NCBI GenBank assembly: GCA_035559535.1
Contig: DATMBG010000052.1
Location: 1 to 64,000 of the forward strand
Direction: 5' to 3'
Source of the DNA: Candidatus Limnocylindrales bacterium
GTDB lineage: Bacteria > Moduliflexota > Moduliflexia > Moduliflexales > JAUQPW01
DNA: 64,000 bases
Part shown: one piece after another, positions 1 through 64,000 of the stretch
Numbering within the stretch: the stretch's first letter is position 1
How the letters are laid out: each line of letters starts with the position of its first letter
The notes under the pieces: generated by a model
Told to the model about the DNA's origin: nothing
What the model saw: the letters and a program-made list of their open reading frames with translations, nothing else
Databases searched by the model: none
Program-made: the position numbers and the translations under genes

Positions 1-143
1 GCGGGAAGCCCGCCTCAAGATGAGATCTCCCAATCCGCAAGGATTCTGAAGACCCCTGGAAGAAGACCAGGTAGATAGGTCGGAGGTGTAAGCCGGGTAA
101 CCGGTTGAGCCCACCGATCCTAATCGGTCGTGAGACTTGACCT
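1..143 (+). rRNA. rrl: 23S rRNA, 3' end (partial)
   Basis: Matches conserved 23S 3'-terminal motifs (CCTCAAGATGAG...CTGAAGACCCC...GTAGATAGG.CGGAGGTGTAAG...TAATCGGTCG.GAGACTTGACC). Confidence 0.93.
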
Positions 144-191
144 CTCAATAAAAAGAAGGGAGTTGATTACTCCAAACCTAACCTGTTTTTT

Positions 192-223
192 AGACCTCCC
201 AGGTTTTAAAACCCGGGAGGTCT
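192..223. repeat. Near-perfect palindrome (REP-like element or bidirectional terminator) between 23S and convergent ALDH
   Basis: AGACCTCCCAGGTTTTAAAACCCGGGAGGTCT. Confidence 0.7.
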
Positions 224-262
224 TAATTTAAAATAACCTCTTCACTTTATCCTCTCTTCTCC

Positions 263-1744
263 TCACACATCAATCTGAGCCTTCTGCAACTTTCCACTGT
301 AATCTATATAAACCGTCTTCCATTCTGTAAATACATCCAAAACATGTCCCCCTTCCCGATGGCCATTACCGGTCTGCCTGGTTCCTCCGAAGGGTAAATG
401 AACTTCCGCACCAATGGTGGAGGAGTTTACATAGGTAATCCCTGTATAAATATCTCGGATGGCAACAAAAGCTTTATTAATATCTTGCGTGTAAATCGCG
501 GAGGAAAGGCCGTATTTGCTGTTGTTAACAATATCAATGGCCTCTTCCAAACTTTCAGCAGGAATAATGGCCGGGCAGGGACCAAAAATCTCTTCCTGGG
601 CAATCCGGGACTGAGGTTTTACCTCTGCAAAAACCGTCGGAAGATAAAAATAACCCTTGGCACATTCCCCCTCTTTATAGATTTCTCCCCCTGTGAGAAT
701 TTGAATCCCTTCCTCGCGGGCAATCTGGGTATACCGATGGATTCGCTTCAATTGTTGTTCATTAATGACCGGACCTACATCGGTATTGGGGTCTAATCCG
801 TTTCCCAACTTTAACTTTTTAACCTGGGTTACGAACCTGTCGGTAAATTCCTGAAGGACTTTTTTATGAACGATCAGACGACTGGCTGCCGTACAACGTT
901 GTCCGGTTGTTCCAAAGGCTCCCCAGATAGCTCCTTCCACCGCCAGATCCAGGTTAGCATCATCCATGACGATAATCGCATTCTTGCCTCCCATCTCCAA
1001 AGAAACCCGCTTATAGCTTTCGGCGCACTTTAAAGCCACTTCTCGTCCTACTTCACTGGAACCTGTGAAGGAAACGAGATCTACACCAGGATGGGTTACC
1101 AGGGCGGCCCCTGCTTCTTCTCCAAATCCGTGAACTAAATTCAAGACCCCTTTAGGTAAGCCGGATTCAACCAATATCTCCACAAACTTGGTCGCCATAA
1201 GGGGAGTATCCTCGGCAGGTTTGAAGACCACCGTATTCCCACAAACAAGGGCCGGTATCAATTTCCAGGAAGGAATAGCCAGAGGGAAATTCCAGGGTGT
1301 AATGGCAGCTACGACTCCAACCGGCATGCGAATAGACATGGCAAACTTGTTGGGTAATTCCGAAGGTGTCGTCTCCCCAAACATCCTTCTTCCTTCACCG
1401 GCAATGTAATAGGTCATATCAATGGCTTCCTGAACATCTCCCCGGGCTTCTTTAAGAACTTTTCCCATTTCTCGGGTCATGAGTTGGGCAAGCTCTTCTT
1501 TTCTCTGAACCAGCTTTTCTGCAGCCCGAAACATGATCTCAGCCCGTTTGGGGGCCGGTACTTTCCGCCATGAATCAAAACTGGCTCTGGCCGCTTCTAC
1601 AGCGGAAGCTACATCTTTCTCGGTAGATCTGGGAAATAATCCTAAAACCTCTTCGGTATTTGCTGGGTTAATATCCTCAAAAGTTTGCCCGGATTGAGCA
1701 TCTACCCACTGGCCGTTTATGTAATTTTTATAAACTTGCGGCAT
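263..1744 (-). CDS. NAD(P)-dependent aldehyde dehydrogenase
   Basis: [18 protein letters not shown] (catalytic Glu), GQRCTA (catalytic Cys), EEIFGP; SD GGAGG upstream. Confidence 0.95.
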
Positions 1745-1898
1745 AAAAAACCTCCCATTTTTCTTTTAAGTCGGTCCTATAGATAAAGGTTCTATAAAGG
1801 TTTCTATACTTAGAAATTAGGACAAACTCTTCCCTAAATCAAGGAACCTTCTTCCATGGTCCGGATTTTGGGATGAAGGAGAGGCTGGACAAATGTTG

Positions 1899-2504
1899 TT
1901 AAGGAACCGGGGATAGATGAGCCAGGTAATAAGCCAGAGCTTCGATTTCCTCATCAGATAAGGGTTGTGCGGCCTCTGTCATACTTCCGTCAATGTCGGC
2001 ACTGGTTTGATCTTTGAATCCACGCAGTTGTTTTAAAAGATAAGCATAAGGTTGCCCTGTGAGGCGTGGAATATGATCCCGCCCTGCTAATCCAGGCCCA
2101 TGGCAGAATGCACAGCGATGTTTCTCTAAAGCTTGTTTGCCTGCCGCCATTTTTTGAGGATCAGGTTCTCCACCGTGGGTGGAGACCGGTTTTTGTGCTG
2201 CAAAGTAGGCAGCGATGTCTTGAATATCTTTATCACTGAGGTTTGCGGCAAACGGTGACATTAAAGGATTCCTACGACGTCCCTCCCGGAACTGGATGAG
2301 TTGATTGTAAAGATAGAGTTGTGGCTGACCGGCCAGCGAGGGAACCTCCGGAGCGATAGAGTTGCCGTCTAAGCCATGACAGGGTGCACAAACTTCAATC
2401 TTCCGTCTCCCGGCCTCCAAATCTGCTGCTTTACCCCCAACCGGAATGATCAACCCTGATAACATACCCATCCCTATTATTACGAAACTAAAAATTCCTT
2501 TCAT
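1899..2504 (-). CDS. Diheme cytochrome c (c4/c553-like), exported
   Basis: Signal peptide, two CxxCH motifs (CAPCH, CAFCH), PSLAGQ/PRLTGQ, distal Met in each half. Confidence 0.9.
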   Translation of the reverse strand: MKGIFSFVIIGMGMLSGLIIPVGGKAADLEAGRRKIEVCAPCHGLDGNSIAPEVPSLAGQPQLYLYNQLIQFREGRRRNPLMSPFAANLSDKDIQDIAAYFAAQKPVSTHGGEPDPQKMAAGKQALEKHRCAFCHGPGLAGRDHIPRLTGQPYAYLLKQLRGFKDQTSADIDGSMTEAAQPLSDEEIEALAYYLAHLSPVP

Positions 2505-2582
2505 TTAACCTCTGGGTTAACCCCCCCTTGCAAATCCAGATATCCCTGCGAAAGGGGATACCTGGATTTGCTTCTCAAAGAC

Positions 2583-3965
2583 CTAGCGTTGATAGGTAAT
2601 ACGATAGAGAACCCCATTCCAGTCATCAGATACCAGGAGAGATCCATCTGGCATGACCTGTACATCGACCGGTCGACCCCAGAATTCCTCACCCTGTAAC
2701 CAACCTTCGGCAAAAACTTCATAACCCGGCGGCTGTCCTGGAGTCAGAGTGACCTGCATCAGCTTGAAACCTGTCTTCTGGGTACGGTTCCATGAGCCGT
2801 GTAAGGCCATAATGATGCGATTCTTGTACTCTGAAGGGAACATATTGCCGGTATAGAATCGCATCCCCAATGCAGCTACATGGGGTCCAAGCTTGAGGAT
2901 GGGAGGTGTGAATTCACTGCAGGAATGCCCTTTCCCGAACTCCGGATCCAGCACATCACCCTGATGACAATACGGATATCCAAAGTGGAGTCCGATGCGG
3001 GGTGCATAGTTCAGTTCATCATTGGGCAAATCATCCCCCAACCAGTCACGACCGTTATCGGTGAAATATAACTCTTTGGTAACTGGATGCCAATCCATCC
3101 CTACGCTATTGCGGACCCCACTGGCAAAGACTTCATAACCACTCCCATCGGTGTTGACCCGTACAATACGGGCATAGGCAGGGGGCGGCTCGCAGATGTT
3201 GCAGGGAGCTCCGATGTTAAAGTAGAGTTTGCCGTCCGGTCCTAAGGCCAGGAACTTCCAGCCATGGGGTTCATCCTTGGGTAGATTGTCTAAAATCACA
3301 ACCGGTGATGGCGGATTATCCAGCCGCTCTTCGATGTTGTCAAAGCGAAGAATACGACTTAATTCGGCGACATACAGGGTGCCATCCTTAAAGGCAACGC
3401 CGTTGGGACGATGAAGCCCTTTGGCAATAACCTTAACCTCGCGACTATTCCCCTTATCTACCACAGCATAAACATTCCCAACCAGGCGGGTACCAACAAA
3501 CACCGTGCCTTTATCGCCGATTGTAATAGAACGGGCGTTCGCTAACCCTTCTGCCCAAATGCTGATCTGGAAGCCGGGGGGTAATTTGATCTTGTCTAAG
3601 GGGATATCTTTGGCCGGTTTGGCAGTGAGCGCAGGGGGGTGAGGTCTCAAGGGGGAATTGGCAAATTCAGGGGGTCGGCCCTGGGTCCCGGGCGGTGGCG
3701 CTCCCGGAGGGGATTGCTGAGCCTGAATCGGCAACTGTATCAGGGCCCATAGCAAAGCCAGGAATGTTACCCTCCTAAGACCATAGGGGATGAAACGATG
3801 CCATAGGCCGGTTATCCGGTTCCCATGCGCAATTGGCTTCTCCCCCTCCGTTAAGTTGCCTCTCTCTGCTCTTTGTCGACTTGAAGCCTGTACGTGCCTG
3901 AAGGGTTGATGATCTCCGTCCGAAGTAGTTTGTAGGAGTTCAGATCTGGTCTGTTTGTTTTCCAT
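2583..3965 (-). CDS. PQQ-dependent glucose/sorbosone dehydrogenase family (beta-propeller)
   Basis: GAPCNIC, GVRNSVG, TDNGRDWLG, GRPVDV motifs; start moved to ATG 3965 (GGAGG upstream), though the true start could be further downstream near the hydrophobic signal. Confidence 0.88.
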   Translation of the reverse strand: MENKQTRSELLQTTSDGDHQPFRHVQASSRQRAERGNLTEGEKPIAHGNRITGLWHRFIPYGLRRVTFLALLWALIQLPIQAQQSPPGAPPPGTQGRPPEFANSPLRPHPPALTAKPAKDIPLDKIKLPPGFQISIWAEGLANARSITIGDKGTVFVGTRLVGNVYAVVDKGNSREVKVIAKGLHRPNGVAFKDGTLYVAELSRILRFDNIEERLDNPPSPVVILDNLPKDEPHGWKFLALGPDGKLYFNIGAPCNICEPPPAYARIVRVNTDGSGYEVFASGVRNSVGMDWHPVTKELYFTDNGRDWLGDDLPNDELNYAPRIGLHFGYPYCHQGDVLDPEFGKGHSCSEFTPPILKLGPHVAALGMRFYTGNMFPSEYKNRIIMALHGSWNRTQKTGFKLMQVTLTPGQPPGYEVFAEGWLQGEEFWGRPVDVQVMPDGSLLVSDDWNGVLYRITYQR

Positions 3966-4000
3966 TTGGATACCTCCCCGTAAAATTCTTGGTTTCCCAG

Positions 4001-4060
4001 TTACGATAAATTTAAAATTCTTTTTGTCAATTAAGATAAATTTGAAATTCTTTTTGTCAA
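4001..4060 (-). promoter_or_regulatory. Tandemly duplicated sigma70-like promoter (2 x 30 bp)
   Basis: Minus strand TTGACA-N16-TATCTT directly followed by TTGACA-N16-TATCGT; the two 30-mers differ at 2 positions. Confidence 0.65.
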
Positions 4061-4118
4061 GTTCTTCATCCGGTAAGTTCTTCACTTATCAAAGAAGCCT
4101 TCTTTCATGATAAAAAGC

Positions 4119-4147
4119 TTGACAAGTAGTTGGAAAGAGATTAGAAC
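4119..4147 (+). promoter_or_regulatory. Putative sigma70 promoter of the tubulin/FtsZ-like gene
   Basis: TTGACA-N17-TAGAAC, 53 nt before the ATG. Confidence 0.45.
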
Positions 4148-4200
4148 GTGTAGGATTTATTAAGTACAAGAAATGGCTTTCATTTTTTTTATAGAGGGAG

Positions 4201-5649
4201 ATGGATATGAAACAAGAATCTCAAGGTTTAGAGATTAGTGTGGTAGGACTTGGACAGTGCGGGGGAAACATCGCCGCTGAATTTTACAAGAGAGGATATA
4301 ATGCCGTAGCGCTCAATACCTCCTATACCGATCTAAGGGCTTTGGAAGCCCTACCCGAGGAGAACAAAGTTTATATCGGTGTAGACGGCAGGAATGGCGC
4401 CGGTAAAGATATATCCCTCGGAAAACGAAGCATTCAGATAAATCAGAACAAGATTCTAAGTGTCATACAGAGATTACTCTCCGGAGCCGATGTTCTCCTG
4501 TTAACCGCAGGTCTGGGTGGAGGTACAGGGAGTAATCTTTCGGAGTTAGCGACCGTTTTAGAACCTTTAAAAGTTTTAACCTCTGCTCTGGTTACCATTC
4601 CTACATCCGGTGAGAGTAGTATTACCAAGGTAAATGCCGTTAAATCGTTGAATAACCTTTTGAGTGCTAACCTGGGGAGTATCATTCTGGTAGATAATCA
4701 GAAAATATTGGAGCAATCTCCTCATATCAGTCTTGCTTCCTTCTATTCACGGGCTAACGCCACCATTGCCGAAGTTTTTAATATTTTTAACACGATTAAT
4801 GAAGAAGCCGATGCCATTAGCATTCGAAGCTTTGATAGTGAAGATTTTAAAAAGGTATTTCTCTCCAGTGGTTTTGTAACCTTTGGATATACCACCCTCC
4901 CTTCCCAGGAGCCTTTGACCAGTCAGGTTTTGGTGGAAAAAATGAGCGAACTCTGGGACTCTGGCGGTATTTTTGCCTCTGGATTTGATTTTTCGGCTGC
5001 TGCTATTTCTGCCGTAATTCTCTTTGCTCCTAAACAAATCCTCACGAAAAGCTCTGCCGATGTTTTTGAGAAATTTACCCATGCTATTAAGGAGATTACC
5101 TCCGGTTCTGCCGTTTACACAGGAATTTATCAGTATACCAAAGAGGACAAACCCATTAAGCTTTATGCCATGCTGGGGAAATTACCTATTCCATCCCGGG
5201 TGAAAGAGTTGTTATCCCAGGCTTTAGATGAGGGTAAGCAACTCTCTCAAAAGGTAAAGTTAGAAATACCTAAGCTGGATTTAAGCGGATTAGAAGGGGT
5301 TGAGTTATTCAGCAGTGCTTCAATGGTAGAGCCTATTTCTGCAAAACCTGAATCCAAGAGAAGATCTGAAGCTGAACGCCGGATGTTGGATTATGACAAG
5401 GTTATTCAATACTTGAAAAAAGAAACCCAACCCCAGAGAAGAAATGAAATTCTCCAACTGGTCCTTGAAGATTATAATAGCGAAGATCCCGATATACGAA
5501 GAAAAGTTATTGAAACTTTAGGGGAAATAGGAGATCCCAGTGTTCGAGCCGTTATCCTGAAGGCCCTGGGTGACAGGGATAAGGCCGTTCAACGAGCTGC
5601 TGCCAGGGCTTTAGAGAAGATTTCGGGCGAAAAGCCGGAGAAAGAATAA
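4201..5649 (+). CDS. Tubulin/FtsZ-superfamily GTPase (TubZ/CetZ-like, not canonical FtsZ) with C-terminal HEAT repeats
   Basis: T1 VGLGQCGGNIA, ALNT, GAGKD, signature GLGGGTGS, LVDN, T7-like SFDSED; C-terminal EDPDIRRKVIETLGEIG/DRDKAVQRAAARALEKI HEAT units; no FtsZ C-terminal peptide. Confidence 0.88.
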   Translation: MDMKQESQGLEISVVGLGQCGGNIAAEFYKRGYNAVALNTSYTDLRALEALPEENKVYIGVDGRNGAGKDISLGKRSIQINQNKILSVIQRLLSGADVLLLTAGLGGGTGSNLSELATVLEPLKVLTSALVTIPTSGESSITKVNAVKSLNNLLSANLGSIILVDNQKILEQSPHISLASFYSRANATIAEVFNIFNTINEEADAISIRSFDSEDFKKVFLSSGFVTFGYTTLPSQEPLTSQVLVEKMSELWDSGGIFASGFDFSAAAISAVILFAPKQILTKSSADVFEKFTHAIKEITSGSAVYTGIYQYTKEDKPIKLYAMLGKLPIPSRVKELLSQALDEGKQLSQKVKLEIPKLDLSGLEGVELFSSASMVEPISAKPESKRRSEAERRMLDYDKVIQYLKKETQPQRRNEILQLVLEDYNSEDPDIRRKVIETLGEIGDPSVRAVILKALGDRDKAVQRAAARALEKISGEKPEKE

Positions 5650-5720
5650 AATTCAAGAGAAGGACGGTTTGAATCGTTCTTTCTTTAGAGGTTGTAACGT
5701 AACTTGCTGATCTACGCTTC

Positions 5721-5747
5721 GTAGGGCGAAACGTAGTTTCGCCCTAT
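5721..5747. repeat. GTAG-type REP palindrome
   Basis: GTAGGGCGAAAC-GTA-GTTTCGCCCTAT. Confidence 0.7.
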
Positions 5748-5776
5748 CTTTCAGGCAAGGATTTGAATATCCTCTG

Positions 5777-7525
5777 CTAAGGTATCTTGAGTTTTTGTCC
5801 GGTATAAATCACCATGCCTTTTAATTGGTTAATTTCGGCAAGGGTATCTACTTCAACTTTGTAAAGATTGGCAATCCGCCAGAGAGTCTCTCCTTCTTTT
5901 ACAATATGGATGCGACCCTCGCTTTGCCGGACGGGCAGGCCGGTCTCTACGGTTACAGGGGAAGAAGAAGATACCAATTCACCAGGGAGAGATGGCTGGA
6001 TAAAAGACTTACTCTCCCGGCTGGTTTGGCGGACCGGAAATAGTTTATTGGAACGAAGCCCTTTGGCAGAAGCTTCTGGATTTTTAAGGGAGGCTTCATT
6101 TTCATTTTTGTCAGGGCGGGATGAACGGAATCGCTCAAAATAACTTATGACACTTTGATAAAGGGCTTCTGCAATCCGATCCTGCATAACCGGATTTATC
6201 AAAAGCTGCTCTTCATAGGGATTGCTGATATAAAGGGCTTCTACCAAAACAGAAGGAATACTGGGTATTCTAAGGACCGCAAAGTTGGCCCTTTTTAACC
6301 CCTCATTACGAACCTTTAAGAAGGGAACGGCTTTATCTAAAGTCAACTCACCAAATGCAAGACTTCGGATTAAAGACTCCCCTCCGATAGATTTCTCAGA
6401 TAAAATTCTGTTAATTTCTGGATCCTCTTGATTGAAAACAACCCCACCCATATGATCCGATGCATTTTCTCTCTGGGCAAGGAGTTTAGCCGCTTCGTCT
6501 GTAGCCTCTTCCGACAGGCAATAAACCGAAAAGCCATTCATACTCGTGTCGTAATTGGCATTTACATGGATACTCAGAAATAGATCGGCATCGTGTTCTC
6601 TGGCGATTTGAGTTCGTCGTCCGAGAGATAAAAAATAATCTCTATCTCGGGTCAGGTAGGCTTTAATATCCCTGGTTTGATCCAGCCAATATTTCAACTT
6701 TTTAGCGATATTCAAAACAATATGCTTTTCCATGGAGCCATTTCGACCGATGGCCCCTGAATCACTTCCGCCGTGTCCTGGGTCGATCACGACAACTTTA
6801 TAATTCTGTCGGTCTCTATTTCGGGTTATTTGAGGTGGTTTTTTAAATTCAACCTCCTTTTCCTTGGGATGGAAAATATTGACCATAAGACGGTCTGGTT
6901 GATCATTGGTCTTTTCAATGGGAGATACTTTAAATTCCGGCCGGGATTGAACTAAATCAAAGACGACCTGAAATCGCCCGCTGGTTAAACGCTGAAGTCG
7001 AATGGTTTTAACCGCCCTATCATAAACTTGAATGGTTTCTTTCTCCTGAATGTATTTACCCCGAGTGAACTCAACGACCAGGCGAGGAGGATCTTCCAGG
7101 GTATAGGTGTGATAAGACCCACTCCTGGGACTTCGATTTAAATTAACCACTACCTGAGTCTGGTCGGGGGCCAGCCAGTATTCGACACCGGTGATAAGGA
7201 TCGGTTCTTCATTTATAACCGGATAAGAACGATCGGTTGAATCCCCTGTCTCGAACTCCTTTGCATAAGTTTCTGCCCCTGATTCTTTAGAAACCTCTGA
7301 AGGGGAAGGAATCCGAGAATCCAACCTTGCCGGAGAGTCTTCTGTTATCTGGGGGGTTATATAGGAATTGGTTTTTTCGGTTACAGCGGGTTTTTCCAAA
7401 GCCAAAACCGGCTTGTATTCCTTCATAAGGAGAGCTGACGGAGAAGAAGTGGAATGATAACGAGAATTTAAGAATAAGAATAAACCACCTGAGATAAGCA
7501 ATAACCAAAAGATGCGCCTTTTCAT
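5777..7525 (-). CDS. N-acetylmuramoyl-L-alanine amidase (AMIN + Amidase_3 + LysM), AmiC-like
   Basis: N-terminal TM/signal, DPPRLVVE (AMIN), DPGHGG...E...SIHVN...LVE Zn/catalytic residues, C-terminal HIVKEGETLWRIA LysM; ATG 7525 has an SD. Confidence 0.92.
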   Translation of the reverse strand: MKRRIFWLLLISGGLFLFLNSRYHSTSSPSALLMKEYKPVLALEKPAVTEKTNSYITPQITEDSPARLDSRIPSPSEVSKESGAETYAKEFETGDSTDRSYPVINEEPILITGVEYWLAPDQTQVVVNLNRSPRSGSYHTYTLEDPPRLVVEFTRGKYIQEKETIQVYDRAVKTIRLQRLTSGRFQVVFDLVQSRPEFKVSPIEKTNDQPDRLMVNIFHPKEKEVEFKKPPQITRNRDRQNYKVVVIDPGHGGSDSGAIGRNGSMEKHIVLNIAKKLKYWLDQTRDIKAYLTRDRDYFLSLGRRTQIAREHDADLFLSIHVNANYDTSMNGFSVYCLSEEATDEAAKLLAQRENASDHMGGVVFNQEDPEINRILSEKSIGGESLIRSLAFGELTLDKAVPFLKVRNEGLKRANFAVLRIPSIPSVLVEALYISNPYEEQLLINPVMQDRIAEALYQSVISYFERFRSSRPDKNENEASLKNPEASAKGLRSNKLFPVRQTSRESKSFIQPSLPGELVSSSSPVTVETGLPVRQSEGRIHIVKEGETLWRIANLYKVEVDTLAEINQLKGMVIYTGQKLKIP

Positions 7526-7662
7526 AGCTAACCTTTCCTCCACAACCTGTTGAGATTCGGTGAATCAGATCAACTGCTTGCCATTACCATAACCACGGGC
7601 AGATGTCAAGGACTTTTCTCTTTCTTTCGGACAAAAATTGTAAGATATCCCGAAGTCCCCGG

Positions 7663-9057
7663 CTAATCCAATCCAAATACTTGCCCGGTTACACCGTCGA
7701 CCTCCCGCTTTTTCAGCCTGCCTGCCACATACAATCCTTCTAAGATGGCTTCGGTTACCGAGGCTATCACCTCATCAACCTCCTTTAATCCCTGATCCTG
7801 AATATATCGGTCAACCAGCTTTTTTAATTCAGGTTCCGAATCCAGTTGTTGAACATATTCAGCGCCGACCATGTTGGGGGAAACACGAAAATTGCCAATA
7901 GATAGGGTTTCCCAATTATATTTGGCAAAGTGCCGCGTACAGATTTTTAGGATAGCCTGCCTGCATAGCTCATCGATGATTTGATCTTTGCTTTTAGATG
8001 CCATATAGGTCAGTTCCAGCTTTGGATACATAGAAGCCCGAATGGCATTCAAATCCGAAATCCGTGGAACAGGGGGAACATTTTTTAGATCGAATCGCTC
8101 TTCGGCCTGGCTGATCAGGTTTTCGTAATTATCGATGGTCATCCGTACGCTGGTCCCTTTGACCTGATCCACATCGGGATGGTTCCTCGCCTCCAGGGTA
8201 ATCTGTACGATGATTTCCTGCATAAAGACAGGTACGATAGGTTGAGAATCTCGATTACTAAAGGCTTCCTGAACCATAATCTCGCGCTCTTCTTCAAGGG
8301 TGCGTGGATAGTGGGTATAGATACCACTACCAAACCGGTCCAGGAGGGGTTCGACGATTTTACCGGCTGTGGTGTAGTCCACCGGATTGGCCGTTGCAAC
8401 CAAGAGCAAGTCTACGGGAAACTCTATGGGATAGCCTTTAGCCACTACGATTCCTTCTTCCATTAAGTTAAAAAGAGAAACCTGGGTCTTAGGAGCTAAA
8501 TCCGGAAGCTCATCGATGTAGAGAATTCCATTATTGGCCTGAAGGGCCTTACCCGGAGAGAAGGTAGCAGGATCAATGAGATAACGTCCTTCGGCTACTT
8601 TGATGGGATCAATATCTCCGATGATTTCAGAACTTGAAATATCTGTGGTGGAGAGAATCTGGCGAAAACGCTCTCGTCCGGTAATCCACCGAATTTTAGC
8701 CTCTTTTCCTTTCTCGGCAATGAGCGTTTTGCAGAAATGACACAGGGGATGAAGGGGATTATCATTGATGGGGCAGCCTTCCAGTACGGGAATTTCATTT
8801 AATAAAGAGGACAACTGGCGGGCTATTTTAGATTTTGCCTGACCTCGTTCTCCGATCAACAAGACATGATGACCCGAACGAAGGGCATTATAAAGCTGGG
8901 GAATAACCGTATCGCTATAACCGATGAGTCCTTCAAAAACAGGCTCTCCGGCTCTTAATTTCCTCCGTAAATTGGTTCTGATCTGTTCGATCACCCTAGG
9001 TCTTTTATAGTCTTGGGCTATTAAATCACCCAAAGTCTTTATTTCAGCGTGAATCAT
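7663..9057 (-). CDS. ChlI/MoxR-like AAA+ ATPase (Mg-chelatase subunit I-related)
   Basis: Walker A GERGQAKS, Walker B YIDELPDL, ATANP, LLDRFG; start taken at ATG 9057. Confidence 0.85.
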   Translation of the reverse strand: MIHAEIKTLGDLIAQDYKRPRVIEQIRTNLRRKLRAGEPVFEGLIGYSDTVIPQLYNALRSGHHVLLIGERGQAKSKIARQLSSLLNEIPVLEGCPINDNPLHPLCHFCKTLIAEKGKEAKIRWITGRERFRQILSTTDISSSEIIGDIDPIKVAEGRYLIDPATFSPGKALQANNGILYIDELPDLAPKTQVSLFNLMEEGIVVAKGYPIEFPVDLLLVATANPVDYTTAGKIVEPLLDRFGSGIYTHYPRTLEEEREIMVQEAFSNRDSQPIVPVFMQEIIVQITLEARNHPDVDQVKGTSVRMTIDNYENLISQAEERFDLKNVPPVPRISDLNAIRASMYPKLELTYMASKSKDQIIDELCRQAILKICTRHFAKYNWETLSIGNFRVSPNMVGAEYVQQLDSEPELKKLVDRYIQDQGLKEVDEVIASVTEAILEGLYVAGRLKKREVDGVTGQVFGLD

Positions 9058-9091
9058 ATAAGGAAATTGAGGGTTATAAAAATAAAAAGGG

Positions 9092-10033
9092 TTAGGCAAA
9101 CCAGGTTTTTACCATCCCTTCGACTAAGGAATAGGGGTCTGCTTCTCGATTGACTATTTTTGAAAGGAGCCGGGCAAACGCTTCCCGGTCGCCTACTTTG
9201 GCCATAGCTTGTTGCATCAGGTTATGTTGTAAAATTTCCAGGAATTCACTTTCGGTCTGGTTGAGTTTCCTTTTTTTAAGCTCTCCTGAATCTTTCAGAT
9301 AGCTCAGATGGGCATCGATACCTTCGACAAGTGCGGGAATTCCTTCCTCTTTGACGGCTATAGTTTTATAAATAAGAGGTTTCCAGCTTTTTTGCTGGTA
9401 GGTATTAAATCCCAGCATGATTTCTAATTCCTTGACCATTTTATCGGCTCCTTCCCGATCTGCTTTATTAACTACGAAGATATCTCCGATTTCGAGGATA
9501 CCTGCTTTAATGGCCTGGATATCATCGCCCATGCCGGGTACTGTAATGACGAGGCACGTATGGGCCGTTTTAACAATTTCCACCTCATCCTGTCCCACTC
9601 CAACGGTTTCTATGAGGATGATGTCCATTCCATAAGCATCCAAAATATGAACCACATCATGGGTCGCCACGGCTAACCCGCCCAGGTGGCCCCGGGTCGC
9701 CATACTCCGGATAAAAACCCCTTCATCCAGGTAATGGCGCTGCATACGGATTCGATCACCTAAAATGGCACCTCCGGTAAAGGGACTGGTGGGATCGACG
9801 GCAATAATTCCCACGGTCTGCCCACGGCTTCGAAACGCCGAGGTGAGTTTATCGACTAAAGTGCTTTTTCCGGCTCCTGGAGCTCCTGTAACACCTAAAA
9901 TATAAGCTCGTCCGGTATGCGGATAAAGGGCTTTTAAGGCCGGTAGTGCCTCCGGGTCTCCATTTTCTACTAAAGTAATGAGTCGGGCAACTGCACGAAC
10001 ATCCTTGCTTAAGACACGGTCTGCTAACTTCAA
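9092..10033 (-). CDS. meaB: Acyl-CoA mutase-associated GTPase chaperone MeaB
   Basis: GAPGAGKST, AVDPTSPFTGGAILGDRIRM, ETVGVGQ, NKAD. Confidence 0.95.
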   Translation of the reverse strand: MKLADRVLSKDVRAVARLITLVENGDPEALPALKALYPHTGRAYILGVTGAPGAGKSTLVDKLTSAFRSRGQTVGIIAVDPTSPFTGGAILGDRIRMQRHYLDEGVFIRSMATRGHLGGLAVATHDVVHILDAYGMDIILIETVGVGQDEVEIVKTAHTCLVITVPGMGDDIQAIKAGILEIGDIFVVNKADREGADKMVKELEIMLGFNTYQQKSWKPLIYKTIAVKEEGIPALVEGIDAHLSYLKDSGELKKRKLNQTESEFLEILQHNLMQQAMAKVGDREAFARLLSKIVNREADPYSLVEGMVKTWFA

Positions 10034-10039
10034 GTACCG

Positions 10040-10149
10040 GTGGGAGGGGATAGGAGTATGGGAATAGGGGCGACCGGCCGGTCGCCCGTATCAGGAAGTA
10101 AGGGTGACCGGCCGATCACCTCTACTCCCATACTCCTATACTTCCATTC
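10040..10149. repeat. Octamer-unit hairpin array enclosing two GTAG-type REPs (10064-10091, 10098-10125)
   Basis: GGAGTATGGG arm, GGGCGACCGGCCGGTCGCCC and GGTGACCGGCCGATCACC palindromes, then CCCATACTCC arm. Confidence 0.8.
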
Positions 10150-11290
10150 ACTCTTTTAATAACTGATTGGCAATAACCATTCGATGAATTTCCGAAGTTC
10201 CTTCGCCAATTTCGCAGAGTTTGGCATCTCGATAATAGCGAGACACGGGATATTCCCCGATATATCCATAGCCGCCATGGATTTGAACGGCTCGATCTAC
10301 AACCCGAACACAGGCCCGAGAGGAATAAAGCTTGGCCATGGAGGCTTCTTTCTTGATAGGTAAACCTTGATCCTTAAGATAAGCGGCTCGAAGGGTTAAC
10401 ATTCTGGCAGCTTCCAATTCTACTTCTGAATCGGCCAGCATCCATTGAACAGCCTGAAAATCTGCAATAGGTCTACCAAATTGAATTCGCTGTTTGGAAT
10501 ATTTAATGCTTTCTTCCAAAGCCGCACGTCCAATCCCAACAGCTAACGCAGAGATCCCGATACGTCCACCTTCCAGAACCTTCAGGCTGTCTATAAAACC
10601 CTGTCCTTCCTGCCCCAATAGGTTTTCCCTGGGAATACGACAGTTCTCGAAGATCAACTCTGCGGTATCGCTTCCCCGCATTCCCAACTTGTTGCGTAGT
10701 TTAACAGAAGAAAATCCCCGGGTTCCTCTCTCTACCAGAAAGGCTGAGATACCATGATGTCCCTTGGTTTTATCTGTAATAGCCATAACGACAACAACAT
10801 CACAGACTGTCCCTTGGGTTGTAAACATCTTGCTTCCGTTTAAGACCCATTCGGAGCCATCGAGTACGGCTGTGGTACGAAGGGATTTAGCATCACTGCC
10901 AGAGTTTGGCTCGGTTAATCCCCAGGCACCCAGGAGTTCTCCCTGAATAAGGGGAATTAAATATTTTCGTTTCTGTTCTTCATTCCCGGCCAGATAGATA
11001 TGGTTCGAACAGAGAGAAATATGGGCCAGGGCACTCAAAGCGATAGAACCGTCGGCTGCGGCCAATTCTTCCATAGCCAGTGCATAGGTCACGTAATCGG
11101 CTCCAACTCCTCCCCATTCCTCCGGGAAGATAATCCCAAAAAAGTTGATAAGGGCCAATTTTCTAAAAATTTCCTCGGGAAACTCTTCCCGTTCATCATA
11201 GTAAGCCGCATAGGGAGCCACTTCCTTCTGGACAAACTCCCTGACGGTCTGTTGGATCAACTTCTGATCCTCTGTTAAATCAAAATCCAT
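10148..11290 (-). CDS. Acyl-CoA dehydrogenase (paralog 3)
   Basis: [40 protein letters not shown]. Confidence 0.95.
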   Translation of the reverse strand: MDFDLTEDQKLIQQTVREFVQKEVAPYAAYYDEREEFPEEIFRKLALINFFGIIFPEEWGGVGADYVTYALAMEELAAADGSIALSALAHISLCSNHIYLAGNEEQKRKYLIPLIQGELLGAWGLTEPNSGSDAKSLRTTAVLDGSEWVLNGSKMFTTQGTVCDVVVVMAITDKTKGHHGISAFLVERGTRGFSSVKLRNKLGMRGSDTAELIFENCRIPRENLLGQEGQGFIDSLKVLEGGRIGISALAVGIGRAALEESIKYSKQRIQFGRPIADFQAVQWMLADSEVELEAARMLTLRAAYLKDQGLPIKKEASMAKLYSSRACVRVVDRAVQIHGGYGYIGEYPVSRYYRDAKLCEIGEGTSEIHRMVIANQLLKE

Positions 11291-11297
11291 TTTTAAC

Positions 11298-11448
11298 ATG
11301 GAAATGTGGGAGTATGGAGGTAGAGAAGTGTGGGAGTATGGGAGTGTGGGGGTATATTTGTGCTCTTACACTCCCATACTCCCACACTTCTGTACTCCCA
11401 TACTTCCATACCCCCACACCTCCACACTTCCCTGCTTCCCTACTTCTT
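11298..11448. repeat. Octamer-unit (GGGAGTRT / AYACTCCC) inverted tandem array
   Basis: G-rich arm of 8-bp units followed by a complementary C-rich arm. Confidence 0.85.
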
Positions 11449-11449
11449 T

Positions 11450-11944
11450 CTAAGCGGGTACAAAGTACACATCGGTGGGTTTGAATTTGCAATTCCGTAA
11501 GAATTGAGCCTTGACCCGCATCCCAATTTCGGCTTTACCGGGCTCCACCCCAACCAGACGGCTTAAAAAGAGGGTATTAACCCCTTCAAACTCTACCAGA
11601 ATAAGGGTAAAAGGGGTTTCTTTTAGAAATTCTTCGCTTCCAAAATAACAGGTGGTCCAGGTATGAATTTTCCCTTCCAGGGGTAATTCAAACCATTCAG
11701 TTTTTGCTCCACATTCCATGCAGTGAGATCGGGGTGTCGCAAACTTATAGTTACATTGCGTACATCGACTTCCTAAAAGTTTTTTCTTGGTCAATCCGGC
11801 AAAAAAAGGGGAATCTTGGGCATAACTATGGATATAGTCGATTTCATAATGGTGTTTGATGATAATGGGGTCTACACCAAAAAGAACTGTTCCTTCTTCT
11901 GTTTCAGGTAATTTAATTTTTTGGGCTCCTGGTTCGTGACTCAT
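11450..11944 (-). CDS. DUF35 Zn-ribbon/OB-fold protein (thiolase partner)
   Basis: CTQC...CMEC Zn ribbon, GKIHTWT, IGMRVKA OB fold; the upstream ORF extension is repeat DNA, so the start is set to 11944. Confidence 0.9.
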   Translation of the reverse strand: MSHEPGAQKIKLPETEEGTVLFGVDPIIIKHHYEIDYIHSYAQDSPFFAGLTKKKLLGSRCTQCNYKFATPRSHCMECGAKTEWFELPLEGKIHTWTTCYFGSEEFLKETPFTLILVEFEGVNTLFLSRLVGVEPGKAEIGMRVKAQFLRNCKFKPTDVYFVPA

Positions 11945-11952
11945 GATTTTAA

Positions 11953-12039
11953 GTAGGGGAGTGTGAGGGTATGGGAGTATGGGAGTACTTCCACACTTCC
12001 ACACTTCCATACTCCCATACCCTCCACACTCCCCTACTC
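11953..12039. repeat. Octamer-unit inverted tandem array
   Basis: GGGTATGGGAGTATGGGAGTAC / TTCCACACTTCCACACTTCCATACTCCCATAC. Confidence 0.85.
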
Positions 12040-12040
12040 T

Positions 12041-13291
12041 TTAAACGGCTTCCAAAATACTTACGGTGATATAGGTTCCCGTTCCGGCATGGCTATGAAT
12101 AAGTCCACGTCGGGCGTTTTTAATCTGGAGATGGTCATTTCCCAGATGTTTCTGGATAGTCCCCTGAAGTTGCCAGAAAGCAAAAACAGCCTGCATGAGG
12201 CCTGTAGCACCTACCGGATGACCGCAGGCCAGAAGGCCACCGGAAGGGTTAACCGGTATTTTTCCAGTTAAGGTACTATGACCGGCCTCGATAAAGGGGC
12301 CTCCTTCCCCATACTTACAAAGACCCAGATCTTCGTAGGTCTGAATCTCAGAAGAAGTATAGGCATCGTGTAACTCTACAAAATCCAGTTCTTCCAGGGG
12401 GTTTGTAATTCCGGCCATCTCATAAGCCTGTTTAGCGGCCATTCGACCTCCCCGAAACGAATGAACCCCGGGGTATTTGAGATTTTTGTAATCAGACTCA
12501 GATTCGTGGGGTAACAAAATGACTTTACCGTGGGGACGATCTGCCATACGCATGCTATCGGTACCTGCGCCGATTCCGATGATTTTAACCGGTTTGTCGG
12601 TTAAGCGGGCCGCCATTTCTTCCGAAGCGAGAATACAAACTGCTGCTCCATCCGACATGGTGCAGATATCCAACATGGTCAGGGGGTCTGCAACCATGGG
12701 CGAGTTACGAACATCTTCAATGGTCAATTTCATAGGACTCTGGGCATAGGGGTTATAGAGAGCATTTCCGTGATTTTTTATGGAGACCAGGGCCATTTGT
12801 TCTACGGTGGTACCAAACTCATGCATATGCCGTCGGACCATCATGGCGTAGTAACCGGTATAAAATCCTCCCACAGGGTAATCAAAATTAGTATCGGAGG
12901 CGTGGGCGATAAATTCGTTGCCTTTCCAGGTGCTGACACGAGACATGGTTTCAAATCCAAAGGCCACGCAAACATTCATTCGGCCTGAGGCAACAGCCTC
13001 CCATGCTGCTTGAAAACAGAGCCCACCCGTAGCTCCCCCTCCTTCGATCCGTTTAGAAGGCTTGGGGCAAAGTCCGAGGTAGTCTTGAACCATAGAGGCC
13101 GCTTTCAATTGCCGGGTAAAGTGATCTGAAAAATAAGACGCTACGCTTCCATCGATCATATCCCTTGTCAGGTTTGGGACATCGTTCATGGCATAGTCAA
13201 AGGCCTGTTTGACCATATAACGAAAATCCATATCCGGGTGAGCTTTGGCAAATTTTGTAATTCCACCCGATACCATGTAAACGGGGCGCAT
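12041..13291 (-). CDS. SCP2-type thiolase-fold protein lacking the nucleophilic Cys
   Basis: KNHGNA, SDGAA, ELHDAY, NPSGGLL..GHPVGATG; EGGGATGG occupies the usual xxxCASG position. Confidence 0.88.
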   Translation of the reverse strand: MRPVYMVSGGITKFAKAHPDMDFRYMVKQAFDYAMNDVPNLTRDMIDGSVASYFSDHFTRQLKAASMVQDYLGLCPKPSKRIEGGGATGGLCFQAAWEAVASGRMNVCVAFGFETMSRVSTWKGNEFIAHASDTNFDYPVGGFYTGYYAMMVRRHMHEFGTTVEQMALVSIKNHGNALYNPYAQSPMKLTIEDVRNSPMVADPLTMLDICTMSDGAAVCILASEEMAARLTDKPVKIIGIGAGTDSMRMADRPHGKVILLPHESESDYKNLKYPGVHSFRGGRMAAKQAYEMAGITNPLEELDFVELHDAYTSSEIQTYEDLGLCKYGEGGPFIEAGHSTLTGKIPVNPSGGLLACGHPVGATGLMQAVFAFWQLQGTIQKHLGNDHLQIKNARRGLIHSHAGTGTYITVSILEAV

Positions 13292-13299
13292 TTATTACA

Positions 13300-13408
13300 G
13301 GTATGGAGGTATGGAGGTAGGTATGGGGGTGCGGGGTATGGGAGTAAGTATTTATACTCCCACCCTTCCATACTCCCACCCTTCCATACTCCTACCCCTC
13401 CCATACTA
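13300..13408. repeat. Octamer-unit inverted tandem array
   Basis: GGTATGGAGGTATGGAGG... / ...CTTCCATACTCCCACCCTTCCATACTCC. Confidence 0.85.
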
Positions 13409-13813
13409 TTTTTTAATGTTTTCTCTCAAAAACTTGATAACCTCTTCCGTAGAAGTTCCCGGAGTGAAGATTTCCTTCACACCCATTGCCTTGAGTTTAG
13501 CAATATCTTCATCGGGGATAATTCCCCCTCCAAAGAGCATCACGTCTTCCAAACCTTTTTCCTTCATAAGCTCCAGGACACGCGGGAAAAGATAGTTGTG
13601 AGCTCCCGATAAAATACTCAATCCTATGGCATCCACGTCTTCTTGAAGGGCCGTGGCAACCACCTGTTCTGGGGTCTGGTGAAGTCCGGTGTAGATCACC
13701 TCCATTCCGGCATCCCGCAATGCCCGGGCAATGATTTTCGCACCTCGATCGTGCCCATCTAATCCCGGTTTAGCGATAAGCACCCGTATTTTTTTCTGTT
13801 TTTCCTCGGCCAT
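13406..13813 (-). CDS. icmB: Acyl-CoA mutase small (cobalamin-binding) subunit
   Basis: [10 protein letters not shown] (DxHxxG), SILSG, GGGII; ATG 13813. Confidence 0.9.
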
Positions 13814-13980
13814 ACGTTTGGGTCCCGGAGGTCCGGAGAGCACAGAGGAAATTTTTATAACCTAAATCTTTAGATCCCTCGTTTGGGATGTTCTGGATTA
13901 AAACCGACAGAGTCGGTCTTATCAGGGTTTCGGTTTCATTCTGACGTATTTCCTTCTCCATGTTCTCCGGGTCTCTGGGA

Positions 13981-15660
13981 CTAAAAAAATCCCGGATCCT
14001 GGTAAATCCCGAAGACTTCCCTAAACACGTCGCAGATTTCTCCAACGGTTGCGTAGGCTTTTACTGCTTCAAGGACCGGAGGTACAAGGTTTTCCTTTCC
14101 CTTAGCTGCGGCACGAAGTTGCTCTAAAGCCGCTTTATGTTTGATCGGATCTCTTCTTTTTTTCACATTCTCCAGCCGTTCGAGCTGCTTTTTTTCTACT
14201 TCAGGGCCGATTTTTAATATTTTAATCGGGGTTTCCTCCTTGGCTACAAACTCATTCACGCCCACGATAATTTTCTCCTTATTCTCGATTTGTTTCTGGT
14301 AGGTGTAGGCAGCTTCTTGAATTTCCTTTTGCGGGAAACCCTGATGAATGGCCGGAATCATTCCCCCCAGGGCATCCAATTTTTTAAAGTAATCGTAGGC
14401 GGCTTCTTCCATCTCATTGGTCAATCTTTCGAGGTAGTAAGAGCCTCCCAGGGGATCCACCGTATTTGTAACTTCGCTTTCATAGGCAATAATCTGTTGA
14501 GTTCGCAGGGCAATGGTTACCGCTTCTTCTGTGGGGAGGGCTAAGGTTTCATCGTAGGAGTTGGTATGCAGGGATTGGGTTCCTCCTAATACGGCGGCCA
14601 GAGCTTGAATGGTTGTTCGGATGATATTATTTAAGGGTTGCTGGGCGGTTGCCGAGCATCCGGCGGTTTGTGTGTGAAACCGAAGCATCAAGGAGCGAGG
14701 ATTTTTGGGGTTATAGCGGCGTTTCAGCTCACGGGCCCAGATCCTTCGGGCCGCCCGGTATTTTGCGATTTCTTCAAAGAAATCATTATGGGCGTTGAAA
14801 AAGAAAGAGAGTCTGGGTGCAAACTCATCCACTTCCAATCCGGCCCGGATTCCATAATCTACATAAGTTAATCCATCGTAAAGGGTAAAGGCAAGTTCTT
14901 GAACGGCGGTAGATCCAGCTTCTCGTATGTGGTAACCGCTGATACTGATACTGTTCCACCGGGGCATATGGCGTGTGCAGTAAACGATAATATCGGTCAA
15001 AATTCGCATGGCCGGTTCGGGTGGACAGATCCACTCCCGTTGAGCAATGTACTCTTTTAAAATGTCTGCCTGGAGGGTTCCGCGGAGTTGGGCCGGTGGA
15101 ACTCCCTGTTTCTCTGCGACTGCCAGGTACATGGCCAGAAGGACGATAGCCGGTCCATTAATCGTCATGGAGGTGCTGATTTGATCCAGAGGTATGCCTT
15201 TGAAGAGAATTTCCATATCTTCCAGGCTATCAATAGCCACGCCCTCCCGACCAACTTCTCCTCGAGATATGGGATGATCTGAATCATAACCCATGAGGGT
15301 CGGAAGATCAAAGGCTACACTAAGTCCCATCTGTCCCTGGCTTAGAAGATAGTGAAATCTCCGGTTGGTATCTTCAGCCGTACCAAAACCGGCGAATTGA
15401 CGCATAGTCCAGAGTCGCCCCCGATGCATGGTTGCATGAATCCCACGGGTGAAAGGATATTCTCCAGGAAATCCGATGTCTTCATTATAATCCATCCCGG
15501 CAATATCTAAAGGGGTATACAGCACTTTAACAGGTCGATTGGAGAGGCTGACAAACTTAGCCTGTCTCTCCGGCATAACCTCCAGGGTTTTCTTCAAGGT
15601 GGTCTGTTCCCATTGGACTTTACGTTCTTGAATTTTTTTTAAACTTTGGACGTCGATCAT
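13981..15660 (-). CDS. icmA: Acyl-CoA mutase large subunit, isobutyryl-CoA mutase type
   Basis: [10 protein letters not shown] (Phe where MCM has Tyr) and DILKEYIAQ (Gln where MCM has Arg), [17 protein letters not shown] 15660. Confidence 0.85.
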
Positions 15661-15666
15661 AACTAA

Positions 15667-15758
15667 GTACTGAGTGTTGAGTACTGAGTACTGAGTCAAA
15701 GAGAGAGGATTAAGTAGGGACACGGCACGCCGTGTCCCTACTGTTCAGTACTCAGTAT
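15667..15758. repeat. Heptamer (GTACTGA) array with complementary arm, enclosing a GTAG REP (15714-15741)
   Basis: GTACTGAGTGTTGAGTACTGAGTACTGAG ... GTAGGGACACGGCACGCCGTGTCCCTAC ... TTCAGTACTCAGTA. Confidence 0.75.
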
Positions 15759-16883
15759 CAATTTTGCAATCACATTTCGCTGAATCTCCGAGGTTCCTTC
15801 ATAAATTGTCGTAACCCGGGCATCTCGATAATAACGTTCTACGGGAAAGTCTTTGAGATAACCATAACCCCCATGAATTTGAAGGGCCTTGTAGGCCACT
15901 CGATTAACCATTTCAGAGGCGAAAAGTTTGGCCATGGAAGCCTCTTTTGTAAAGGGGAGTCCCCGGTCTTTTAACAGGGCGGCCTGCAGGGTTAATAGTC
16001 TGGCCGCTTCAATCTCCGTCGCCATATCTGCGATCATCCATCGGATTCCCTGAAATTCGGCAATGGGTTGACCGAAAGCTTCTCGTTTTTTAGCATAGCG
16101 TGTCGCTGCATCCAGACAGGCCTGCGCAATTCCCACAGATTGTGAAGCAATTCCGATTCGACCCCCGTCTAAAGCTGTCATCATGATCTTGAATCCCTCT
16201 CCTTCTTTCCCTAACAGATTCTCAGAAGGGACTCGACAGTTTTCAAAAATCAGCTCGGTGGTATCTGAGGCCCGAAGTCCCATTTTATCCTCGACTTTAC
16301 CTATGGAAAAGCCCGGCATCCCTTTTTCCACAATGAAAGCCGAAATTCCATGATGCCGGGCTGTTTTATCAGTTACGGCCGTCGTGATAAAAACTTTCGC
16401 ATGGCTTCCACTGGTAATAAACATCTTGGTCCCGTTCAGGATATAGAAATTATCCTTTAAGAGAGCCGAGGTTTTTTGATTGGCCGCATCGGACCCAGCT
16501 CCCGGCTCGGTTAAGGCGAAGGAACCGATAAATTTTCCTTGGGCCAGAGGGACAAGGTATTTCTGCTTTTGAACTTCCGTTCCGAATTTCAGGAGAGGTT
16601 CACAAACCAGATTATTGACTCCCATGATAACCGAGGTAGCTGCGCAGGCATAGGCAATCTCTTGCATTGCCAGTGAATAGCTGACGGTATCCAGCCCGGC
16701 ACCTCCATACTCGGTGGGAACCATCATTCCCAGAAGTCCCATCTCGGCCATTTTTGAAATCGTTTCCTCCGGGAAAAGACTTTCCCGGTCGCACTTCCCG
16801 GCCATGGGTTCGATCTCTTTCCGGGCAAATTCCCGAACGGTCATCTGGATCATCCGTTGTTCTTCGGTGAGTTGAAAGATCAT
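15738..16883 (-). CDS. Acyl-CoA dehydrogenase (paralog 2, short-chain type)
   Basis: [28 protein letters not shown]. Confidence 0.95.
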
Positions 16884-16959
16884 ATTTTATCGATAATCCC
16901 CTGTTGGAAGACGATCAGGTCGTTCCAGACTCGACAACCGGATCGCCTATAAATGGAAC

Positions 16960-17952
16960 TCAACTTTCTGCCAGGAGCTTTTTAAATTCCTCTGTCAAGA
17001 TCGGAAGGATTTCAAACACATCTCCCACGATCCCATAATTGCAGACATTAAAGATATTGGCATCGGGATCTTTATTAATGGCCACGATATATTTCGAGGA
17101 ACCCATTCCGGCCAGATGTTGAATAGCTCCCGAAATTCCACAGGCAATGTAAAGGTTTGGGGTCACTACTTTTCCGGTCTGTCCGACCTGATAGGCATGC
17201 TCTTTCCAACCTGCATCCACCACGGCCCTGGAAGCCCCTACGGCAGCTCCAAGGACTTCGGCCAGATTTTCTACAAGATAGAAATTCTCCGGTCCCTTTA
17301 ATCCACGACCTCCCGATACTACAATGCTCGCTTCCGTTAATCCCACTTTACCTGTGGTCCCTTTTATGATCTCTTTAACGGTAGTTCGAATCTCTCCGGG
17401 GGCAAATTCCACAGGAACTTTTTCAACTTCTGCTTTATGGGATTCATCTCGCCTGGCCGGCCTAAATACATTAGGTCTCAGGGAAGCCATCTGAGGCCTG
17501 GTTAAAATAGCCTCCCATACCAATGCCTTTCCGGCATACACGGGACGTTTACAAAGTAAGGATTTATTTTCGTCCAGTTTAAGCTCAATACAGTCAACCG
17601 AAAGTCCCGCGCCAACCCTGGCAGCCACCCTGGGAGCAAAGTCCCTTCCCATGGTTGTTGCAGCAAATAATACTACGGCAGGCTGTTGGGTTTTAATTAA
17701 ATTCGTAATAACCTTGGCATATCCGTCGGTTGTATACTTGTCAAGTGCCTCGTGATCTGCTACGAATACCTTATCTGCTCCATAAGAACCGATGGATTCT
17801 GCAAGATGGGTTATGTTTCTTCCAAGTAAAACAACTTCTAACTTACCTCCCAGTTCGTCTGCCAACCGCCGTCCCTCGCCGATGAGTTCGTAGGTTACCT
17901 TCTTCAATTCACCTTCTCGCTGCTCTGCGATAACCCAAATATTTCCTGACAT
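16960..17952 (-). CDS. etfA: Electron transfer flavoprotein alpha subunit
   Basis: SGGRG, GASRAVVD, QVGQTGK, GISGAIQH, AINKD; ATG 17952. Confidence 0.95.
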   Translation of the reverse strand: MSGNIWVIAEQREGELKKVTYELIGEGRRLADELGGKLEVVLLGRNITHLAESIGSYGADKVFVADHEALDKYTTDGYAKVITNLIKTQQPAVVLFAATTMGRDFAPRVAARVGAGLSVDCIELKLDENKSLLCKRPVYAGKALVWEAILTRPQMASLRPNVFRPARRDESHKAEVEKVPVEFAPGEIRTTVKEIIKGTTGKVGLTEASIVVSGGRGLKGPENFYLVENLAEVLGAAVGASRAVVDAGWKEHAYQVGQTGKVVTPNLYIACGISGAIQHLAGMGSSKYIVAINKDPDANIFNVCNYGIVGDVFEILPILTEEFKKLLAES

Positions 17953-18039
17953 GTCGGGGAGTGGGCGGTGAACAATGGACGGCAAATCCTGATGCAGTCA
18001 TCAACTACGGCCCATTGCCTACTGCCCACGGTGTAAAGT

Positions 18040-18831
18040 TTAAATAACTTTGGCTTCCTCCCGTAATAACCGTACCAGTTCTCGACAAACCTCTCTGGGG
18101 TCTCCTTTAAGGATTTTCCCTTTGCTTCGAGGGGGTGGAAGTTCCATACTTAAAACTTTAACTCGAGAACCTTTCTCACCCACCTGGGTAGGATCTAAAC
18201 CCAGGGCTGCCGCGTTCAACTCCTTGAGTTCTTTCTTTTTGGCTTTCATGATATTGGGAAGGGTAGGGTAGCGAGGTTCATTCAACTTCCATTGGGTGGA
18301 AATAACAGCCGGTAGTGGACCTTCGATTACTTCCTTGGCTCCTTCAATATCCCGATAAGCCATGAACTTTCGGGCGTTGGGATCTACTTCTAACTTGACG
18401 ACGATGGTTGCCTGGGGTAATCCCAACAATTCCGCCAGGTAGGCGGGAACACTCATGGTATCCTGGTCGATGGCCTGTTTCCCACAAAATATAATATCAT
18501 AAGGAAGTTGCTGAATAGCCTTTGAGAGGATGAGCGCCGTTGTGTAAGGATCTGAATTCTCAAAGGCCGGATCCCAAAGTTGAATGGCTTTATCGGCTCC
18601 CATGGCCAGGCACATTCTAAGAGCCTCTTTGACCCGCTCTGGACCTATGGAGATAACCGTAACTTCGCCGCCGAATCGCTCCTTAAGTCGGATGGCTTCT
18701 TCCACAGCGAAGTCATCGTAGGTGTTGACGATAAATTTAACCCCCTCGGGATCAATATGTTTTCCGTCTTTCCCAACCCGTACCTTTGTCGTTGTATCCG
18801 GAACTTGCTTGATGCAAACGATGATGTTCAT
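18040..18831 (-). CDS. etfB: Electron transfer flavoprotein beta subunit
   Basis: VCIKQVPD, MGAD, GKQAID, NEPRYPTL. Confidence 0.95.
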   Translation of the reverse strand: MNIIVCIKQVPDTTTKVRVGKDGKHIDPEGVKFIVNTYDDFAVEEAIRLKERFGGEVTVISIGPERVKEALRMCLAMGADKAIQLWDPAFENSDPYTTALILSKAIQQLPYDIIFCGKQAIDQDTMSVPAYLAELLGLPQATIVVKLEVDPNARKFMAYRDIEGAKEVIEGPLPAVISTQWKLNEPRYPTLPNIMKAKKKELKELNAAALGLDPTQVGEKGSRVKVLSMELPPPRSKGKILKGDPREVCRELVRLLREEAKVI

Positions 18832-18959
18832 TTTTTAAGTCCCATGCTCAGTCTCCAGTCTCGAGTCCAAAATCCCAAATCTCAGGCCCTACTCAAAAAG
18901 TCGATTGTCCTTCCCGCCGAGTCTGGATAAGACCTTCTCAACGGACCTGGGATGAACTG

Positions 18960-18987
18960 GTAGAGGCACAGCATGCTGTGCCTCTAC
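18960..18987. repeat. GTAG-type REP palindrome
   Basis: GTAGAGGCACAGCATGCTGTGCCTCTAC is a perfect palindrome. Confidence 0.8.
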
Positions 18988-19064
18988 TTTATTTCTCAAC
19001 GTTTTCGGAGTCTGAAGTTGATCAAACCTGGCTTCAGGCTTTGGACTTTAGGCTTGAGACTTCT

Positions 19065-20204
19065 TTATTTCAACAGATTGGCGGCAATTATCAATCTTTG
19101 TATTTCTGAAGTTCCCTCGTAAATTTCGGTAATTTTAGCATCCCGAAAATAACGTTCCACGGGATAATCTTTGATATAACCGTAACCTCCGTGAATCTGA
19201 ACGGCTTTATGGGTTGCCCGCATAGCCGTTTCAGAAGCAAAGAGTTTTGCCATAGAAGACTCTTTGGTATGACGAACGCCTTTATCTTTCAGGGTTGCCG
19301 CTTTTAAAGTTAAAAGTCGGGCGCACTCAATTTCGGTGGCCATATCTGCCAGCATCCATTGAATAGCCTGGAAGTTAGAAATCGGCTGCCCAAACTGGAC
19401 CCGTTCCTTGGAGTATTTAATCGATTGCTCTAGGGCCGCCTGGGCAATTCCCACGGCCTGGGCGGCAATTCCAATGCGTCCGCCATCCAGGGTTTCCATG
19501 GCTATTTTAAAACCTTTTCCCAACTCCCCAAGAAGGTTCTCTTTGGGAATTAAACAATCTTCAAAAACCAGAGATGCCGTGTCGGAGCCGCAAATTCCTA
19601 ATTTTTTTTCGATCTTACCTATGGAAAACCCCGGGGTATCCAATTCGACAATGAAGGCACTGATGCCATGATGACCTTTGGTTTTATCTGTAACTGCAAA
19701 TAGAATGCAAATATCCGCATGGGCTCCATTGGTTGTGAAGTTTTTTCGTCCATTGATAACCCATTTATCTCCTTTTAACACGGCCGTCGTTTGTTGATTG
19801 GCAGCGTCAGAACCGGCGTTGGGTTCTGAAAGGGCGAAGCACCCTAACCACTCGCCCTTGGCCAGGGGAACCAGATACTTTTGTTTTTGCTCCTCGGTCC
19901 CGTTCCGTAGAAGCGGATCACATACCAGGGAGTTATTAACCGACATAATGACAGAAGTACTGGCACAGGCCTTAGCAATTTCTTCCATGGCCAGAACATA
20001 ACTGACCGTATCAACTCCGGCTCCCCCGTACTTTTCCGGAACCATCATCCCCATCAGGTTAAGTTCTGCCATTTTCTTAACCGTTTCCGCCGGATATCGA
20101 GCCTCTGCATCGATCTCCGCGGCCAGCGGAGCCACTTCCTTTTCAGCAAACTCCCGAACCATCTGCTGAATCATTTTTTGATCTTCCGTAAGCTCAAATC
20201 TCAT
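19065..20204 (-). CDS. Acyl-CoA dehydrogenase (paralog 1, butyryl-CoA dehydrogenase-like)
   Basis: [34 protein letters not shown]; adjacent to etfBA. Confidence 0.95.
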   Translation of the reverse strand: MRFELTEDQKMIQQMVREFAEKEVAPLAAEIDAEARYPAETVKKMAELNLMGMMVPEKYGGAGVDTVSYVLAMEEIAKACASTSVIMSVNNSLVCDPLLRNGTEEQKQKYLVPLAKGEWLGCFALSEPNAGSDAANQQTTAVLKGDKWVINGRKNFTTNGAHADICILFAVTDKTKGHHGISAFIVELDTPGFSIGKIEKKLGICGSDTASLVFEDCLIPKENLLGELGKGFKIAMETLDGGRIGIAAQAVGIAQAALEQSIKYSKERVQFGQPISNFQAIQWMLADMATEIECARLLTLKAATLKDKGVRHTKESSMAKLFASETAMRATHKAVQIHGGYGYIKDYPVERYFRDAKITEIYEGTSEIQRLIIAANLLK

Positions 20205-20221
20205 AGTTTAAGAGGTAATAA

Positions 20222-20398
20222 GAGTATGGAGGTGTGGAAGTATGGGAGTGTGGGGGGTATGGGAGGAGGGAAGTATGAAAAATTTTTCCCCACTCCCACA
20301 CTTCTCTCCTCCCAACATACTTCCCCACACCCATACTTTCCTACTCCCGCGCTCCCATACCCCCCACACTCCCATACTTCCACACCTCCATACTTCCT
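20222..20398. repeat. Octamer-unit inverted tandem array (longest copy)
   Basis: GAGTATGGAGGTGTGGAAGTATGGGAGTGT... / ...CACACTCCCATACTTCCACACCTCCATACTT. Confidence 0.85.
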
Positions 20399-21258
20399 CA
20401 CTCTCCAGGGTATTCATAAAAGCCTTTTCCGGTTTTTCTTCCCAGGTGGCCTGCATCGACCATTTTTCTTAGTAAGGGGCAGGGGCGGTATTTAGAGTCT
20501 CCAAAACCCTTATACAGGGTCTCCATAATAGCCAGGCAGACATCCAAACCGATAAAATCGGCCAGTTCCAGGGGTCCCATGGGTTGATTGGTACCTAACT
20601 TCATCATGGTATCGATGGCTTCCTTGGTGGCAACCCCTTCCTGGAGGGCAAATATGGCCTCGTTGATCATAGGCATGAAAATTCGATTTACAGCAAAACC
20701 CGGGGAGTCTTGAGCTTCGGCAACTACTTTATCTAGCTTTTCACAAACAGATCGGGTAACCTGGAAAGTCTCTTCGCTGGTCAGGTATCCTCGAATCACT
20801 TCAACGAGTTTCATGAGGGGAGGGGGATTCATAAAGTGCATGCCAATAACTTTCTGAGGACGTTTTGTTGCGGCACCTAATCGGGTGATGGATATGGAAG
20901 AGGTATTGCTGGCCAGAATCACCTCTTTTTCACAGATTTCATCCAGCTTTTTAAAAAGCTCCAGCTTAAGATCCTCTTTCTCGCTGGCTGCTTCTATCAC
21001 AAAGTGGACCTCTCTGAGGTCTTTTAGCCCGGTTGTCCCCCGAATTCGCCCCAAAACCTGATCTTTCTCCTGGGGTGTTAATTTCCCTTTACTCACCATT
21101 TTATTTAATCCCGAAGCAATCTTCTCCTGACCTTTTTGAACCAACTCCTGGGTTATATCTACCAGGGTGACCTCGTAGCCGGATACTGCACAAATCTGAG
21201 CAATTCCATGACCCATAGTTCCGGCGCCGATTACGCCGATTTTTTTAATTTCTGTCAT
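20398..21258 (-). CDS. hbd: 3-hydroxybutyryl-CoA dehydrogenase
   Basis: GAGTMG Rossmann motif, [21 protein letters not shown]. Confidence 0.93.
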
Positions 21259-21350
21259 TTGCTCGTTGTCCGTAATTTTTTGCCTCAGAGGCCTAGTAGA
21301 TACAGAGAAAAGTAAAAATTTACCTCTGCATTTTCTGTGCCTCCGCGGTT

Positions 21351-22547
21351 TTATCTTTTAACCACCATAGCCACTGCGTTACCTCCGCCCAGGCAGAGCG
21401 TTACCAGGCCTGTTCGCACGTCCCGTTCCATCATTTCGTAAAGTAAAGTAGTCAAAATGCGGGCTCCTGTAGCCCCGATGGGATGGCCCAGGGCTACAGC
21501 GCCACCGTTGACATTGACCTTATCCAGGCTCAGACCTAATTCCCTACAAACGGCCAGGACTGCAACCGAAAACGCCTCGTTCAATTCCACCAGGTCAATG
21601 TCATCCAGGGAGAGTCCCGTTTTTTCCAGTACTTTTCTAACTGCCACCACCGGGGCCATCATAACCCATTCCGGGGCCAGTCCACCCGTTGCATAGCCTA
21701 CAATAGAAGCCAGGGGTCGAATCCCCAGCTCTTCCGCTTTCTCTCGAGATGTCACGACTACGGCTGCAGCCCCATCACTGATACCCGGCGCATTTCCGGC
21801 CGTAATGGTTCCATTTTCTTTAAAAGCCGGTTTCAGTTGGGCTAACTGCTCCAGGCTGGTTTCCCGAGGGTCTTCATCGGTATCAAAAAGAAAGGTAGGG
21901 TGATCCTGTCGGGACCTGTCTCCCTTCTTCTGGGGAACTTCTACCGGGACGATTTCTTTTTTGAACTTGCCGGTAGCAATGGCCTGTAAAGCTCGTTGGT
22001 AACTCTGAAGAGCATATTCATCCTGTTCCCTTCGGCCGATCCCGTATTTTTCAGCGACCAACTCTCCGGTGTTTCCCATATGAAAGTCATTATAAACATC
22101 CCAAAGCCCATCCCAGATCATTAGATCCAGTAATCTTCCATGCCCCATTCGATAACCGTTCCGGGCTCTATCTAAGGCATAAGGGGCCTGACTCATGTTT
22201 TCCATGCCTCCTGCCACAACAACCTGAGCGTCTCCCAAAGCTACAGCCTGAGCGGCTAAAACAACAGCTTTTAGCCCGGAGGCGCAAACTTTATTAATCG
22301 TCAAAGCTGAAACCGCAGGCGGTAATCCGGCTCCCAATGCCGCTTGCCTGGCAGGTGCCTGCCCGAGCCCTGCCGAGAGGACATTGCCCATAATCACCTC
22401 GTCGACCAAATCTTTAGAAATTCCTGCTCTTCGGATAGCCTCTTCAATCACCAGGCTTCCGAGTTTGGTAGCTTTAATAGAGCTCAAGGATCCATTAAAA
22501 CTCCCAATAGGTGTACGGGCTGCACTAATAATGACGACTTCTTTCAT
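21351..22547 (-). CDS. Acetyl-CoA C-acetyltransferase (canonical thiolase)
   Basis: [24 protein letters not shown]: all catalytic motifs present. Confidence 0.95.
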
Positions 22548-22620
22548 AAGGATATAGAACAGGAGAATTAAGAGAAAGGGAAGGTAATACGTTGTAAAGT
22601 TGATTCTGTGTAACTCTCTC

Positions 22621-22673
22621 CCCTCACCTCCGGCCCCTCTCCCACGCTGCGGGAGAGGGGCCGGAGGTGAGGG
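22621..22673. repeat. CCCTC-type REP, perfect 23-bp inverted repeat
   Basis: CCCTCACCTCCGGCCCCTCTCCC-ACGCTGC-GGGAGAGGGGCCGGAGGTGAGGG; related copies at ~53721-53753 and ~63870-63980. Confidence 0.8.
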
Positions 22674-22692
22674 CCGCGTAGTAGGTCCAGAA

Positions 22693-23103
22693 TTATTTTA
22701 ACTTCGATTCAGAGAGTTCTTGTAACTTCTTGACCATACGTTCCCGATACTCTTGAATCTCCTTTTTCAACTGCTCCAGTTGATTGATCCGATCATCCAC
22801 CCGAGCCAAATGTTCATCTAAGAGCTCAATAAGCCGGGGAAGAACTTTTTCGTTGGTTCTGTGAATTCGATAAATATCTTCCAGTTCGAGCATTTCGGCT
22901 AGAGATAGTCCTAAACATTTTAGTTTCTGAATAAATCGTATCCGCTGATAATCCGCCTGGGTATAAATCCTCTTTCCATTCTCCGTCCGTTTAACCGTAC
23001 TCATTAAACCGATTTCTTCGTAATATCGAATCGTTCGAGTGCTGATTCCTACACGCCTGGCAAGTTCACCAATCTGCATGTAGCCTTCGGATTGGTCTTG
23101 CAT
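22693..23103 (-). CDS. MerR-family regulator, LiuR-like
   Basis: [26 protein letters not shown] plus coiled coil; heads the acyl-CoA cluster; LiuR-type box just upstream. Confidence 0.88.
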
Positions 23104-23123
23104 TTTAATAACTCCTTTTCCCA

Positions 23124-23141
23124 GTTTACGTAAACGTAATG
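23124..23141. promoter_or_regulatory. LiuR-type operator
   Basis: GTTTACGTAAACGTAATG matches the LiuR consensus TTTACGTwwACGTAAA; lies ~20 nt upstream of the regulator ATG, next to its SD. Confidence 0.75.
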
Positions 23142-23423
23142 TTTAGGGGAATAAAAAAAGCCTTTTCTACAAATTATTTTCAGACAAAAGTAAATTAAAA
23201 TGATTCTCAATCTACCCTTATGAATGCTTCAGTCCTGGGGGTTTGTCAAGGAAAATAAGAAATATCTCGAAAATCGAAACTTCCAGAATAATTTTCTTGC
23301 ATTTCCAAAAATTAAAGGTAAAAATAAGATAACTTGTTAAAACTTTGTGAACAAGCTCCCAGCCTCAAGGAAAGATTTCTTCTTATTAGGAAACTATAAA
23401 TCAACACAGCGTAAAAGGGTAGT

Positions 23424-24218
23424 ATGGTCCAGTTATGTTTAGAGAATCTCCATCTTCGGTTTGGAGGAGTTAAAGCCTTAGACGGAGTCAGCCTGGAAGT
23501 TAAAAGAGGGGAGTTATTTGCTCTTATTGGTCCCAATGGAGCCGGAAAGACCAGTATCTTCAATTGCATCAGCGGACTTTACAAACCCCAGGAAGGGAGG
23601 ATTCTCTTTGAAGGGGAGGACCTGATCCCACTCAAGCCCCATCAGATTGCAGCACGTGGCATTGCGAGGACTTTTCAAAATATTGAACTTTTTAAAGGAA
23701 TGACGGTACTGGACAATATCAAACTGGGGCGGCATATTCATTTAAAATCCGGAGTTTTTGCAAGCAGTTTCTTCTACGGTAAAGCCCGGTCTGAGGAGCT
23801 GGCCCATCGTAAAATCATTGAGGAGAAGGTCATCGATTTACTGGAGATCCAGGGAATTCGAAAAAAGATCGTAGGGACTCTACCCTATGGCCTCCAAAAA
23901 CGCGTGGAACTGGCCCGGGCCTTGGCGATGGAACCCCGGCTCTTGCTCCTGGATGAACCCATGGCTGGTATGAATGTAGAAGAAACAGAGGACATGGCCC
24001 GATTTATTTTGGATATTAAAGAGGAGATGGGTATGACTCTAATCATGATCGAGCATGATATGGGGGTGGTCATGGACATTTCGGATCGGGTCTGCGTATT
24101 GGATTTTGGTAAAAAAATAGCCGAGGGTCTTCCACGGGAAATTCAACAAAATCCCCATGTTATTAATGCTTATTTAGGTAAAGAGGATGAATTTTTAACT
24201 TCCAGCAAGGGCTACTAA
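23424..24218 (+). CDS. ABC transporter ATP-binding protein (LivG-like)
   Basis: GPNGAGKT, ARTFQN, LPYGLQKRVELARAL, LLDEP. Confidence 0.93.
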   Translation: MVQLCLENLHLRFGGVKALDGVSLEVKRGELFALIGPNGAGKTSIFNCISGLYKPQEGRILFEGEDLIPLKPHQIAARGIARTFQNIELFKGMTVLDNIKLGRHIHLKSGVFASSFFYGKARSEELAHRKIIEEKVIDLLEIQGIRKKIVGTLPYGLQKRVELARALAMEPRLLLLDEPMAGMNVEETEDMARFILDIKEEMGMTLIMIEHDMGVVMDISDRVCVLDFGKKIAEGLPREIQQNPHVINAYLGKEDEFLTSSKGY

Positions 24219-24305
24219 AGGCTATGAAGGGTCCAGATAACCGCTGGGTTACCTCTATCGATCGGTCCTTCGGGATTCCCGGTGGATTATCTTTTCTTGT
24301 CGTTC

Positions 24306-26204
24306 ATGAATCTGACACTACCGAAGCTTTTGGCTCAAAATGCAAAAAAATTTGGAGATAAAAAAATTGCCATTCGGGAAAAGGAATTTGGAATCTGGCA
24401 AGAGGTTACGTGGAAGGCTTATTACGAAAATGTGAAAGCGCTTTCTCTGGGTTTGATCAGCCTGGGCTTTGAAAGGGGGGATACCCTTGCCATTCTAGGC
24501 GATAATCGACCCGAGTGGATTTATACCGAGCTGGCTGCTCAAGCCGCCGGGGGAATTTCTGCAGGGATTTATCCGGATAGTTTACCAGAGCAGGTTCAAT
24601 ATATTACCGATCATTCCGATGCCAAGTTCATTATGGTGGAGGATCAAGAACAAACCGACAAGGTATTGGAGGTTAAAGATCGGCTTCCCAAATTAAAAAA
24701 AATCATTGTAGATGATTGGAAAGGCTTACGACATTATCGGGATCCTGCCTTAATCGACTTTAAACAGGTACAGGAGCTAGGCCGAGAATTAGAAAGAAAA
24801 GCTCCTGGTTTGTTTGAGGAAAATTTAGAGAAAGGGAGCCCGGAGGATGTTGCCATTCTCTGTTATACCTCTGGTACCACCGGTTTTCCCAAGGGAGCCA
24901 TGTTGTGCCATCGAAACCTTATCAGCATGGCTATGAATCTGGATCAGGTAGATCCGGCTTATGAAACCGATAATTTCGTTTCCTTCCTTCCTCTTCCCTG
25001 GATCGGTGAGCAGATGATGTCCATTTCCTGGGCCCTGGTTAAAGGTTTTACCGTTAACTTTCCGGAATCGGTGGATACGGTGCGGGAAAACATTCGAGAG
25101 ATCGGCCCTCATTTGATGTTTGCACCCCCTCGCATTTGGGAAAAGCTGTGCTCCGACTATCAGGTTAGAATTCAGGATGCCAGTTGGTTAAAAAGGAAAG
25201 TGGCGCAATTTTGTATGCCCATCGGAATGAAGATAGCGGATATGAAACTTCAAAAGAAGATTATCCCTCTTCAGTGGAAGGCTCTATATGCACTGGCCCA
25301 TTTCCTTATGTTTCGGGCTTTAAAAGATCGGTTCGGCTTAACCTTCCTTCGAAACGTTTACACCGGGGGCGCTGCTCTGGGACCTGATGTATTCAAGTTT
25401 TTCCAGGCTATTGGAGTCAGAATCAAACAGATTTACGGTCAAACCGAGATAGCCGGGATCTCGGTCGTCCACCGCAATGATGATATCAAGCTGGAAACGG
25501 TCGGTTTACCTATTCCCAATACCGAGATAAGAATTTCGGATACCGGTGAGATTTTATCCCGAAGCCCCAGTGTCTTTTTAGGTTATTACAAAGACCCGGA
25601 GGCCACTGCCAAAACCCTGGCCGGGGGATGGCTCCATTCAGGGGATGCGGGGCTTATCGATGAAGATGGGCATCTGGTTGTCATCGACCGACTGAAAGAT
25701 GTCATGCAGCTTACTGACGGAACCAAGTTTTCTCCTCAGTTTATTGAGAACAAGCTTAAATATAGTCCTTATATTGCCGAAGCCGTGGTCATCGGTAAAG
25801 GCCGGCCTTATGTTACCGCTTTAATCAATATGGATATGGCTAACACCGGAAAATGGGCCGAAGATCATCGGATCACCTATACGACGTTTACGGACCTTTC
25901 TCAAAAACCGGAGGTGTACCGTCTAATCGAAGAGGAGATCAGGCGGGTTAATCGAGAGTTACCCAAAGCGGCCCGGATTCACAAGTTTGTAATGCTTTAC
26001 AAAGAACTGGATGCCGACGACGATGAATTAACTCGAACCCGAAAGCTCCGCCGGAGTTTCATAGAAACCCGTTATAAACCTCTTATCGAAGCCATGTATG
26101 AAGATCGTTCGGAAATCCAGGTAGAGGCCGAAGTCAAATACCGAGACGGTCGGGAAGTTCTACTTCAAACGGTTATTAAAGTAGGAGTTTTAGAGGAAGG
26201 ATGA
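24306..26204 (+). CDS. Long-chain acyl-CoA synthetase (AMP-binding)
   Basis: YTSGTTGFPKG, YGQTE, WLHSGD, TRTRKLRR; ATG 24306. Confidence 0.93.
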   Translation: MNLTLPKLLAQNAKKFGDKKIAIREKEFGIWQEVTWKAYYENVKALSLGLISLGFERGDTLAILGDNRPEWIYTELAAQAAGGISAGIYPDSLPEQVQYITDHSDAKFIMVEDQEQTDKVLEVKDRLPKLKKIIVDDWKGLRHYRDPALIDFKQVQELGRELERKAPGLFEENLEKGSPEDVAILCYTSGTTGFPKGAMLCHRNLISMAMNLDQVDPAYETDNFVSFLPLPWIGEQMMSISWALVKGFTVNFPESVDTVRENIREIGPHLMFAPPRIWEKLCSDYQVRIQDASWLKRKVAQFCMPIGMKIADMKLQKKIIPLQWKALYALAHFLMFRALKDRFGLTFLRNVYTGGAALGPDVFKFFQAIGVRIKQIYGQTEIAGISVVHRNDDIKLETVGLPIPNTEIRISDTGEILSRSPSVFLGYYKDPEATAKTLAGGWLHSGDAGLIDEDGHLVVIDRLKDVMQLTDGTKFSPQFIENKLKYSPYIAEAVVIGKGRPYVTALINMDMANTGKWAEDHRITYTTFTDLSQKPEVYRLIEEEIRRVNRELPKAARIHKFVMLYKELDADDDELTRTRKLRRSFIETRYKPLIEAMYEDRSEIQVEAEVKYRDGREVLLQTVIKVGVLEEG

Positions 26205-26208
26205 GGAA

Positions 26209-26283
26209 AGTGTAGGAGTATGGGAGTATAGGAGAATATACTTCCATACTTCCATACCCCCACACTCCCATACTCCTATACCT
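26209..26283. repeat. Octamer-unit inverted tandem array
   Basis: GTAGGAGTATGGGAGTATAGGAG / CTTCCATACTTCCATACCCCCACACTCCCATACTCCTATAC. Confidence 0.85.
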
Positions 26284-26292
26284 TTAAAATAC

Positions 26293-27180
26293 ATGGATTT
26301 CTTCCTTCAACTGGTTGTAAACGGAATAGTAGTCGGAAGCATTTATGCCCTGGTTGCGTTGGGATTTGTTTTGATCTATAAAGCTTCCGGGATTCTCAAC
26401 CTGGCCCAGGGAGAGTTTCTCATGGTCGGGGCTTATATTTTCTTTGCCATTGTTGATCAATTCCATGTACCCTTGCTTCCGGCCTTTTTTTTAACCCTCC
26501 TTTTCTCGTTTATATTAGGGCTCTTGATAGAGCGATGGGTTCTCAGGCCTTTGATAGGAGAACCGGTTATATCTGTCATTATGGTCACTTTGGGACTTGC
26601 CAGTGTACTACGGGCCCTGGTCCAGGCCTTCTATGGTACGGATACACGACCCTTTCCTGAGTTTTTTTCTCAAAAACCCGTCAATCTATTGGGAATTCCT
26701 GTCGCGACCAGTTATATCGGAAGCTTTATCTGTGTAAGTTTGTTGGTCGTTTTATTTTCCATATTTTTTAAATATACCAAAACGGGTATTGCCATGCGGG
26801 CCACGGCCAGTGACCAGCAAGCTGCCATGTCCATGGGAATTAGTATTAAAAGGATTTTCGCTATTTCCTGGAGTATTGCCGCGGTGGTTTCAGCCATAGG
26901 AGGCATTCTCCTGGGAAATATTCGCGGAGGAATAGATGGATCCCTGGTTTTTCTCGGTTTGAAAGTGATCCCGGTCGTTATCTTAGGGGGTCTGGACAGT
27001 ATTCTTGGAGCCATTTTAGGTGGACTCCTGATAGGAGTTTTTGAGAACCTGGCCGGAGGTTATTTAGATCCTTTCTTTGGGGGAGGGGTTAAGGAAGTAG
27101 CCCCCTTTGTTATTCTGGTTTTAATTTTAATGATTAAACCTTATGGATTATTCGGGACCGAGGAGATAGAGCGGGTGTAG
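26293..27180 (+). CDS. ABC transporter permease (LivH-like)
   Basis: NGIVVGSIYALVALGFVLIY, NLAQGE, GIAMRA, KPYGLFG. Confidence 0.92.
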   Translation: MDFFLQLVVNGIVVGSIYALVALGFVLIYKASGILNLAQGEFLMVGAYIFFAIVDQFHVPLLPAFFLTLLFSFILGLLIERWVLRPLIGEPVISVIMVTLGLASVLRALVQAFYGTDTRPFPEFFSQKPVNLLGIPVATSYIGSFICVSLLVVLFSIFFKYTKTGIAMRATASDQQAAMSMGISIKRIFAISWSIAAVVSAIGGILLGNIRGGIDGSLVFLGLKVIPVVILGGLDSILGAILGGLLIGVFENLAGGYLDPFFGGGVKEVAPFVILVLILMIKPYGLFGTEEIERV

Positions 27181-27250
27181 TACAAAGAAGCAAGGGCAAG
27201 AAGCAGGAGTAAAAAATTCTTGTTTCTTGCTTCTTCCATTTCTCCAACTT

Positions 27251-28300
27251 ATGGTAGCAAAGTGCGGAGATTTTAAGCGCAGCTATTCTGAAGACGAGGC
27301 CATCTTCGAGACCCGTTTTGTACGAGCTTGTGTGGTAGGATGGATTATAGTCCTTTTTATTTTTCCGTTTCTTGCCAATAGTTATCTTCTGGATGTAGCC
27401 AATCAAATTGGTGTTGCGATTATCGGTGCCATAGGGTTGAATATCCTGACGGGATTTACCGGTCAGATTTCTATCGGTCATGCGGCTTTTCTTGCTATAG
27501 GTGCCTATACTTCGGCTATTTTAACCTCGAAAGTAGAATTTTCTTTCTGGATTTCACTTCCTCTGGCCGGTTTCATCACCGCTTTAATTGGTATGATTTT
27601 TGGCGTACCTTCCCTGAGACTCAAGGGGTTATATCTGGCCATGGCCACTTTCGCCGCCCATTTTATTACCGAATTTACTATCAATCATTGGGAAAGTCTG
27701 ACCAACGGAACGGCCGGAATCCTGGTTCCTCCTCCGGCTATAGGTACCTTTCAATTTGATACCGATCAACGCATGTACTTTATTATTTTCATCACGGCGA
27801 TTCTGCTAACCTTTTTTGCCAGAAACCTTTTTCGTACAAAAGTAGGTAGGGCCTTTATTGCTATTCGAGATCGAGATATTTCTGCGGCTGTTATGGGGGT
27901 TAATCTATTTAAATATAAGCTGCTGGCTTTTGCCATTAGTTCTTTCTATGCAGGGATCGCAGGCGCTTTACTGGCACACCACCGTAAAATTATCACACCC
28001 GAGAACTTTCCCATTTGGGAGGCTATTCGATATTTGGCTATGATCATCATAGGAGGTCTGGGGAGTATCTTGGGTTCCATTTATGGAGCCATTTTCATGA
28101 TCCTGTTGGATGAGATCCTTAGAAATATCACCACCACCCTAAGTGGCATATTTCCCCATATGGTGGGTTTATTAGCTTCTTTAAGGGAAGGGGTATTCGG
28201 TGTAACGATTATTCTTTTTTTAATTTTTGAACCCGATGGACTCGCAGCACGCTGGTATACCATTCGAAGTTATTGGAAACTCTGGCCGTTTTCATATTAA
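27251..28300 (+). CDS. ABC transporter permease (LivM-like)
   Basis: GLNILTGFTGQISIGHAAF, LRLKGLYLA, GRAFIAIRD; ATG 27251. Confidence 0.92.
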   Translation: MVAKCGDFKRSYSEDEAIFETRFVRACVVGWIIVLFIFPFLANSYLLDVANQIGVAIIGAIGLNILTGFTGQISIGHAAFLAIGAYTSAILTSKVEFSFWISLPLAGFITALIGMIFGVPSLRLKGLYLAMATFAAHFITEFTINHWESLTNGTAGILVPPPAIGTFQFDTDQRMYFIIFITAILLTFFARNLFRTKVGRAFIAIRDRDISAAVMGVNLFKYKLLAFAISSFYAGIAGALLAHHRKIITPENFPIWEAIRYLAMIIIGGLGSILGSIYGAIFMILLDEILRNITTTLSGIFPHMVGLLASLREGVFGVTIILFLIFEPDGLAARWYTIRSYWKLWPFSY

Positions 28301-28351
28301 ACTTTCCTGACCTTCTGGATTGCCTACTCTTTTTAATTTGAATGAAATTTG

Positions 28352-28380
28352 TTGACAGGTTCCCCCCTGTTTGATAGCGT
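28352..28380 (+). promoter_or_regulatory. Putative sigma70 promoter of the inserted block
   Basis: TTGACA-N17-TAGCGT; strong SD AAGGAGG before 28494. Confidence 0.55.
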
Positions 28381-28493
28381 CTCATCTTAGATGATGCCGT
28401 TCCGGTATCTTCGATTCAGCTACCAGAAAGATAGGTCATAACCAGATTCTGCTGGTTTATGCCTTGATTTAACCAAATAAGGAGGAATTAAGA

Positions 28494-29156
28494 ATGATGT
28501 CCGGATCTACAGGTAAACAGGGAAAAAAAACAGAGAATTCAAACAAGTTAGCCGAAGAGGATACGGTGGATAGACTGGGAAATATCGATCAGATTCGGGA
28601 TATTATTTTCGGTCCTCAATTGCGTGAATATAATCGTCGATTTGAGAAGATAGAAACCAGTCTATCCTCTCTCCAGGAGGAGGTAAGATCTCGTATTGAA
28701 GAAACCAAAAATACCCTATCGGCAGCTTTACGTACGGCCGTTGAATCCCTGGAGAAGAAGATCAGATCTCTTAATGCCAATGCCCAGGAAGAGTGGGGTA
28801 ATCTTCGGCAACAGCTTGAGCATATCGATAGAAAGTTCTCCAATAGCCTCGAAACCCTTAGCGGGGAAGTCGAGGCGAATACCAAATCTCTTCGGGAAGA
28901 TCTTTCACAAACCCGAAGTAAACTTCAGGACGATATTCGAATTCTGAAGACTCAAATCTATGAGGAACTGGATAGACGGCTCTCTCTACTTGGGGATGTT
29001 AAAGTTTCCAGGGATGATATGGCGGAAATTCTCGTTGAGCTTGGGATGAGGCTAAGGGGTGTCGAGTCTTTTTCAGAGCCCGTCATGAAAATTAAAGGAA
29101 CGGAGATCGTTCCTGCCCTGAAAGACGTGGTCCAGTCGGAAACAGAGGATGAATGA
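28494..29156 (+). CDS. Coiled-coil/apolipoprotein-like hypothetical protein (paralog A)
   Basis: All-helical amphipathic; DQIRDIIFGPQLREY N-terminal and DMAEILVELGMRL C-terminal motifs; strong SD. Confidence 0.8.
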   Translation: MMSGSTGKQGKKTENSNKLAEEDTVDRLGNIDQIRDIIFGPQLREYNRRFEKIETSLSSLQEEVRSRIEETKNTLSAALRTAVESLEKKIRSLNANAQEEWGNLRQQLEHIDRKFSNSLETLSGEVEANTKSLREDLSQTRSKLQDDIRILKTQIYEELDRRLSLLGDVKVSRDDMAEILVELGMRLRGVESFSEPVMKIKGTEIVPALKDVVQSETEDE

Positions 29157-29247
29157 TGGAGGATGAATGTAAGAACGATGAAGCGGTCCATGAGGAGATT
29201 ATCCCTCTATTTCTCGATTACTTCTACATTCATCGTCCGGGGTTTAG

Positions 29248-30849
29248 ATGGCGATATCAAAGAAAAGGCTATCCTACGGAAATGATCCAAAGAGTCTCCT
29301 CTCTGAAGTTATCGAGGCAGGGGATAACTCTGTAAGCGAGATTGAACGTTTAAGAACTCTACTTATCAAACCGGAGATTCAAGGATTATCTGAATTACGT
29401 CGCCAACTCACACATCTCCAACATCAAATCCAAAATCCCGAGAAGCTTATCCGTTTACTTCTGCCTGTGATTGCAGAACTTTTGAGCCGTAAAGTTGCCG
29501 AGTCGGGAGAACACCTGGCAAGTGTCCTGGCTCCCATTATGGATGAAGCAATACGGAAAAAAATCCAGCAGGATAGAGAGGCTATCACCAAAACTTTAGG
29601 TCCTATCCTCCTGGATGCCCTGAAGGATCAGATTCCATCATCCGAAAGGGAACTCGTTGAAATTTTAACTCCTGTCATCTCGAAAGCCCTTTTCCATCAG
29701 CTTAAGGAATCTTCCTGGGAAATAGTTACGGCTCTCGCCCCGGTCATGGAGGTTAAGATTAAAGAGCAACTGAATTCCCAAAGGGAGGAAATGGTTCATA
29801 CCCTTTATCCGGTTATTGGGCGTGCTACCATTAAATATCTATCTGAGGTACTAAAACATTTTATTCAGGGAGTGAACGAGAGCCTCTATAATTTTTTTTC
29901 AATTAAAAGGAGATCGCAAAAGGCTCGTTCTACATTATCTGAGCCGGATTCCACCTTAGCCGATTCCGGATTCACTTCTGCGCCTTCCCCTTATCCTCTA
30001 CTTATCATCACCTTCGTACTTCTAAGCCTGCTTTTCGTTCCCTGGGGCATATATTGGCAGAAAAACAAAGTGGATCGTTATACCGAAGCTAAAATAGCTG
30101 GAGCTTTAGCTTCGGTTCCCGAGCTGACTCTACATCCTCTTACGGTGAAGGTCTACCGGGATACCTTCAAACTTTCTGGATGGGTTCCCAATGAGTATCT
30201 TCGTTTACGGGCGGAACAGGTGGCCCGGGCAGTTGCTCCGACTTTAAAGCTAAAAAATATGATTCGCGCGGTTCCTGCCGATCCTTTAATTGCAGCGGCT
30301 GAGGTGAAACGGGTAGCTTCTATGGTGAATGAGATTGAAGGTGTCTCTATTTCGGCGAGTTATCGGGATGGTTCTGTAACCATCGAAGGTGTTGTTTTAT
30401 TTCCCATCGAAGAAAGGCTGGTTAAACCCTTTGAGCAAATTCCAGGGATTCGTAGCTTGCAGGTAAATGTCAGGCAGGGAAAACCCGGCCTTACTACCAG
30501 GATTTATTTTGATCCTGCCTCAGCCAGACTGAAGCCTTCCGAACTCGATAAAATAAGTCAGGTCAAGGAGTTTATGGATCAACATCCAAACTGGCGTCTC
30601 AAGATAATAGGCCACACAGATCTTAACGGTCCTATGGAAGGGAAACGTTCCCTGGCCTTGGGTCGGGCTGAGAATGTGAGAAAGGCTCTGATCCATTATG
30701 GAATCGAGGCCGACCGATTGCAGGTCGATGGAATTCCGGAACCGCCTTCCCATCAGGAGGCCGATCAATCCTTAAATCTGGGCAGATGTGTACGCTTTGA
30801 GCCTATAGAGCCGCCAGAGGAGCTGGTTTCGGGTTATCAAAGAAAATAA
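29248..30849 (+). CDS. Membrane-anchored BON + OmpA-like peptidoglycan-binding protein with helical-repeat N-terminus
   Basis: Repeated LxPxI helices, one TM (LLIITFVLLSLLFVPWGIYW), BON-like LSGWVP...AEQVAR...NMI, OmpA_C IYFD/IIGHTD/RAENVR/RCVRF. Confidence 0.85.
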   Translation: MAISKKRLSYGNDPKSLLSEVIEAGDNSVSEIERLRTLLIKPEIQGLSELRRQLTHLQHQIQNPEKLIRLLLPVIAELLSRKVAESGEHLASVLAPIMDEAIRKKIQQDREAITKTLGPILLDALKDQIPSSERELVEILTPVISKALFHQLKESSWEIVTALAPVMEVKIKEQLNSQREEMVHTLYPVIGRATIKYLSEVLKHFIQGVNESLYNFFSIKRRSQKARSTLSEPDSTLADSGFTSAPSPYPLLIITFVLLSLLFVPWGIYWQKNKVDRYTEAKIAGALASVPELTLHPLTVKVYRDTFKLSGWVPNEYLRLRAEQVARAVAPTLKLKNMIRAVPADPLIAAAEVKRVASMVNEIEGVSISASYRDGSVTIEGVVLFPIEERLVKPFEQIPGIRSLQVNVRQGKPGLTTRIYFDPASARLKPSELDKISQVKEFMDQHPNWRLKIIGHTDLNGPMEGKRSLALGRAENVRKALIHYGIEADRLQVDGIPEPPSHQEADQSLNLGRCVRFEPIEPPEELVSGYQRK

Positions 30850-31238
30850 CCATGTCCTTGACGCCTCAGAAAATGAACCTTGTTAAAGATCCCAGGGTAG
30901 ATACAACCGACCCCATTGATCGCTAAATCGGGCTTAATGGCGTGATAGATAAAGCAGAAATAAATTTTAAACTCCCCTTTATAGAAAAGCTTCGAAATTT
31001 CGGGGTCTTGTGATAGATTCAAAATCTAAGATCCAAAAGATTTTCACTCTAAAGTAATAAAAATCCTTAGAGGGTAGGGGGGCTATGTGTCTGATAAAAG
31101 GGGAAGAAGGACAATGCCTTTTCTGGTTAAGAATAAGAATCAGATTCCAGGCGGTCCTTGTCGGCATGTTTCAAGAGATGACCTTGTGCCCCAAGGGCCT
31201 TCCTGAAGGATCCTTCTCAAGTTGAGAAGGTATAAGGT

Positions 31239-32270
31239 ATGAGTATACTGATCATCGATGATTCTCAGGAGAGTAGACTCTTGCTCAAATCTATCCTGAA
31301 AGCTGCCGGATATACCGATGTCTTAACCGCCGGATCAGCCCATGAAGCCTTCAAGATTCTGAATTTGGATGGTGAAACAAAAGCCCCGACCCCTATTGAT
31401 TTGATTTTGATGGATATTATGATGCCTGAAATCGATGGAATTGAAGCCTGTAAACGGATCAAGGCAAGGGAACATCTTCGAGATATTCCGATTATTATGA
31501 TTACGGCTCTGACCGATGTAGAAATTCTAAAAACCGCCTTTGCTGCAGGAGCCATGGATTATATAGCTAAACCCCCCAATAAAGTGGAGTTATTGGCGCG
31601 GGTACGCTCTGCTTTAAGACTTAAGCATGAAATGGATGCCCGCAAAGCCCGGGAGCAGGAACTATTGGAAGTAACCCGGCAGCTTGAAGAGGCCAATCAA
31701 ATCCTGTTACGGCTCTCTTCCTTGGATGGATTGACGGGTATTGCGAATCGTCGGCGCTTTGATGAGTTTCTCGATGTGGAGTGGCGGCGGGGTCTCCGGG
31801 AATCTGCCCCGCTCTCTTTAATTATGCTGGATATAGATTTTTTTAAAGCTTATAATGATGCTTACGGTCATCAAGCGGGTGATGATTGTTTGAAGGTTGT
31901 AGCGAATACCTTGAGCAATACGGTGAATCGACCCGGTGATTTGGTAGCCCGCTATGGAGGCGAGGAATTTGCCGTCATTCTACCCCGAACGCATCCAGAA
32001 GGGGCTGTTACTGTAGCAGAACTGTTGCGGGCTAAAGTTGAGGCTTTAAAGATACCCCATTCCCGATCTCGGGTTAGCGACGTGGTAACCATCAGTTTGG
32101 GAGTTTCTACAGTTGTTCCCAGACCGGGTTACTCGACGGCCGCGCTCATTGCCGCAGCCGATCAGGCCCTCTATCAAGCCAAACAAGAAGGTCGTAATCG
32201 GGTAAGGGTCCGATATCCTGCACCTTTCCCTGATTATACACTTCCAGAATCCGGGAAGATAACGCCATGA
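31239..32270 (+). CDS. Response-regulator diguanylate cyclase (REC-GGDEF)
   Basis: IIDD...LMDIMMP...KP receiver; DGLTG, RPGD I-site, GGEEF. Confidence 0.93.
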   Translation: MSILIIDDSQESRLLLKSILKAAGYTDVLTAGSAHEAFKILNLDGETKAPTPIDLILMDIMMPEIDGIEACKRIKAREHLRDIPIIMITALTDVEILKTAFAAGAMDYIAKPPNKVELLARVRSALRLKHEMDARKAREQELLEVTRQLEEANQILLRLSSLDGLTGIANRRRFDEFLDVEWRRGLRESAPLSLIMLDIDFFKAYNDAYGHQAGDDCLKVVANTLSNTVNRPGDLVARYGGEEFAVILPRTHPEGAVTVAELLRAKVEALKIPHSRSRVSDVVTISLGVSTVVPRPGYSTAALIAAADQALYQAKQEGRNRVRVRYPAPFPDYTLPESGKITP

Positions 32271-32596
32271 CCCCAGATGATCCCATAAAACAAAATAAAA
32301 AAATCGTTGTCTATATAGATGCAGAGCTTGAAGAGCTTATCCCTGGCTTCTTTGAGAATAGACGTAATGATATAAAGGCTATCCAGGAAGCTCTGGCAAA
32401 AGGTGACTATGAGACAATAAAAATTTTGGGGCACCGTATGAAAGGTTCTGGAGGAGGTTATGGATTCGACGAGATCAGCCAGATAGGCGGCTTCCTTGAA
32501 CAGGCGGCAAAAAAACAAAATTCACAAGAAATCCAAAAAGGGTTGAATAAGCTTTTAACTTATCTTGAAAATGTGGAAATCGTTTATAAAAATTAA
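32267..32596 (+). CDS. Hpt phosphotransfer protein
   Basis: GHRMKGSGGGYGF; ATGA overlap with the DGC stop. Confidence 0.9.
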   Translation: MTPDDPIKQNKKIVVYIDAELEELIPGFFENRRNDIKAIQEALAKGDYETIKILGHRMKGSGGGYGFDEISQIGGFLEQAAKKQNSQEIQKGLNKLLTYLENVEIVYKN

Positions 32597-32665
32597 TTAA
32601 TATAAGGGAAAAAAGAGATTCCTTTTATCCTTCCAGAGAAGAAAATTCAAAGGAAAGGCTAAAAA

Positions 32666-35140
32666 ATGGGAGAAAGGGATTTCGAAAAAACGACGAACGA
32701 AGTTTCTGATTTTCAAAAATCTATCCGGTATCATCTTAAATATTCACTGGGAAGGAACTGGGAAAAAGCTTCCGGGCATGATCTCTTTATGGCTATTGCT
32801 TTAGCCACTCGAGAGTTAATGATCGACAAAATGATGGAAACCGAAGAGCGCTATCAGAAAGCCGATACGAAAAGGTTGTATTATTTATCCATGGAGTTTC
32901 TTATGGGCCGATCCTTAGGAAATAATCTCTACAATTTGGGGATTTTTGATCTTTGTAAAGAGGCCGCCGAGAAAATGGGGATTGATTTCGAAGAGGTTCT
33001 GGAACGCGGGGAATATGATGCGGCCCTGGGAAATGGGGGCTTAGGTCGTTTAGCGGCTTGCTTTCTGGATTCATTAGCTACTTTGGGGATGCCGGGATAT
33101 GGATATGGAATCAACTACGAGTTTGGTCTTTTTAAACAAGAAATAGAAAACGGTTATCAGAAAGAAAAACCGGATCATTGGCTGAGGGAAAAGACCCCCT
33201 GGCAGATCGAGCGGGCCGATGAAGCCTGTATTATTCCCGTATATGGACGTATCGGTCAGGGACAGGGCCGAAATAGAAGTTATAATAGAAGTTATAAGGT
33301 GATGTGGACCGATTGGAAAACCTTAATCGGTGTTCCATATGATATGCCCATTGTAGGTTATGGGGGCAAGACGGTTAATTTCCTGAGATTGTACTCAGCC
33401 AAATCATCGGATGAGTTTGATATTCAGATATTCAATCGAGGGGATTATTTTAAGGCGGTAGAACAGAAAATCTCTTCGGAAATTGTTTCCAAGGTTCTCT
33501 ATCCTTCAGACTCTGTGGAAGCCGGACGTGAACTTCGTTTGATTCAGGAATATTTCCTGGTAGCCTGTGCAATTCGAGATATTGTTTATAGATATCTAAA
33601 AACCCGCAATACTTTTGATCAGTTTGCTTCCAAGGTAGCCATCCAGCTCAACGATACCCATCCTGCCCTGGCAGTGGCCGAATTAATGCGGATCTTGATA
33701 GATGAATATGATGTACCCTGGGAAAAGGCCTGGGAAATTACTCAGGGAGCCATCGCCTATACGAATCATACCTTACTTCCTGAAGCCCTTGAAAAATGGG
33801 CATTACCCCTGATAGAACGGGTTCTACCCAGACATTTGCAGATTATCTATGAAATCAATCAGCATTTTCTAAAACAGGTAATTTCGGTTTGGCCAAACGA
33901 TACCCATCGGATCAGTCGCATGTCGATCATTGAAGAGGGAGCCCCTAAACAGGTTCGTATGGCTTATCTGGCCATTGTAGGAAGTCATTCGGTCAATGGG
34001 GTTTCGGCCCTGCATTCTGAGCTTATAAAAACATCTTTAGTTCCTGATTTTTATCAACTCTGGCCGGAAAAATTCAATAACAAAACCAATGGAGTCACCC
34101 AACGTCGATGGTTATTGCAGGCGAATCCTTTACTGGCAAGATTGATAACTCACACCCTAGGAGATGACTGGATTACCAATCTGGATAAACTGAAGGATCT
34201 GGAATGTTATGCAGAAGATAAAGGGTTCCAGAGGGAATTTAGAATGATCAAATTAGCCAATAAAGACAGATTGGCAAAGATTATTCAGGACACCACGCAG
34301 ATCCTCGTCGACCCGGATTCCCTCTTCGATATCCAGGCAAAACGCCTGCATGAGTATAAACGTCAACTGTTGAATGTCATGCATATTATTCATCAATATT
34401 TAAGCCTGGTAGAGGATGGAAGAGAGTTAACGGTTCCCAAGACTTATATTTTCTCGGGTAAAGCGGCTCCGGGTTATATAATGGCAAAATTAATCATTAA
34501 ACTCATTCACAATGTCGGTGCGGTGATTAACAAAGACCCTAAGGTTAAAGGACAAATCAAAGTAGTATTTATTCCCGATTATCGGGTTTCGTTAGCTGAA
34601 AAGATCATTCCGGCAGCCGATTTAAGTGAGCAGATCTCCACAGCCGGTAAGGAGGCTTCAGGGACGGGGAATATGAAGTTTGCCATGAACGGAGCCTTAA
34701 CCATCGGAACCCTGGATGGGGCCAACGTGGAGATGCGAGAAGAAATCGGAAAAGAGAATATGTATATATTTGGCTTGACCGCCGAAGAGGTGGATCGGAT
34801 GAGAAAGACCGGTTCTTATAATCCCTGGGATTATTACAACAAGAGTCCGGTTATTCGGCGGGTTATGGAGAGTATCGGCTCGGATAGATTTTGTCCTGGG
34901 GAGCCCGGTCTGTTTCGGCCTATTTATAATAAAATTCTCTATAATGGGGATGAATATTTTCATCTGGCAGACCTGGAATCTTATATTTCAGTCCAGGAGG
35001 AAGCGGCCAAAGAATTTAAAAATCCAGGGCTTTGGACCAGGAAAGCCATCTTAAATGTGGCGCGGATTGGAAAATTCTCCAGTGATCGTACGGTTTCGGA
35101 ATATGCTCAGGAGATATGGGGGATTAAGCCTGTATTGTAG
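32666..35140 (+). CDS. glgP: Glycogen/maltodextrin phosphorylase
   Basis: LGNGGLGRLAACF, QLNDTHP, EASGTGNMKF (PLP Lys). Confidence 0.96.
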   Translation: MGERDFEKTTNEVSDFQKSIRYHLKYSLGRNWEKASGHDLFMAIALATRELMIDKMMETEERYQKADTKRLYYLSMEFLMGRSLGNNLYNLGIFDLCKEAAEKMGIDFEEVLERGEYDAALGNGGLGRLAACFLDSLATLGMPGYGYGINYEFGLFKQEIENGYQKEKPDHWLREKTPWQIERADEACIIPVYGRIGQGQGRNRSYNRSYKVMWTDWKTLIGVPYDMPIVGYGGKTVNFLRLYSAKSSDEFDIQIFNRGDYFKAVEQKISSEIVSKVLYPSDSVEAGRELRLIQEYFLVACAIRDIVYRYLKTRNTFDQFASKVAIQLNDTHPALAVAELMRILIDEYDVPWEKAWEITQGAIAYTNHTLLPEALEKWALPLIERVLPRHLQIIYEINQHFLKQVISVWPNDTHRISRMSIIEEGAPKQVRMAYLAIVGSHSVNGVSALHSELIKTSLVPDFYQLWPEKFNNKTNGVTQRRWLLQANPLLARLITHTLGDDWITNLDKLKDLECYAEDKGFQREFRMIKLANKDRLAKIIQDTTQILVDPDSLFDIQAKRLHEYKRQLLNVMHIIHQYLSLVEDGRELTVPKTYIFSGKAAPGYIMAKLIIKLIHNVGAVINKDPKVKGQIKVVFIPDYRVSLAEKIIPAADLSEQISTAGKEASGTGNMKFAMNGALTIGTLDGANVEMREEIGKENMYIFGLTAEEVDRMRKTGSYNPWDYYNKSPVIRRVMESIGSDRFCPGEPGLFRPIYNKILYNGDEYFHLADLESYISVQEEAAKEFKNPGLWTRKAILNVARIGKFSSDRTVSEYAQEIWGIKPVL

Positions 35141-35142
35141 CG

Positions 35143-37323
35143 ATGAAGGTATCCAGTTTTAAAATCTCTCGGGGATCTGCCCTTCCCTTAGGGGCAACAG
35201 TTAAACGAAACGGGATTAACTTTGCGGTTTTCTCCAAACACGCCACCTCGGTCACATTAGTGATTTTTGCTTCAGGAATCAACGACCCCGTTGCCGAGTT
35301 TCCTTTAGATCCCAAGATTAATCGAACGGGGCACATCTGGCATATCTTTGTCCAGGGGATGGATCCCGGCTTACGCTACGGTTATCGTATGGATAGACGA
35401 CTTCCAGCAGAGTCTTCAAATTCTGAAACTTCAAATTCCACCCCTTTAATCCATCGGTTTGACCCCAGCATCGTTTTGGTGGATCCCTATGCCCGGGCTC
35501 TTTCAGGGGGATCCATTTGGGGAGAGATTTATCTCCGTAAAGGGGATCAGGGCCCTTATGTGAAGCGGAATATCCGACGTTCCTTAATTATAAACAATGA
35601 ATTTGATTGGGGGCCGGATCAACCCTTAAATATCCCTCTGGCCGATTCCATTATCTACGAACTCCACGTTCGAGGTTTTACCATTCATAATTCTTCTGGG
35701 GTCCAAAATCCGGGAACTTTTGCCGGGCTTATCGAAAAGATTCCATATCTTAAAGAGTTGGGAATTACGGCGGTAGAACTCTTACCCATCAATGAATTCC
35801 AGGAAACGGATACCGATCGGGTAAATCCCTTAACCGGGGAACGTCTCCTTAATTTTTGGGGTTATAATCCCATCTCTTTTTTTGCTCCTAAGGCCTCTTA
35901 TGCTTCCAACGGTCGAAACGGTAATCAGGTAAAGGAATTTAAAGCCATGGTCAAAGCCTTCCATGAAGCCGGCATCGAAGTGATTCTAGACGTAGTATTT
36001 AACCATACTGCCGAAGGGGACGAGCGGGGAACTACCTTTTGTTTTAGGGGATTGGATAATGCGGTCTATTATATGATCGATCCCAAAACAGGAGCTTATT
36101 ACAATTATTCAGGTTGTGGCAACACGCTCAACTGTAATCATCCAGTGGTCCGAAATATGATACTGGATTGTTTACATTACTGGGTAACCGAAATGCATGT
36201 AGACGGATTTCGATTTGATCTGGCTTCCATTTTAGGCCGTGGGGAAGATGGTTCCGTTTTGTCTAACCCTCCTGTTTTAGAAAACATTACCGCAGACCCT
36301 GTTCTGGCTAATACCAAACTTATTGCAGAGGCCTGGGATGCGGCCGGCCTTTACCAGGTAGGAAGCTTTCCAGGCGGAGCCTCTCTTTCGGCCTTTAATC
36401 GCTGGGCTGAATGGAACGGGAAATTCCGGGATGATATACGAAGATTTATCCGGGGAGATCCGGGTATGGTCTCAGCCCTGGCAACTCGACTGGTAGGTAG
36501 TCCAGACCTTTATCAAGGGACCGGACGTGCCCCTTATCACAGCATTAACTTTGTAACCAGTCATGATGGATTCACTCTGGCCGACCTGGTTTCTTATAAC
36601 CACAAGCATAATGAGATGAACGGAGAAAATAACTTAGATGGCTCTAATGAAAATTTCAGTTGGAATTGTGGGTGGGAAGGACCTTTACCCCCTTCTTGGA
36701 AAGGGGAAAAGAAATGGGAAGAGATTCATACCCTTCGCCTTCGTCAAATGAAAAACCTGGCTACCCTTCTCCTGCTTTCCCGAGGCGTGCCCATGATTTT
36801 GGGTGGGGACGAAATGGGACGAACCCAACAGGGTAATAATAATGCTTATTGTCAGGACAATGAAATAAGTTGGGTCAATTGGGAATTTACAAAACTCCAT
36901 GCGGATTTGCTTCGATTTTTCAAACTCCTGATTCGATTTCGTAAAAAACACGAGGTTTTGAGGGTTAAAAGCTTTGATGAAAGTAAACCTGACAAATGGG
37001 GAAGCATATCCTGGCACGGTATCAGACTGGGACAACCTGACTGGTCCTGGGAATCACGATCCCTGGCCATGCATATAAACGGAGGCCTTCACGATGAAGA
37101 TATTTACATAATTATGAATGCCCACTGGGAAGGCCATGAGTTTGAACTTCCTCCCTTCAATAAAGGACGGAATACCCGTTGGGGATGGTTCCGGTTTATT
37201 GATACCTCCCTTGAGTCTCCCTTTGACATAGCCGAAGAGGGCAGAGAAGGGTACCTGGTAAACCAGCATTCCTATCCGGTTGGCCCTCGTACAGTAGTTG
37301 TATTGGTGGGTAAAAGATTGTAG
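35143..37323 (+). CDS. glgX: Glycogen debranching enzyme/isoamylase (GH13)
   Basis: IYELHVRGFT, DVVFNHT, DGFRFDLA, AEAWD, SHDGFTL. Confidence 0.95.
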   Translation: MKVSSFKISRGSALPLGATVKRNGINFAVFSKHATSVTLVIFASGINDPVAEFPLDPKINRTGHIWHIFVQGMDPGLRYGYRMDRRLPAESSNSETSNSTPLIHRFDPSIVLVDPYARALSGGSIWGEIYLRKGDQGPYVKRNIRRSLIINNEFDWGPDQPLNIPLADSIIYELHVRGFTIHNSSGVQNPGTFAGLIEKIPYLKELGITAVELLPINEFQETDTDRVNPLTGERLLNFWGYNPISFFAPKASYASNGRNGNQVKEFKAMVKAFHEAGIEVILDVVFNHTAEGDERGTTFCFRGLDNAVYYMIDPKTGAYYNYSGCGNTLNCNHPVVRNMILDCLHYWVTEMHVDGFRFDLASILGRGEDGSVLSNPPVLENITADPVLANTKLIAEAWDAAGLYQVGSFPGGASLSAFNRWAEWNGKFRDDIRRFIRGDPGMVSALATRLVGSPDLYQGTGRAPYHSINFVTSHDGFTLADLVSYNHKHNEMNGENNLDGSNENFSWNCGWEGPLPPSWKGEKKWEEIHTLRLRQMKNLATLLLLSRGVPMILGGDEMGRTQQGNNNAYCQDNEISWVNWEFTKLHADLLRFFKLLIRFRKKHEVLRVKSFDESKPDKWGSISWHGIRLGQPDWSWESRSLAMHINGGLHDEDIYIIMNAHWEGHEFELPPFNKGRNTRWGWFRFIDTSLESPFDIAEEGREGYLVNQHSYPVGPRTVVVLVGKRL

Positions 37324-37379
37324 GACGAATCGCTGATTCGTTTTTACGAAACAGCGTTTTGCGCTACAGCGTCGATACT

Positions 37380-37943
37380 ATGAACCAGCTAACGAGTAAA
37401 GATCAGGTCGAGAAGCCAGACAGACTCCATCAAATTCGAGATATTATTGTTGGCCCTCAACTCCGGGAATTGAATCGTCGGCTTGAAAAAATAGAATCGG
37501 ATCTGCTCACCCTTCAAGAAGAAATGCACCATCGGATGGATGAAACCCGAAATGCACTCTCTAAAGAGCTACATATAGCCGTGGAATCCCTCGTCAGGAA
37601 GATAGGATCCCTTAGCCTGGCTACCCAACAAGAATGGACCGACCTTCGCCAACAATTTGAACAGACCGAAGCCAGGCTCTCCGACCGCCTTAAAACCCTG
37701 GACAGGGAAGTAGATGCCGGTACAACATCCCTACGGAAAGAGTTTTCACAAACTTTAGATAAATTTCGGGAAGAAATGCAACATTTGAGAATTCAGATTC
37801 ACGAGGAGTTGGATAGGCGGCTCTTGGTACTTGAAGAGGCCGGGATTTCTAAAGATGAAATGGCCGAAATCCTTTTCGAGCTCGGTATGAGACTCAAAGG
37901 AGCTGAGTTCGTCAGTGACCCGTCTTACTCACCCATCGTGTAA
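37380..37943 (+). CDS. Coiled-coil/apolipoprotein-like hypothetical protein (paralog B)
   Basis: Gap-free alignment to 28494-29156, about 55% identity by manual count over ~157 aa; ATG 37380. Confidence 0.8.
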   Translation: MNQLTSKDQVEKPDRLHQIRDIIVGPQLRELNRRLEKIESDLLTLQEEMHHRMDETRNALSKELHIAVESLVRKIGSLSLATQQEWTDLRQQFEQTEARLSDRLKTLDREVDAGTTSLRKEFSQTLDKFREEMQHLRIQIHEELDRRLLVLEEAGISKDEMAEILFELGMRLKGAEFVSDPSYSPIV

Positions 37944-37954
37944 TTCTTAAGTAA

Positions 37955-38089
37955 GGAGGTATGGGGGTATGGAAGGTATGGGCGTGTGGGGGTGTGGGGG
38001 TATGGGAGTGTGGGAGTATGGAAGTATAGTCTTCCACACTCTCACACTTCCATCCCTCCACACTTCCACACTCCCACACCCCTATACAC
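37955..38089. repeat. Octamer-unit inverted tandem array
   Basis: GGAGGTATGGGGGTAT...GGGAGTGTGGGAGTATGGAAGTAT / CTTCCACACTCTCACACTTCC... Confidence 0.85.
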
Positions 38090-38111
38090 CTTTACTCAAG
38101 GAGGTATGATC

Positions 38112-39308
38112 ATGAGAAAACTGCAGATTCTTCTGTTTGTTTCGTTCATCTTGCCTATAACGGGGGGTTTTGTCCTTTTCTCGGAATCTGTAAAGTCCCA
38201 AGAAACTCTTAAAGTGGGGGGTCTTTTTGATCTGACCGGGGTTACTTCGGAGGTAGGTAAACCCTTTGCTCAAGGAGTTCGGGATGCGGTGGATTGGGTT
38301 AATCAGCAGGGAGGTGTCAACGGTAAACAGATCGAATTAATTCCGGTGGATTACAGTTATAAAATTCCCCAGGCCGTTGCAGCCTATAAAAAATTTGTTT
38401 CCCAGGATAAAGTTCTTTTGATCAACGGCTGGGGTACGGGAGATACCGAAGCCTTGAGAGCTGATGTCAATAAAGACAAGATCCCGTATATTTCCGCCTC
38501 GTTTTCTGCGCACCTCACAGATCCTTCCAAAACCCCTTACAATTTTTTCGTAGGGGCCGATTATTCCACAGAATTAAGGATTTTTCTCAAGTGGATTAAG
38601 GATAACTGGAAGGATACATCTCGTAATCCCAGAGTAGCTTTTATTTACTCGGATAATCCGTATGGTAGGGCTCCTATTGAAGCAGGTCGGGCTTATGCAA
38701 AGGAAATCGGAGTTGACCTGGTAGATGAGGAGATTGTTCCTCCTTCGTTTCAAGATTCTACCTCCCAACTCCTCAACATGCAAAAAAAGGAACCGGATTT
38801 TGCCTATATCAACACCACCACATCCTGGGTTGCCATTATTTTGAAAGATGCCCGTAAATTGGGACTTAAAACCCAATTTGGTATGAACCCTTACGGCTTT
38901 GGAGAGAAACTTCCTCAAATAGCCAAAGAAGCTGCAGAGGGGGCCTATGGGATGATGCCCAATGTGGCTTATGGAGAAAATGTTCCCATGATGAAGACGA
39001 TTCAAGATTACGTAGAGAAAAATAAAACCATTGAAAATCCCGATACCCTCTACGTACGAGGATGGGCGTATGTGTTGGTTTGGTCGGAGGCCCTCCGGAG
39101 AACTCAAGAGTTCACAGGTCCTGGAGTTAAAGCGGCTCTGGAAACTCTAAGGGATTTTGATACCGGTGGTTTAACCCCTCCCATAACCTTCACCCCGGAA
39201 GACCATCGCCCGACCATGAGATGCAAAATCTATCAGGTTCAGAATGGAAAGATTGTTCCCATTGCTGAATTGGAACTGCCAAGAAAGAAGGAGTGGCTAG
39301 GATTGTAG
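38112..39308 (+). CDS. ABC transporter substrate-binding protein (LivK/PBP1 type)
   Basis: Signal peptide, KVGGLFDLTG, GGVNGKQIEL, GWGTGDTEAL; SD AAGGAGGT 6 nt before ATG 38112. Confidence 0.92.
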   Translation: MRKLQILLFVSFILPITGGFVLFSESVKSQETLKVGGLFDLTGVTSEVGKPFAQGVRDAVDWVNQQGGVNGKQIELIPVDYSYKIPQAVAAYKKFVSQDKVLLINGWGTGDTEALRADVNKDKIPYISASFSAHLTDPSKTPYNFFVGADYSTELRIFLKWIKDNWKDTSRNPRVAFIYSDNPYGRAPIEAGRAYAKEIGVDLVDEEIVPPSFQDSTSQLLNMQKKEPDFAYINTTTSWVAIILKDARKLGLKTQFGMNPYGFGEKLPQIAKEAAEGAYGMMPNVAYGENVPMMKTIQDYVEKNKTIENPDTLYVRGWAYVLVWSEALRRTQEFTGPGVKAALETLRDFDTGGLTPPITFTPEDHRPTMRCKIYQVQNGKIVPIAELELPRKKEWLGL

Positions 39309-39377
39309 AAAGGGTGAAATGAAGGAAAAAGCCGAACGGTAAATCTTCTTTTCCCCTTTTCTCCTCTCTCCCGGGTT

Positions 39378-40172
39378 ATGCTTAAACTGAACAATGTCGA
39401 GGTTGTTTACAACGATGTCATCCTGGTCCTCAAAGGATTATCTCTGGAAGTACCTCGAGGGAGTATAGTGGCTCTATTGGGGGGAAACGGTGCGGGCAAA
39501 ACAACAACCCTTCGGGCGATTTCTGGGCTTTTAAAAGCAGAGGATGGAGAGCTTACCGATGGAAGTATCGAATTCATGGGGGAGCGGATTGATCGAAAAG
39601 ATCCCGAAGAGATTGTGCGGATGGGGATCTTTCAAGTCATGGAAGGTCGTCGGGTTTTTGAAGAATTGACCGTAGATGAAAATATCCGTATCGGGGCTTA
39701 TACCCGAAGGGATCGACAGAATATCAAACAGGATTATGAGCGTGTCTTCGACTACTTCCCCAGGCTTAGAGAACGACGTTCCCAACTGGCCGGTTATTTA
39801 AGCGGCGGTGAACAGCAGATGCTGGTTATTGGACGGGCTTTGATGGCACGCCCCAGACTTCTCATGCTGGATGAACCCTCACTGGGTCTGGCTCCCCTGC
39901 TGGTTCAAGAAATCTTCCAGATCATCCAACGGATCAACCGGGAAGAAAAAACTACCATTCTCCTGGTAGAACAAAATGCAAATATCGCGCTCTCTATTGC
40001 AGATTATGGATATATCATGGAAAACGGGAAGATCGTTCTGGACGGACCGGTAAATAAATTAAGGGAAAATGCCGATGTCAGAGAGTTCTATCTGGGATTG
40101 ACTGAAATCGGAAAGCGGAAAAGTTTTCGAGATGTCAAACATTATAAACGGAGAAAACGGTGGCTTTCTTAA
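39378..40172 (+). CDS. ABC transporter ATP-binding protein (LivF-like)
   Basis: GGNGAGKTT, LSGGEQQM, LLMLDEPSLGLAP, HYKRRKRWL tail. Confidence 0.93.
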   Translation: MLKLNNVEVVYNDVILVLKGLSLEVPRGSIVALLGGNGAGKTTTLRAISGLLKAEDGELTDGSIEFMGERIDRKDPEEIVRMGIFQVMEGRRVFEELTVDENIRIGAYTRRDRQNIKQDYERVFDYFPRLRERRSQLAGYLSGGEQQMLVIGRALMARPRLLMLDEPSLGLAPLLVQEIFQIIQRINREEKTTILLVEQNANIALSIADYGYIMENGKIVLDGPVNKLRENADVREFYLGLTEIGKRKSFRDVKHYKRRKRWLS

Positions 40173-40310
40173 TCCTTCCGGCTTATATTTCCTGCTTCTT
40201 AGATAAGGATTATAGATAATGACCTTCCAGGCGTCCTCACTTCTGGAAAGAAGAAGGGAATAGCAAGGGGTAAGGTAAAAAAAATAGTAAGACTCTAAAA
40301 AGAACCGTTT

Positions 40311-42182
40311 ATGGAAGAAGCATCATTTAGACCAAAAGGTCTTCATCTCATGACCTGGAATATCCGTCTTGCAAAGCACTATGCGAGGCTGATGGAGAGT
40401 ATTCAAACCGAGCCTGCCTTTCGAGACCTGGATATCTTGGTCTTACAAGAATCTACCGAAACGGAAAAAGGGTCTACAACCGAGGATATCGTTAAATGTT
40501 TAGGACCTGATTATGCCTTTCGACATGAACCGGCGCAGAGACTGCGAGGTCGGGTACAGGCCAATGCAGTGATCTGGAATACGCGAACCCTCAGGGAAGT
40601 GAACGTTGAAGTCCTTAAGTTGCCTTTGATCACCCGTAAAGACGCTCTGAAATATGGAAAGATTTTCAAGCGCAATCATCGGCTTTGCTTAAGACTGGAT
40701 GCCAGATATGAAGATCTGACCCTTCGCATCTATGCTCCCCATTTTGATACGGCAGGGGGATTATTCGGTAAATTGGTCCATTTAGATGCTATTCGACAGG
40801 ATAATGAAAACCTGCCTGTTGCCGATGCCGTATTTATTGCCGGAGATTTAAACACTTTTGGTATTCGACGCAGTCTGAATTTGAAATCCTTTCGTAACGA
40901 AGCAGCTAAACGAGATTTTGTGGATCTTTCTCAAGCCATTACGGTAACCTGGAATTCTCGTAAAGCTTATAGATATTTGCCAAGCCTGGATCAAAAACTG
41001 GACTGGATCCTCCTTAAATGTAAACTGGATTATACCTATACAACCCAAGTATTAAGAGTTCCCGGGTCCGATCATTATCCGCTGGTTACCTACATAAAAT
41101 TTCAAAAGCCCCAGGAGACAAAATGGGAGTTTTACTGGACTGCCGATTCAGCCTGGAAGGCCATGTTACAGGATTGCCAGGAGGCAAAGGTTTCCATTGA
41201 TTTCGAGTCTTACATTTTTATCGATGATGCCATAGGAAAACAATTTGTTTCTACCTTGATTCAAAGAGCACAAAGTGGAGTGAGGGTACGATTACTGGTT
41301 GATGCCTTAGGTAGTCTCTCCCTGAGTGGAGAAGCCCTCCGGGCCCTGGAAAGTGCCGGGGTTCAGGTGATTCGATACAATCCACCTACCTCCTGGATAA
41401 CTCGTCTGAAGATCTTTTCCTGCTACAATCGAGATCATCGAAAAATCCTTATCGTGGATAATCGTATAGGCTATACAGGTGGTGTGGGAATTAATGAAAC
41501 CATGTCCAATTGGCGAGATACCCAGGTTCGTATCCAGGGTCCCATTGTGGATAGTATGGCCTATGCCTTTGATTACCTGTGGAAAAAATGCTTAAAGGAG
41601 GAACAGGCAGATCATCTGGTATTGCAAAATAGTGGTGCTTTTATGTTTCGGGTTGCTTCACCCTATAGTCCCATTCATCCTATTAAGGAGGCTTATCTTG
41701 ACGGAATCAATTCTGCGCAGAATCTCGTTTATATTACAACCCCTTATCTCTTTGTTCCTCCCAGAGAGTTTTTTCAAGCGATGTTACGGGCGGTAAAACG
41801 AGGTGTCGATTTACAATTACTCCTGCCCAAGGAATCCGATCATAAAATTCTCGATCTTGCTGTCGGATATTATTTCGATAGATTATTGCGGGTCGGAGTA
41901 AAGATTTACTTATATGAGAATGCTATGATCCATTGCAAAACAGCCGTCATAGATGATCATTGGTCTACCGTGGGGAGTATGAACCTGGATACCCTCAGTT
42001 TTTACTACAACCATGAAGCCAATATTTTCAGTTTTAGTAATCGATTTAATGCAGACCTTAAGAGGCAATTTCTTCTTGACCTAAAAAATTCCCAAGAAAT
42101 TACCCTGGCGGCCTGGAAACAGCGTCCTCTTTGGAGGAAAGTTTTAGAAGTATTACTTCGACCTTTTCATATGTTTTTTTAA
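40311..42182 (+). CDS. Fusion: EEP (endonuclease/exonuclease/phosphatase) domain + cardiolipin synthase-like phospholipase D
   Basis: MTWNI, LQE, AGDLN, LDWI, SDHYP (EEP); two HKD motifs HRKILIVD and HCKTAVID. Confidence 0.88.
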   Translation: MEEASFRPKGLHLMTWNIRLAKHYARLMESIQTEPAFRDLDILVLQESTETEKGSTTEDIVKCLGPDYAFRHEPAQRLRGRVQANAVIWNTRTLREVNVEVLKLPLITRKDALKYGKIFKRNHRLCLRLDARYEDLTLRIYAPHFDTAGGLFGKLVHLDAIRQDNENLPVADAVFIAGDLNTFGIRRSLNLKSFRNEAAKRDFVDLSQAITVTWNSRKAYRYLPSLDQKLDWILLKCKLDYTYTTQVLRVPGSDHYPLVTYIKFQKPQETKWEFYWTADSAWKAMLQDCQEAKVSIDFESYIFIDDAIGKQFVSTLIQRAQSGVRVRLLVDALGSLSLSGEALRALESAGVQVIRYNPPTSWITRLKIFSCYNRDHRKILIVDNRIGYTGGVGINETMSNWRDTQVRIQGPIVDSMAYAFDYLWKKCLKEEQADHLVLQNSGAFMFRVASPYSPIHPIKEAYLDGINSAQNLVYITTPYLFVPPREFFQAMLRAVKRGVDLQLLLPKESDHKILDLAVGYYFDRLLRVGVKIYLYENAMIHCKTAVIDDHWSTVGSMNLDTLSFYYNHEANIFSFSNRFNADLKRQFLLDLKNSQEITLAAWKQRPLWRKVLEVLLRPFHMFF

Positions 42183-42338
42183 ATAGACCCCTAAAAAAAT
42201 ACTCTTTAAGGTTTTAAATTTTGTATATTATTATGATCCCTCTCGGAGGTAGACAGTTAATAATAGAGACCTGAAAGTAAAGAAACATGTTTATTTCTTT
42301 TGTTTTCGCATGAGTTTTCCTCATGGAAAGGAGTTTCT

Positions 42339-43310
42339 ATGCCTGTTTTAGCAGTCGATCAATCTCATATTAAATTTTTTGAAGAGCAAGGATATGTTGT
42401 TATTGAGGATATACTGGATCCTGAAGAGGATCTCCAACCTGTTATAGAGGAGTATGAAGCTGTTCTGGATGGATTGGTTGAGCGGTTGTACGTCGAAGGT
42501 AAAATCACTTCTCTTTATCGAGAGCTCCCATTTGGGCAACGTCTGACCCGGATTGTAGCAGAGACGGGTCAGTTTTACTCCCAATATTTTGATATTTCTT
42601 TACCTCAATCCGGAGTAACTGAAGACACTCCGATCCACCTGGGTAAAGCTGTTTTTAATCTCTTACGCAATCCTAAGCTACTAGACGTAGTGGAGGCTTT
42701 TATTGGGCCTGAAATTTATTCCAATCCGGTACAGCATGTACGTATAAAGCCTCCAGAGTGGGCTCTTCCCAAAGGTCGGTGGGATGGATTATCGTCGGCG
42801 GTTTATTGGCATCAAGACAACGGAGTTATTCTCCCGGAGGCTGATGAATCGAATATCCTGACGGTATGGCTGGCAATTTCAGATGCTACCGAGGAGAATG
42901 GCTGTCTAGCCGTAGCACCCAAGAGCCATAAACTGGGTCTTCTACCCCATTGCCCCAGCCCGGATAAAGGCGTTCATATTCCCGAGAAACTCCTTCCCAA
43001 GCCGTTTATTCCGATACCTGTGAAGCGTGGAGGAGCTCTGTTTATGACTCGAAAAACGGTCCACGTATCGCTTCGAAATTTAAGTAACGATATACGCTGG
43101 AGCTTCGATCTACGTTATAATCCCATAGGTCAGCCTACCGGTCGTCCTGCCTTTCCGGGTTTTATAGCCCGAAGTAAAGCCCATCCTGAGTCCGCTTTGA
43201 CCGATCCCGAGGTCTGGGCACAACTCTGGAAGGATGCCCGTACCCGAATTGCACAAAGTACCAATCCCGTTTACAACCGCTGGAGTGCCGATTCTCCGGT
43301 ATGTGCCTGA
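42339..43310 (+). CDS. Phytanoyl-CoA dioxygenase (PhyH)-family Fe(II)/2OG oxygenase
   Basis: WHQD (HxD), TVWLAISDATEENGCL, distal H, RWSFDLRY; SD AAGGAG before 42339. Confidence 0.9.
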   Translation: MPVLAVDQSHIKFFEEQGYVVIEDILDPEEDLQPVIEEYEAVLDGLVERLYVEGKITSLYRELPFGQRLTRIVAETGQFYSQYFDISLPQSGVTEDTPIHLGKAVFNLLRNPKLLDVVEAFIGPEIYSNPVQHVRIKPPEWALPKGRWDGLSSAVYWHQDNGVILPEADESNILTVWLAISDATEENGCLAVAPKSHKLGLLPHCPSPDKGVHIPEKLLPKPFIPIPVKRGGALFMTRKTVHVSLRNLSNDIRWSFDLRYNPIGQPTGRPAFPGFIARSKAHPESALTDPEVWAQLWKDARTRIAQSTNPVYNRWSADSPVCA

Positions 43311-43319
43311 GATAGTCTA

Positions 43320-43397
43320 CAGGAACCAGAAGTCAAAATAAGAACGATAAGATCCTTATCCTGTTGGAAATCGTTCCAGAATGACTTCTGGTTCCTG
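43320..43397. terminator. Long inverted repeat between convergent genes
   Basis: CAGGAACCAGAAGTCA ... TGACTTCTGGTTCCTG (16-bp arms). Confidence 0.55.
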
Positions 43398-43413
43398 GCC
43401 TGACGAAATTCCT

Positions 43414-44595
43414 TTAAAAATTCAAATCTAACATTACATAGGCCCAATCTGCATCGTCGTTGCTACCCTTCAAGTCTTCCAGTGCTTTTCCAATGAAAAA
43501 GTGGGAATAACCAAAACTGATTTCCATCCGTCTGCGAAATAAATAGGGTATAACCAGATCGATCTCTTGTCCCAGATTATCCTCTCCCCGGTCATCTTTT
43601 TCTGCCAGGAAGAATTGATGTAATTCTAAAAAGAGTTTCGTGGTCCTGTGGGGAATCATGGAAAATTTAATAGCCACATCCTGAAGCCCTCGATTACCTG
43701 TATCCCGAGGAATATTAAGGAAAATATCCATAAATCCGTAGAATCGATGGTTGGTCGCAAAGAGTGTATCAAAGACCTTGATCTTATTATCTTCAAGATT
43801 ATCATCTCCTGAGAGGTAATCATACCAGAGGGTAAAGGAAGGTTTATAAATCGATTCGACCGTATAGGTTCCACGAAGTCCAACCAAAAAAGCACGAATA
43901 TCTTGAGAACCTGCCTGGCCAAATTGATAATAAGCTTCGCTGCGGTAACTAAAAGGTCCGAGATTACCCTCTAACCGGGCTCCTGTAGTAAAGCGATCGG
44001 TATCCTTGGGTTCGTCTTCCAACCAGAGAAAATAACCTGAGAGGATATGAGTTGGGACAGGTTTTACCCTGGCGTAGATCCCGTAAAAGTTAACATCATC
44101 TCCCTCACTGTTGCCGATGGGGGTTAGTCCTTGAGCAACCCCGTCGTTGATTTTCATGGCAAAGAGATCCCACTGGTCTGAAGGCCGCTCATAGGTAAGG
44201 CGAAACCCATCAAAGGCCTGGCCTTGGGGAGTAAAATCCACATTTCCTATCAAGCGCTCCTCATCAAAGCTTAGTTCCTGACGACCCAATCGGAAGGATA
44301 AGGGTTTACCGAAAAGATCTTGTACCTCAAGGTATCCTTGATGGAGATCAAAATGGTCGGCCTCAAAATCTCCAAGTGGGCTTGCTTCTTCTCCAAAAAA
44401 TCGTACATCCTGGAGTTGAATAAAAGCCTGCATACCCTCCGCTAAAGAAACGTCAAACTGGACCCGGGTTCTGAGGCTGGTAAAGGTATCAGGATCTGTG
44501 TCTTTGTTAAAATCCCTGGCATCGTACTCAAACCTCGGACGAATCTGACCACCCCATGCGATCCTTCGTAAAGGCTTGAGTTCTTCATCTTCTAC
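43414..44595 (-). CDS. Alginate-export-family beta-barrel porin domain; no start or signal peptide of its own, frame stays open up to the A10 run
   Basis: GGQIRPRFEY...SLRTRVQF...LHQGY...GRQEL..DEERLIG..., GQEIDL, terminal Phe; the frame is open 54 codons upstream of the listed ATG 44433. Confidence 0.8.
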   Translation of the reverse strand, partial: VEDEELKPLRRIAWGGQIRPRFEYDARDFNKDTDPDTFTSLRTRVQFDVSLAEGMQAFIQLQDVRFFGEEASPLGDFEADHFDLHQGYLEVQDLFGKPLSFRLGRQELSFDEERLIGNVDFTPQGQAFDGFRLTYERPSDQWDLFAMKINDGVAQGLTPIGNSEGDDVNFYGIYARVKPVPTHILSGYFLWLEDEPKDTDRFTTGARLEGNLGPFSYRSEAYYQFGQAGSQDIRAFLVGLRGTYTVESIYKPSFTLWYDYLSGDDNLEDNKIKVFDTLFATNHRFYGFMDIFLNIPRDTGNRGLQDVAIKFSMIPHRTTKLFLELHQFFLAEKDDRGEDNLGQEIDLVIPYLFRRRMEISFGYSHFFIGKALEDLKGSNDDADWAYVMLDLNF

Positions 44596-45257
44596 TTTTT
44601 TTTTTGACGGAATTGGCTTTCCCCTCGCCTTCCTTCTTCCCGGATTTGATCAAGTTCCTGGGGTGTTGTGCGTCGTGGAGGGTTACTGGCTGTCACCACT
44701 GCAGATTGTCCGGGACTTAATACTTCGGCAGGCTGGCCTGGACTGAGTAGACTTGTTAAGGTAACCGTTCCATTTTCTACCGATAGCCAGGTTGTATTGG
44801 TGGATCTAAAATAGCCCATGCTAAAGGCAGTAAATTTAACTCCGGCCAGGGCATTGGGAGTTTCCACTTCAAATTTCGAGCCTGGAGTTTTATAAGGCTG
44901 CGCAATAACCGCCTGGATCCTACCCCACACAAGTTTAAATAGAGAGGACTTGGCACGAGTGGTTAAGCTTAACTCGGTAACGTCTAATCGGGTATCCTCC
45001 CCTAATTCCAATCTACTTCCATCCGAGAGTTTAAGGGTCAGGCGACCCCCAACTTCGGTTCGCAGGATATCTCCGGCCTGAAGGTCCATACCTTTCCTGG
45101 CCCGGACTTCTCCCTGCCCTTGAAGGGATACCTTTACGATCCCGTTTACAGACTCTACCGACGCTAACACTTGAGATTGGGCAAACACCTCTAAAGCAGG
45201 AAACAACAGAATACCTATCGGAACAAGAATAAAGAAAATTCCCCGGTGATTGTGCAT
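44592..45257 (-). CDS. Exported FecR-domain protein (probable 5' part of a frameshifted FecR-porin gene)
   Basis: Signal peptide, GDILRT...LSDGSRLELGEDT, FEVETPNALAGVKFT; ends CAA AAA AAA AAG TAG. Confidence 0.82.
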   Translation of the reverse strand: MHNHRGIFFILVPIGILLFPALEVFAQSQVLASVESVNGIVKVSLQGQGEVRARKGMDLQAGDILRTEVGGRLTLKLSDGSRLELGEDTRLDVTELSLTTRAKSSLFKLVWGRIQAVIAQPYKTPGSKFEVETPNALAGVKFTAFSMGYFRSTNTTWLSVENGTVTLTSLLSPGQPAEVLSPGQSAVVTASNPPRRTTPQELDQIREEGRRGESQFRQKKK

Positions 45258-45336
45258 AGTTTTGAAGTCCTGTTATATCAGGATAATAGATTAGAGTGAC
45301 TGTTTTACACGTTAACAAATCATATTTTGCCCGTGT

Positions 45337-45365
45337 AATCTAGTAAGAATTCAAGACCTCGTCAA
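45337..45365 (-). promoter_or_regulatory. Putative sigma70 promoter of FecR-porin
   Basis: TTGACG-N17-TAGATT on the minus strand. Confidence 0.55.
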
Positions 45366-45425
45366 GCTAATTTTAAGCTAATTTTTTAAGGATCTACACT
45401 TTTGCATTTTTATCCACGAAGGACT

Positions 45426-45514
45426 ATGAAAGTATGGGAGGTGTGGGAGTATGGAAGAATAAGTACTTATACTTCCCCATCCCCCTACTCCCATGCTCCC
45501 ACACCTCCCATACT
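45426..45514. repeat. Octamer-unit inverted tandem array nested in a longer inverted repeat (~45393-45557)
   Basis: AAGTATGGGAGGTGTGGGAGTATGG / CCATGCTCCCACACCTCCCATACTT; outer arms ACTTTTGCATTTT / AAAATTGCAAAAGT. Confidence 0.8.
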
Positions 45515-45569
45515 TTTACCCCCTTCAGGGATAAACATTTAAAAATTGCAAAAGTAGAGGTATAGAGTC

Positions 45570-46445
45570 CTAGGCCGAATTCCGAAGAAACGTATAGAGT
45601 CCTGAACCCGGTGTTGGAATAATCTGTCCGTTGCTGTCCAGTTGATCCGTGATAATTCCAAATCCCATGGGAGGTTGTTCAAGTAAAACATAGTAAAAAA
45701 CAAAATCCGTGGTAAGAACCCTTTTCATCTCGGGAATTTGATTCGTCCACATATCCAAATGCTCGCTAGGATCACTGGATCCAGTTTCTGTAATCATGAT
45801 AGGTTTTCGAGTTGCTCGCTGAAAAGAGGTCCAGGGACTCGTAAGGTCATTTCTAAAATAGATATGAACTGCCCGAAAATCACAGTAATTATCGGCTCCT
45901 GCCAGGGACATTTGAGTAAAATCTTCTATTCCGCTGGGTTGGCCTATAGGAGCAGCAGCTACAATATTGACCGAAGGAAATTTTTCTCGAATGAGATCAT
46001 GGGCTGGTTTCAAATAATCACGGACATACTCGGTGTTGGAGATCCCGTTAAAAGAGGCAGGTTCATTGAGGATCTCAAAATACCGGATGGATGGATAGCG
46101 TCGAATAACTGTTTCGACCATATCGGGCCAATCGGATTTATTAATGGGACCAAGGTTAAAATCGGCAATGAGTCCCAAAACGTTAGCCTGGGTTGCGGCC
46201 ACATAAGGCCCTCCCACATCGGTTGTAATCCCTAAAGTTACCCGGATCCAGTTTGCCTTGATATCGTTTAATGCCTGCATCTGGATAGGTAAGGCAAGCC
46301 CCGGGTAAGGATGAACGTTAAATCCTATAACACCTCGGACTCCTGGATCTACCGGCGTTTTACATCCCTCTAGAGTCCAGGTGAGACCGGCTGCAGCTCC
46401 TAGTTTTAGAAAATCTCTTCTGGTGAGGGTACTCTGCATAGTCAC
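45570..46445 (-). CDS. Tat-exported lipoprotein, clan GH-A glycoside hydrolase-like
   Basis: TRRDFLK twin-arginine motif, LEGC lipobox, EILNEP acid/base, AVHIY, ITETG nucleophile. Confidence 0.75.
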   Translation of the reverse strand: MTMQSTLTRRDFLKLGAAAGLTWTLEGCKTPVDPGVRGVIGFNVHPYPGLALPIQMQALNDIKANWIRVTLGITTDVGGPYVAATQANVLGLIADFNLGPINKSDWPDMVETVIRRYPSIRYFEILNEPASFNGISNTEYVRDYLKPAHDLIREKFPSVNIVAAAPIGQPSGIEDFTQMSLAGADNYCDFRAVHIYFRNDLTSPWTSFQRATRKPIMITETGSSDPSEHLDMWTNQIPEMKRVLTTDFVFYYVLLEQPPMGFGIITDQLDSNGQIIPTPGSGLYTFLRNSA

Positions 46446-46685
46446 CTTTTTATAAATAATGAGCCGCTAGAGGGGATGAAGTCCCTTTAGTTTTTGATTT
46501 TCCATACCATAAACCGCTTGCCCCTCCAGGGCCGTATCCAAAAAATTATCTATTACCGATAACCTAACCCGGATAGGGGAATAGACAGGTTATTGACAAG
46601 TCGATGATACCCGTAATACTATAAATTAGGAAGTAAAAATGCCAGAGAAGTTTTAAAAATATTTTCGATTTATTTTTTACAAGCT

Positions 46686-46928
46686 ATGGAAAAAGAAACG
46701 ATGAGAAATCCCGGGATTGCAGCGGTTTTAAGTCTGATACTCCCTGGTCTGGGACAGATTTACAACGGACAATTTCTGTGGGCTATTTTTTGGTTTATCG
46801 TGACCCCTGGAACCTGGATCACGACCGGAGGATTATTAGGGTGGGTTGCGCATATTATTTCGGCTTATGCAGCCTATCGAAGCGCCGAAAAGATAAATCA
46901 AGGTCTGGTTCAATTAAGGAAACTTTAA
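46686..46928 (+). CDS. Small membrane protein (TM2-like)
   Basis: NPGIAAVLSLILPGLGQIYNGQ motif. Confidence 0.75.
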   Translation: MEKETMRNPGIAAVLSLILPGLGQIYNGQFLWAIFWFIVTPGTWITTGGLLGWVAHIISAYAAYRSAEKINQGLVQLRKL

Positions 46929-46955
46929 TCCAGGAACCGGCTTTTAAGAGAGATT

Positions 46956-47156
46956 ATGCGTCATACGTATTCTTTTTTCGAAGATCTTGGTTTTTTCCAG
47001 ATGTTTTCGACTTTCTCGATAGGAGGCCCCTTTTGGAGGAAGTTTTATACAAAGGCAGAGCGACTTGAAAAACTTAAAGAATATAGGGACCTGTTAAAAA
47101 AGGAACTGGAAGGAGTTGAAGAGGCTATTCGAGAACTGGAGCAATCTCAGCGGTAA
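46956..47156 (+). CDS. Small coiled-coil hypothetical protein
   Basis: FYTKAERLEKLKEYRDLLKKELEGVEEAIREL; co-oriented with the previous gene. Confidence 0.6.
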   Translation: MRHTYSFFEDLGFFQMFSTFSIGGPFWRKFYTKAERLEKLKEYRDLLKKELEGVEEAIRELEQSQR

Positions 47157-47223
47157 ACAACCCCCAGGTAACTGATGACTCAAAACCCTCCCATTTCATT
47201 TGGAGATCAGAGTAACCGCAACG

Positions 47224-48240
47224 TTAAATAAGTCTCCTTTTTATTTCGGCGATTACCTCCTGGGTAAATTCCATAGTACCGCAGGAGCCTCCCAAGTCTG
47301 GCGTGGTAATTCCTCTTTCCAGGAGGGAAAGGGTAGAATCCCGGATAAGGGTGGACAGGGTAGCTTCTCCGAGTTGGAAAAGAAGTTGAGAAAAGGCTAA
47401 GAAGATGGCCGTTGGGTTTGCTTTGTTTTTCCCGGCGATATCCGGAGCTGTCCCACCGGCGGGATCAAACAGGGCTAAGGTTATATTCCCTTGTTCATCA
47501 AAGGCATAACTTCCACTGGCTCCAATTCCCAGAGATCCCACAAGACCACAGGCCATATCCGATAAGAAATCCCCGTATTCATTCAGTACTAGTATCACCT
47601 GATAGTCTTCGGGATACATAATGATTTTGGCCAGCAGGGCATCGAATAGCTCCTTTTTGTGAGGAACTCCAGGATATCGCTTTTCCATCTGGGCTACAAT
47701 ATCTTCAAAAAGCCCATCGGTGATCCGTTGGATGGTATATTTGGATGCTGAGGTAACCGATTTATGAGTCCTTTTAGCCAGTTCAAAGGCAAAAATAGCT
47801 GCGGTTTGGGTGGTCGCACGCTCTACAACCCGAAGAGATACCGCCGCGTCTTTTCCAATCATACGCCCGGGATCTTCATAGGTTCCGCCGGTTGCAACCC
47901 GAACGATATCCAGGTCTAATTTTTTGGTGAAATTGCTTTTAACACCCGGCAGGGTCATCACAGGGCGATGAATCACGCTAAAATTACAGAGTTTACGGAG
48001 GACTACATTGGGGCTTTCCTCTTCTGTTATCGTAGGATACTTCAGAGCAAATCGAGTCTTCAGGATAGCCTCATAGGCCTTTTCGTAAATCTTAGGCCCG
48101 ACCTTATATCGGTTCTCCAGACTTAAATCAATCTGAATAAAGTCAAGGGTCAATGGAAGGGCCTCCACCAGGGTATGAACGGCCTGGCATAACTCCGGAC
48201 CGATTCCATCCCCCAACAGTTCGGTTATTTCATACCTCAT
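47224..48240 (-). CDS. Isocitrate/isopropylmalate dehydrogenase family protein, divergent
   Basis: LLGDGIGPE, NEYGDFLSD, GTAPDIAGKNKANP, TPDLGG; SD GGAGG. Confidence 0.88.
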   Translation of the reverse strand: MRYEITELLGDGIGPELCQAVHTLVEALPLTLDFIQIDLSLENRYKVGPKIYEKAYEAILKTRFALKYPTITEEESPNVVLRKLCNFSVIHRPVMTLPGVKSNFTKKLDLDIVRVATGGTYEDPGRMIGKDAAVSLRVVERATTQTAAIFAFELAKRTHKSVTSASKYTIQRITDGLFEDIVAQMEKRYPGVPHKKELFDALLAKIIMYPEDYQVILVLNEYGDFLSDMACGLVGSLGIGASGSYAFDEQGNITLALFDPAGGTAPDIAGKNKANPTAIFLAFSQLLFQLGEATLSTLIRDSTLSLLERGITTPDLGGSCGTMEFTQEVIAEIKRRLI

Positions 48241-48262
48241 TTTAACCTCCGGCTCTGGGGTT

Positions 48263-48634
48263 CTATTCGATCCCTAATTCCTGCATGACATCCAGCAATG
48301 CCTTTAATCCGTGTACCAACGTTAAGGCACCGCCGGGTATGAAAGCTACCTCGATGGCCTCTATAAGTTCTTGCTTTGTAGCACCCAATGAAAAAGCCCG
48401 CTTAATTTGGGTCCGTAGGGCAACTTCGTCGGTTTTCGAGGCTAATACCGCAACCAAAATGATTTGCTTGATTTTTTGGGGAAGAACCACACTTCGAGCC
48501 CCTATGGTATCCCACATTTTCTCATAATTTTTGATAAAATCCGGATCTTCTTTAGCTAAAAGTTCTTGCCAGGGATATAAATAACCACGTTTTGCTTTAA
48601 TTTCATCAAGAATTTTTTGCGTCTGATCGGTCAT
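48263..48634 (-). CDS. Carboxymuconolactone decarboxylase/AhpD-like family protein
   Basis: LPQKIKQII.VAVLA...IKRAFSLGATKQELIEAI. Confidence 0.8.
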   Translation of the reverse strand: MTDQTQKILDEIKAKRGYLYPWQELLAKEDPDFIKNYEKMWDTIGARSVVLPQKIKQIILVAVLASKTDEVALRTQIKRAFSLGATKQELIEAIEVAFIPGGALTLVHGLKALLDVMQELGIE

Positions 48635-49163
48635 AGCAGATGTCCTTATCCATAAGATACCAGGTTAAAGTGCCAATTTCAGGTTTCTGGGCACGGCTTA
48701 ATTCAAAGATAATCAACAAAGATAACAAAACCAGAAAGCCGATCAAAAAATAGAGCGCCATTTTTTTGATAAGTTTTCGGGTTCTTTCCACCTTAAAAAT
48801 CTGATCCAGTGCCCTGTCGTCAAAAACCGGCTTACGCGAATCCCGCCGATTGTGCCATTGACAGCCACTCATCACATCATAATGCTCGCACGAGAGATTG
48901 TTACAGGTTAATATATCGTAGTAGCTATCTGTAACCGGATCTTTTAGCCCTAAGGGGCATAAGTCTCCTACCTCTATTTCCTCCCTGAGGGGATCGTAAC
49001 TCTGGACTCGATTCTTTTCTCTTTTTCGAAAGGCAAGTAACAACAGAAAGGGGCCGAAAAGCAAAATTAAAGTGGGTACAATAAACCCAATAATAATAAT
49101 AAATATTTGAGAGTAAGTCATAAAATTTCCCAACGCCTCAAGTTTAATCCGGCATTTCTTCAT
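48606..49163 (-). CDS. Hypothetical two-TM protein with Cys/His-rich loop
   Basis: Two hydrophobic segments flank CP...C..LSCEH...CQWH; start uncertain (49163 or 49121). Confidence 0.55.
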   Translation of the reverse strand: MKKCRIKLEALGNFMTYSQIFIIIIGFIVPTLILLFGPFLLLLAFRKREKNRVQSYDPLREEIEVGDLCPLGLKDPVTDSYYDILTCNNLSCEHYDVMSGCQWHNRRDSRKPVFDDRALDQIFKVERTRKLIKKMALYFLIGFLVLLSLLIIFELSRAQKPEIGTLTWYLMDKDICYDRSDAKNS

Positions 49164-49468
49164 GGGACCTTATCTATAACCTTACACAGCCTTTCTTCCT
49201 TGTCAAGATATAAAATGGATTCAGTAACTGTAACAATTTAGTAGATGTCACTTTTTCTGTCTGAATATCCCTCTGGCCCCCCTCCAGGGGGGATGGGGGG
49301 TGTTTCTTTTTCCACCTACTAAATGGATACGGATACATGGATTCATTGTCTGGGGATGATTTCCACGGTTGATTCGTATTGACGAGCACCGGGATGGGGC
49401 ATATCTTGTAATATCTAAGGGGAGGAAAGGTAAAAGTCCTCCATCTTCGATAGCCAACAAGAAACAAA

Positions 49469-50608
49469 ATGATCGGTTTGTATATCCACATTCCCTTTTG
49501 CGCAAGCAAATGCTACTACTGTGATTTTAATTCCTATGCCGGAAAAGGAAATCTCGCTGGTAGCTTTTTTGAGGCCCTGGCTCTGGAGGTGGAGTCCTAT
49601 CTTAGACAGGGTGTTTTCGACCAGGGAGTTCAAACGATTTTTTTTGGAGGCGGAACCCCTTCCTTATATATCGATGAAATCGTCGAATTTTTAAACGCTT
49701 ACTATCCTCGATGGAAGGTGATTTCAGGTGCGGAGATTACCTTAGAAGCCAATCCCGGAACGGTTACCGCAGAAAAATTTGAAAAGTTGAGAAAATCCCC
49801 AGTGAATCGCTTGAGTTTTGGATTTCAGTCCTTCCACCCGGTTATTTTGAAAAGGTTAGGAAGAACCCACGGTCCGGAGGATTTATTCCAGGCCTTCCAG
49901 ATGGCCCGTAATGCGGGATTTAATAATATTAATTGCGATCTTATTTTTGCCGTTCCAGGTCAAACCTTAGAGATGTGGCAAGAAGATCTGGACCGGTTGA
50001 TCGGCCTTCATCCGGAGCATATTTCCACCTACAATTTGACCCTTGAGGAAGGTACCAGGTTCTGGGAATGGTATACCCTGGGAACCCTTAAGATGCCCGA
50101 TGAGGACCTTCAATTAACCCTGTATCAACTCGGTATTGAGCGCCTGTCCAAAGCCGGTTATCAACACTATGAAATCTCCAATTTTGCTCTCCCCGGATTT
50201 CAATCAAAACATAATCAAATCTACTGGCGAAATGAAGAATATCTGGGCCTCGGACCTGGAGCTTTCTCCTATTTATCAGGTCGGCGGTTCTCTAATGTTC
50301 GAGGAATTGAAGAGTATATCCAAAGGCTTTTTAAAGGAGATTCTCCGGTGGTCGAAGAAGAAATCATCAGCCAGGATAAACAAATGGCCGAGACCTTGAT
50401 GATGCATTTACGACTTACGGAAGGTATTTCCCTGGCCTATTTCCGAGATCGATTTGGAGTTTCAGTGGAAGAGGTTTATCCTGAGGCCCTCCAGAAACTC
50501 TTTCATTTGAAGTTAATAGAAAGGGTAGACGGTTATTTGCGACTAACCCGAGAAGGTTTATATGTAGCTAACGAAGTTTTTATTGAATTTTTAGATCCTG
50601 AACTATGA
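49469..50608 (+). CDS. hemW: Radical SAM heme chaperone HemW
   Basis: LYIHIPFC...CYYCDF, GGGTPS, EANP, YEISN, HNQIYW. Confidence 0.93.
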   Translation: MIGLYIHIPFCASKCYYCDFNSYAGKGNLAGSFFEALALEVESYLRQGVFDQGVQTIFFGGGTPSLYIDEIVEFLNAYYPRWKVISGAEITLEANPGTVTAEKFEKLRKSPVNRLSFGFQSFHPVILKRLGRTHGPEDLFQAFQMARNAGFNNINCDLIFAVPGQTLEMWQEDLDRLIGLHPEHISTYNLTLEEGTRFWEWYTLGTLKMPDEDLQLTLYQLGIERLSKAGYQHYEISNFALPGFQSKHNQIYWRNEEYLGLGPGAFSYLSGRRFSNVRGIEEYIQRLFKGDSPVVEEEIISQDKQMAETLMMHLRLTEGISLAYFRDRFGVSVEEVYPEALQKLFHLKLIERVDGYLRLTREGLYVANEVFIEFLDPEL

Positions 50609-51630
50609 TAAATTCTTATCAGATCCTTAAAGAAATTAAACAGATCGTCGATAAATCTAAAAGTTTTCTCATCACCGGACAATATAATCCCGACGGGGAT
50701 TCTATCGGGGCAGAGCTGGCCTTGTATAAGATTTTATCGGTTGCCAAGAGCGGTCAGAACGGTATCTTAGACCCTGAAGTCGTTATTGATGTTGTCAACG
50801 AAGAACTTCCACCCCATCGCTACCACTTTCTTCCTAATTTTCAGGCCGTTAAGTCCCTGGAAGAAGTTCAAGGCCGGAGATACGAGGTCGGATTTATTGT
50901 AGATGGCGGGAGGGATCGTACGGGCGAAGTTCTTCCACTCTTAGAGAAGTGCGATTATACCATCAATATCGATCATCACAAAAGTCGCCTGACAAGTACT
51001 GATACCATTTCCTGGATAGAGCCTTATGTTTCCTCTACCTGTGAGTTGGTCTTCGAATTTATCGATCACCCGGATTGGCAAGTTCCCCTCACTCCGGATA
51101 TCGCGACCTGTATTTATGCCGGAATGATTTACGATACGGGTTCTTTTCAGTTTTCCTCAACCTCTCCCCGAACCCATCGTATTGCGGCTCGATTACTAGA
51201 AGCCGGAATCAGTGCCTGGAAAATTAGCGAAGAGGTTCTTCTATCCAAATCTTATGCCGCGCTTAAATTACTCACCGCCGTTTTATCGGAAGTTCGTCGA
51301 GATCCCAGGGGAAGTATTTTATGGAGTGTTATTACCCAAAAAATGCTGAAAGAAACTGGAGCAACCCCTCAAGATGAAGAAGGGATTATCAATCAGTATA
51401 ATTTTGTAGAGGGTTGTGAGGCGGCTGTTTTGTTTAAAGAACTTGATAAAAACAAAATCAAAGTATCCCTTCGATCCCGGGGTAAGGTCGATATGGGAGC
51501 TATTGCCAAAACCCTTAATCCTGGAGGTGGAGGCCACGAGCGTGCTGCCGGGTGTACCTTAGAAGGGCCCATGGAAGAAGTCCAGAAGCGTGTACTCAAA
51601 GCCGTGGAAAAAGCCTTATACGGTTCTTAG
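50605..51630 (+). CDS. nrnA: DHH/DHHA1 oligoribonuclease/pAp phosphatase
   Basis: PDGD, IDHH, DTGSF, SLRS, GGGH. Confidence 0.9.
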   Translation: MINSYQILKEIKQIVDKSKSFLITGQYNPDGDSIGAELALYKILSVAKSGQNGILDPEVVIDVVNEELPPHRYHFLPNFQAVKSLEEVQGRRYEVGFIVDGGRDRTGEVLPLLEKCDYTINIDHHKSRLTSTDTISWIEPYVSSTCELVFEFIDHPDWQVPLTPDIATCIYAGMIYDTGSFQFSSTSPRTHRIAARLLEAGISAWKISEEVLLSKSYAALKLLTAVLSEVRRDPRGSILWSVITQKMLKETGATPQDEEGIINQYNFVEGCEAAVLFKELDKNKIKVSLRSRGKVDMGAIAKTLNPGGGGHERAAGCTLEGPMEEVQKRVLKAVEKALYGS

Positions 51631-51723
51631 GGCTGAAGATATTTTTATTTCAGCCCGGATCTTGCTCCGTCTCCAGAGGTCCCAGGGATTCATAATAACA
51701 GACTCTGGAAATTTTTCTCGAGT

Positions 51724-52263
51724 CTATTCGGGGTCTAAGGTATAGGTCAGATCAAAATCCAGGTATCCTTCGATTTTGTCACCGGCAGGAAGTAAAAAAC
51801 CCTTACCCATATAGGTTCCTCTCCCCTGGATAGGGGCAAACTTACCACTTCCTCGAATGATGGTACTTTCCCCCTTAAACGAAAAAACCTTTCCTTCCTG
51901 CTCAACGGTTGTAATTCCCTCGTTCTTGGTTGCAAGGGTGGATCCATCTGTAAAGGTGTAGACAAAATATAAAGTATGTGGACCACTCCCGTTAATATAA
52001 TCGCTTGTGAAGCTATAAAAAACCGTAGCGATTCCACCTATGGGGAAGAAGGCCAGACCAGTACCCTGTCCTATCCCCAGAATGTGACCAGGTACATCCT
52101 GGACTTCTATGGACTCCAACCGGGTGATGTGCTGAACCTGTCGCCACTTCAGGGTGGCGGCTTCGGCCTGTATGGCAGATATCCCTAGCCAGACCAGGAT
52201 AATCAAAAGGCTCCCGGCAAGCAGCTTACCTCTATAATTCCCTTTGCTTACAAACCAACGCAT
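51724..52263 (-). CDS. Exported beta-rich hypothetical protein
   Basis: Signal-peptide-like segment, DVPGH, GSGKFAPIQGRG; start uncertain. Confidence 0.65.
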   Translation of the reverse strand: MRWFVSKGNYRGKLLAGSLLIILVWLGISAIQAEAATLKWRQVQHITRLESIEVQDVPGHILGIGQGTGLAFFPIGGIATVFYSFTSDYINGSGPHTLYFVYTFTDGSTLATKNEGITTVEQEGKVFSFKGESTIIRGSGKFAPIQGRGTYMGKGFLLPAGDKIEGYLDFDLTYTLDPE

Positions 52264-52347
52264 AAATCGTTCTTTTGGTAAAAGGACCCCACCCTTCCAC
52301 ACTTTTTCACGTCCTTCGTGGATGAATAAAATCAGTAACTTACAGAT

Positions 52348-53541
52348 TCAGGAAGAAGGGAGATCTATGCTCGATTCCTTGAAATATTCGTCCAACACAA
52401 GGAGGACCGCCTTTATCATCTCCGTCCGAGGGAATGGATCCACATAACGGGGCGAAAAGACATGGGATAATGCAATACCCCAATGGTCTGCTTTTACAAC
52501 CCCAAGACAGGTGGCGTCTCCTGTACTTTCAAAAAATTTCGAGTCCGGAAGAAGCAGTTGAGTATCATTGAGAACGTTGTATTTATACAATTCACGACCG
52601 GAAATATATAAAAACAAATCGTCCGGGTTGGTAATAAATTTAAACCCTTTTTTAAAAGCGCTCTGGGGATAAACGGCGGAGATGGAGAAAAGTTTGATGG
52701 AATCCCGGAGTCTTATCCGTGCATAGTTGTTTTGGCAGGTAATCCTGGCCAGGTCCAGGATCCCCTCGGGAAGGTCTGCCAGATCGTTGGCAAACTCTTC
52801 AGCTTTTTCGATTAATTCCTTCAACTCTTTAAGATTACCCGATGAGGCTTTTAATACCTCCTGGATCGTTTCTTTTACTCGATGTCTTAAAGTTCCTGTA
52901 GATTGTCTCAGTTTTCTATATGCCTTTAATAGGATGAGGGCAGCCTGACTCATAGGAGTGGACGGTAAGACTGACCCTCGAAGGGCTCCTGCAAAGCTGA
53001 CCACTGCACGGGTTCTGTCGGCGATATCGGCATAACGGGAATCGGCCAGCATTTGTACGGCGACGGGGCTCCCTTTGCTATAGGTAAAGAAAATCAGTTT
53101 CTCCTCAGGGTTCAGTTCTTGTTTGAGAAGGCGATAGACACTTTCAGCACACCTCTCATTACTTGCAAAGGAATCTCGATAGGCCACATACCGTACGGGA
53201 AAACCGAGGTTCTCAAGTATGGGGATTTGATCCCCAAAGGCCTTTGTTTTAATGAGATGATGGCCAAATCCCGGTAAAATAACCAGAGTTGCATCGAGTC
53301 TTGCAGCTATTTCTCTGTTCAGAACAGGAATGGATGGAATATAGCCAGAAAAGTAGGTTGCATAAAGGTTTGTATTGACATGTAGATCTATCAGGTTAAA
53401 AGTTTCTTCCGAATGAGGGTCCAGGGTGGAGCCCAATGGGATAAAGTAAAGATACTCTTCCAACTTCTTCCCGGATTCTCTCAAAAAGGCTTGAAAGATT
53501 TGTCCAAAACGGATTTTCCATTTATCCGGATGTTGTGACAT
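52348..53541 (-). CDS. Alpha/beta-hydrolase-like protein
   Basis: ILPGF oxyanion region, YSKG nucleophile elbow, ND..., ADHWG; SD GGAG. Confidence 0.65.
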   Translation of the reverse strand: MSQHPDKWKIRFGQIFQAFLRESGKKLEEYLYFIPLGSTLDPHSEETFNLIDLHVNTNLYATYFSGYIPSIPVLNREIAARLDATLVILPGFGHHLIKTKAFGDQIPILENLGFPVRYVAYRDSFASNERCAESVYRLLKQELNPEEKLIFFTYSKGSPVAVQMLADSRYADIADRTRAVVSFAGALRGSVLPSTPMSQAALILLKAYRKLRQSTGTLRHRVKETIQEVLKASSGNLKELKELIEKAEEFANDLADLPEGILDLARITCQNNYARIRLRDSIKLFSISAVYPQSAFKKGFKFITNPDDLFLYISGRELYKYNVLNDTQLLLPDSKFFESTGDATCLGVVKADHWGIALSHVFSPRYVDPFPRTEMIKAVLLVLDEYFKESSIDLPSS

Positions 53542-53946
53542 GTTTAAATTCTCCCGAAACAGGAATAGATAATGTTGCGGTCCTTTTTGTTATAAGGCGA
53601 AATTCTTTCTGAAGACAAGGAAATTTTTTACTCAAATTTCGATATAAGCCGGGTGTATCGTTTCAAGATTAGCTTTACAAGGTAATGTATCTGTATCAGT
53701 AGGTCGAACGTCCCCGGCTACCTCCCCGTGGACGGGGAGGGCTGGGGTGGGGGGCTATGGTAGTAGGTGATAGATGATCTTTGCTAGCCCCCTTGTTTCC
53801 AGTAAGTTAACCTGCTGGGAACAAGAAGGAAATGAATTATTCCGCCACCTACTAAGCAGTTATGACCCGTTGGGTCGCCACGAAGCATAAAAATCGTAAG
53901 ACGATTTTCGTAAGAAATTGTTACAGTTACCAAGGTAATAGTCTCC

Positions 53947-53975
53947 TTGACGAAAAAAAACTCAGGTGCTATTCT
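53947..53975 (+). promoter_or_regulatory. Putative promoter of lptFG
   Basis: TTGACG-N17-TATTCT with extended -10 TG. Confidence 0.55.
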
Positions 53976-53988
53976 CTTCCTGGAGCCT

Positions 53989-55089
53989 ATGAAAATTATC
54001 CGAAGATATATCCTCTTGGAGATGATAAATCCCTTTCTGATAGGGCTTGCGATCTTTACTTTTGTCCTTTTAATGGACAAAACACTCAGTTTAACCGAGC
54101 TGGTGGTTAATAAAGGGGTAAGTGTGGCCGTAGTCGGAAAACTTATCGGTTATCTCCTCCCCTCTTTTTTGGTTCTAACCATTCCCATGGCGGTTTTGGT
54201 CGCCACCCTTATGGCCTTTGGTAGACTTTCTACCGATAGTGAAATCATTGCGTTGAGGGCCTCGGGGGTGAGTCTATACAGTTTGTTTGTTCCGGTTATG
54301 ATATTTTCCCTGATAGCCACATTCATTACCTTTATCATCTACGTTAAGCTTCTCCCCTGGGGAAACTATTCCTTTCGATTGACCCTTTTTAATCTGGCCA
54401 GAACTAAAGCAGCCGTTGGAATTAAGGAGCGGGTTTTTAATTCTACGTTTGAAGGTTTGGATATTTATGTGGATGAGATCGAGCGGGATAACTCGTTTAA
54501 AGGGGTCATGATTGCAGATTCCAGAGACCCTCAAGATCCTCAAATTGTCTTTGCCAAACGAGGTGAACTGCTTTCAGATCCAGAATCCCTTAAAGTAATC
54601 TTGCGTTTGTACGATGCCAATGCCCACCCTCGATATATCACGAATATGACACGATATAAAATTATCAACTTTCCGGTTTCCGATTTTGTTTTAACCTTAC
54701 AAAAGGATAGCAGTGGAATTATAGAAATCCCCCAGTCGGATCGAGACATGCCCATGAGTCGTCTATACGAAATGTATGTGACGGAAAAACAAGCCGGCCG
54801 GCGGTATTATTCTTATCTTATTGAACTCCATAAGAGGTTTTCCATTCCTATTGCTTGCTTTATCTTTAGTTTAATCGGAACCCCTCTGGGTATTACCTCG
54901 AAGCGAGCGGGAAAGTCGGGTGGATTTGCAGTAAGTATCGGATTGATTTTGGTTTATTATATTCTTATAACCGGGGGTGAAAATTTAGGGGATCAGGGAA
55001 AAATCCCGGCTTTTTTAGCCGCCTGGACTCCCAATGTGCTGCTGGGTGGAATTGGGACTTTACTGCTGGTTCGAATGGCTAAACAATAA
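53989..55089 (+). CDS. lptF: LPS export ABC transporter permease LptF
   Basis: RYILLE, GRLSTDSEIIALRASGVS, ELHKRFSIP, AAWTPN; ATG 53989. Confidence 0.93.
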   Translation: MKIIRRYILLEMINPFLIGLAIFTFVLLMDKTLSLTELVVNKGVSVAVVGKLIGYLLPSFLVLTIPMAVLVATLMAFGRLSTDSEIIALRASGVSLYSLFVPVMIFSLIATFITFIIYVKLLPWGNYSFRLTLFNLARTKAAVGIKERVFNSTFEGLDIYVDEIERDNSFKGVMIADSRDPQDPQIVFAKRGELLSDPESLKVILRLYDANAHPRYITNMTRYKIINFPVSDFVLTLQKDSSGIIEIPQSDRDMPMSRLYEMYVTEKQAGRRYYSYLIELHKRFSIPIACFIFSLIGTPLGITSKRAGKSGGFAVSIGLILVYYILITGGENLGDQGKIPAFLAAWTPNVLLGGIGTLLLVRMAKQ

Positions 55090-55125
55090 GGTCTAAAAGT
55101 TGAGATAACTTCTGATTCCTGGTTT

Positions 55126-56211
55126 ATGAAAGTTATAGATCGTTATCTTCTCCGTGAATTCCTGAAGATTTTTTTCTTAGGTTTGATTGCTCTAATTTGT
55201 GTTTTTACCATTGTGGATTTATTCGACCTGATTGACGATATCATTAAAAATCAGGTTCCTCTGAATGTACTTGTGGTCTACTTTTTAACCAAGATTCCGT
55301 GGCTTATTTTCTTTATCATGCCCATATCGATTCTTTTATCCACCCTGTTGACCTTAGGTACCTTTTCCAGGCACAGTGAGATTATTGCCATGCTGGCTAA
55401 TGGAATCAGTATTTATCGAATTTCTCTGCCCTTGCTCATTTTAGGATTTCTGGCCAGCATTTTTCTGTTTATTGCCAATGAAACCTTTATTCCCTGGAGT
55501 AACCAGATCGCCGATGCCTGCAGGAGAATCATAAAAAACCGGCCCCAGGAGACTCAAATGACCAAGAGTGGGATCTGGTTCCGAAGCCCAAAAGAAAATA
55601 GAATTTACAACATCAAACTTCTGGATCCTAACAGGAATGAACTCCATGGTGTAACGATTTATACTTTAGATAAAAATTTTAATATCAAAGAGCGGATCGA
55701 TGTAAGGGTCGCTAAATATCTGGGCAGAGAGTGGATCCTCTACAATGGTTCTCAGAGGACTTTCCAGGGCGACGTTTTAGGTGGAAATCAGACCCTATTT
55801 GCTGAAAGGAGAGGATTTCCTATTCAACCTTCCTTTGAGGAATTCCAGCGCATTCGGAAAGACCCGGAAGAAATGACTTATCGGGAATTAAAGAATTACA
55901 TCGGCGAACTTCAAAGTACTGGATACGATGCCTCTCGTTACATTGTGGATTTACGAGGAAAGATCTCCTTCCCCTTTGTCAGTCTGGTGATGGTTATTAT
56001 CGGAATTCCTTTTGCCTTAAAATCTCCGCGAAGTGGGACCACTGTAGGAATCGGGTTGAGTATTTTCATCGGGTTCAGCTATTGGATTACCTTAAATTTG
56101 GGGTTATCCTTAGGTCATGCCCAGATTTTCCCACCCCTTTTAGCTGCTTGGGTTTCGCACATTCTTTTTGTTGCCATCGGGGGATACCTGATTTTGAGCA
56201 CCCAGACTTGA
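55126..56211 (+). CDS. lptG: LPS export ABC transporter permease LptG
   Basis: IDRYLLREF, SEIIAMLANGIS, PEEM, KISFP, PPLLAAW. Confidence 0.93.
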   Translation: MKVIDRYLLREFLKIFFLGLIALICVFTIVDLFDLIDDIIKNQVPLNVLVVYFLTKIPWLIFFIMPISILLSTLLTLGTFSRHSEIIAMLANGISIYRISLPLLILGFLASIFLFIANETFIPWSNQIADACRRIIKNRPQETQMTKSGIWFRSPKENRIYNIKLLDPNRNELHGVTIYTLDKNFNIKERIDVRVAKYLGREWILYNGSQRTFQGDVLGGNQTLFAERRGFPIQPSFEEFQRIRKDPEEMTYRELKNYIGELQSTGYDASRYIVDLRGKISFPFVSLVMVIIGIPFALKSPRSGTTVGIGLSIFIGFSYWITLNLGLSLGHAQIFPPLLAAWVSHILFVAIGGYLILSTQT

Positions 56212-56343
56212 CGGTATCCTCCTATGGACGGATCCCTTCATACTGCAACCGCACGAAGGGTTGACCATTCATCCTGTTAACCGATACCAGGCGAAGTGGG
56301 GGGGGGGTTGATGATAGCCCGCCAATTCAACAGAACTTTCCTC

Positions 56344-57918
56344 TCATCTCTTTATTTTTGCCTTTACCACGGCCATCACCTGCTCCAACTCCTCCACCTG
56401 AAGAACTCTACACGCTACATAGAAGAGCCCCACACTTACCAGAATACTCAGGCTTACCCAGATAAGGTTTCCTAACAAGCCCCATGAATGCAGATAACCG
56501 GCAAGGCTTTGCCGGGTTATCCAACAGGCCATAGCCATGACTGAAGAGGCTGCGATAATTTTAGAAAAAGAGCGGAGCAGGATTCTCCCATGAATTCCTT
56601 TGAGTTTATAACGTAGAATCGAGATTAAAAAGGTAAAATTGAAGATGGCCATGAGAGAAGTAGAGAGGGCCAATCCCCGATGGCCCAGGGGTTGAATCAA
56701 CAGCCAGTTGAGTAAAATATTATTAACAATGGAGATCAAACTGACCATCATAGGGATTTGAGTATCCTTTAAGGCATAAAAAGCCGGTACCAGGACTTTG
56801 ATTCCTGCGTAAGCCGAGAGGCCGATAGCATAAAAGGCCAAAGCTCCGGCGGTTTCCTGGGTGTCAAAACTTGTAAACCGCCCGTGCTCGTAAATGAGGC
56901 GGATGATAGGACTTCCGAGTACGATAAGTCCGAACGAAGCCGGAATGGTCAGCAAAAAGACCAGACCCAGGGAGGAGGCTAGAGTCTGGCGGAATTCATC
57001 CATGTCCTGGCGGGCGGCACTTCTGGAGATGGCCGGAAGGGTGGCCGTCGCGATAGCAACCCCGAAGACCCCGATAGGGAATTGCATAAGCCGGAAGGCA
57101 TAGTTAAGCCAGGAGACCCAGCTTTGCTGGGTAGAAGCGAAATAGGTATTAATAAAAACATTGATCTGTACGGCGGCCTGGCCTATAATGGCGGGACCGA
57201 TGAGTTTCATAATCTGGCGAATACCCGGGTCTGAAAAGCTTATGATCGGCTGATAGCGAAATCCAACCCGATAGAGAGAAGGGACCTGGATAAAAAACTG
57301 GAGTAATCCTCCGGCCAGAGTACCGATGGCCATTCCCACAATGGGTTCCTGGCCCAGATAGGGCATCAGATAAACGCAAGACACCCCTACCAGGATAGAT
57401 CCCACGTTGAAGAACGTAGAAGCCGAAGCCGGAATTCCAAACCGATCCTTTGTATTTAAAATTCCCATGGCTACGGCGGCCAGGGAAATGAGTGGAAGGA
57501 AGGGAAACATGATCTGGGTCAATTTGACCGTGAGGGCTACTTTACCGGGAATATCTTCGAACCGGGGGGCCATCCAGGAGACAATCTGGTCTGAAAACAA
57601 AATACCCAGAAAGGCAACTCCTCCTAAAAGGAGGGTAAGGGTGTTAAGGACCAGGTTGGCCAGACGCCAGGCGGCTCCCTCTCCTTTTTCCACCTGCCAT
57701 TGGGTAAATGTGGTCACGAAGGCCGAGCTTAGAGCCCCTTCCGCGAATAAATCCCGGAGAAGGTTAGGGATACGGAAGGCTACAGTGAAAGCATCGTAGG
57801 CCAGTCCCGCTCCAAAGAGGGCTGCAAAAACCTGTTCCCGGATCAAACCTAAAATACGGCTGGCCATAACGGCCAGACTTACAATGCCTGAAGATTTAAC
57901 AAGGCGCGAGGTTGACAT
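56344..57918 (-). CDS. murJ: Lipid II flippase MurJ
   Basis: SRILGLIRE, DAF..AFRIPNLLRDLFAEGA, RLMQFPIG. Confidence 0.96.
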   Translation of the reverse strand: MSTSRLVKSSGIVSLAVMASRILGLIREQVFAALFGAGLAYDAFTVAFRIPNLLRDLFAEGALSSAFVTTFTQWQVEKGEGAAWRLANLVLNTLTLLLGGVAFLGILFSDQIVSWMAPRFEDIPGKVALTVKLTQIMFPFLPLISLAAVAMGILNTKDRFGIPASASTFFNVGSILVGVSCVYLMPYLGQEPIVGMAIGTLAGGLLQFFIQVPSLYRVGFRYQPIISFSDPGIRQIMKLIGPAIIGQAAVQINVFINTYFASTQQSWVSWLNYAFRLMQFPIGVFGVAIATATLPAISRSAARQDMDEFRQTLASSLGLVFLLTIPASFGLIVLGSPIIRLIYEHGRFTSFDTQETAGALAFYAIGLSAYAGIKVLVPAFYALKDTQIPMMVSLISIVNNILLNWLLIQPLGHRGLALSTSLMAIFNFTFLISILRYKLKGIHGRILLRSFSKIIAASSVMAMACWITRQSLAGYLHSWGLLGNLIWVSLSILVSVGLFYVACRVLQVEELEQVMAVVKAKIKR

Positions 57919-57996
57919 GGTTTTTATTCTAAGCTGAACGTTTTAGGGTTTCAATACTTATTTCCGGCATAATTTTCTGAAAAAAAGGTTTCCTGC

Positions 57997-58026
57997 TTGA
58001 CAACAATCAGGAGATATTTCTACAAT
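57997..58026 (+). promoter_or_regulatory. Putative promoter upstream of the MetE-like gene
   Basis: TTGACA-N18-TACAAT, ~330 nt before the ATG. Confidence 0.55.
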
Positions 58027-58053
58027 AACTCCAGGTATAAGGAGAATATTAAG

Positions 58054-58141
58054 ATTAGCCACAAAGGCATAAAGATATACAGGATCGGTCAATTTTCTTA
58101 TTTTTAATGATCCCTTCTGTCTGTGTGCCTTTGTGGCTAAT
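58054..58141. repeat. Long hairpin element (CACAAAG/CTTTGTG family)
   Basis: ATTAGCCACAAAGGCA ... TGCCTTTGTGGCTAAT; weaker relatives at ~13820-13980 and ~21285-21348. Confidence 0.7.
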
Positions 58142-58192
58142 TAGTTTTATATCTGCTTATAGCCCAGAACGTCCCTGATAGAAAGTAGGAGC

Positions 58193-58220
58193 GTAGGGGC
58201 GTAAGGCCTTACGCCCCTAC
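58193..58220. repeat. GTAG-type REP palindrome
   Basis: GTAGGGGCGTAAGGCCTTACGCCCCTAC is a perfect palindrome. Confidence 0.8.
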
Positions 58221-58357
58221 AAGAACAGGAAAGTTCCTGAGAACTTCGGTGTTACAAGCCTGACAGAAAAAGGATAACAACAGGAGTGGGTACTGAGTAG
58301 TGGGTAAAGAATCTTTGGGTGTTATGGCTCAGTACTTGGTATCCCTCTTTTTTAAGC

Positions 58358-59395
58358 ATGACCACACAACCTCACCCCCTTTTACCTACTACTGTTGTAG
58401 GAAGTTATGCCACCCCTGGGTGGATGTGGACGGCATTAGAGGAAGTCAAACAGGGCAAATACGGAGTAACCGACATTAAAGAACTATATGATGACGCGGT
58501 TAAAATTGCCATTTTTGATCAGGAGAAAGCCGGTGTAGATATCATCAGCGATGGCGAGATGCGTCGATTTTTCTTTGTCCAGAATTATTACAAGCGATTT
58601 ACGGGACTTGCTCCGATCGAACCGTTGAGAAAAACGGGTCTTTATGGTTATGACAGCCCTGTCCGATATCGCCCTGTGGAAAAAATTAAGGTTCCCGAAG
58701 GCCTGGGTATTGTGGAGGAGTATCGATTTCTTCGACAAAACACCCAGAAACCCGTCAAAGTAGCCGTAGCCGGACCCTTAACCTTAACGATTCATATTCA
58801 TCTGGAAAAAAACGATCCCTATTACAAAGATCGTTTAGAGCTGGCCTATGAGTTTGCAGAAGTGGTCAATGCGGAATTAAAGGCCCTGGTGGCCGAAGGA
58901 GCTGATTTTATTCAAATTGATGAGCCCTCCTATGCCATTATTCCAGGGACCACCCGGGATTGGATTCATCTTTTTAACAAGTGTGTTGAAGGGGTCAATG
59001 CCAAGATCGCCCTTCATATTTGTTTTGGCAATCTCCTCAGCAGACCTCGCGGAAAGCGTACGTATCGTTGGATGTTTCCCGACTTACTGGAAGCCAAGGC
59101 CCAACAATTTGTCTTTGAGTATGCCAATCGCGAAATGAAAGAAATCGAGCTTTGGAAAGAGTTTGGGATCGACCGTGAGTTAGGAGCCGGTCTCATCGAC
59201 GTAAAGTCCTTCTATGTGGAGACCCCTGAGGATGTTGCCGAGCGTATTCGAGAAACCCTCAAATATGTTCCTGCCGAGAAACTTTATATCAACCCCGATT
59301 GCGGTTTTTTCCCGGTTCCCCGATGGCTGGCCTATCTTAAACTGCAGCGGATGGTTGAGGGGACAAAGATTGTGCGGAAGGAGTTAGCAGGTTAA
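58358..59395 (+). CDS. Cobalamin-independent methionine synthase, single-barrel (MetE-like, catalytic domain only)
   Basis: TTVVGSY, DGEMRR, IQIDEP, Zn ligands HICFGN / E / PDCG; ATG 58358. Confidence 0.9.
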   Translation: MTTQPHPLLPTTVVGSYATPGWMWTALEEVKQGKYGVTDIKELYDDAVKIAIFDQEKAGVDIISDGEMRRFFFVQNYYKRFTGLAPIEPLRKTGLYGYDSPVRYRPVEKIKVPEGLGIVEEYRFLRQNTQKPVKVAVAGPLTLTIHIHLEKNDPYYKDRLELAYEFAEVVNAELKALVAEGADFIQIDEPSYAIIPGTTRDWIHLFNKCVEGVNAKIALHICFGNLLSRPRGKRTYRWMFPDLLEAKAQQFVFEYANREMKEIELWKEFGIDRELGAGLIDVKSFYVETPEDVAERIRETLKYVPAEKLYINPDCGFFPVPRWLAYLKLQRMVEGTKIVRKELAG

Positions 59396-59642
59396 GAGCG
59401 AATAGCAGGTTAACCGTCCCGGACAGTAGGTTAACCGTCCCGGTTGACATAAGAGAAGCTATGCTCTCTATAGTTCTCAGAAGTAATCTTTCTTTATTCA
59501 GCCTGGACTGGTAAGCATGGCTTTACCGGTTCAGATCCCGAACTATGCAAAAAATGAGCATACCCGAAAACTGTAGCGTAGGCAGGCTGAGGATGAAGTT
59601 TTTTGTCTTAAACCTTGTTTCTTTATCTATATTTTAACCGAG

Positions 59643-59670
59643 GTAGGGGCGATCGGCCGGTCGCCCCTAC
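59643..59670. repeat. GTAG-type REP directly upstream of csx20
   Basis: GTAGGGGCGATCGGCCGGTCGCCCCTAC. Confidence 0.8.
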
Positions 59671-59685
59671 CGGGGAACCTATAAA

Positions 59686-60078
59686 ATGCCCAAAATGTTA
59701 CTTCTCTTTTCCCATGAATTAACCCAGGACCAAATCAAAGATGCCAGGGCTACTTTAAACATCACCGAATTTGTCCCCCTGTCTGTGGATCTGGAAGGTC
59801 TCTGGAAGAATATTCCCCCCACCAAACCTTCGTTAAGTGAGTATCTGGAACCCCTTCGTAGATGGATGAAAGGGCATGCAGAGCCTGGAGATTATGTATT
59901 GATCCAGGGTGATTTTGGGGCCGTCTATTTAATGGTTAATTTTGCCTTTTCTGCTGGTTTAATTCCTGTTTATTCCACCACCGAACGGGAAGTGGTGGAG
60001 AAGGCCTTGCCGGATAACACGGTGAGATCGGAACGGGTGTTCCGGCATAGGATGTTTAGAAGATATGAAAAGGAGTGA
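59686..60078 (+). CDS. csx20: CRISPR-associated protein Csx20 (putative cOA ring nuclease)
   Basis: LLFSHELT..QIKDA, LWKNIPP, GDYVLIQGDFGA, PVYSTTER, FRHRMFRRY, recognised as the Csx20 family pattern. Confidence 0.85.
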   Translation: MPKMLLLFSHELTQDQIKDARATLNITEFVPLSVDLEGLWKNIPPTKPSLSEYLEPLRRWMKGHAEPGDYVLIQGDFGAVYLMVNFAFSAGLIPVYSTTEREVVEKALPDNTVRSERVFRHRMFRRYEKE

Positions 60079-60083
60079 GTCCA

Positions 60084-61409
60084 ATGAGTCAAGTCATGCT
60101 TGCCTTTTTAGGAACCAACGATTACTTACCTTGTAACTATTTGCTGAATGAGAAAGGGAAGATCAGTGGAGTGCGATTTATTCAGGAAGCTCTGGTTTCT
60201 TTATTCTGCAAAGATTGGACGGAAAAGGATAGGATTATTATTTTTCTGACTGAAGAGGCTAAAAATAAAAACTGGGTGGATAATGGTCATAAGGATAGGG
60301 ACGGTAAACCTCTGCAGAGAGAAGGATTAAAAAGAAGATTAGAATCTTTAGGGTTAAAGACTAAAATTCTTGACAAAGAAATTCCGGATGGGCGAACGGA
60401 AGAGGAGATTTGGAGAATTTTTGATGAGGTTCTTAATCAAATAGATCATGGGGATGAAGTAATATTTGATATGACCCATGCTTTCCGTTCTCTCCCTATG
60501 CTTGCCATCATCATATTGAACTATGCAAAGGTCATAAAGAATATCAAAATAAATGGAGTTTACTACGGTGCCTTTGAATCCTTAGGCAGTATTCGCGAAG
60601 TGGAAAAAATGGCAGTCCAGGATCGTAACGTTCCAATTTTCAATCTTACCCCCTTTGTTCGTCTTTTCGATTGGACGAATGCCATACATAATTTTATTAC
60701 GTATGGGGACGCTAAAGATATCAGTGAGCTGACTCAACAAGAAATAAAATCTATTCTGGCAGATACACAAGGAAAAGACGAGGGCGCACAAAACCTCCGG
60801 GAACTGAGTAAACAACTAAAGAAGCTCACCAAATTAATTCAGACAAGTCGAGGACCTGGTCTCATCGATGGATTTGATTTTGACGGCTTAAGAGAACTGA
60901 TAAAAAAAGAAGGATTCTTAAAACCGATAAATCCTTTACTCGATAAAATAGCGAATAAAATTAAAGATTTTAAAAATAAAGATATTAAAAACGGATATGC
61001 TGCGGTTGAATGGTGTATTCAACACAATTTAATACCACAGGGTTATACTCTACTTCAAGAGACGATGATTAGCGAGGTTGTCGTAAGACATTTTGGTCAG
61101 AGCGAAATTCTCAATGAAGACAAAAGGAAACTTGCTGCTCAGGCTCTCCATATTGCAAATAGAAACATTATTGCAAATAGAAAAATTCCTGAAGAGGAAT
61201 GGGAAGAGCCAGCTAAAAGTAGAAAAGAAGACGTTCAAAAAATTATAAGTTGCCTGAGCGAGGATTTTATTAAGATATATGACTCGATAACGCAAGATAG
61301 AAATGATATAAACCATGCCGGGTTCAGAACTCAACCCTCTCAACCCGAGGACTTACAGGAGAGATTAAAGGAAAGATATTACAAGAACTTGAAAAAAGGT
61401 TTGGCCTAG
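60084..61409 (+). CDS. csx1: TIGR02221/TM1812-family CARF-HEPN ribonuclease (Csx1 group)
   Basis: LAFLGTNDY..CNY, DMTHAFRSLPML (DxTHG-type CARF motif), YYGAFE, HEPN RNDINH (R-X4-H); SD AGGAG. Confidence 0.9.
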   Translation: MSQVMLAFLGTNDYLPCNYLLNEKGKISGVRFIQEALVSLFCKDWTEKDRIIIFLTEEAKNKNWVDNGHKDRDGKPLQREGLKRRLESLGLKTKILDKEIPDGRTEEEIWRIFDEVLNQIDHGDEVIFDMTHAFRSLPMLAIIILNYAKVIKNIKINGVYYGAFESLGSIREVEKMAVQDRNVPIFNLTPFVRLFDWTNAIHNFITYGDAKDISELTQQEIKSILADTQGKDEGAQNLRELSKQLKKLTKLIQTSRGPGLIDGFDFDGLRELIKKEGFLKPINPLLDKIANKIKDFKNKDIKNGYAAVEWCIQHNLIPQGYTLLQETMISEVVVRHFGQSEILNEDKRKLAAQALHIANRNIIANRKIPEEEWEEPAKSRKEDVQKIISCLSEDFIKIYDSITQDRNDINHAGFRTQPSQPEDLQERLKERYYKNLKKGLA

Positions 61410-61436
61410 TACGGGCACGGCAGGCCATGTTTCTGC
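61409..61436. repeat. Degenerate GTAG-type REP right after csx1
   Basis: GTACGGGCACGGCAGGCCATGTTTCTGC resembles the REP at 15714. Confidence 0.5.
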
Positions 61437-61502
61437 TTATAACCCGCTATACAAGCTCCTGAGCATGCCGATGCCTTTACTTCTGATTAGAAAGCCATAT
61501 CT

Positions 61503-62726
61503 ATGCCCGAACCCTATCAAAACCTCTGGCAACCTCCCATTGACTCCTTACCAGACCTGTTATGGGAAGTAATGATTGTAGGCGCCGGACCTGCCGGTTC
61601 CATGGCAGCCCTACATTTAGCCTCTCGGGGGCATAAGGTTCTGCTGATAGATAAGCAGAGATTTCCCAGGGATAAGATTTGTGGCGACGGTCTTATTCCC
61701 GATGCCATCAGGTGCCTTCAAAGGGCGGGTTTGTATGAAAAAGTCTCTAAAGTCGGGTGGAAAACTAAAGAAATAACTGCATTCAGTCCCTCCCGTATAA
61801 GATTTGAAGTGCCTGGTGACTTCCTGACGGTTAAAAGACTGATTCTCGATGAGATAATTGCCAGGGAAGCCGTTTCCAAGGGGGCTACCTTCTGCCAGGG
61901 AACAGTTCAAGCTATTTCAAGGGACCCGGATGGCATGATTCGGGCTTCGTTTTCAGAATCACCCCAACAGGTTCGGGCGCGTATTGGTATGATCGCAACG
62001 GGTGCGGATATTTCTTTATTGAAAAATCTAGGGATGGTTTCACACCTGAGGGCCAGTGCGGTGGCTCTACGTTGCTATGTACGTTCTTCATTTAATCTGA
62101 ATCAACTGGTCATATCCTTTGATCGCTCCATTATCCCAGGTTATGCCTGGATATTTCCCATAAGCCGTGACGAGTACAACGTGGGTTGCGGTATGGCATA
62201 CCGAAACGGTGCCAAAACCAAGGGGAATTTAAAGGAAATCTTCCATACCTTCGTAGCTGAGTTTCCCCTGGCGCGAGAATTGATGAAGCAGGGTGAAATC
62301 CTTACTCCCCTTCAAGGGGCCCTTCTTCGATGTGGTTTAAAAGGTTCTTACCCTTTCAAGGGTAGGAATATATTAGCCATCGGGGAAACGATCGGGGCCA
62401 CGTTCCCTTTCACCGGGGAAGGGATCGGCAAAGCTATGGAGACAGGGGAGCTGGCCGCATCGATAGTTCATAAGTCGCTGGTGGAGGGGAATTTCCAATA
62501 CCTGCATGAATTTCCACGTCTCCTGGAGGAAGAGTTGAGACCTCGTTATCTGGGATACCAGATTGCCGAAAACTGGCTTTCCAAAGCCTGGCTTAACGAC
62601 CTGATAGCCCGTCGTGCTCAGAAAAGCAGGTTCTTGCAGAATGCCTTTGCAGGTATTATTACCGAGACGGTGGACCCGCGAACCGTTTTCTCCGTATGGG
62701 GAATTTTAAAATCGTTGTGGAGGTAA
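61503..62726 (+). CDS. Geranylgeranyl reductase-family FAD oxidoreductase
   Basis: VGAGPAGS, FPRDKICGDG, GYAWIFP, PFTGEGI. Confidence 0.9.
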   Translation: MPEPYQNLWQPPIDSLPDLLWEVMIVGAGPAGSMAALHLASRGHKVLLIDKQRFPRDKICGDGLIPDAIRCLQRAGLYEKVSKVGWKTKEITAFSPSRIRFEVPGDFLTVKRLILDEIIAREAVSKGATFCQGTVQAISRDPDGMIRASFSESPQQVRARIGMIATGADISLLKNLGMVSHLRASAVALRCYVRSSFNLNQLVISFDRSIIPGYAWIFPISRDEYNVGCGMAYRNGAKTKGNLKEIFHTFVAEFPLARELMKQGEILTPLQGALLRCGLKGSYPFKGRNILAIGETIGATFPFTGEGIGKAMETGELAASIVHKSLVEGNFQYLHEFPRLLEEELRPRYLGYQIAENWLSKAWLNDLIARRAQKSRFLQNAFAGIITETVDPRTVFSVWGILKSLWR

Positions 62727-62929
62727 GCCTGGGCAAGTTACAAGTAATAATCGAATTGTTGATCAACTCCCTGAGTTGAAGGCAAAGGTCCCTTATGTCA
62801 AATGGGGACCTTTGACCTACTAATCTGTAAATTTAATCCCTGAACTCTAAGCATGGGAAGCCTCTGCAGGGGGCTTTCCCATTGTGTCAAACAGGCCTTT
62901 TGAAAATTTCTGAAGAGTTGATATATCTG

Positions 62930-62958
62930 TTGACACCCATTTACCTACCTGGTAGCAT
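62930..62958 (+). promoter_or_regulatory. Putative promoter of the Uma2 gene
   Basis: TTGACA-N17-TAGCAT. Confidence 0.55.
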
Positions 62959-63025
62959 ATTCTTAAAAGGGAATATCGTCATTTTAAAACCCAGTATTAT
63001 TTTTTAAAACCGAGGAGTGAGGCTT

Positions 63026-63814
63026 ATGGAAGAAAGGCATAACGCTGGAGTGACCCTGGAAGAGGTGGAAATACCTCCTACCGAGGATGAACTTCCTTAC
63101 AGTGATGGAATCCCCATGGAATCCGAACGACATGTCTTACAAATGTACCTGTTGATCCTTCCGCTGCGACAGTTTTGGAGAGATCGAGAGTTTTTCGTGG
63201 GGGGGAACATGTTTATCTACTTTAGCCTGAAACAGTTACGCCATCAGGACTTTCGAGGGCCAGATGTATTTGTGGTGTTAGATGTACCGAAACGGGAGCG
63301 GAAGAGTTGGGTAGTGTGGCAGGAGGGAAAAGGTCCGGATGTGGTGATTGAGTTGTTGTCGGAGAGTACGGCCGGAATAGACAAAGGGGAGAAAAAGCGG
63401 GTGTATCAGGATCAGTTGAAAGTAACAGAGTATTTTTGGTATGATCCGTTTACGGGGGAACTGGCCGGGTTTCAATTACAGGGTGGAATCTATGTGCCGA
63501 TCGAGCCGGACGTTGAGGGAGGATTGGTAAGTAAGCGGTTAGGGCTGAAGTTGGTAAAATGGGCGGGAAAGTATGCAGGGGTAGATGCAGTGTGGCTGCG
63601 GTGGGCGACGAGGGAAGGTGAGTTATTGCCCACGGAGGAAGAGTTAGCCGAACAGGAAAGACAACGGGCCGAACAGGAAAGACAACGGGCCGAACAGGAA
63701 AAACGACGGGCCGAACAGGCAGAGCAGCTTGCCAGACAGCAGAAGCAGAGAGCAGATGAGTTAGAGGCGCTGTTGGCTCGTTACCGAGAACGTTTTGGAG
63801 AGGTACCAGAATAA
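63026..63814 (+). CDS. Uma2 (DUF820) PD-(D/E)xK endonuclease-family protein with coiled-coil tail
   Basis: LPYSDGIPMES, GPDVFVV, PDVVIELLSEST, DKGEK, EYFWYDP; AEQERQR repeats. Confidence 0.92.
   Translation: MEERHNAGVTLEEVEIPPTEDELPYSDGIPMESERHVLQMYLLILPLRQFWRDREFFVGGNMFIYFSLKQLRHQDFRGPDVFVVLDVPKRERKSWVVWQEGKGPDVVIELLSESTAGIDKGEKKRVYQDQLKVTEYFWYDPFTGELAGFQLQGGIYVPIEPDVEGGLVSKRLGLKLVKWAGKYAGVDAVWLRWATREGELLPTEEELAEQERQRAEQERQRAEQEKRRAEQAEQLARQQKQRADELEALLARYRERFGEVPE
63647..63719 (+). repeat. 21-bp in-frame tandem repeat (~3.5 units)
   Basis: GCCGAACAGGAAAGACAACGG x2, then variants; encodes AEQERQR. Confidence 0.9.
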
Positions 63815-63869
63815 TCTGTAGGGTTAGCAGCAGTTGTCAAAAACTTTGAATAGCTATTCTACCCCCCCC

Positions 63870-63980
63870 CCTACCCCCTCTCCCGAGGCTTCGGGAGATG
63901 GGATTCACCGAGAGCTGGCCCATAAATCCTCTCGCTCCCCTTTCCCGCAGCGTGGGAGCGGAGGGTGGGAGTGAGGGCCA
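63870..63980. repeat. CCCTC-type REP cluster
   Basis: CCCCCTCTCCCG...CGGGAGATGGGG and TCCCGCAGCGTGGGAG...GTGAGGG share loop and arms with the 22621 element. Confidence 0.65.
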
Positions 63981-64000
63981 CTTAAAAGTTAAGCCAAAAT

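What the first reader, a model, noticed from the sequence alone, without database searches (positions are those of the whole stretch)
4201..5649. Stand-alone non-canonical tubulin/FtsZ GTPase fused to HEAT repeats
Seen: an intact GTPase core (GQCGGNIA, GAGKD, GGGTGS, DxxD T7-like loop FDSED), a linker, then two HEAT/PBS-lyase-like units. There is no FtsZ C-terminal FtsA-binding peptide, no dcw genes, no TubR-like neighbour or iteron array, and it has its own promoter. Known: the GQxG T1 loop is typical of tubulin, CetZ and TubZ, whereas FtsZ has GGGG. In eukaryotes HEAT-repeat (TOG) domains bind tubulin. Inference: a chromosomal, uncharacterised bacterial cytoskeletal protein with a built-in HEAT adaptor. 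It is convergent with an AMIN-amidase-LysM gene, but a functional link is unproven.
Basis: partly seen in the sequence, partly recalled or inferred. Interest (0 to 1): 0.78.

Follow-up and report, generated by a model that had tools for sequence, protein, structure and literature searches.

The report
HEAT-capped chromosomal TubZ-like tubulin homologue
This gene encodes an intact second bacterial relative of tubulin and FtsZ, from an undescribed chromosomal family that ends in a floppy linker and a small HEAT-repeat hook, so it probably builds GTP-driven filaments that grab an unknown partner, possibly at the dividing cell wall.

Summary
ORF 4201-5649 (+) encodes a 482-aa protein (likelier start 4207): an intact tubulin/FtsZ GTPase core, a disordered linker, and a five-helix HEAT-like cap.

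It is not the cell's FtsZ. It scores 95 bits against a 295-bit cut-off, and a canonical ftsZ lies in an ftsQ-ftsA-ftsZ cluster on another contig.

By sequence, profile and predicted fold, its closest characterised relatives are plasmid TubZ/RepX, then CetZ, then FtsZ. It has no TubR gene, no iterons and no plasmid setting.

It belongs to a large, apparently undescribed chromosomal family. A family-specific profile finds the same terminal cap in 67 of 126 closest members, after linkers of about 30-500 residues.

The window's neighbours are not conserved family-wide. Even so, 9 of 11 HEAT-form loci, in all three deep clades, lie next to septal-wall or division genes: an AMIN-amidase, an M23 peptidase, an RlpA-like gene, or mraZ-mraW-ftsL-ftsI.

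Best reading: a GTP-driven filament with a partner-docking hook, perhaps accessory to division or wall splitting. Function is inferred, not shown.

This scan met the same kind of protein twice before on other DNA (e1-7229922, e1-2431582).

The parts
4201..5649 (+). Whole ORF (482 aa plus stop); likelier true start at the second ATG, 4207 (480 aa)
   Evidence: SD position; homologue N-termini; Atlas record starts at residue 3
4231..4713 (+). Tubulin/FtsZ GTPase domain (residues 11-171)
   Evidence: Pfam PF00091 E 7e-20; model pLDDT above 94
4252..4275 (+). T1 loop GQCGGNIA (residues 18-25)
   Evidence: G18 Q19 C20 G21 G22 N23 A25 invariant in 20 homologues
4396..4410 (+). GAGKD (residues 66-70)
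   Evidence: G66 A67 G68 D70 invariant in 20 homologues
4516..4533 (+). T4 signature GGGTGS (residues 106-111)
   Evidence: invariant in 20 homologues; G107 and G110 invariant in 119 sequences
4831..4848 (+). T7-like loop FDSEDF (residues 211-216), with two Asp in the DxxD spacing of the FtsZ catalytic loop
   Evidence: invariant in 20 homologues; D212 kept in at least 90% of 119 sequences; lies between helix 178-197 and helix 213-220 of the model. The equivalence to FtsZ's catalytic Asp pair is my recall of FtsZ
4822..5211 (+). C-terminal (activation) domain of the core, TubZ-like_C (residues 208-337)
   Evidence: Pfam PF22453 E 6e-9
5194..5259 (+). Long C-terminal helix of the core (residues 332-353), H11-like
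   Evidence: model; the TubZ structural alignments run to residues 352-355
5269..5310 (+). Conserved acidic-hydrophobic linear motif PKLDLSGLEGVELF (residues 357-370)
   Evidence: P357, D360 and F370 invariant in 20 homologues; motif present in HEAT-less and long-tailed members
5260..5367 (+). Disordered linker (residues 354-389)
   Evidence: pLDDT 43-77; segment 367-386 below 50; linker length varies up to 499 residues, median 94, in the family
5368..5640 (+). C-terminal cap: a leading helix pair plus two HEAT/PBS-type repeats (residues 390-480)
   Evidence: Pfam HEAT_2/HEAT/HEAT_PBS; alphaRep matches; five helices at pLDDT above 90; cap profile hit 390-480, E 6e-41 (this protein was a seed)
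4194..4200 (+). Shine-Dalgarno-like GAGGGAG
   Evidence: read from the sequence
4119..4124 (+). TTGACA (-35-like) in the divergent intergenic region; weak -10 (TAGAAC) 17 nt later
   Evidence: read from the sequence; not called by the consensus scan
5722..5746 (.). Perfect 11-bp inverted repeat with a 3-nt loop between the two convergent stop codons; a possible bidirectional terminator hairpin
   Evidence: I7; not called as a terminator, which requires a T run
5777..7543 (-). Convergent AMIN-Amidase_3-LysM gene (AmiC-like septal amidase type). A possible functional neighbour, not a proven part
   Evidence: Pfam; adjacency kept in the 98% and 80% identity relatives L003 and L065 while the upstream genes differ in L065

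Best explanation
The gene encodes a second tubulin-superfamily GTPase of a chromosomal TubZ-like family. It is not the division protein FtsZ. The core keeps every nucleotide-binding loop and the T7 Asp pair, so it most likely polymerises head to tail with GTP, and hydrolysis is triggered when one subunit's T7 loop completes the next subunit's active site (inferred from conservation and fold). After the core come a long helix, a conserved acidic-hydrophobic motif, a disordered linker and an 85-residue HEAT-like cap. This layout parallels FtsZ (core, flexible linker, terminal docking peptide) and TubZ (a flexible tail that binds partners). The cap is therefore read as a hook that ties the filament to a partner protein that is still unknown (inferred). 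In the lineage of this window the partner is probably connected with cell division or the splitting of septal peptidoglycan, because the gene repeatedly sits beside such genes (an inference from gene neighbourhood only). My sub-odds are: polymerising GTPase 0.8; cap is a partner-docking module 0.65; division or septal-wall link 0.4.
For: Intact core: Pfam Tubulin plus TubZ-like_C, and T1, T4, T6 and T7 motifs invariant in 20 homologues. AF2 model pLDDT 91.6. Fold matches: TubZ-Bc Z 39.9 (342 residues aligned, 2.5 A), TubZ-Bt 37.1, CetZ2 35.6, FtsZ at most 30.2, tubulins about 27 (Foldseek order agrees). Not FtsZ: 95 bits against a cut-off of 295. A canonical ftsZ with FtsZ_C lies in a MurB-FtsQ-FtsA-FtsZ block. 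5 of 5 other carrier genomes tested also have a canonical FtsZ (one of them, G005, is unpublished). Family: 129 representatives at E below 1e-30; none of 42 sampled distant hits has FtsZ_C. Family-core HMM scores: members 330-470 bits, plasmid TubZ 154-184, CetZ1 125, FtsZ 74-90. In the tree FtsZ splits from the rest at SH-aLRT 100, and the window protein sits in a starred 14-row clade. Cap as family hallmark: 67 of 126 proteins with core score of 400 or more end in it; 6 of 26 at 330-400; 5 of 103 below that. Linker up to 499 residues, median 94. Other members carry a PilM/FtsA-like domain, a ParA/MinD-like domain, or a hydrophobic segment plus Cds6_C at the same end, which fits a swappable tether. 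TubZ's unstructured C-tail binds partner proteins and tunes assembly (PMC5322520, abstract read). Division and wall context: 9 of 11 HEAT-form loci, in all three deep clades (below 50% identity between clades), have such a gene within about 8 kb. The AMIN-amidase is in 3 of 3 clade-W loci, with a Maf-like gene as well in L065. mraZ-mraW-ftsL-ftsI lies directly downstream on the same strand in 2 of 2 clade-Y loci. An M23 peptidase lies upstream in 3 of the 4 clade-X loci that hold upstream sequence, and L009 has an RlpA-like DPBB_1 gene. G000, G001 and G002 each hold only 2 Amidase_3 and 3-5 M23 matches. The same nine queries hit 0 of 37 other family loci (410 kb).
Against: No experiment exists for any member, so polymerisation, GTPase activity and partner binding are all inferred. 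No partner gene is conserved across the family. The window's own neighbours are shared only within its close clade. Fibrobacterota members sit behind a suf operon and Myxococcota members among Ser/Thr kinases. The division-context pattern was noticed post hoc. It rests on three clades in which synteny is inherited, and the genes are not in one operon with the tubulin gene (convergent in the window, gaps of 360-580 bp in clade Y). L008 and L011 show none of these genes, though L011 is only 2962 bases. The control is weak: the queries came from the HEAT loci themselves and must cross phyla. The amidase is periplasmic by its N-terminal hydrophobic segment, so a cytoplasmic cap could reach it only through a membrane partner. 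The gene is absent from 0 of 7 genomes of the sister family of the same phylum (completeness 77-97%), so it is dispensable for division in close kin. The tree has one CetZ and no PhuZ, BtubA/B or tubulin rows, and the deeper branches (83-89) are not starred.
Confidence: 0.45

Rival explanations
1. It is a cargo-positioning or scaffold filament unrelated to division. The filament and HEAT hook position some other cellular structure (a protein complex, a compartment or an envelope machine), and the wall and division neighbours are inherited synteny or chance.
For: No partner is conserved family-wide. The terminal modules in other members point to varied tethers: PilM/FtsA-like, ParA/MinD-like, a TM-like segment plus Cds6_C, and an N-terminal glycosyltransferase. 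Fibrobacterota and Myxococcota contexts have no wall or division genes. The gene is missing from 0 of 7 sister-family genomes.
Against: Four different kinds of septal-wall or division genes lie next to the gene in all three deep HEAT-form clades, 9 of 11 loci, although such genes are few per genome.
Confidence: 0.27
2. It is a chromosomal type III (TubZ-like) DNA-segregation motor in which the HEAT cap replaces the TubR-binding tail and couples the filament to a DNA-bound adaptor encoded elsewhere.
For: The closest characterised relatives by sequence, profile and fold are plasmid TubZ/RepX. TubZ uses its C-tail to bind partners (PMC5322520 abstract).
Against: There is no TubR-position gene: all five plasmid loci fetched have a small gene of 309-360 bp directly upstream, whereas here the upstream gap holds only a divergent promoter region. 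There is no iteron array. The setting is chromosomal, with LptF/LptG and methylmalonyl-CoA mutase nearby. No DNA-binding neighbour recurs. In the tree, plasmid TubZ lies in a different 21-row group.
Confidence: 0.07
3. It is a component of an NTP-dependent conflict or defence system of the kind that combines tubulin homologues with GTPases, HSP70 or MoxR-vWA modules.
For: Such systems with tubulin-domain proteins are described (PMC7159879, passages read). The distribution is patchy. A MoxR-like AAA gene lies two genes away.
Against: The defence models hit only the HEAT region, weakly (17-18 bits). No vWA, GAP1-type GTPase or HSP70 neighbour is present, and the AAA gene overlaps meaB on the opposite strand in a separate gene string. 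The gene is not a compositional outlier (GC z -1.05, rank 7 of 47). The core is highly conserved across phyla, which is unlike diversifying conflict genes.
Confidence: 0.05
4. It is a non-polymerising GTPase switch or regulator that merely keeps the tubulin fold.
For: Nothing specific; no member has been tested.
Against: The T7 Asp pair and the longitudinal-interface elements, which matter only in a polymer, are invariant. The full two-domain fold plus the H11-like helix is kept.
Confidence: 0.05

Closest known systems
TubZ / RepX (tubulin-like motors of type III partition systems of Bacillus plasmids and clostridial phage; PDB 4ei7, 2xka, 3j4s, 4xcq)
   Same: It is the best solved relative by sequence (E 1e-18 over residues 10-341), by fold (Z 39.9, 37.1, 33.0) and by family-profile score (154-184 bits). 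It shares the TubZ-like_C domain, the long C-terminal helix, and a flexible tail beyond it. 16 plasmid records match at 23-29% identity over the longer alignments.
   Different: The window gene is chromosomal, with no TubR gene and no tubC iterons. T1 is GQCGG here, against GLGMGG in the four plasmid TubZ seen. The tail ends in a folded HEAT cap. Plasmid TubZ falls in a separate 21-row group of the tree.
CetZ (archaeal tubulin/FtsZ-family cell-shape proteins; PDB 4b45, 4b46, 3zid)
   Same: The fold is nearly as close as TubZ (Z 35.6, 34.2, 33.1). It has a GQxGG-type T1 loop. It is a non-division paralogue that coexists with FtsZ.
   Different: CetZ is archaeal. It scores 125 bits with the family profile and branches outside the 70-row bacterial radiation (support 89, a single CetZ row on a long branch). 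It has no HEAT cap.
FtsZ (canonical division protein)
   Same: It belongs to the same superfamily and uses the same polymerisation logic. The overall layout is alike: globular core, disordered linker of variable length, conserved terminal docking element. In two relatives the gene sits at the head of the dcw cluster.
   Different: 95 bits against a cut-off of 295. No FtsZ_C. T1 is GQCGG, not GGGGG. Fold Z is at most 30.2. The genome has its own canonical ftsZ. FtsZ splits from the family at SH-aLRT 100.
FtsZl1 and FtsZl2 (Makarova and Koonin 2010, PMC2875224; passages read)
   Same: They are non-canonical FtsZ-like paralogues that coexist with FtsZ. FtsZl2 likewise has no conserved gene context.
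   Different: FtsZl1 has a coiled coil, lacks T6-H7, sits in vWA operons and corresponds to Pfam Tubulin_2. The window protein has T6 and T7, no Tubulin_2 hit and no vWA neighbour. FtsZl2 matches PF00091 only by HHpred (E 0.0033) and has a roughly 300-aa alpha/beta C-region. The window protein hits PF00091 at 7e-20 and has a TubZ-like C-domain.
TOG domains (eukaryotic tubulin-binding HEAT arrays)
   Same: They are HEAT-type helical repeats associated with a tubulin-family protein.
   Different: By my recall a TOG is about six HEAT repeats and 220-250 residues.

Membership tests
FtsZ (canonical) | Scores over the curated equivalog cut-off of the ftsZ model TIGR00065 (295.2 bits) | tested here: not met
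   95.3 bits and 97.7 bits in the genome search; the C7 gene scores 433 bits
FtsZ (canonical) | FtsZ_C C-terminal domain (PF12327) | tested here: not met
   Not listed at E up to 0.1; TubZ-like_C is found instead. The C7 FtsZ has FtsZ_C at E 1e-34
FtsZ (canonical) | Location in the division (dcw) cluster next to ftsA and ftsQ | tested here: not met
   The window neighbours are a GSDH-like gene and an amidase. The C7 gene follows FtsQ and FtsA. Two relatives do lie upstream of mraZ, at the far end of the cluster from ftsZ
FtsZ (canonical) | Short conserved C-terminal peptide that binds FtsA or ZipA | tested here: not met
   The C-terminus is a folded five-helix HEAT cap. What the FtsZ peptide looks like is my recall
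TubZ / RepX (type III partition) | Tubulin/FtsZ fold with a TubZ-type C-domain, a long C-terminal helix and a flexible tail | tested here: met
   PF22453 E 6e-9; Z 39.9 over 342 residues to 4ei7; helix 332-353 followed by a disordered stretch
TubZ / RepX (type III partition) | A small DNA-binding TubR gene directly upstream in the same operon | tested here: not met
   No ORF lies in the gap, which holds divergent promoter-like sites. Four Bacillales plasmid loci have such a gene
TubZ / RepX (type III partition) | Centromere-like iteron array (tubC) | tested here: not met
   The only tandem repeat nearby is a 2 x 30 nt repeat at 3993-4052 that carries minus-strand promoter-like hexamers
TubZ / RepX (type III partition) | Encoded on a plasmid or phage | tested here: not met
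   The window carries LptF/LptG, methylmalonyl-CoA mutase and a thiolase. There is no phage match. Plasmid matches are only 23-29% identical over the longer alignments
TubZ / RepX (type III partition) | Groups with plasmid TubZ in a phylogeny | tested here: not met
   Plasmid TubZ (4 rows, support 100) lies in a 21-row group, and the window lies in a separate 46-row group. The separating branches have support 83-87 and are not starred
CetZ | Archaeal lineage that groups with CetZ1 and CetZ2 | tested here: not met
   All named carriers are bacterial. The CetZ1 row branches outside the 70-row group (support 89; one long row, so this is weak)
FtsZl1 (Pfam Tubulin_2) | Match to Tubulin_2 (PF13809); coiled coil; loss of T6-H7; vWA operon | tested here: not met
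   No PF13809 hit at E up to 0.1. T6 (DNxKIL) and T7 are present. There is no vWA neighbour. Definitions are from PMC2875224 passages
FtsZl2 | PFL_1302-type: only remote similarity to PF00091, and a C-region of about 300 aa with mixed alpha/beta structure | tested here: inconclusive
   The described features do not fit (PF00091 E 7e-20; a 130-aa TubZ-like C-domain plus HEAT), but I held no FtsZl2 sequence to compare directly, and I did not open the paper's supplementary lists
Tubulin / BtubA-B | Tubulin_C domain and closest fold match to tubulins | tested here: not met
   No Tubulin_C was listed. BtubA, OdinTubulin and eukaryotic tubulins score Z of about 27, below TubZ, CetZ and FtsZ. No tubulin row was in the tree
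PhuZ / phage tubulins | Phage-encoded, with sequence similarity to phage tubulins | tested here: inconclusive
   tblastn against 50,697 phage records found no match at E up to 1e-3. One PHROG of unknown function matches at E 1.8e-7. No PhuZ sequence was in the tree
HEAT / PBS-lyase-type repeats | Match to HEAT repeat models and a paired-helix repeat structure | tested here: met
   HEAT_2 E 1e-12, HEAT 5e-6, HEAT_PBS 1.6e-4; alphaRep E 6e-28; five helices at pLDDT above 90
TOG domain | About six HEAT repeats forming a tubulin-binding paddle (my recall) | tested here: not met
   The cap has only five helices in about 85 residues

The most novel reading that the evidence does not exclude
This is a second, FtsZ-independent tubulin-type cytoskeleton of diderm bacteria that governs the splitting of septal peptidoglycan. 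Filaments of the TubZ-like core would use the linker and HEAT cap to engage the cytoplasmic face of a membrane regulator of M23/LytM factors and AMIN-amidases, in a manner analogous to FtsZ-FtsEX-EnvC-amidase. The wider family would then be a modular 'filament plus swappable hook' system (HEAT, PilM/FtsA-like, ParA-like, membrane anchor) that has so far been overlooked.
Probability: 0.15. Interest if true: 0.85.

Novelty: new variant of a known kind. Interest (0 to 1): 0.64.

Why it matters
The bacterial tubulin homologues with known roles are few: FtsZ in division, TubZ and PhuZ in plasmid and phage DNA positioning, BtubA/B, and CetZ in archaea. This is a large, strongly conserved chromosomal family with all polymerisation motifs intact. 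It has a layout that mirrors FtsZ's core-linker-hook design and a set of interchangeable terminal modules, yet no paper was found on it. If it forms filaments, it adds a new cytoskeletal system to several poorly studied phyla (Nitrospirota-type lineages, Fibrobacterota, Myxococcota). It also offers a natural experiment on how tubulin-like filaments are coupled to cargo. The recurring neighbourhood with septal-wall hydrolase and dcw genes gives a concrete, testable hypothesis about its role.

Tried and rejected
1. Complex prediction of the core (1-376) against the cap (386-482), using alignment A1: ipSAE 0.00 and 0.00, no verdict. This says nothing for or against a TOG-like self-contact.
2. Expression: no RNA holder was listed among 11 runs. 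This is no evidence either way.
3. Phage relatives: no tblastn match in the phage collection with the protein. A plasmid TubZ query found only Bacillus phage G, which I did not use.
4. Defence libraries: PADLOC hits fall only in the HEAT region at 14-18 bits. I rejected them as signs of a defence system.
5. HEAT gains and losses from Pfam labels: 3 changes on the tree. The AU test did not finish on 77 rows. On a 42-row LG+G4 tree a single HEAT clade was rejected (p-AU 2.5e-82). I set this result aside because the Pfam labels proved incomplete: the cap profile finds the cap in many rows that Pfam misses. With the better labels, 22 of 77 rows carry the cap, with 4 changes, all inside one 36-row clade. 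One origin followed by losses is my inference from the collinear caps.
6. SLOG/LOG-like gene as the cap's partner: it lies downstream in all 6 clade-X loci but is absent from the window genome (95.8% complete) and from G003 at E up to 1e-10. I rejected it as a general partner.
7. Recent horizontal transfer: the gene is not a compositional outlier.
8. Iterons and TubR: none found.
9. Earlier findings searched by sequence: none.
10. My first neighbourhood pass used a crude longest-ORF caller. In GC-rich loci it hid mraZ and mraW behind shadow ORFs (corrected), so other neighbours may still be mis-called.
11. The resemblance between the Fibrobacterota terminal peptide (YSLEEYVKLKK) and the cap's first helix was seen by eye only and was not tested.
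Full report
**What is there**
ORF 4201..5649 (+) encodes 482 residues. Pfam finds a Tubulin/FtsZ GTPase domain (residues 11-171, E 7e-20), a TubZ-like C-terminal domain (208-337, E 6e-9) and HEAT repeats (HEAT_2 at 426-477, E 1e-12, plus HEAT and HEAT_PBS). They are invariant in an alignment of 20 homologues that share the layout: GLGQCGGN, GAGKD, GGGTGSN, DNxKIL and FDSEDF.

An AlphaFold2 model built on 119 family sequences is confident (mean pLDDT 91.6). It shows a globular core (11-353) that ends in a long helix (332-353), a disordered stretch (about 354-389) and five helices (390-475). The tail also matches designed alphaRep HEAT proteins (E 6e-28).

The Shine-Dalgarno sequence GAGGGAG (4194-4200) abuts the first ATG. 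The second ATG (4207) is therefore the likelier start, and the closest homologues and the Atlas record begin there. The gene is divergent from its upstream neighbour and convergent with the downstream one, so it is monocistronic by arrangement. The consensus scan called no + strand promoter in the gap. By eye there is a perfect TTGACA at 4119-4124 followed by a weak -10.

**It is not the cell's FtsZ**
The curated ftsZ model gives 95 bits against a cut-off of 295. The same genome has a gene scoring 433 bits on contig C7. That gene carries FtsZ_C and follows a Mur ligase, MurB, FtsQ and FtsA. Five of five other carrier genomes tested also have both a canonical FtsZ (407-436 bits) and the paralogue (62-95 bits). 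One of these genomes, G005, is unpublished.

**Closest characterised relatives**
- **Sequence against solved structures.** The best core match is RepX/TubZ of a Bacillus plasmid (E 1e-18, spanning residues 10-341). FtsZ follows (4e-16, GTPase domain only), then a CetZ (3e-14).
- **Fold.** TubZ-Bc Z 39.9 (342 residues, 2.5 A), TubZ-Bt 37.1, CetZ2 35.6, phage c-st TubZ 33.0, FtsZ at most 30.2, tubulins and BtubA about 27. Foldseek gives the same order.
- **Family-core HMM.** Members score 330-470 bits, outer TubZ-like groups 200-350, four plasmid TubZ 154-184, a CetZ1 orthologue 125, and six canonical FtsZ 74-90.
- **Tree.** I built a quick IQ-TREE tree of 77 rows: 66 proteins that I picked from the 262 held, plus 11 references. 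FtsZ separates from the rest at SH-aLRT 100. CetZ1 comes next, as a single long branch. The remaining 70 rows (support 89) contain plasmid TubZ in a 21-row group (87) and the window protein in a separate 46-row group (83). Within that group the window protein lies in a starred 14-row clade (98).

The tree holds no PhuZ, BtubA/B or tubulin rows, and the deep branches are not starred. The safe statement is 'a distinct chromosomal family within a broad TubZ-like radiation, outside FtsZ'.

**Why it is not a TubZ partition system**
All five plasmid loci fetched that encode TubZ/RepX-like proteins have a small gene directly upstream, in the tubR position. The window has no such ORF and no iteron array. 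The only tandem repeat nearby is a 2 x 30 nt repeat carrying minus-strand promoter-like hexamers. The window also carries LptF/LptG, methylmalonyl-CoA mutase, a thiolase and a transporter, so it is chromosomal. The gene is not a compositional outlier.

The FtsZl1 definition (coiled coil, no T6-H7, vWA operons, Pfam Tubulin_2) is not met. The description of FtsZl2 does not fit either, but I could not compare sequences directly.

**The family**
The all-against-library search found 10,377 proteins at E up to 1e-3 and 129 at E up to 1e-30. The word-based search found about 30 clusters with the same Pfam layout, in MAGs labelled Nitrospirae/Nitrospirota or Deltaproteobacteria. It also found many HEAT-less members in Fibrobacterota, Zixibacteria, Latescibacteria and Myxococcota. 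None of 42 sampled distant hits has FtsZ_C. Several carry other appended modules: PilM/FtsA-like (P0035), ParA/MinD-like (P0172), Cds6_C preceded by a strongly hydrophobic segment (five proteins), and an N-terminal glycosyltransferase (P0197).

Directly after the core helix, most of the inner family keeps an acidic-hydrophobic motif. It is PKLDLSGLEGVELF here, at residues 357-370.

**The cap is a family hallmark, and Pfam under-detects it**
At first Pfam labels suggested that HEAT was gained or lost at least three times, and an AU test rejected a single HEAT clade. The two Pfam-labelled HEAT clades, however, have collinear caps: a leading helix followed by two DPD-type repeats. One protein that Pfam does not label ends in the same way.

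I then built a profile from nine such tails. It hits 86 of the 262 proteins held. Seven of these are unrelated giant HEAT proteins. The other 79 are family members, nearly all (78) with the hit within 15 residues of the C-terminus.

By core score the cap is present in:
- 67 of 126 proteins at 400 bits or more;
- 6 of 26 at 330-400 bits;
- 2 of 47 at 250-330 bits;
- 3 of 56 at 150-250 bits.

The linker from core to cap has a median of 94 residues and reaches 499. On the tree, 22 of 77 rows carry the cap, all inside one 36-row clade, needing 4 changes. I read this as one origin followed by losses or replacements, which is an inference. The profile was seeded with the window protein and its relatives, so hits to the seeds themselves are by construction.

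**Distribution**
The window's GTDB phylum holds nine species genomes. The gene is in both genomes of the window's genus and in none of seven genomes of the sister family (completeness 77-97%). It is therefore not essential in close kin.

**Neighbourhoods**
The window's own neighbours are shared with the 98%-identical L003. In the 80%-identical L065 only the amidase is kept. Across phyla nothing is conserved: Fibrobacterota members follow a SufB-SufC-SufD-SufS-NifU string, and Myxococcota members sit among Ser/Thr kinases.

The 11 HEAT-form loci (the window, L003-L011 and L065) tell a more specific story. Their proteins fall into three clades that are less than 50% identical to each other.
- **Clade W** (window, L003, L065): all three have the convergent AMIN-Amidase_3-LysM gene. 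In L065 the upstream genes are different, and a Maf-like gene lies between the tubulin gene and the amidase.
- **Clade Y** (L004, L007): in both, the gene lies directly upstream of mraZ-mraW-ftsL-ftsI on the same strand.
- **Clade X** (L005, L006, L008-L011): an M23 peptidase lies upstream in three of the four loci that hold upstream sequence. L009 has an RlpA-like DPBB_1 gene. A SLOG/LOG-like gene lies downstream in all six.

In total 9 of 11 loci have a septal-wall or division gene nearby. L008 and the 2962-base L011 have none. Such genes are scarce: G000, G001 and G002 each hold 2 Amidase_3 and 3-5 M23 matches. The same nine query proteins hit none of 37 other family loci (410 kb).

The limits of this result are real. 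I saw the pattern post hoc. Loci within a clade share ancestry. The genes are not co-operonic with the tubulin gene. The control is weak, because the queries came from the HEAT loci and must cross phyla. No formal null was run.

**How it most likely works**
Shown: an intact two-domain tubulin/FtsZ fold with conserved nucleotide loops and the T7 Asp pair; a disordered linker; a conserved terminal HEAT-like cap; and coexistence with a canonical FtsZ.

Inferred:
- GTP-dependent head-to-tail polymerisation, with hydrolysis triggered by the T7 loop;
- the cap as a docking hook, by analogy with FtsZ's terminal peptide and with TubZ's partner-binding tail (PMC5322520, abstract read), and because other members carry tether-like modules at the same position;
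- a link to division or septal-wall splitting in this lineage, from gene neighbourhood alone.

The amidase has an N-terminal hydrophobic segment and is presumably periplasmic, so any coupling would have to pass through a membrane protein.

**Literature and earlier notes**
Six full-text searches found no paper on this architecture or on Pfam's TubZ-like_C. I read passages of PMC9871819, where every 'HEAT' hit was the word 'heatmap'. I also read passages of PMC7159879 (tubulin-containing conflict systems), PMC10936438 and PMC2875224, and the abstract of PMC5322520. I opened no supplements, and subscription-only papers are not covered.

This scan noted the same kind of protein twice before on other genomes (e1-7229922 and e1-2431582), with the same reading. 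Those are unchecked AI notes and not independent evidence.

**Verdict**
The protein is a new variant within a known superfamily: an apparently undescribed chromosomal TubZ-like family with a linker-plus-HEAT-cap design. Its function is unproven. A role beside the division and septal-wall machinery is the most specific hypothesis the data allow.

Noticed in passing
window 3993-4052 (and 4054-4125): A 2 x 30 nt tandem repeat (83% identical) lies here. Each copy carries a minus-strand TTGACA-16-TATCxT promoter-like site. Both copies lie inside the listed 5' end of the GSDH-like ORF (2583..4085), where they encode a duplicated KKNFKFI peptide. The real start of that gene is probably the Met at about 3965, and the promoter appears to be duplicated. 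An imperfect inverted repeat (4054-4077 / 4102-4125) places TTGACA on both strands of the divergent region.
   Followed up: partly
window 5722-5746: A perfect 11-bp palindrome with a 3-nt loop lies between the convergent stop codons of the tubulin-like gene and the amidase gene. It may be a shared terminator hairpin, but it has no T run.
   Followed up: no
window 7663-16883 (- strand): A string of minus-strand genes lies here: methylmalonyl-CoA mutase, a thiolase-like gene, a ChsH2-type OB-fold gene, an acyl-CoA dehydrogenase, MeaB, and a 478-aa MoxR/Mg-chelatase-like AAA ATPase whose end overlaps meaB by 8 nt. The AMIN-amidase follows. An AAA ATPase between meaB and a cell-wall amidase is an odd combination.
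   Followed up: no
window 60075-61409 (+): This 444-aa ORF has the lowest GC in the window (0.374 against a mean of 0.460) and no Pfam hit at E up to 1e-8.
   Followed up: no
P0035 (818 aa), P0172 (722 aa), P0197 (812 aa), P0165/P0170/P0171/P0173/P0186: Some family members are fused to other cytoskeletal or positioning modules: one polypeptide combining tubulin-like and PilM/FtsA-like actin-fold domains, a fusion with a ParA/MinD-like ATPase, an N-terminal glycosyltransferase fusion, and forms with a TM-like segment plus a Cds6_C NTF2-like domain.
   Followed up: partly
L012-L030, L042 (Fibrobacterota loci): The HEAT-less family gene sits at the tail of a SufB-SufC-SufD-SufS-NifU string and before a 636-aa ACAD9-like acyl-CoA dehydrogenase. 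These proteins end in a conserved basic peptide (YSLEEYVKLKK...), which by eye resembles the first helix of the HEAT cap. L012 belongs to an unpublished genome.
   Followed up: partly
L034, L036, L038, L039, L045 (Polyangiaceae/Myxococcota loci): Family members here are flanked by several Ser/Thr protein kinase genes, including ones of about 1070-1100 aa, and by two conserved genes of unknown function (clusters c13 and c22).
   Followed up: no
L004 3705-6262: A type II restriction-modification pair (an Eco57I-type methylase and a XamI-type endonuclease) lies just upstream of the tubulin-like gene and the dcw cluster in this relative.
   Followed up: no
L008-L011, L005, L006: A roughly 150-aa SLOG cluster-4 (LOG-like) gene lies downstream of the tubulin-like gene in all six clade-X loci. 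It is absent from the window genome.
   Followed up: yes
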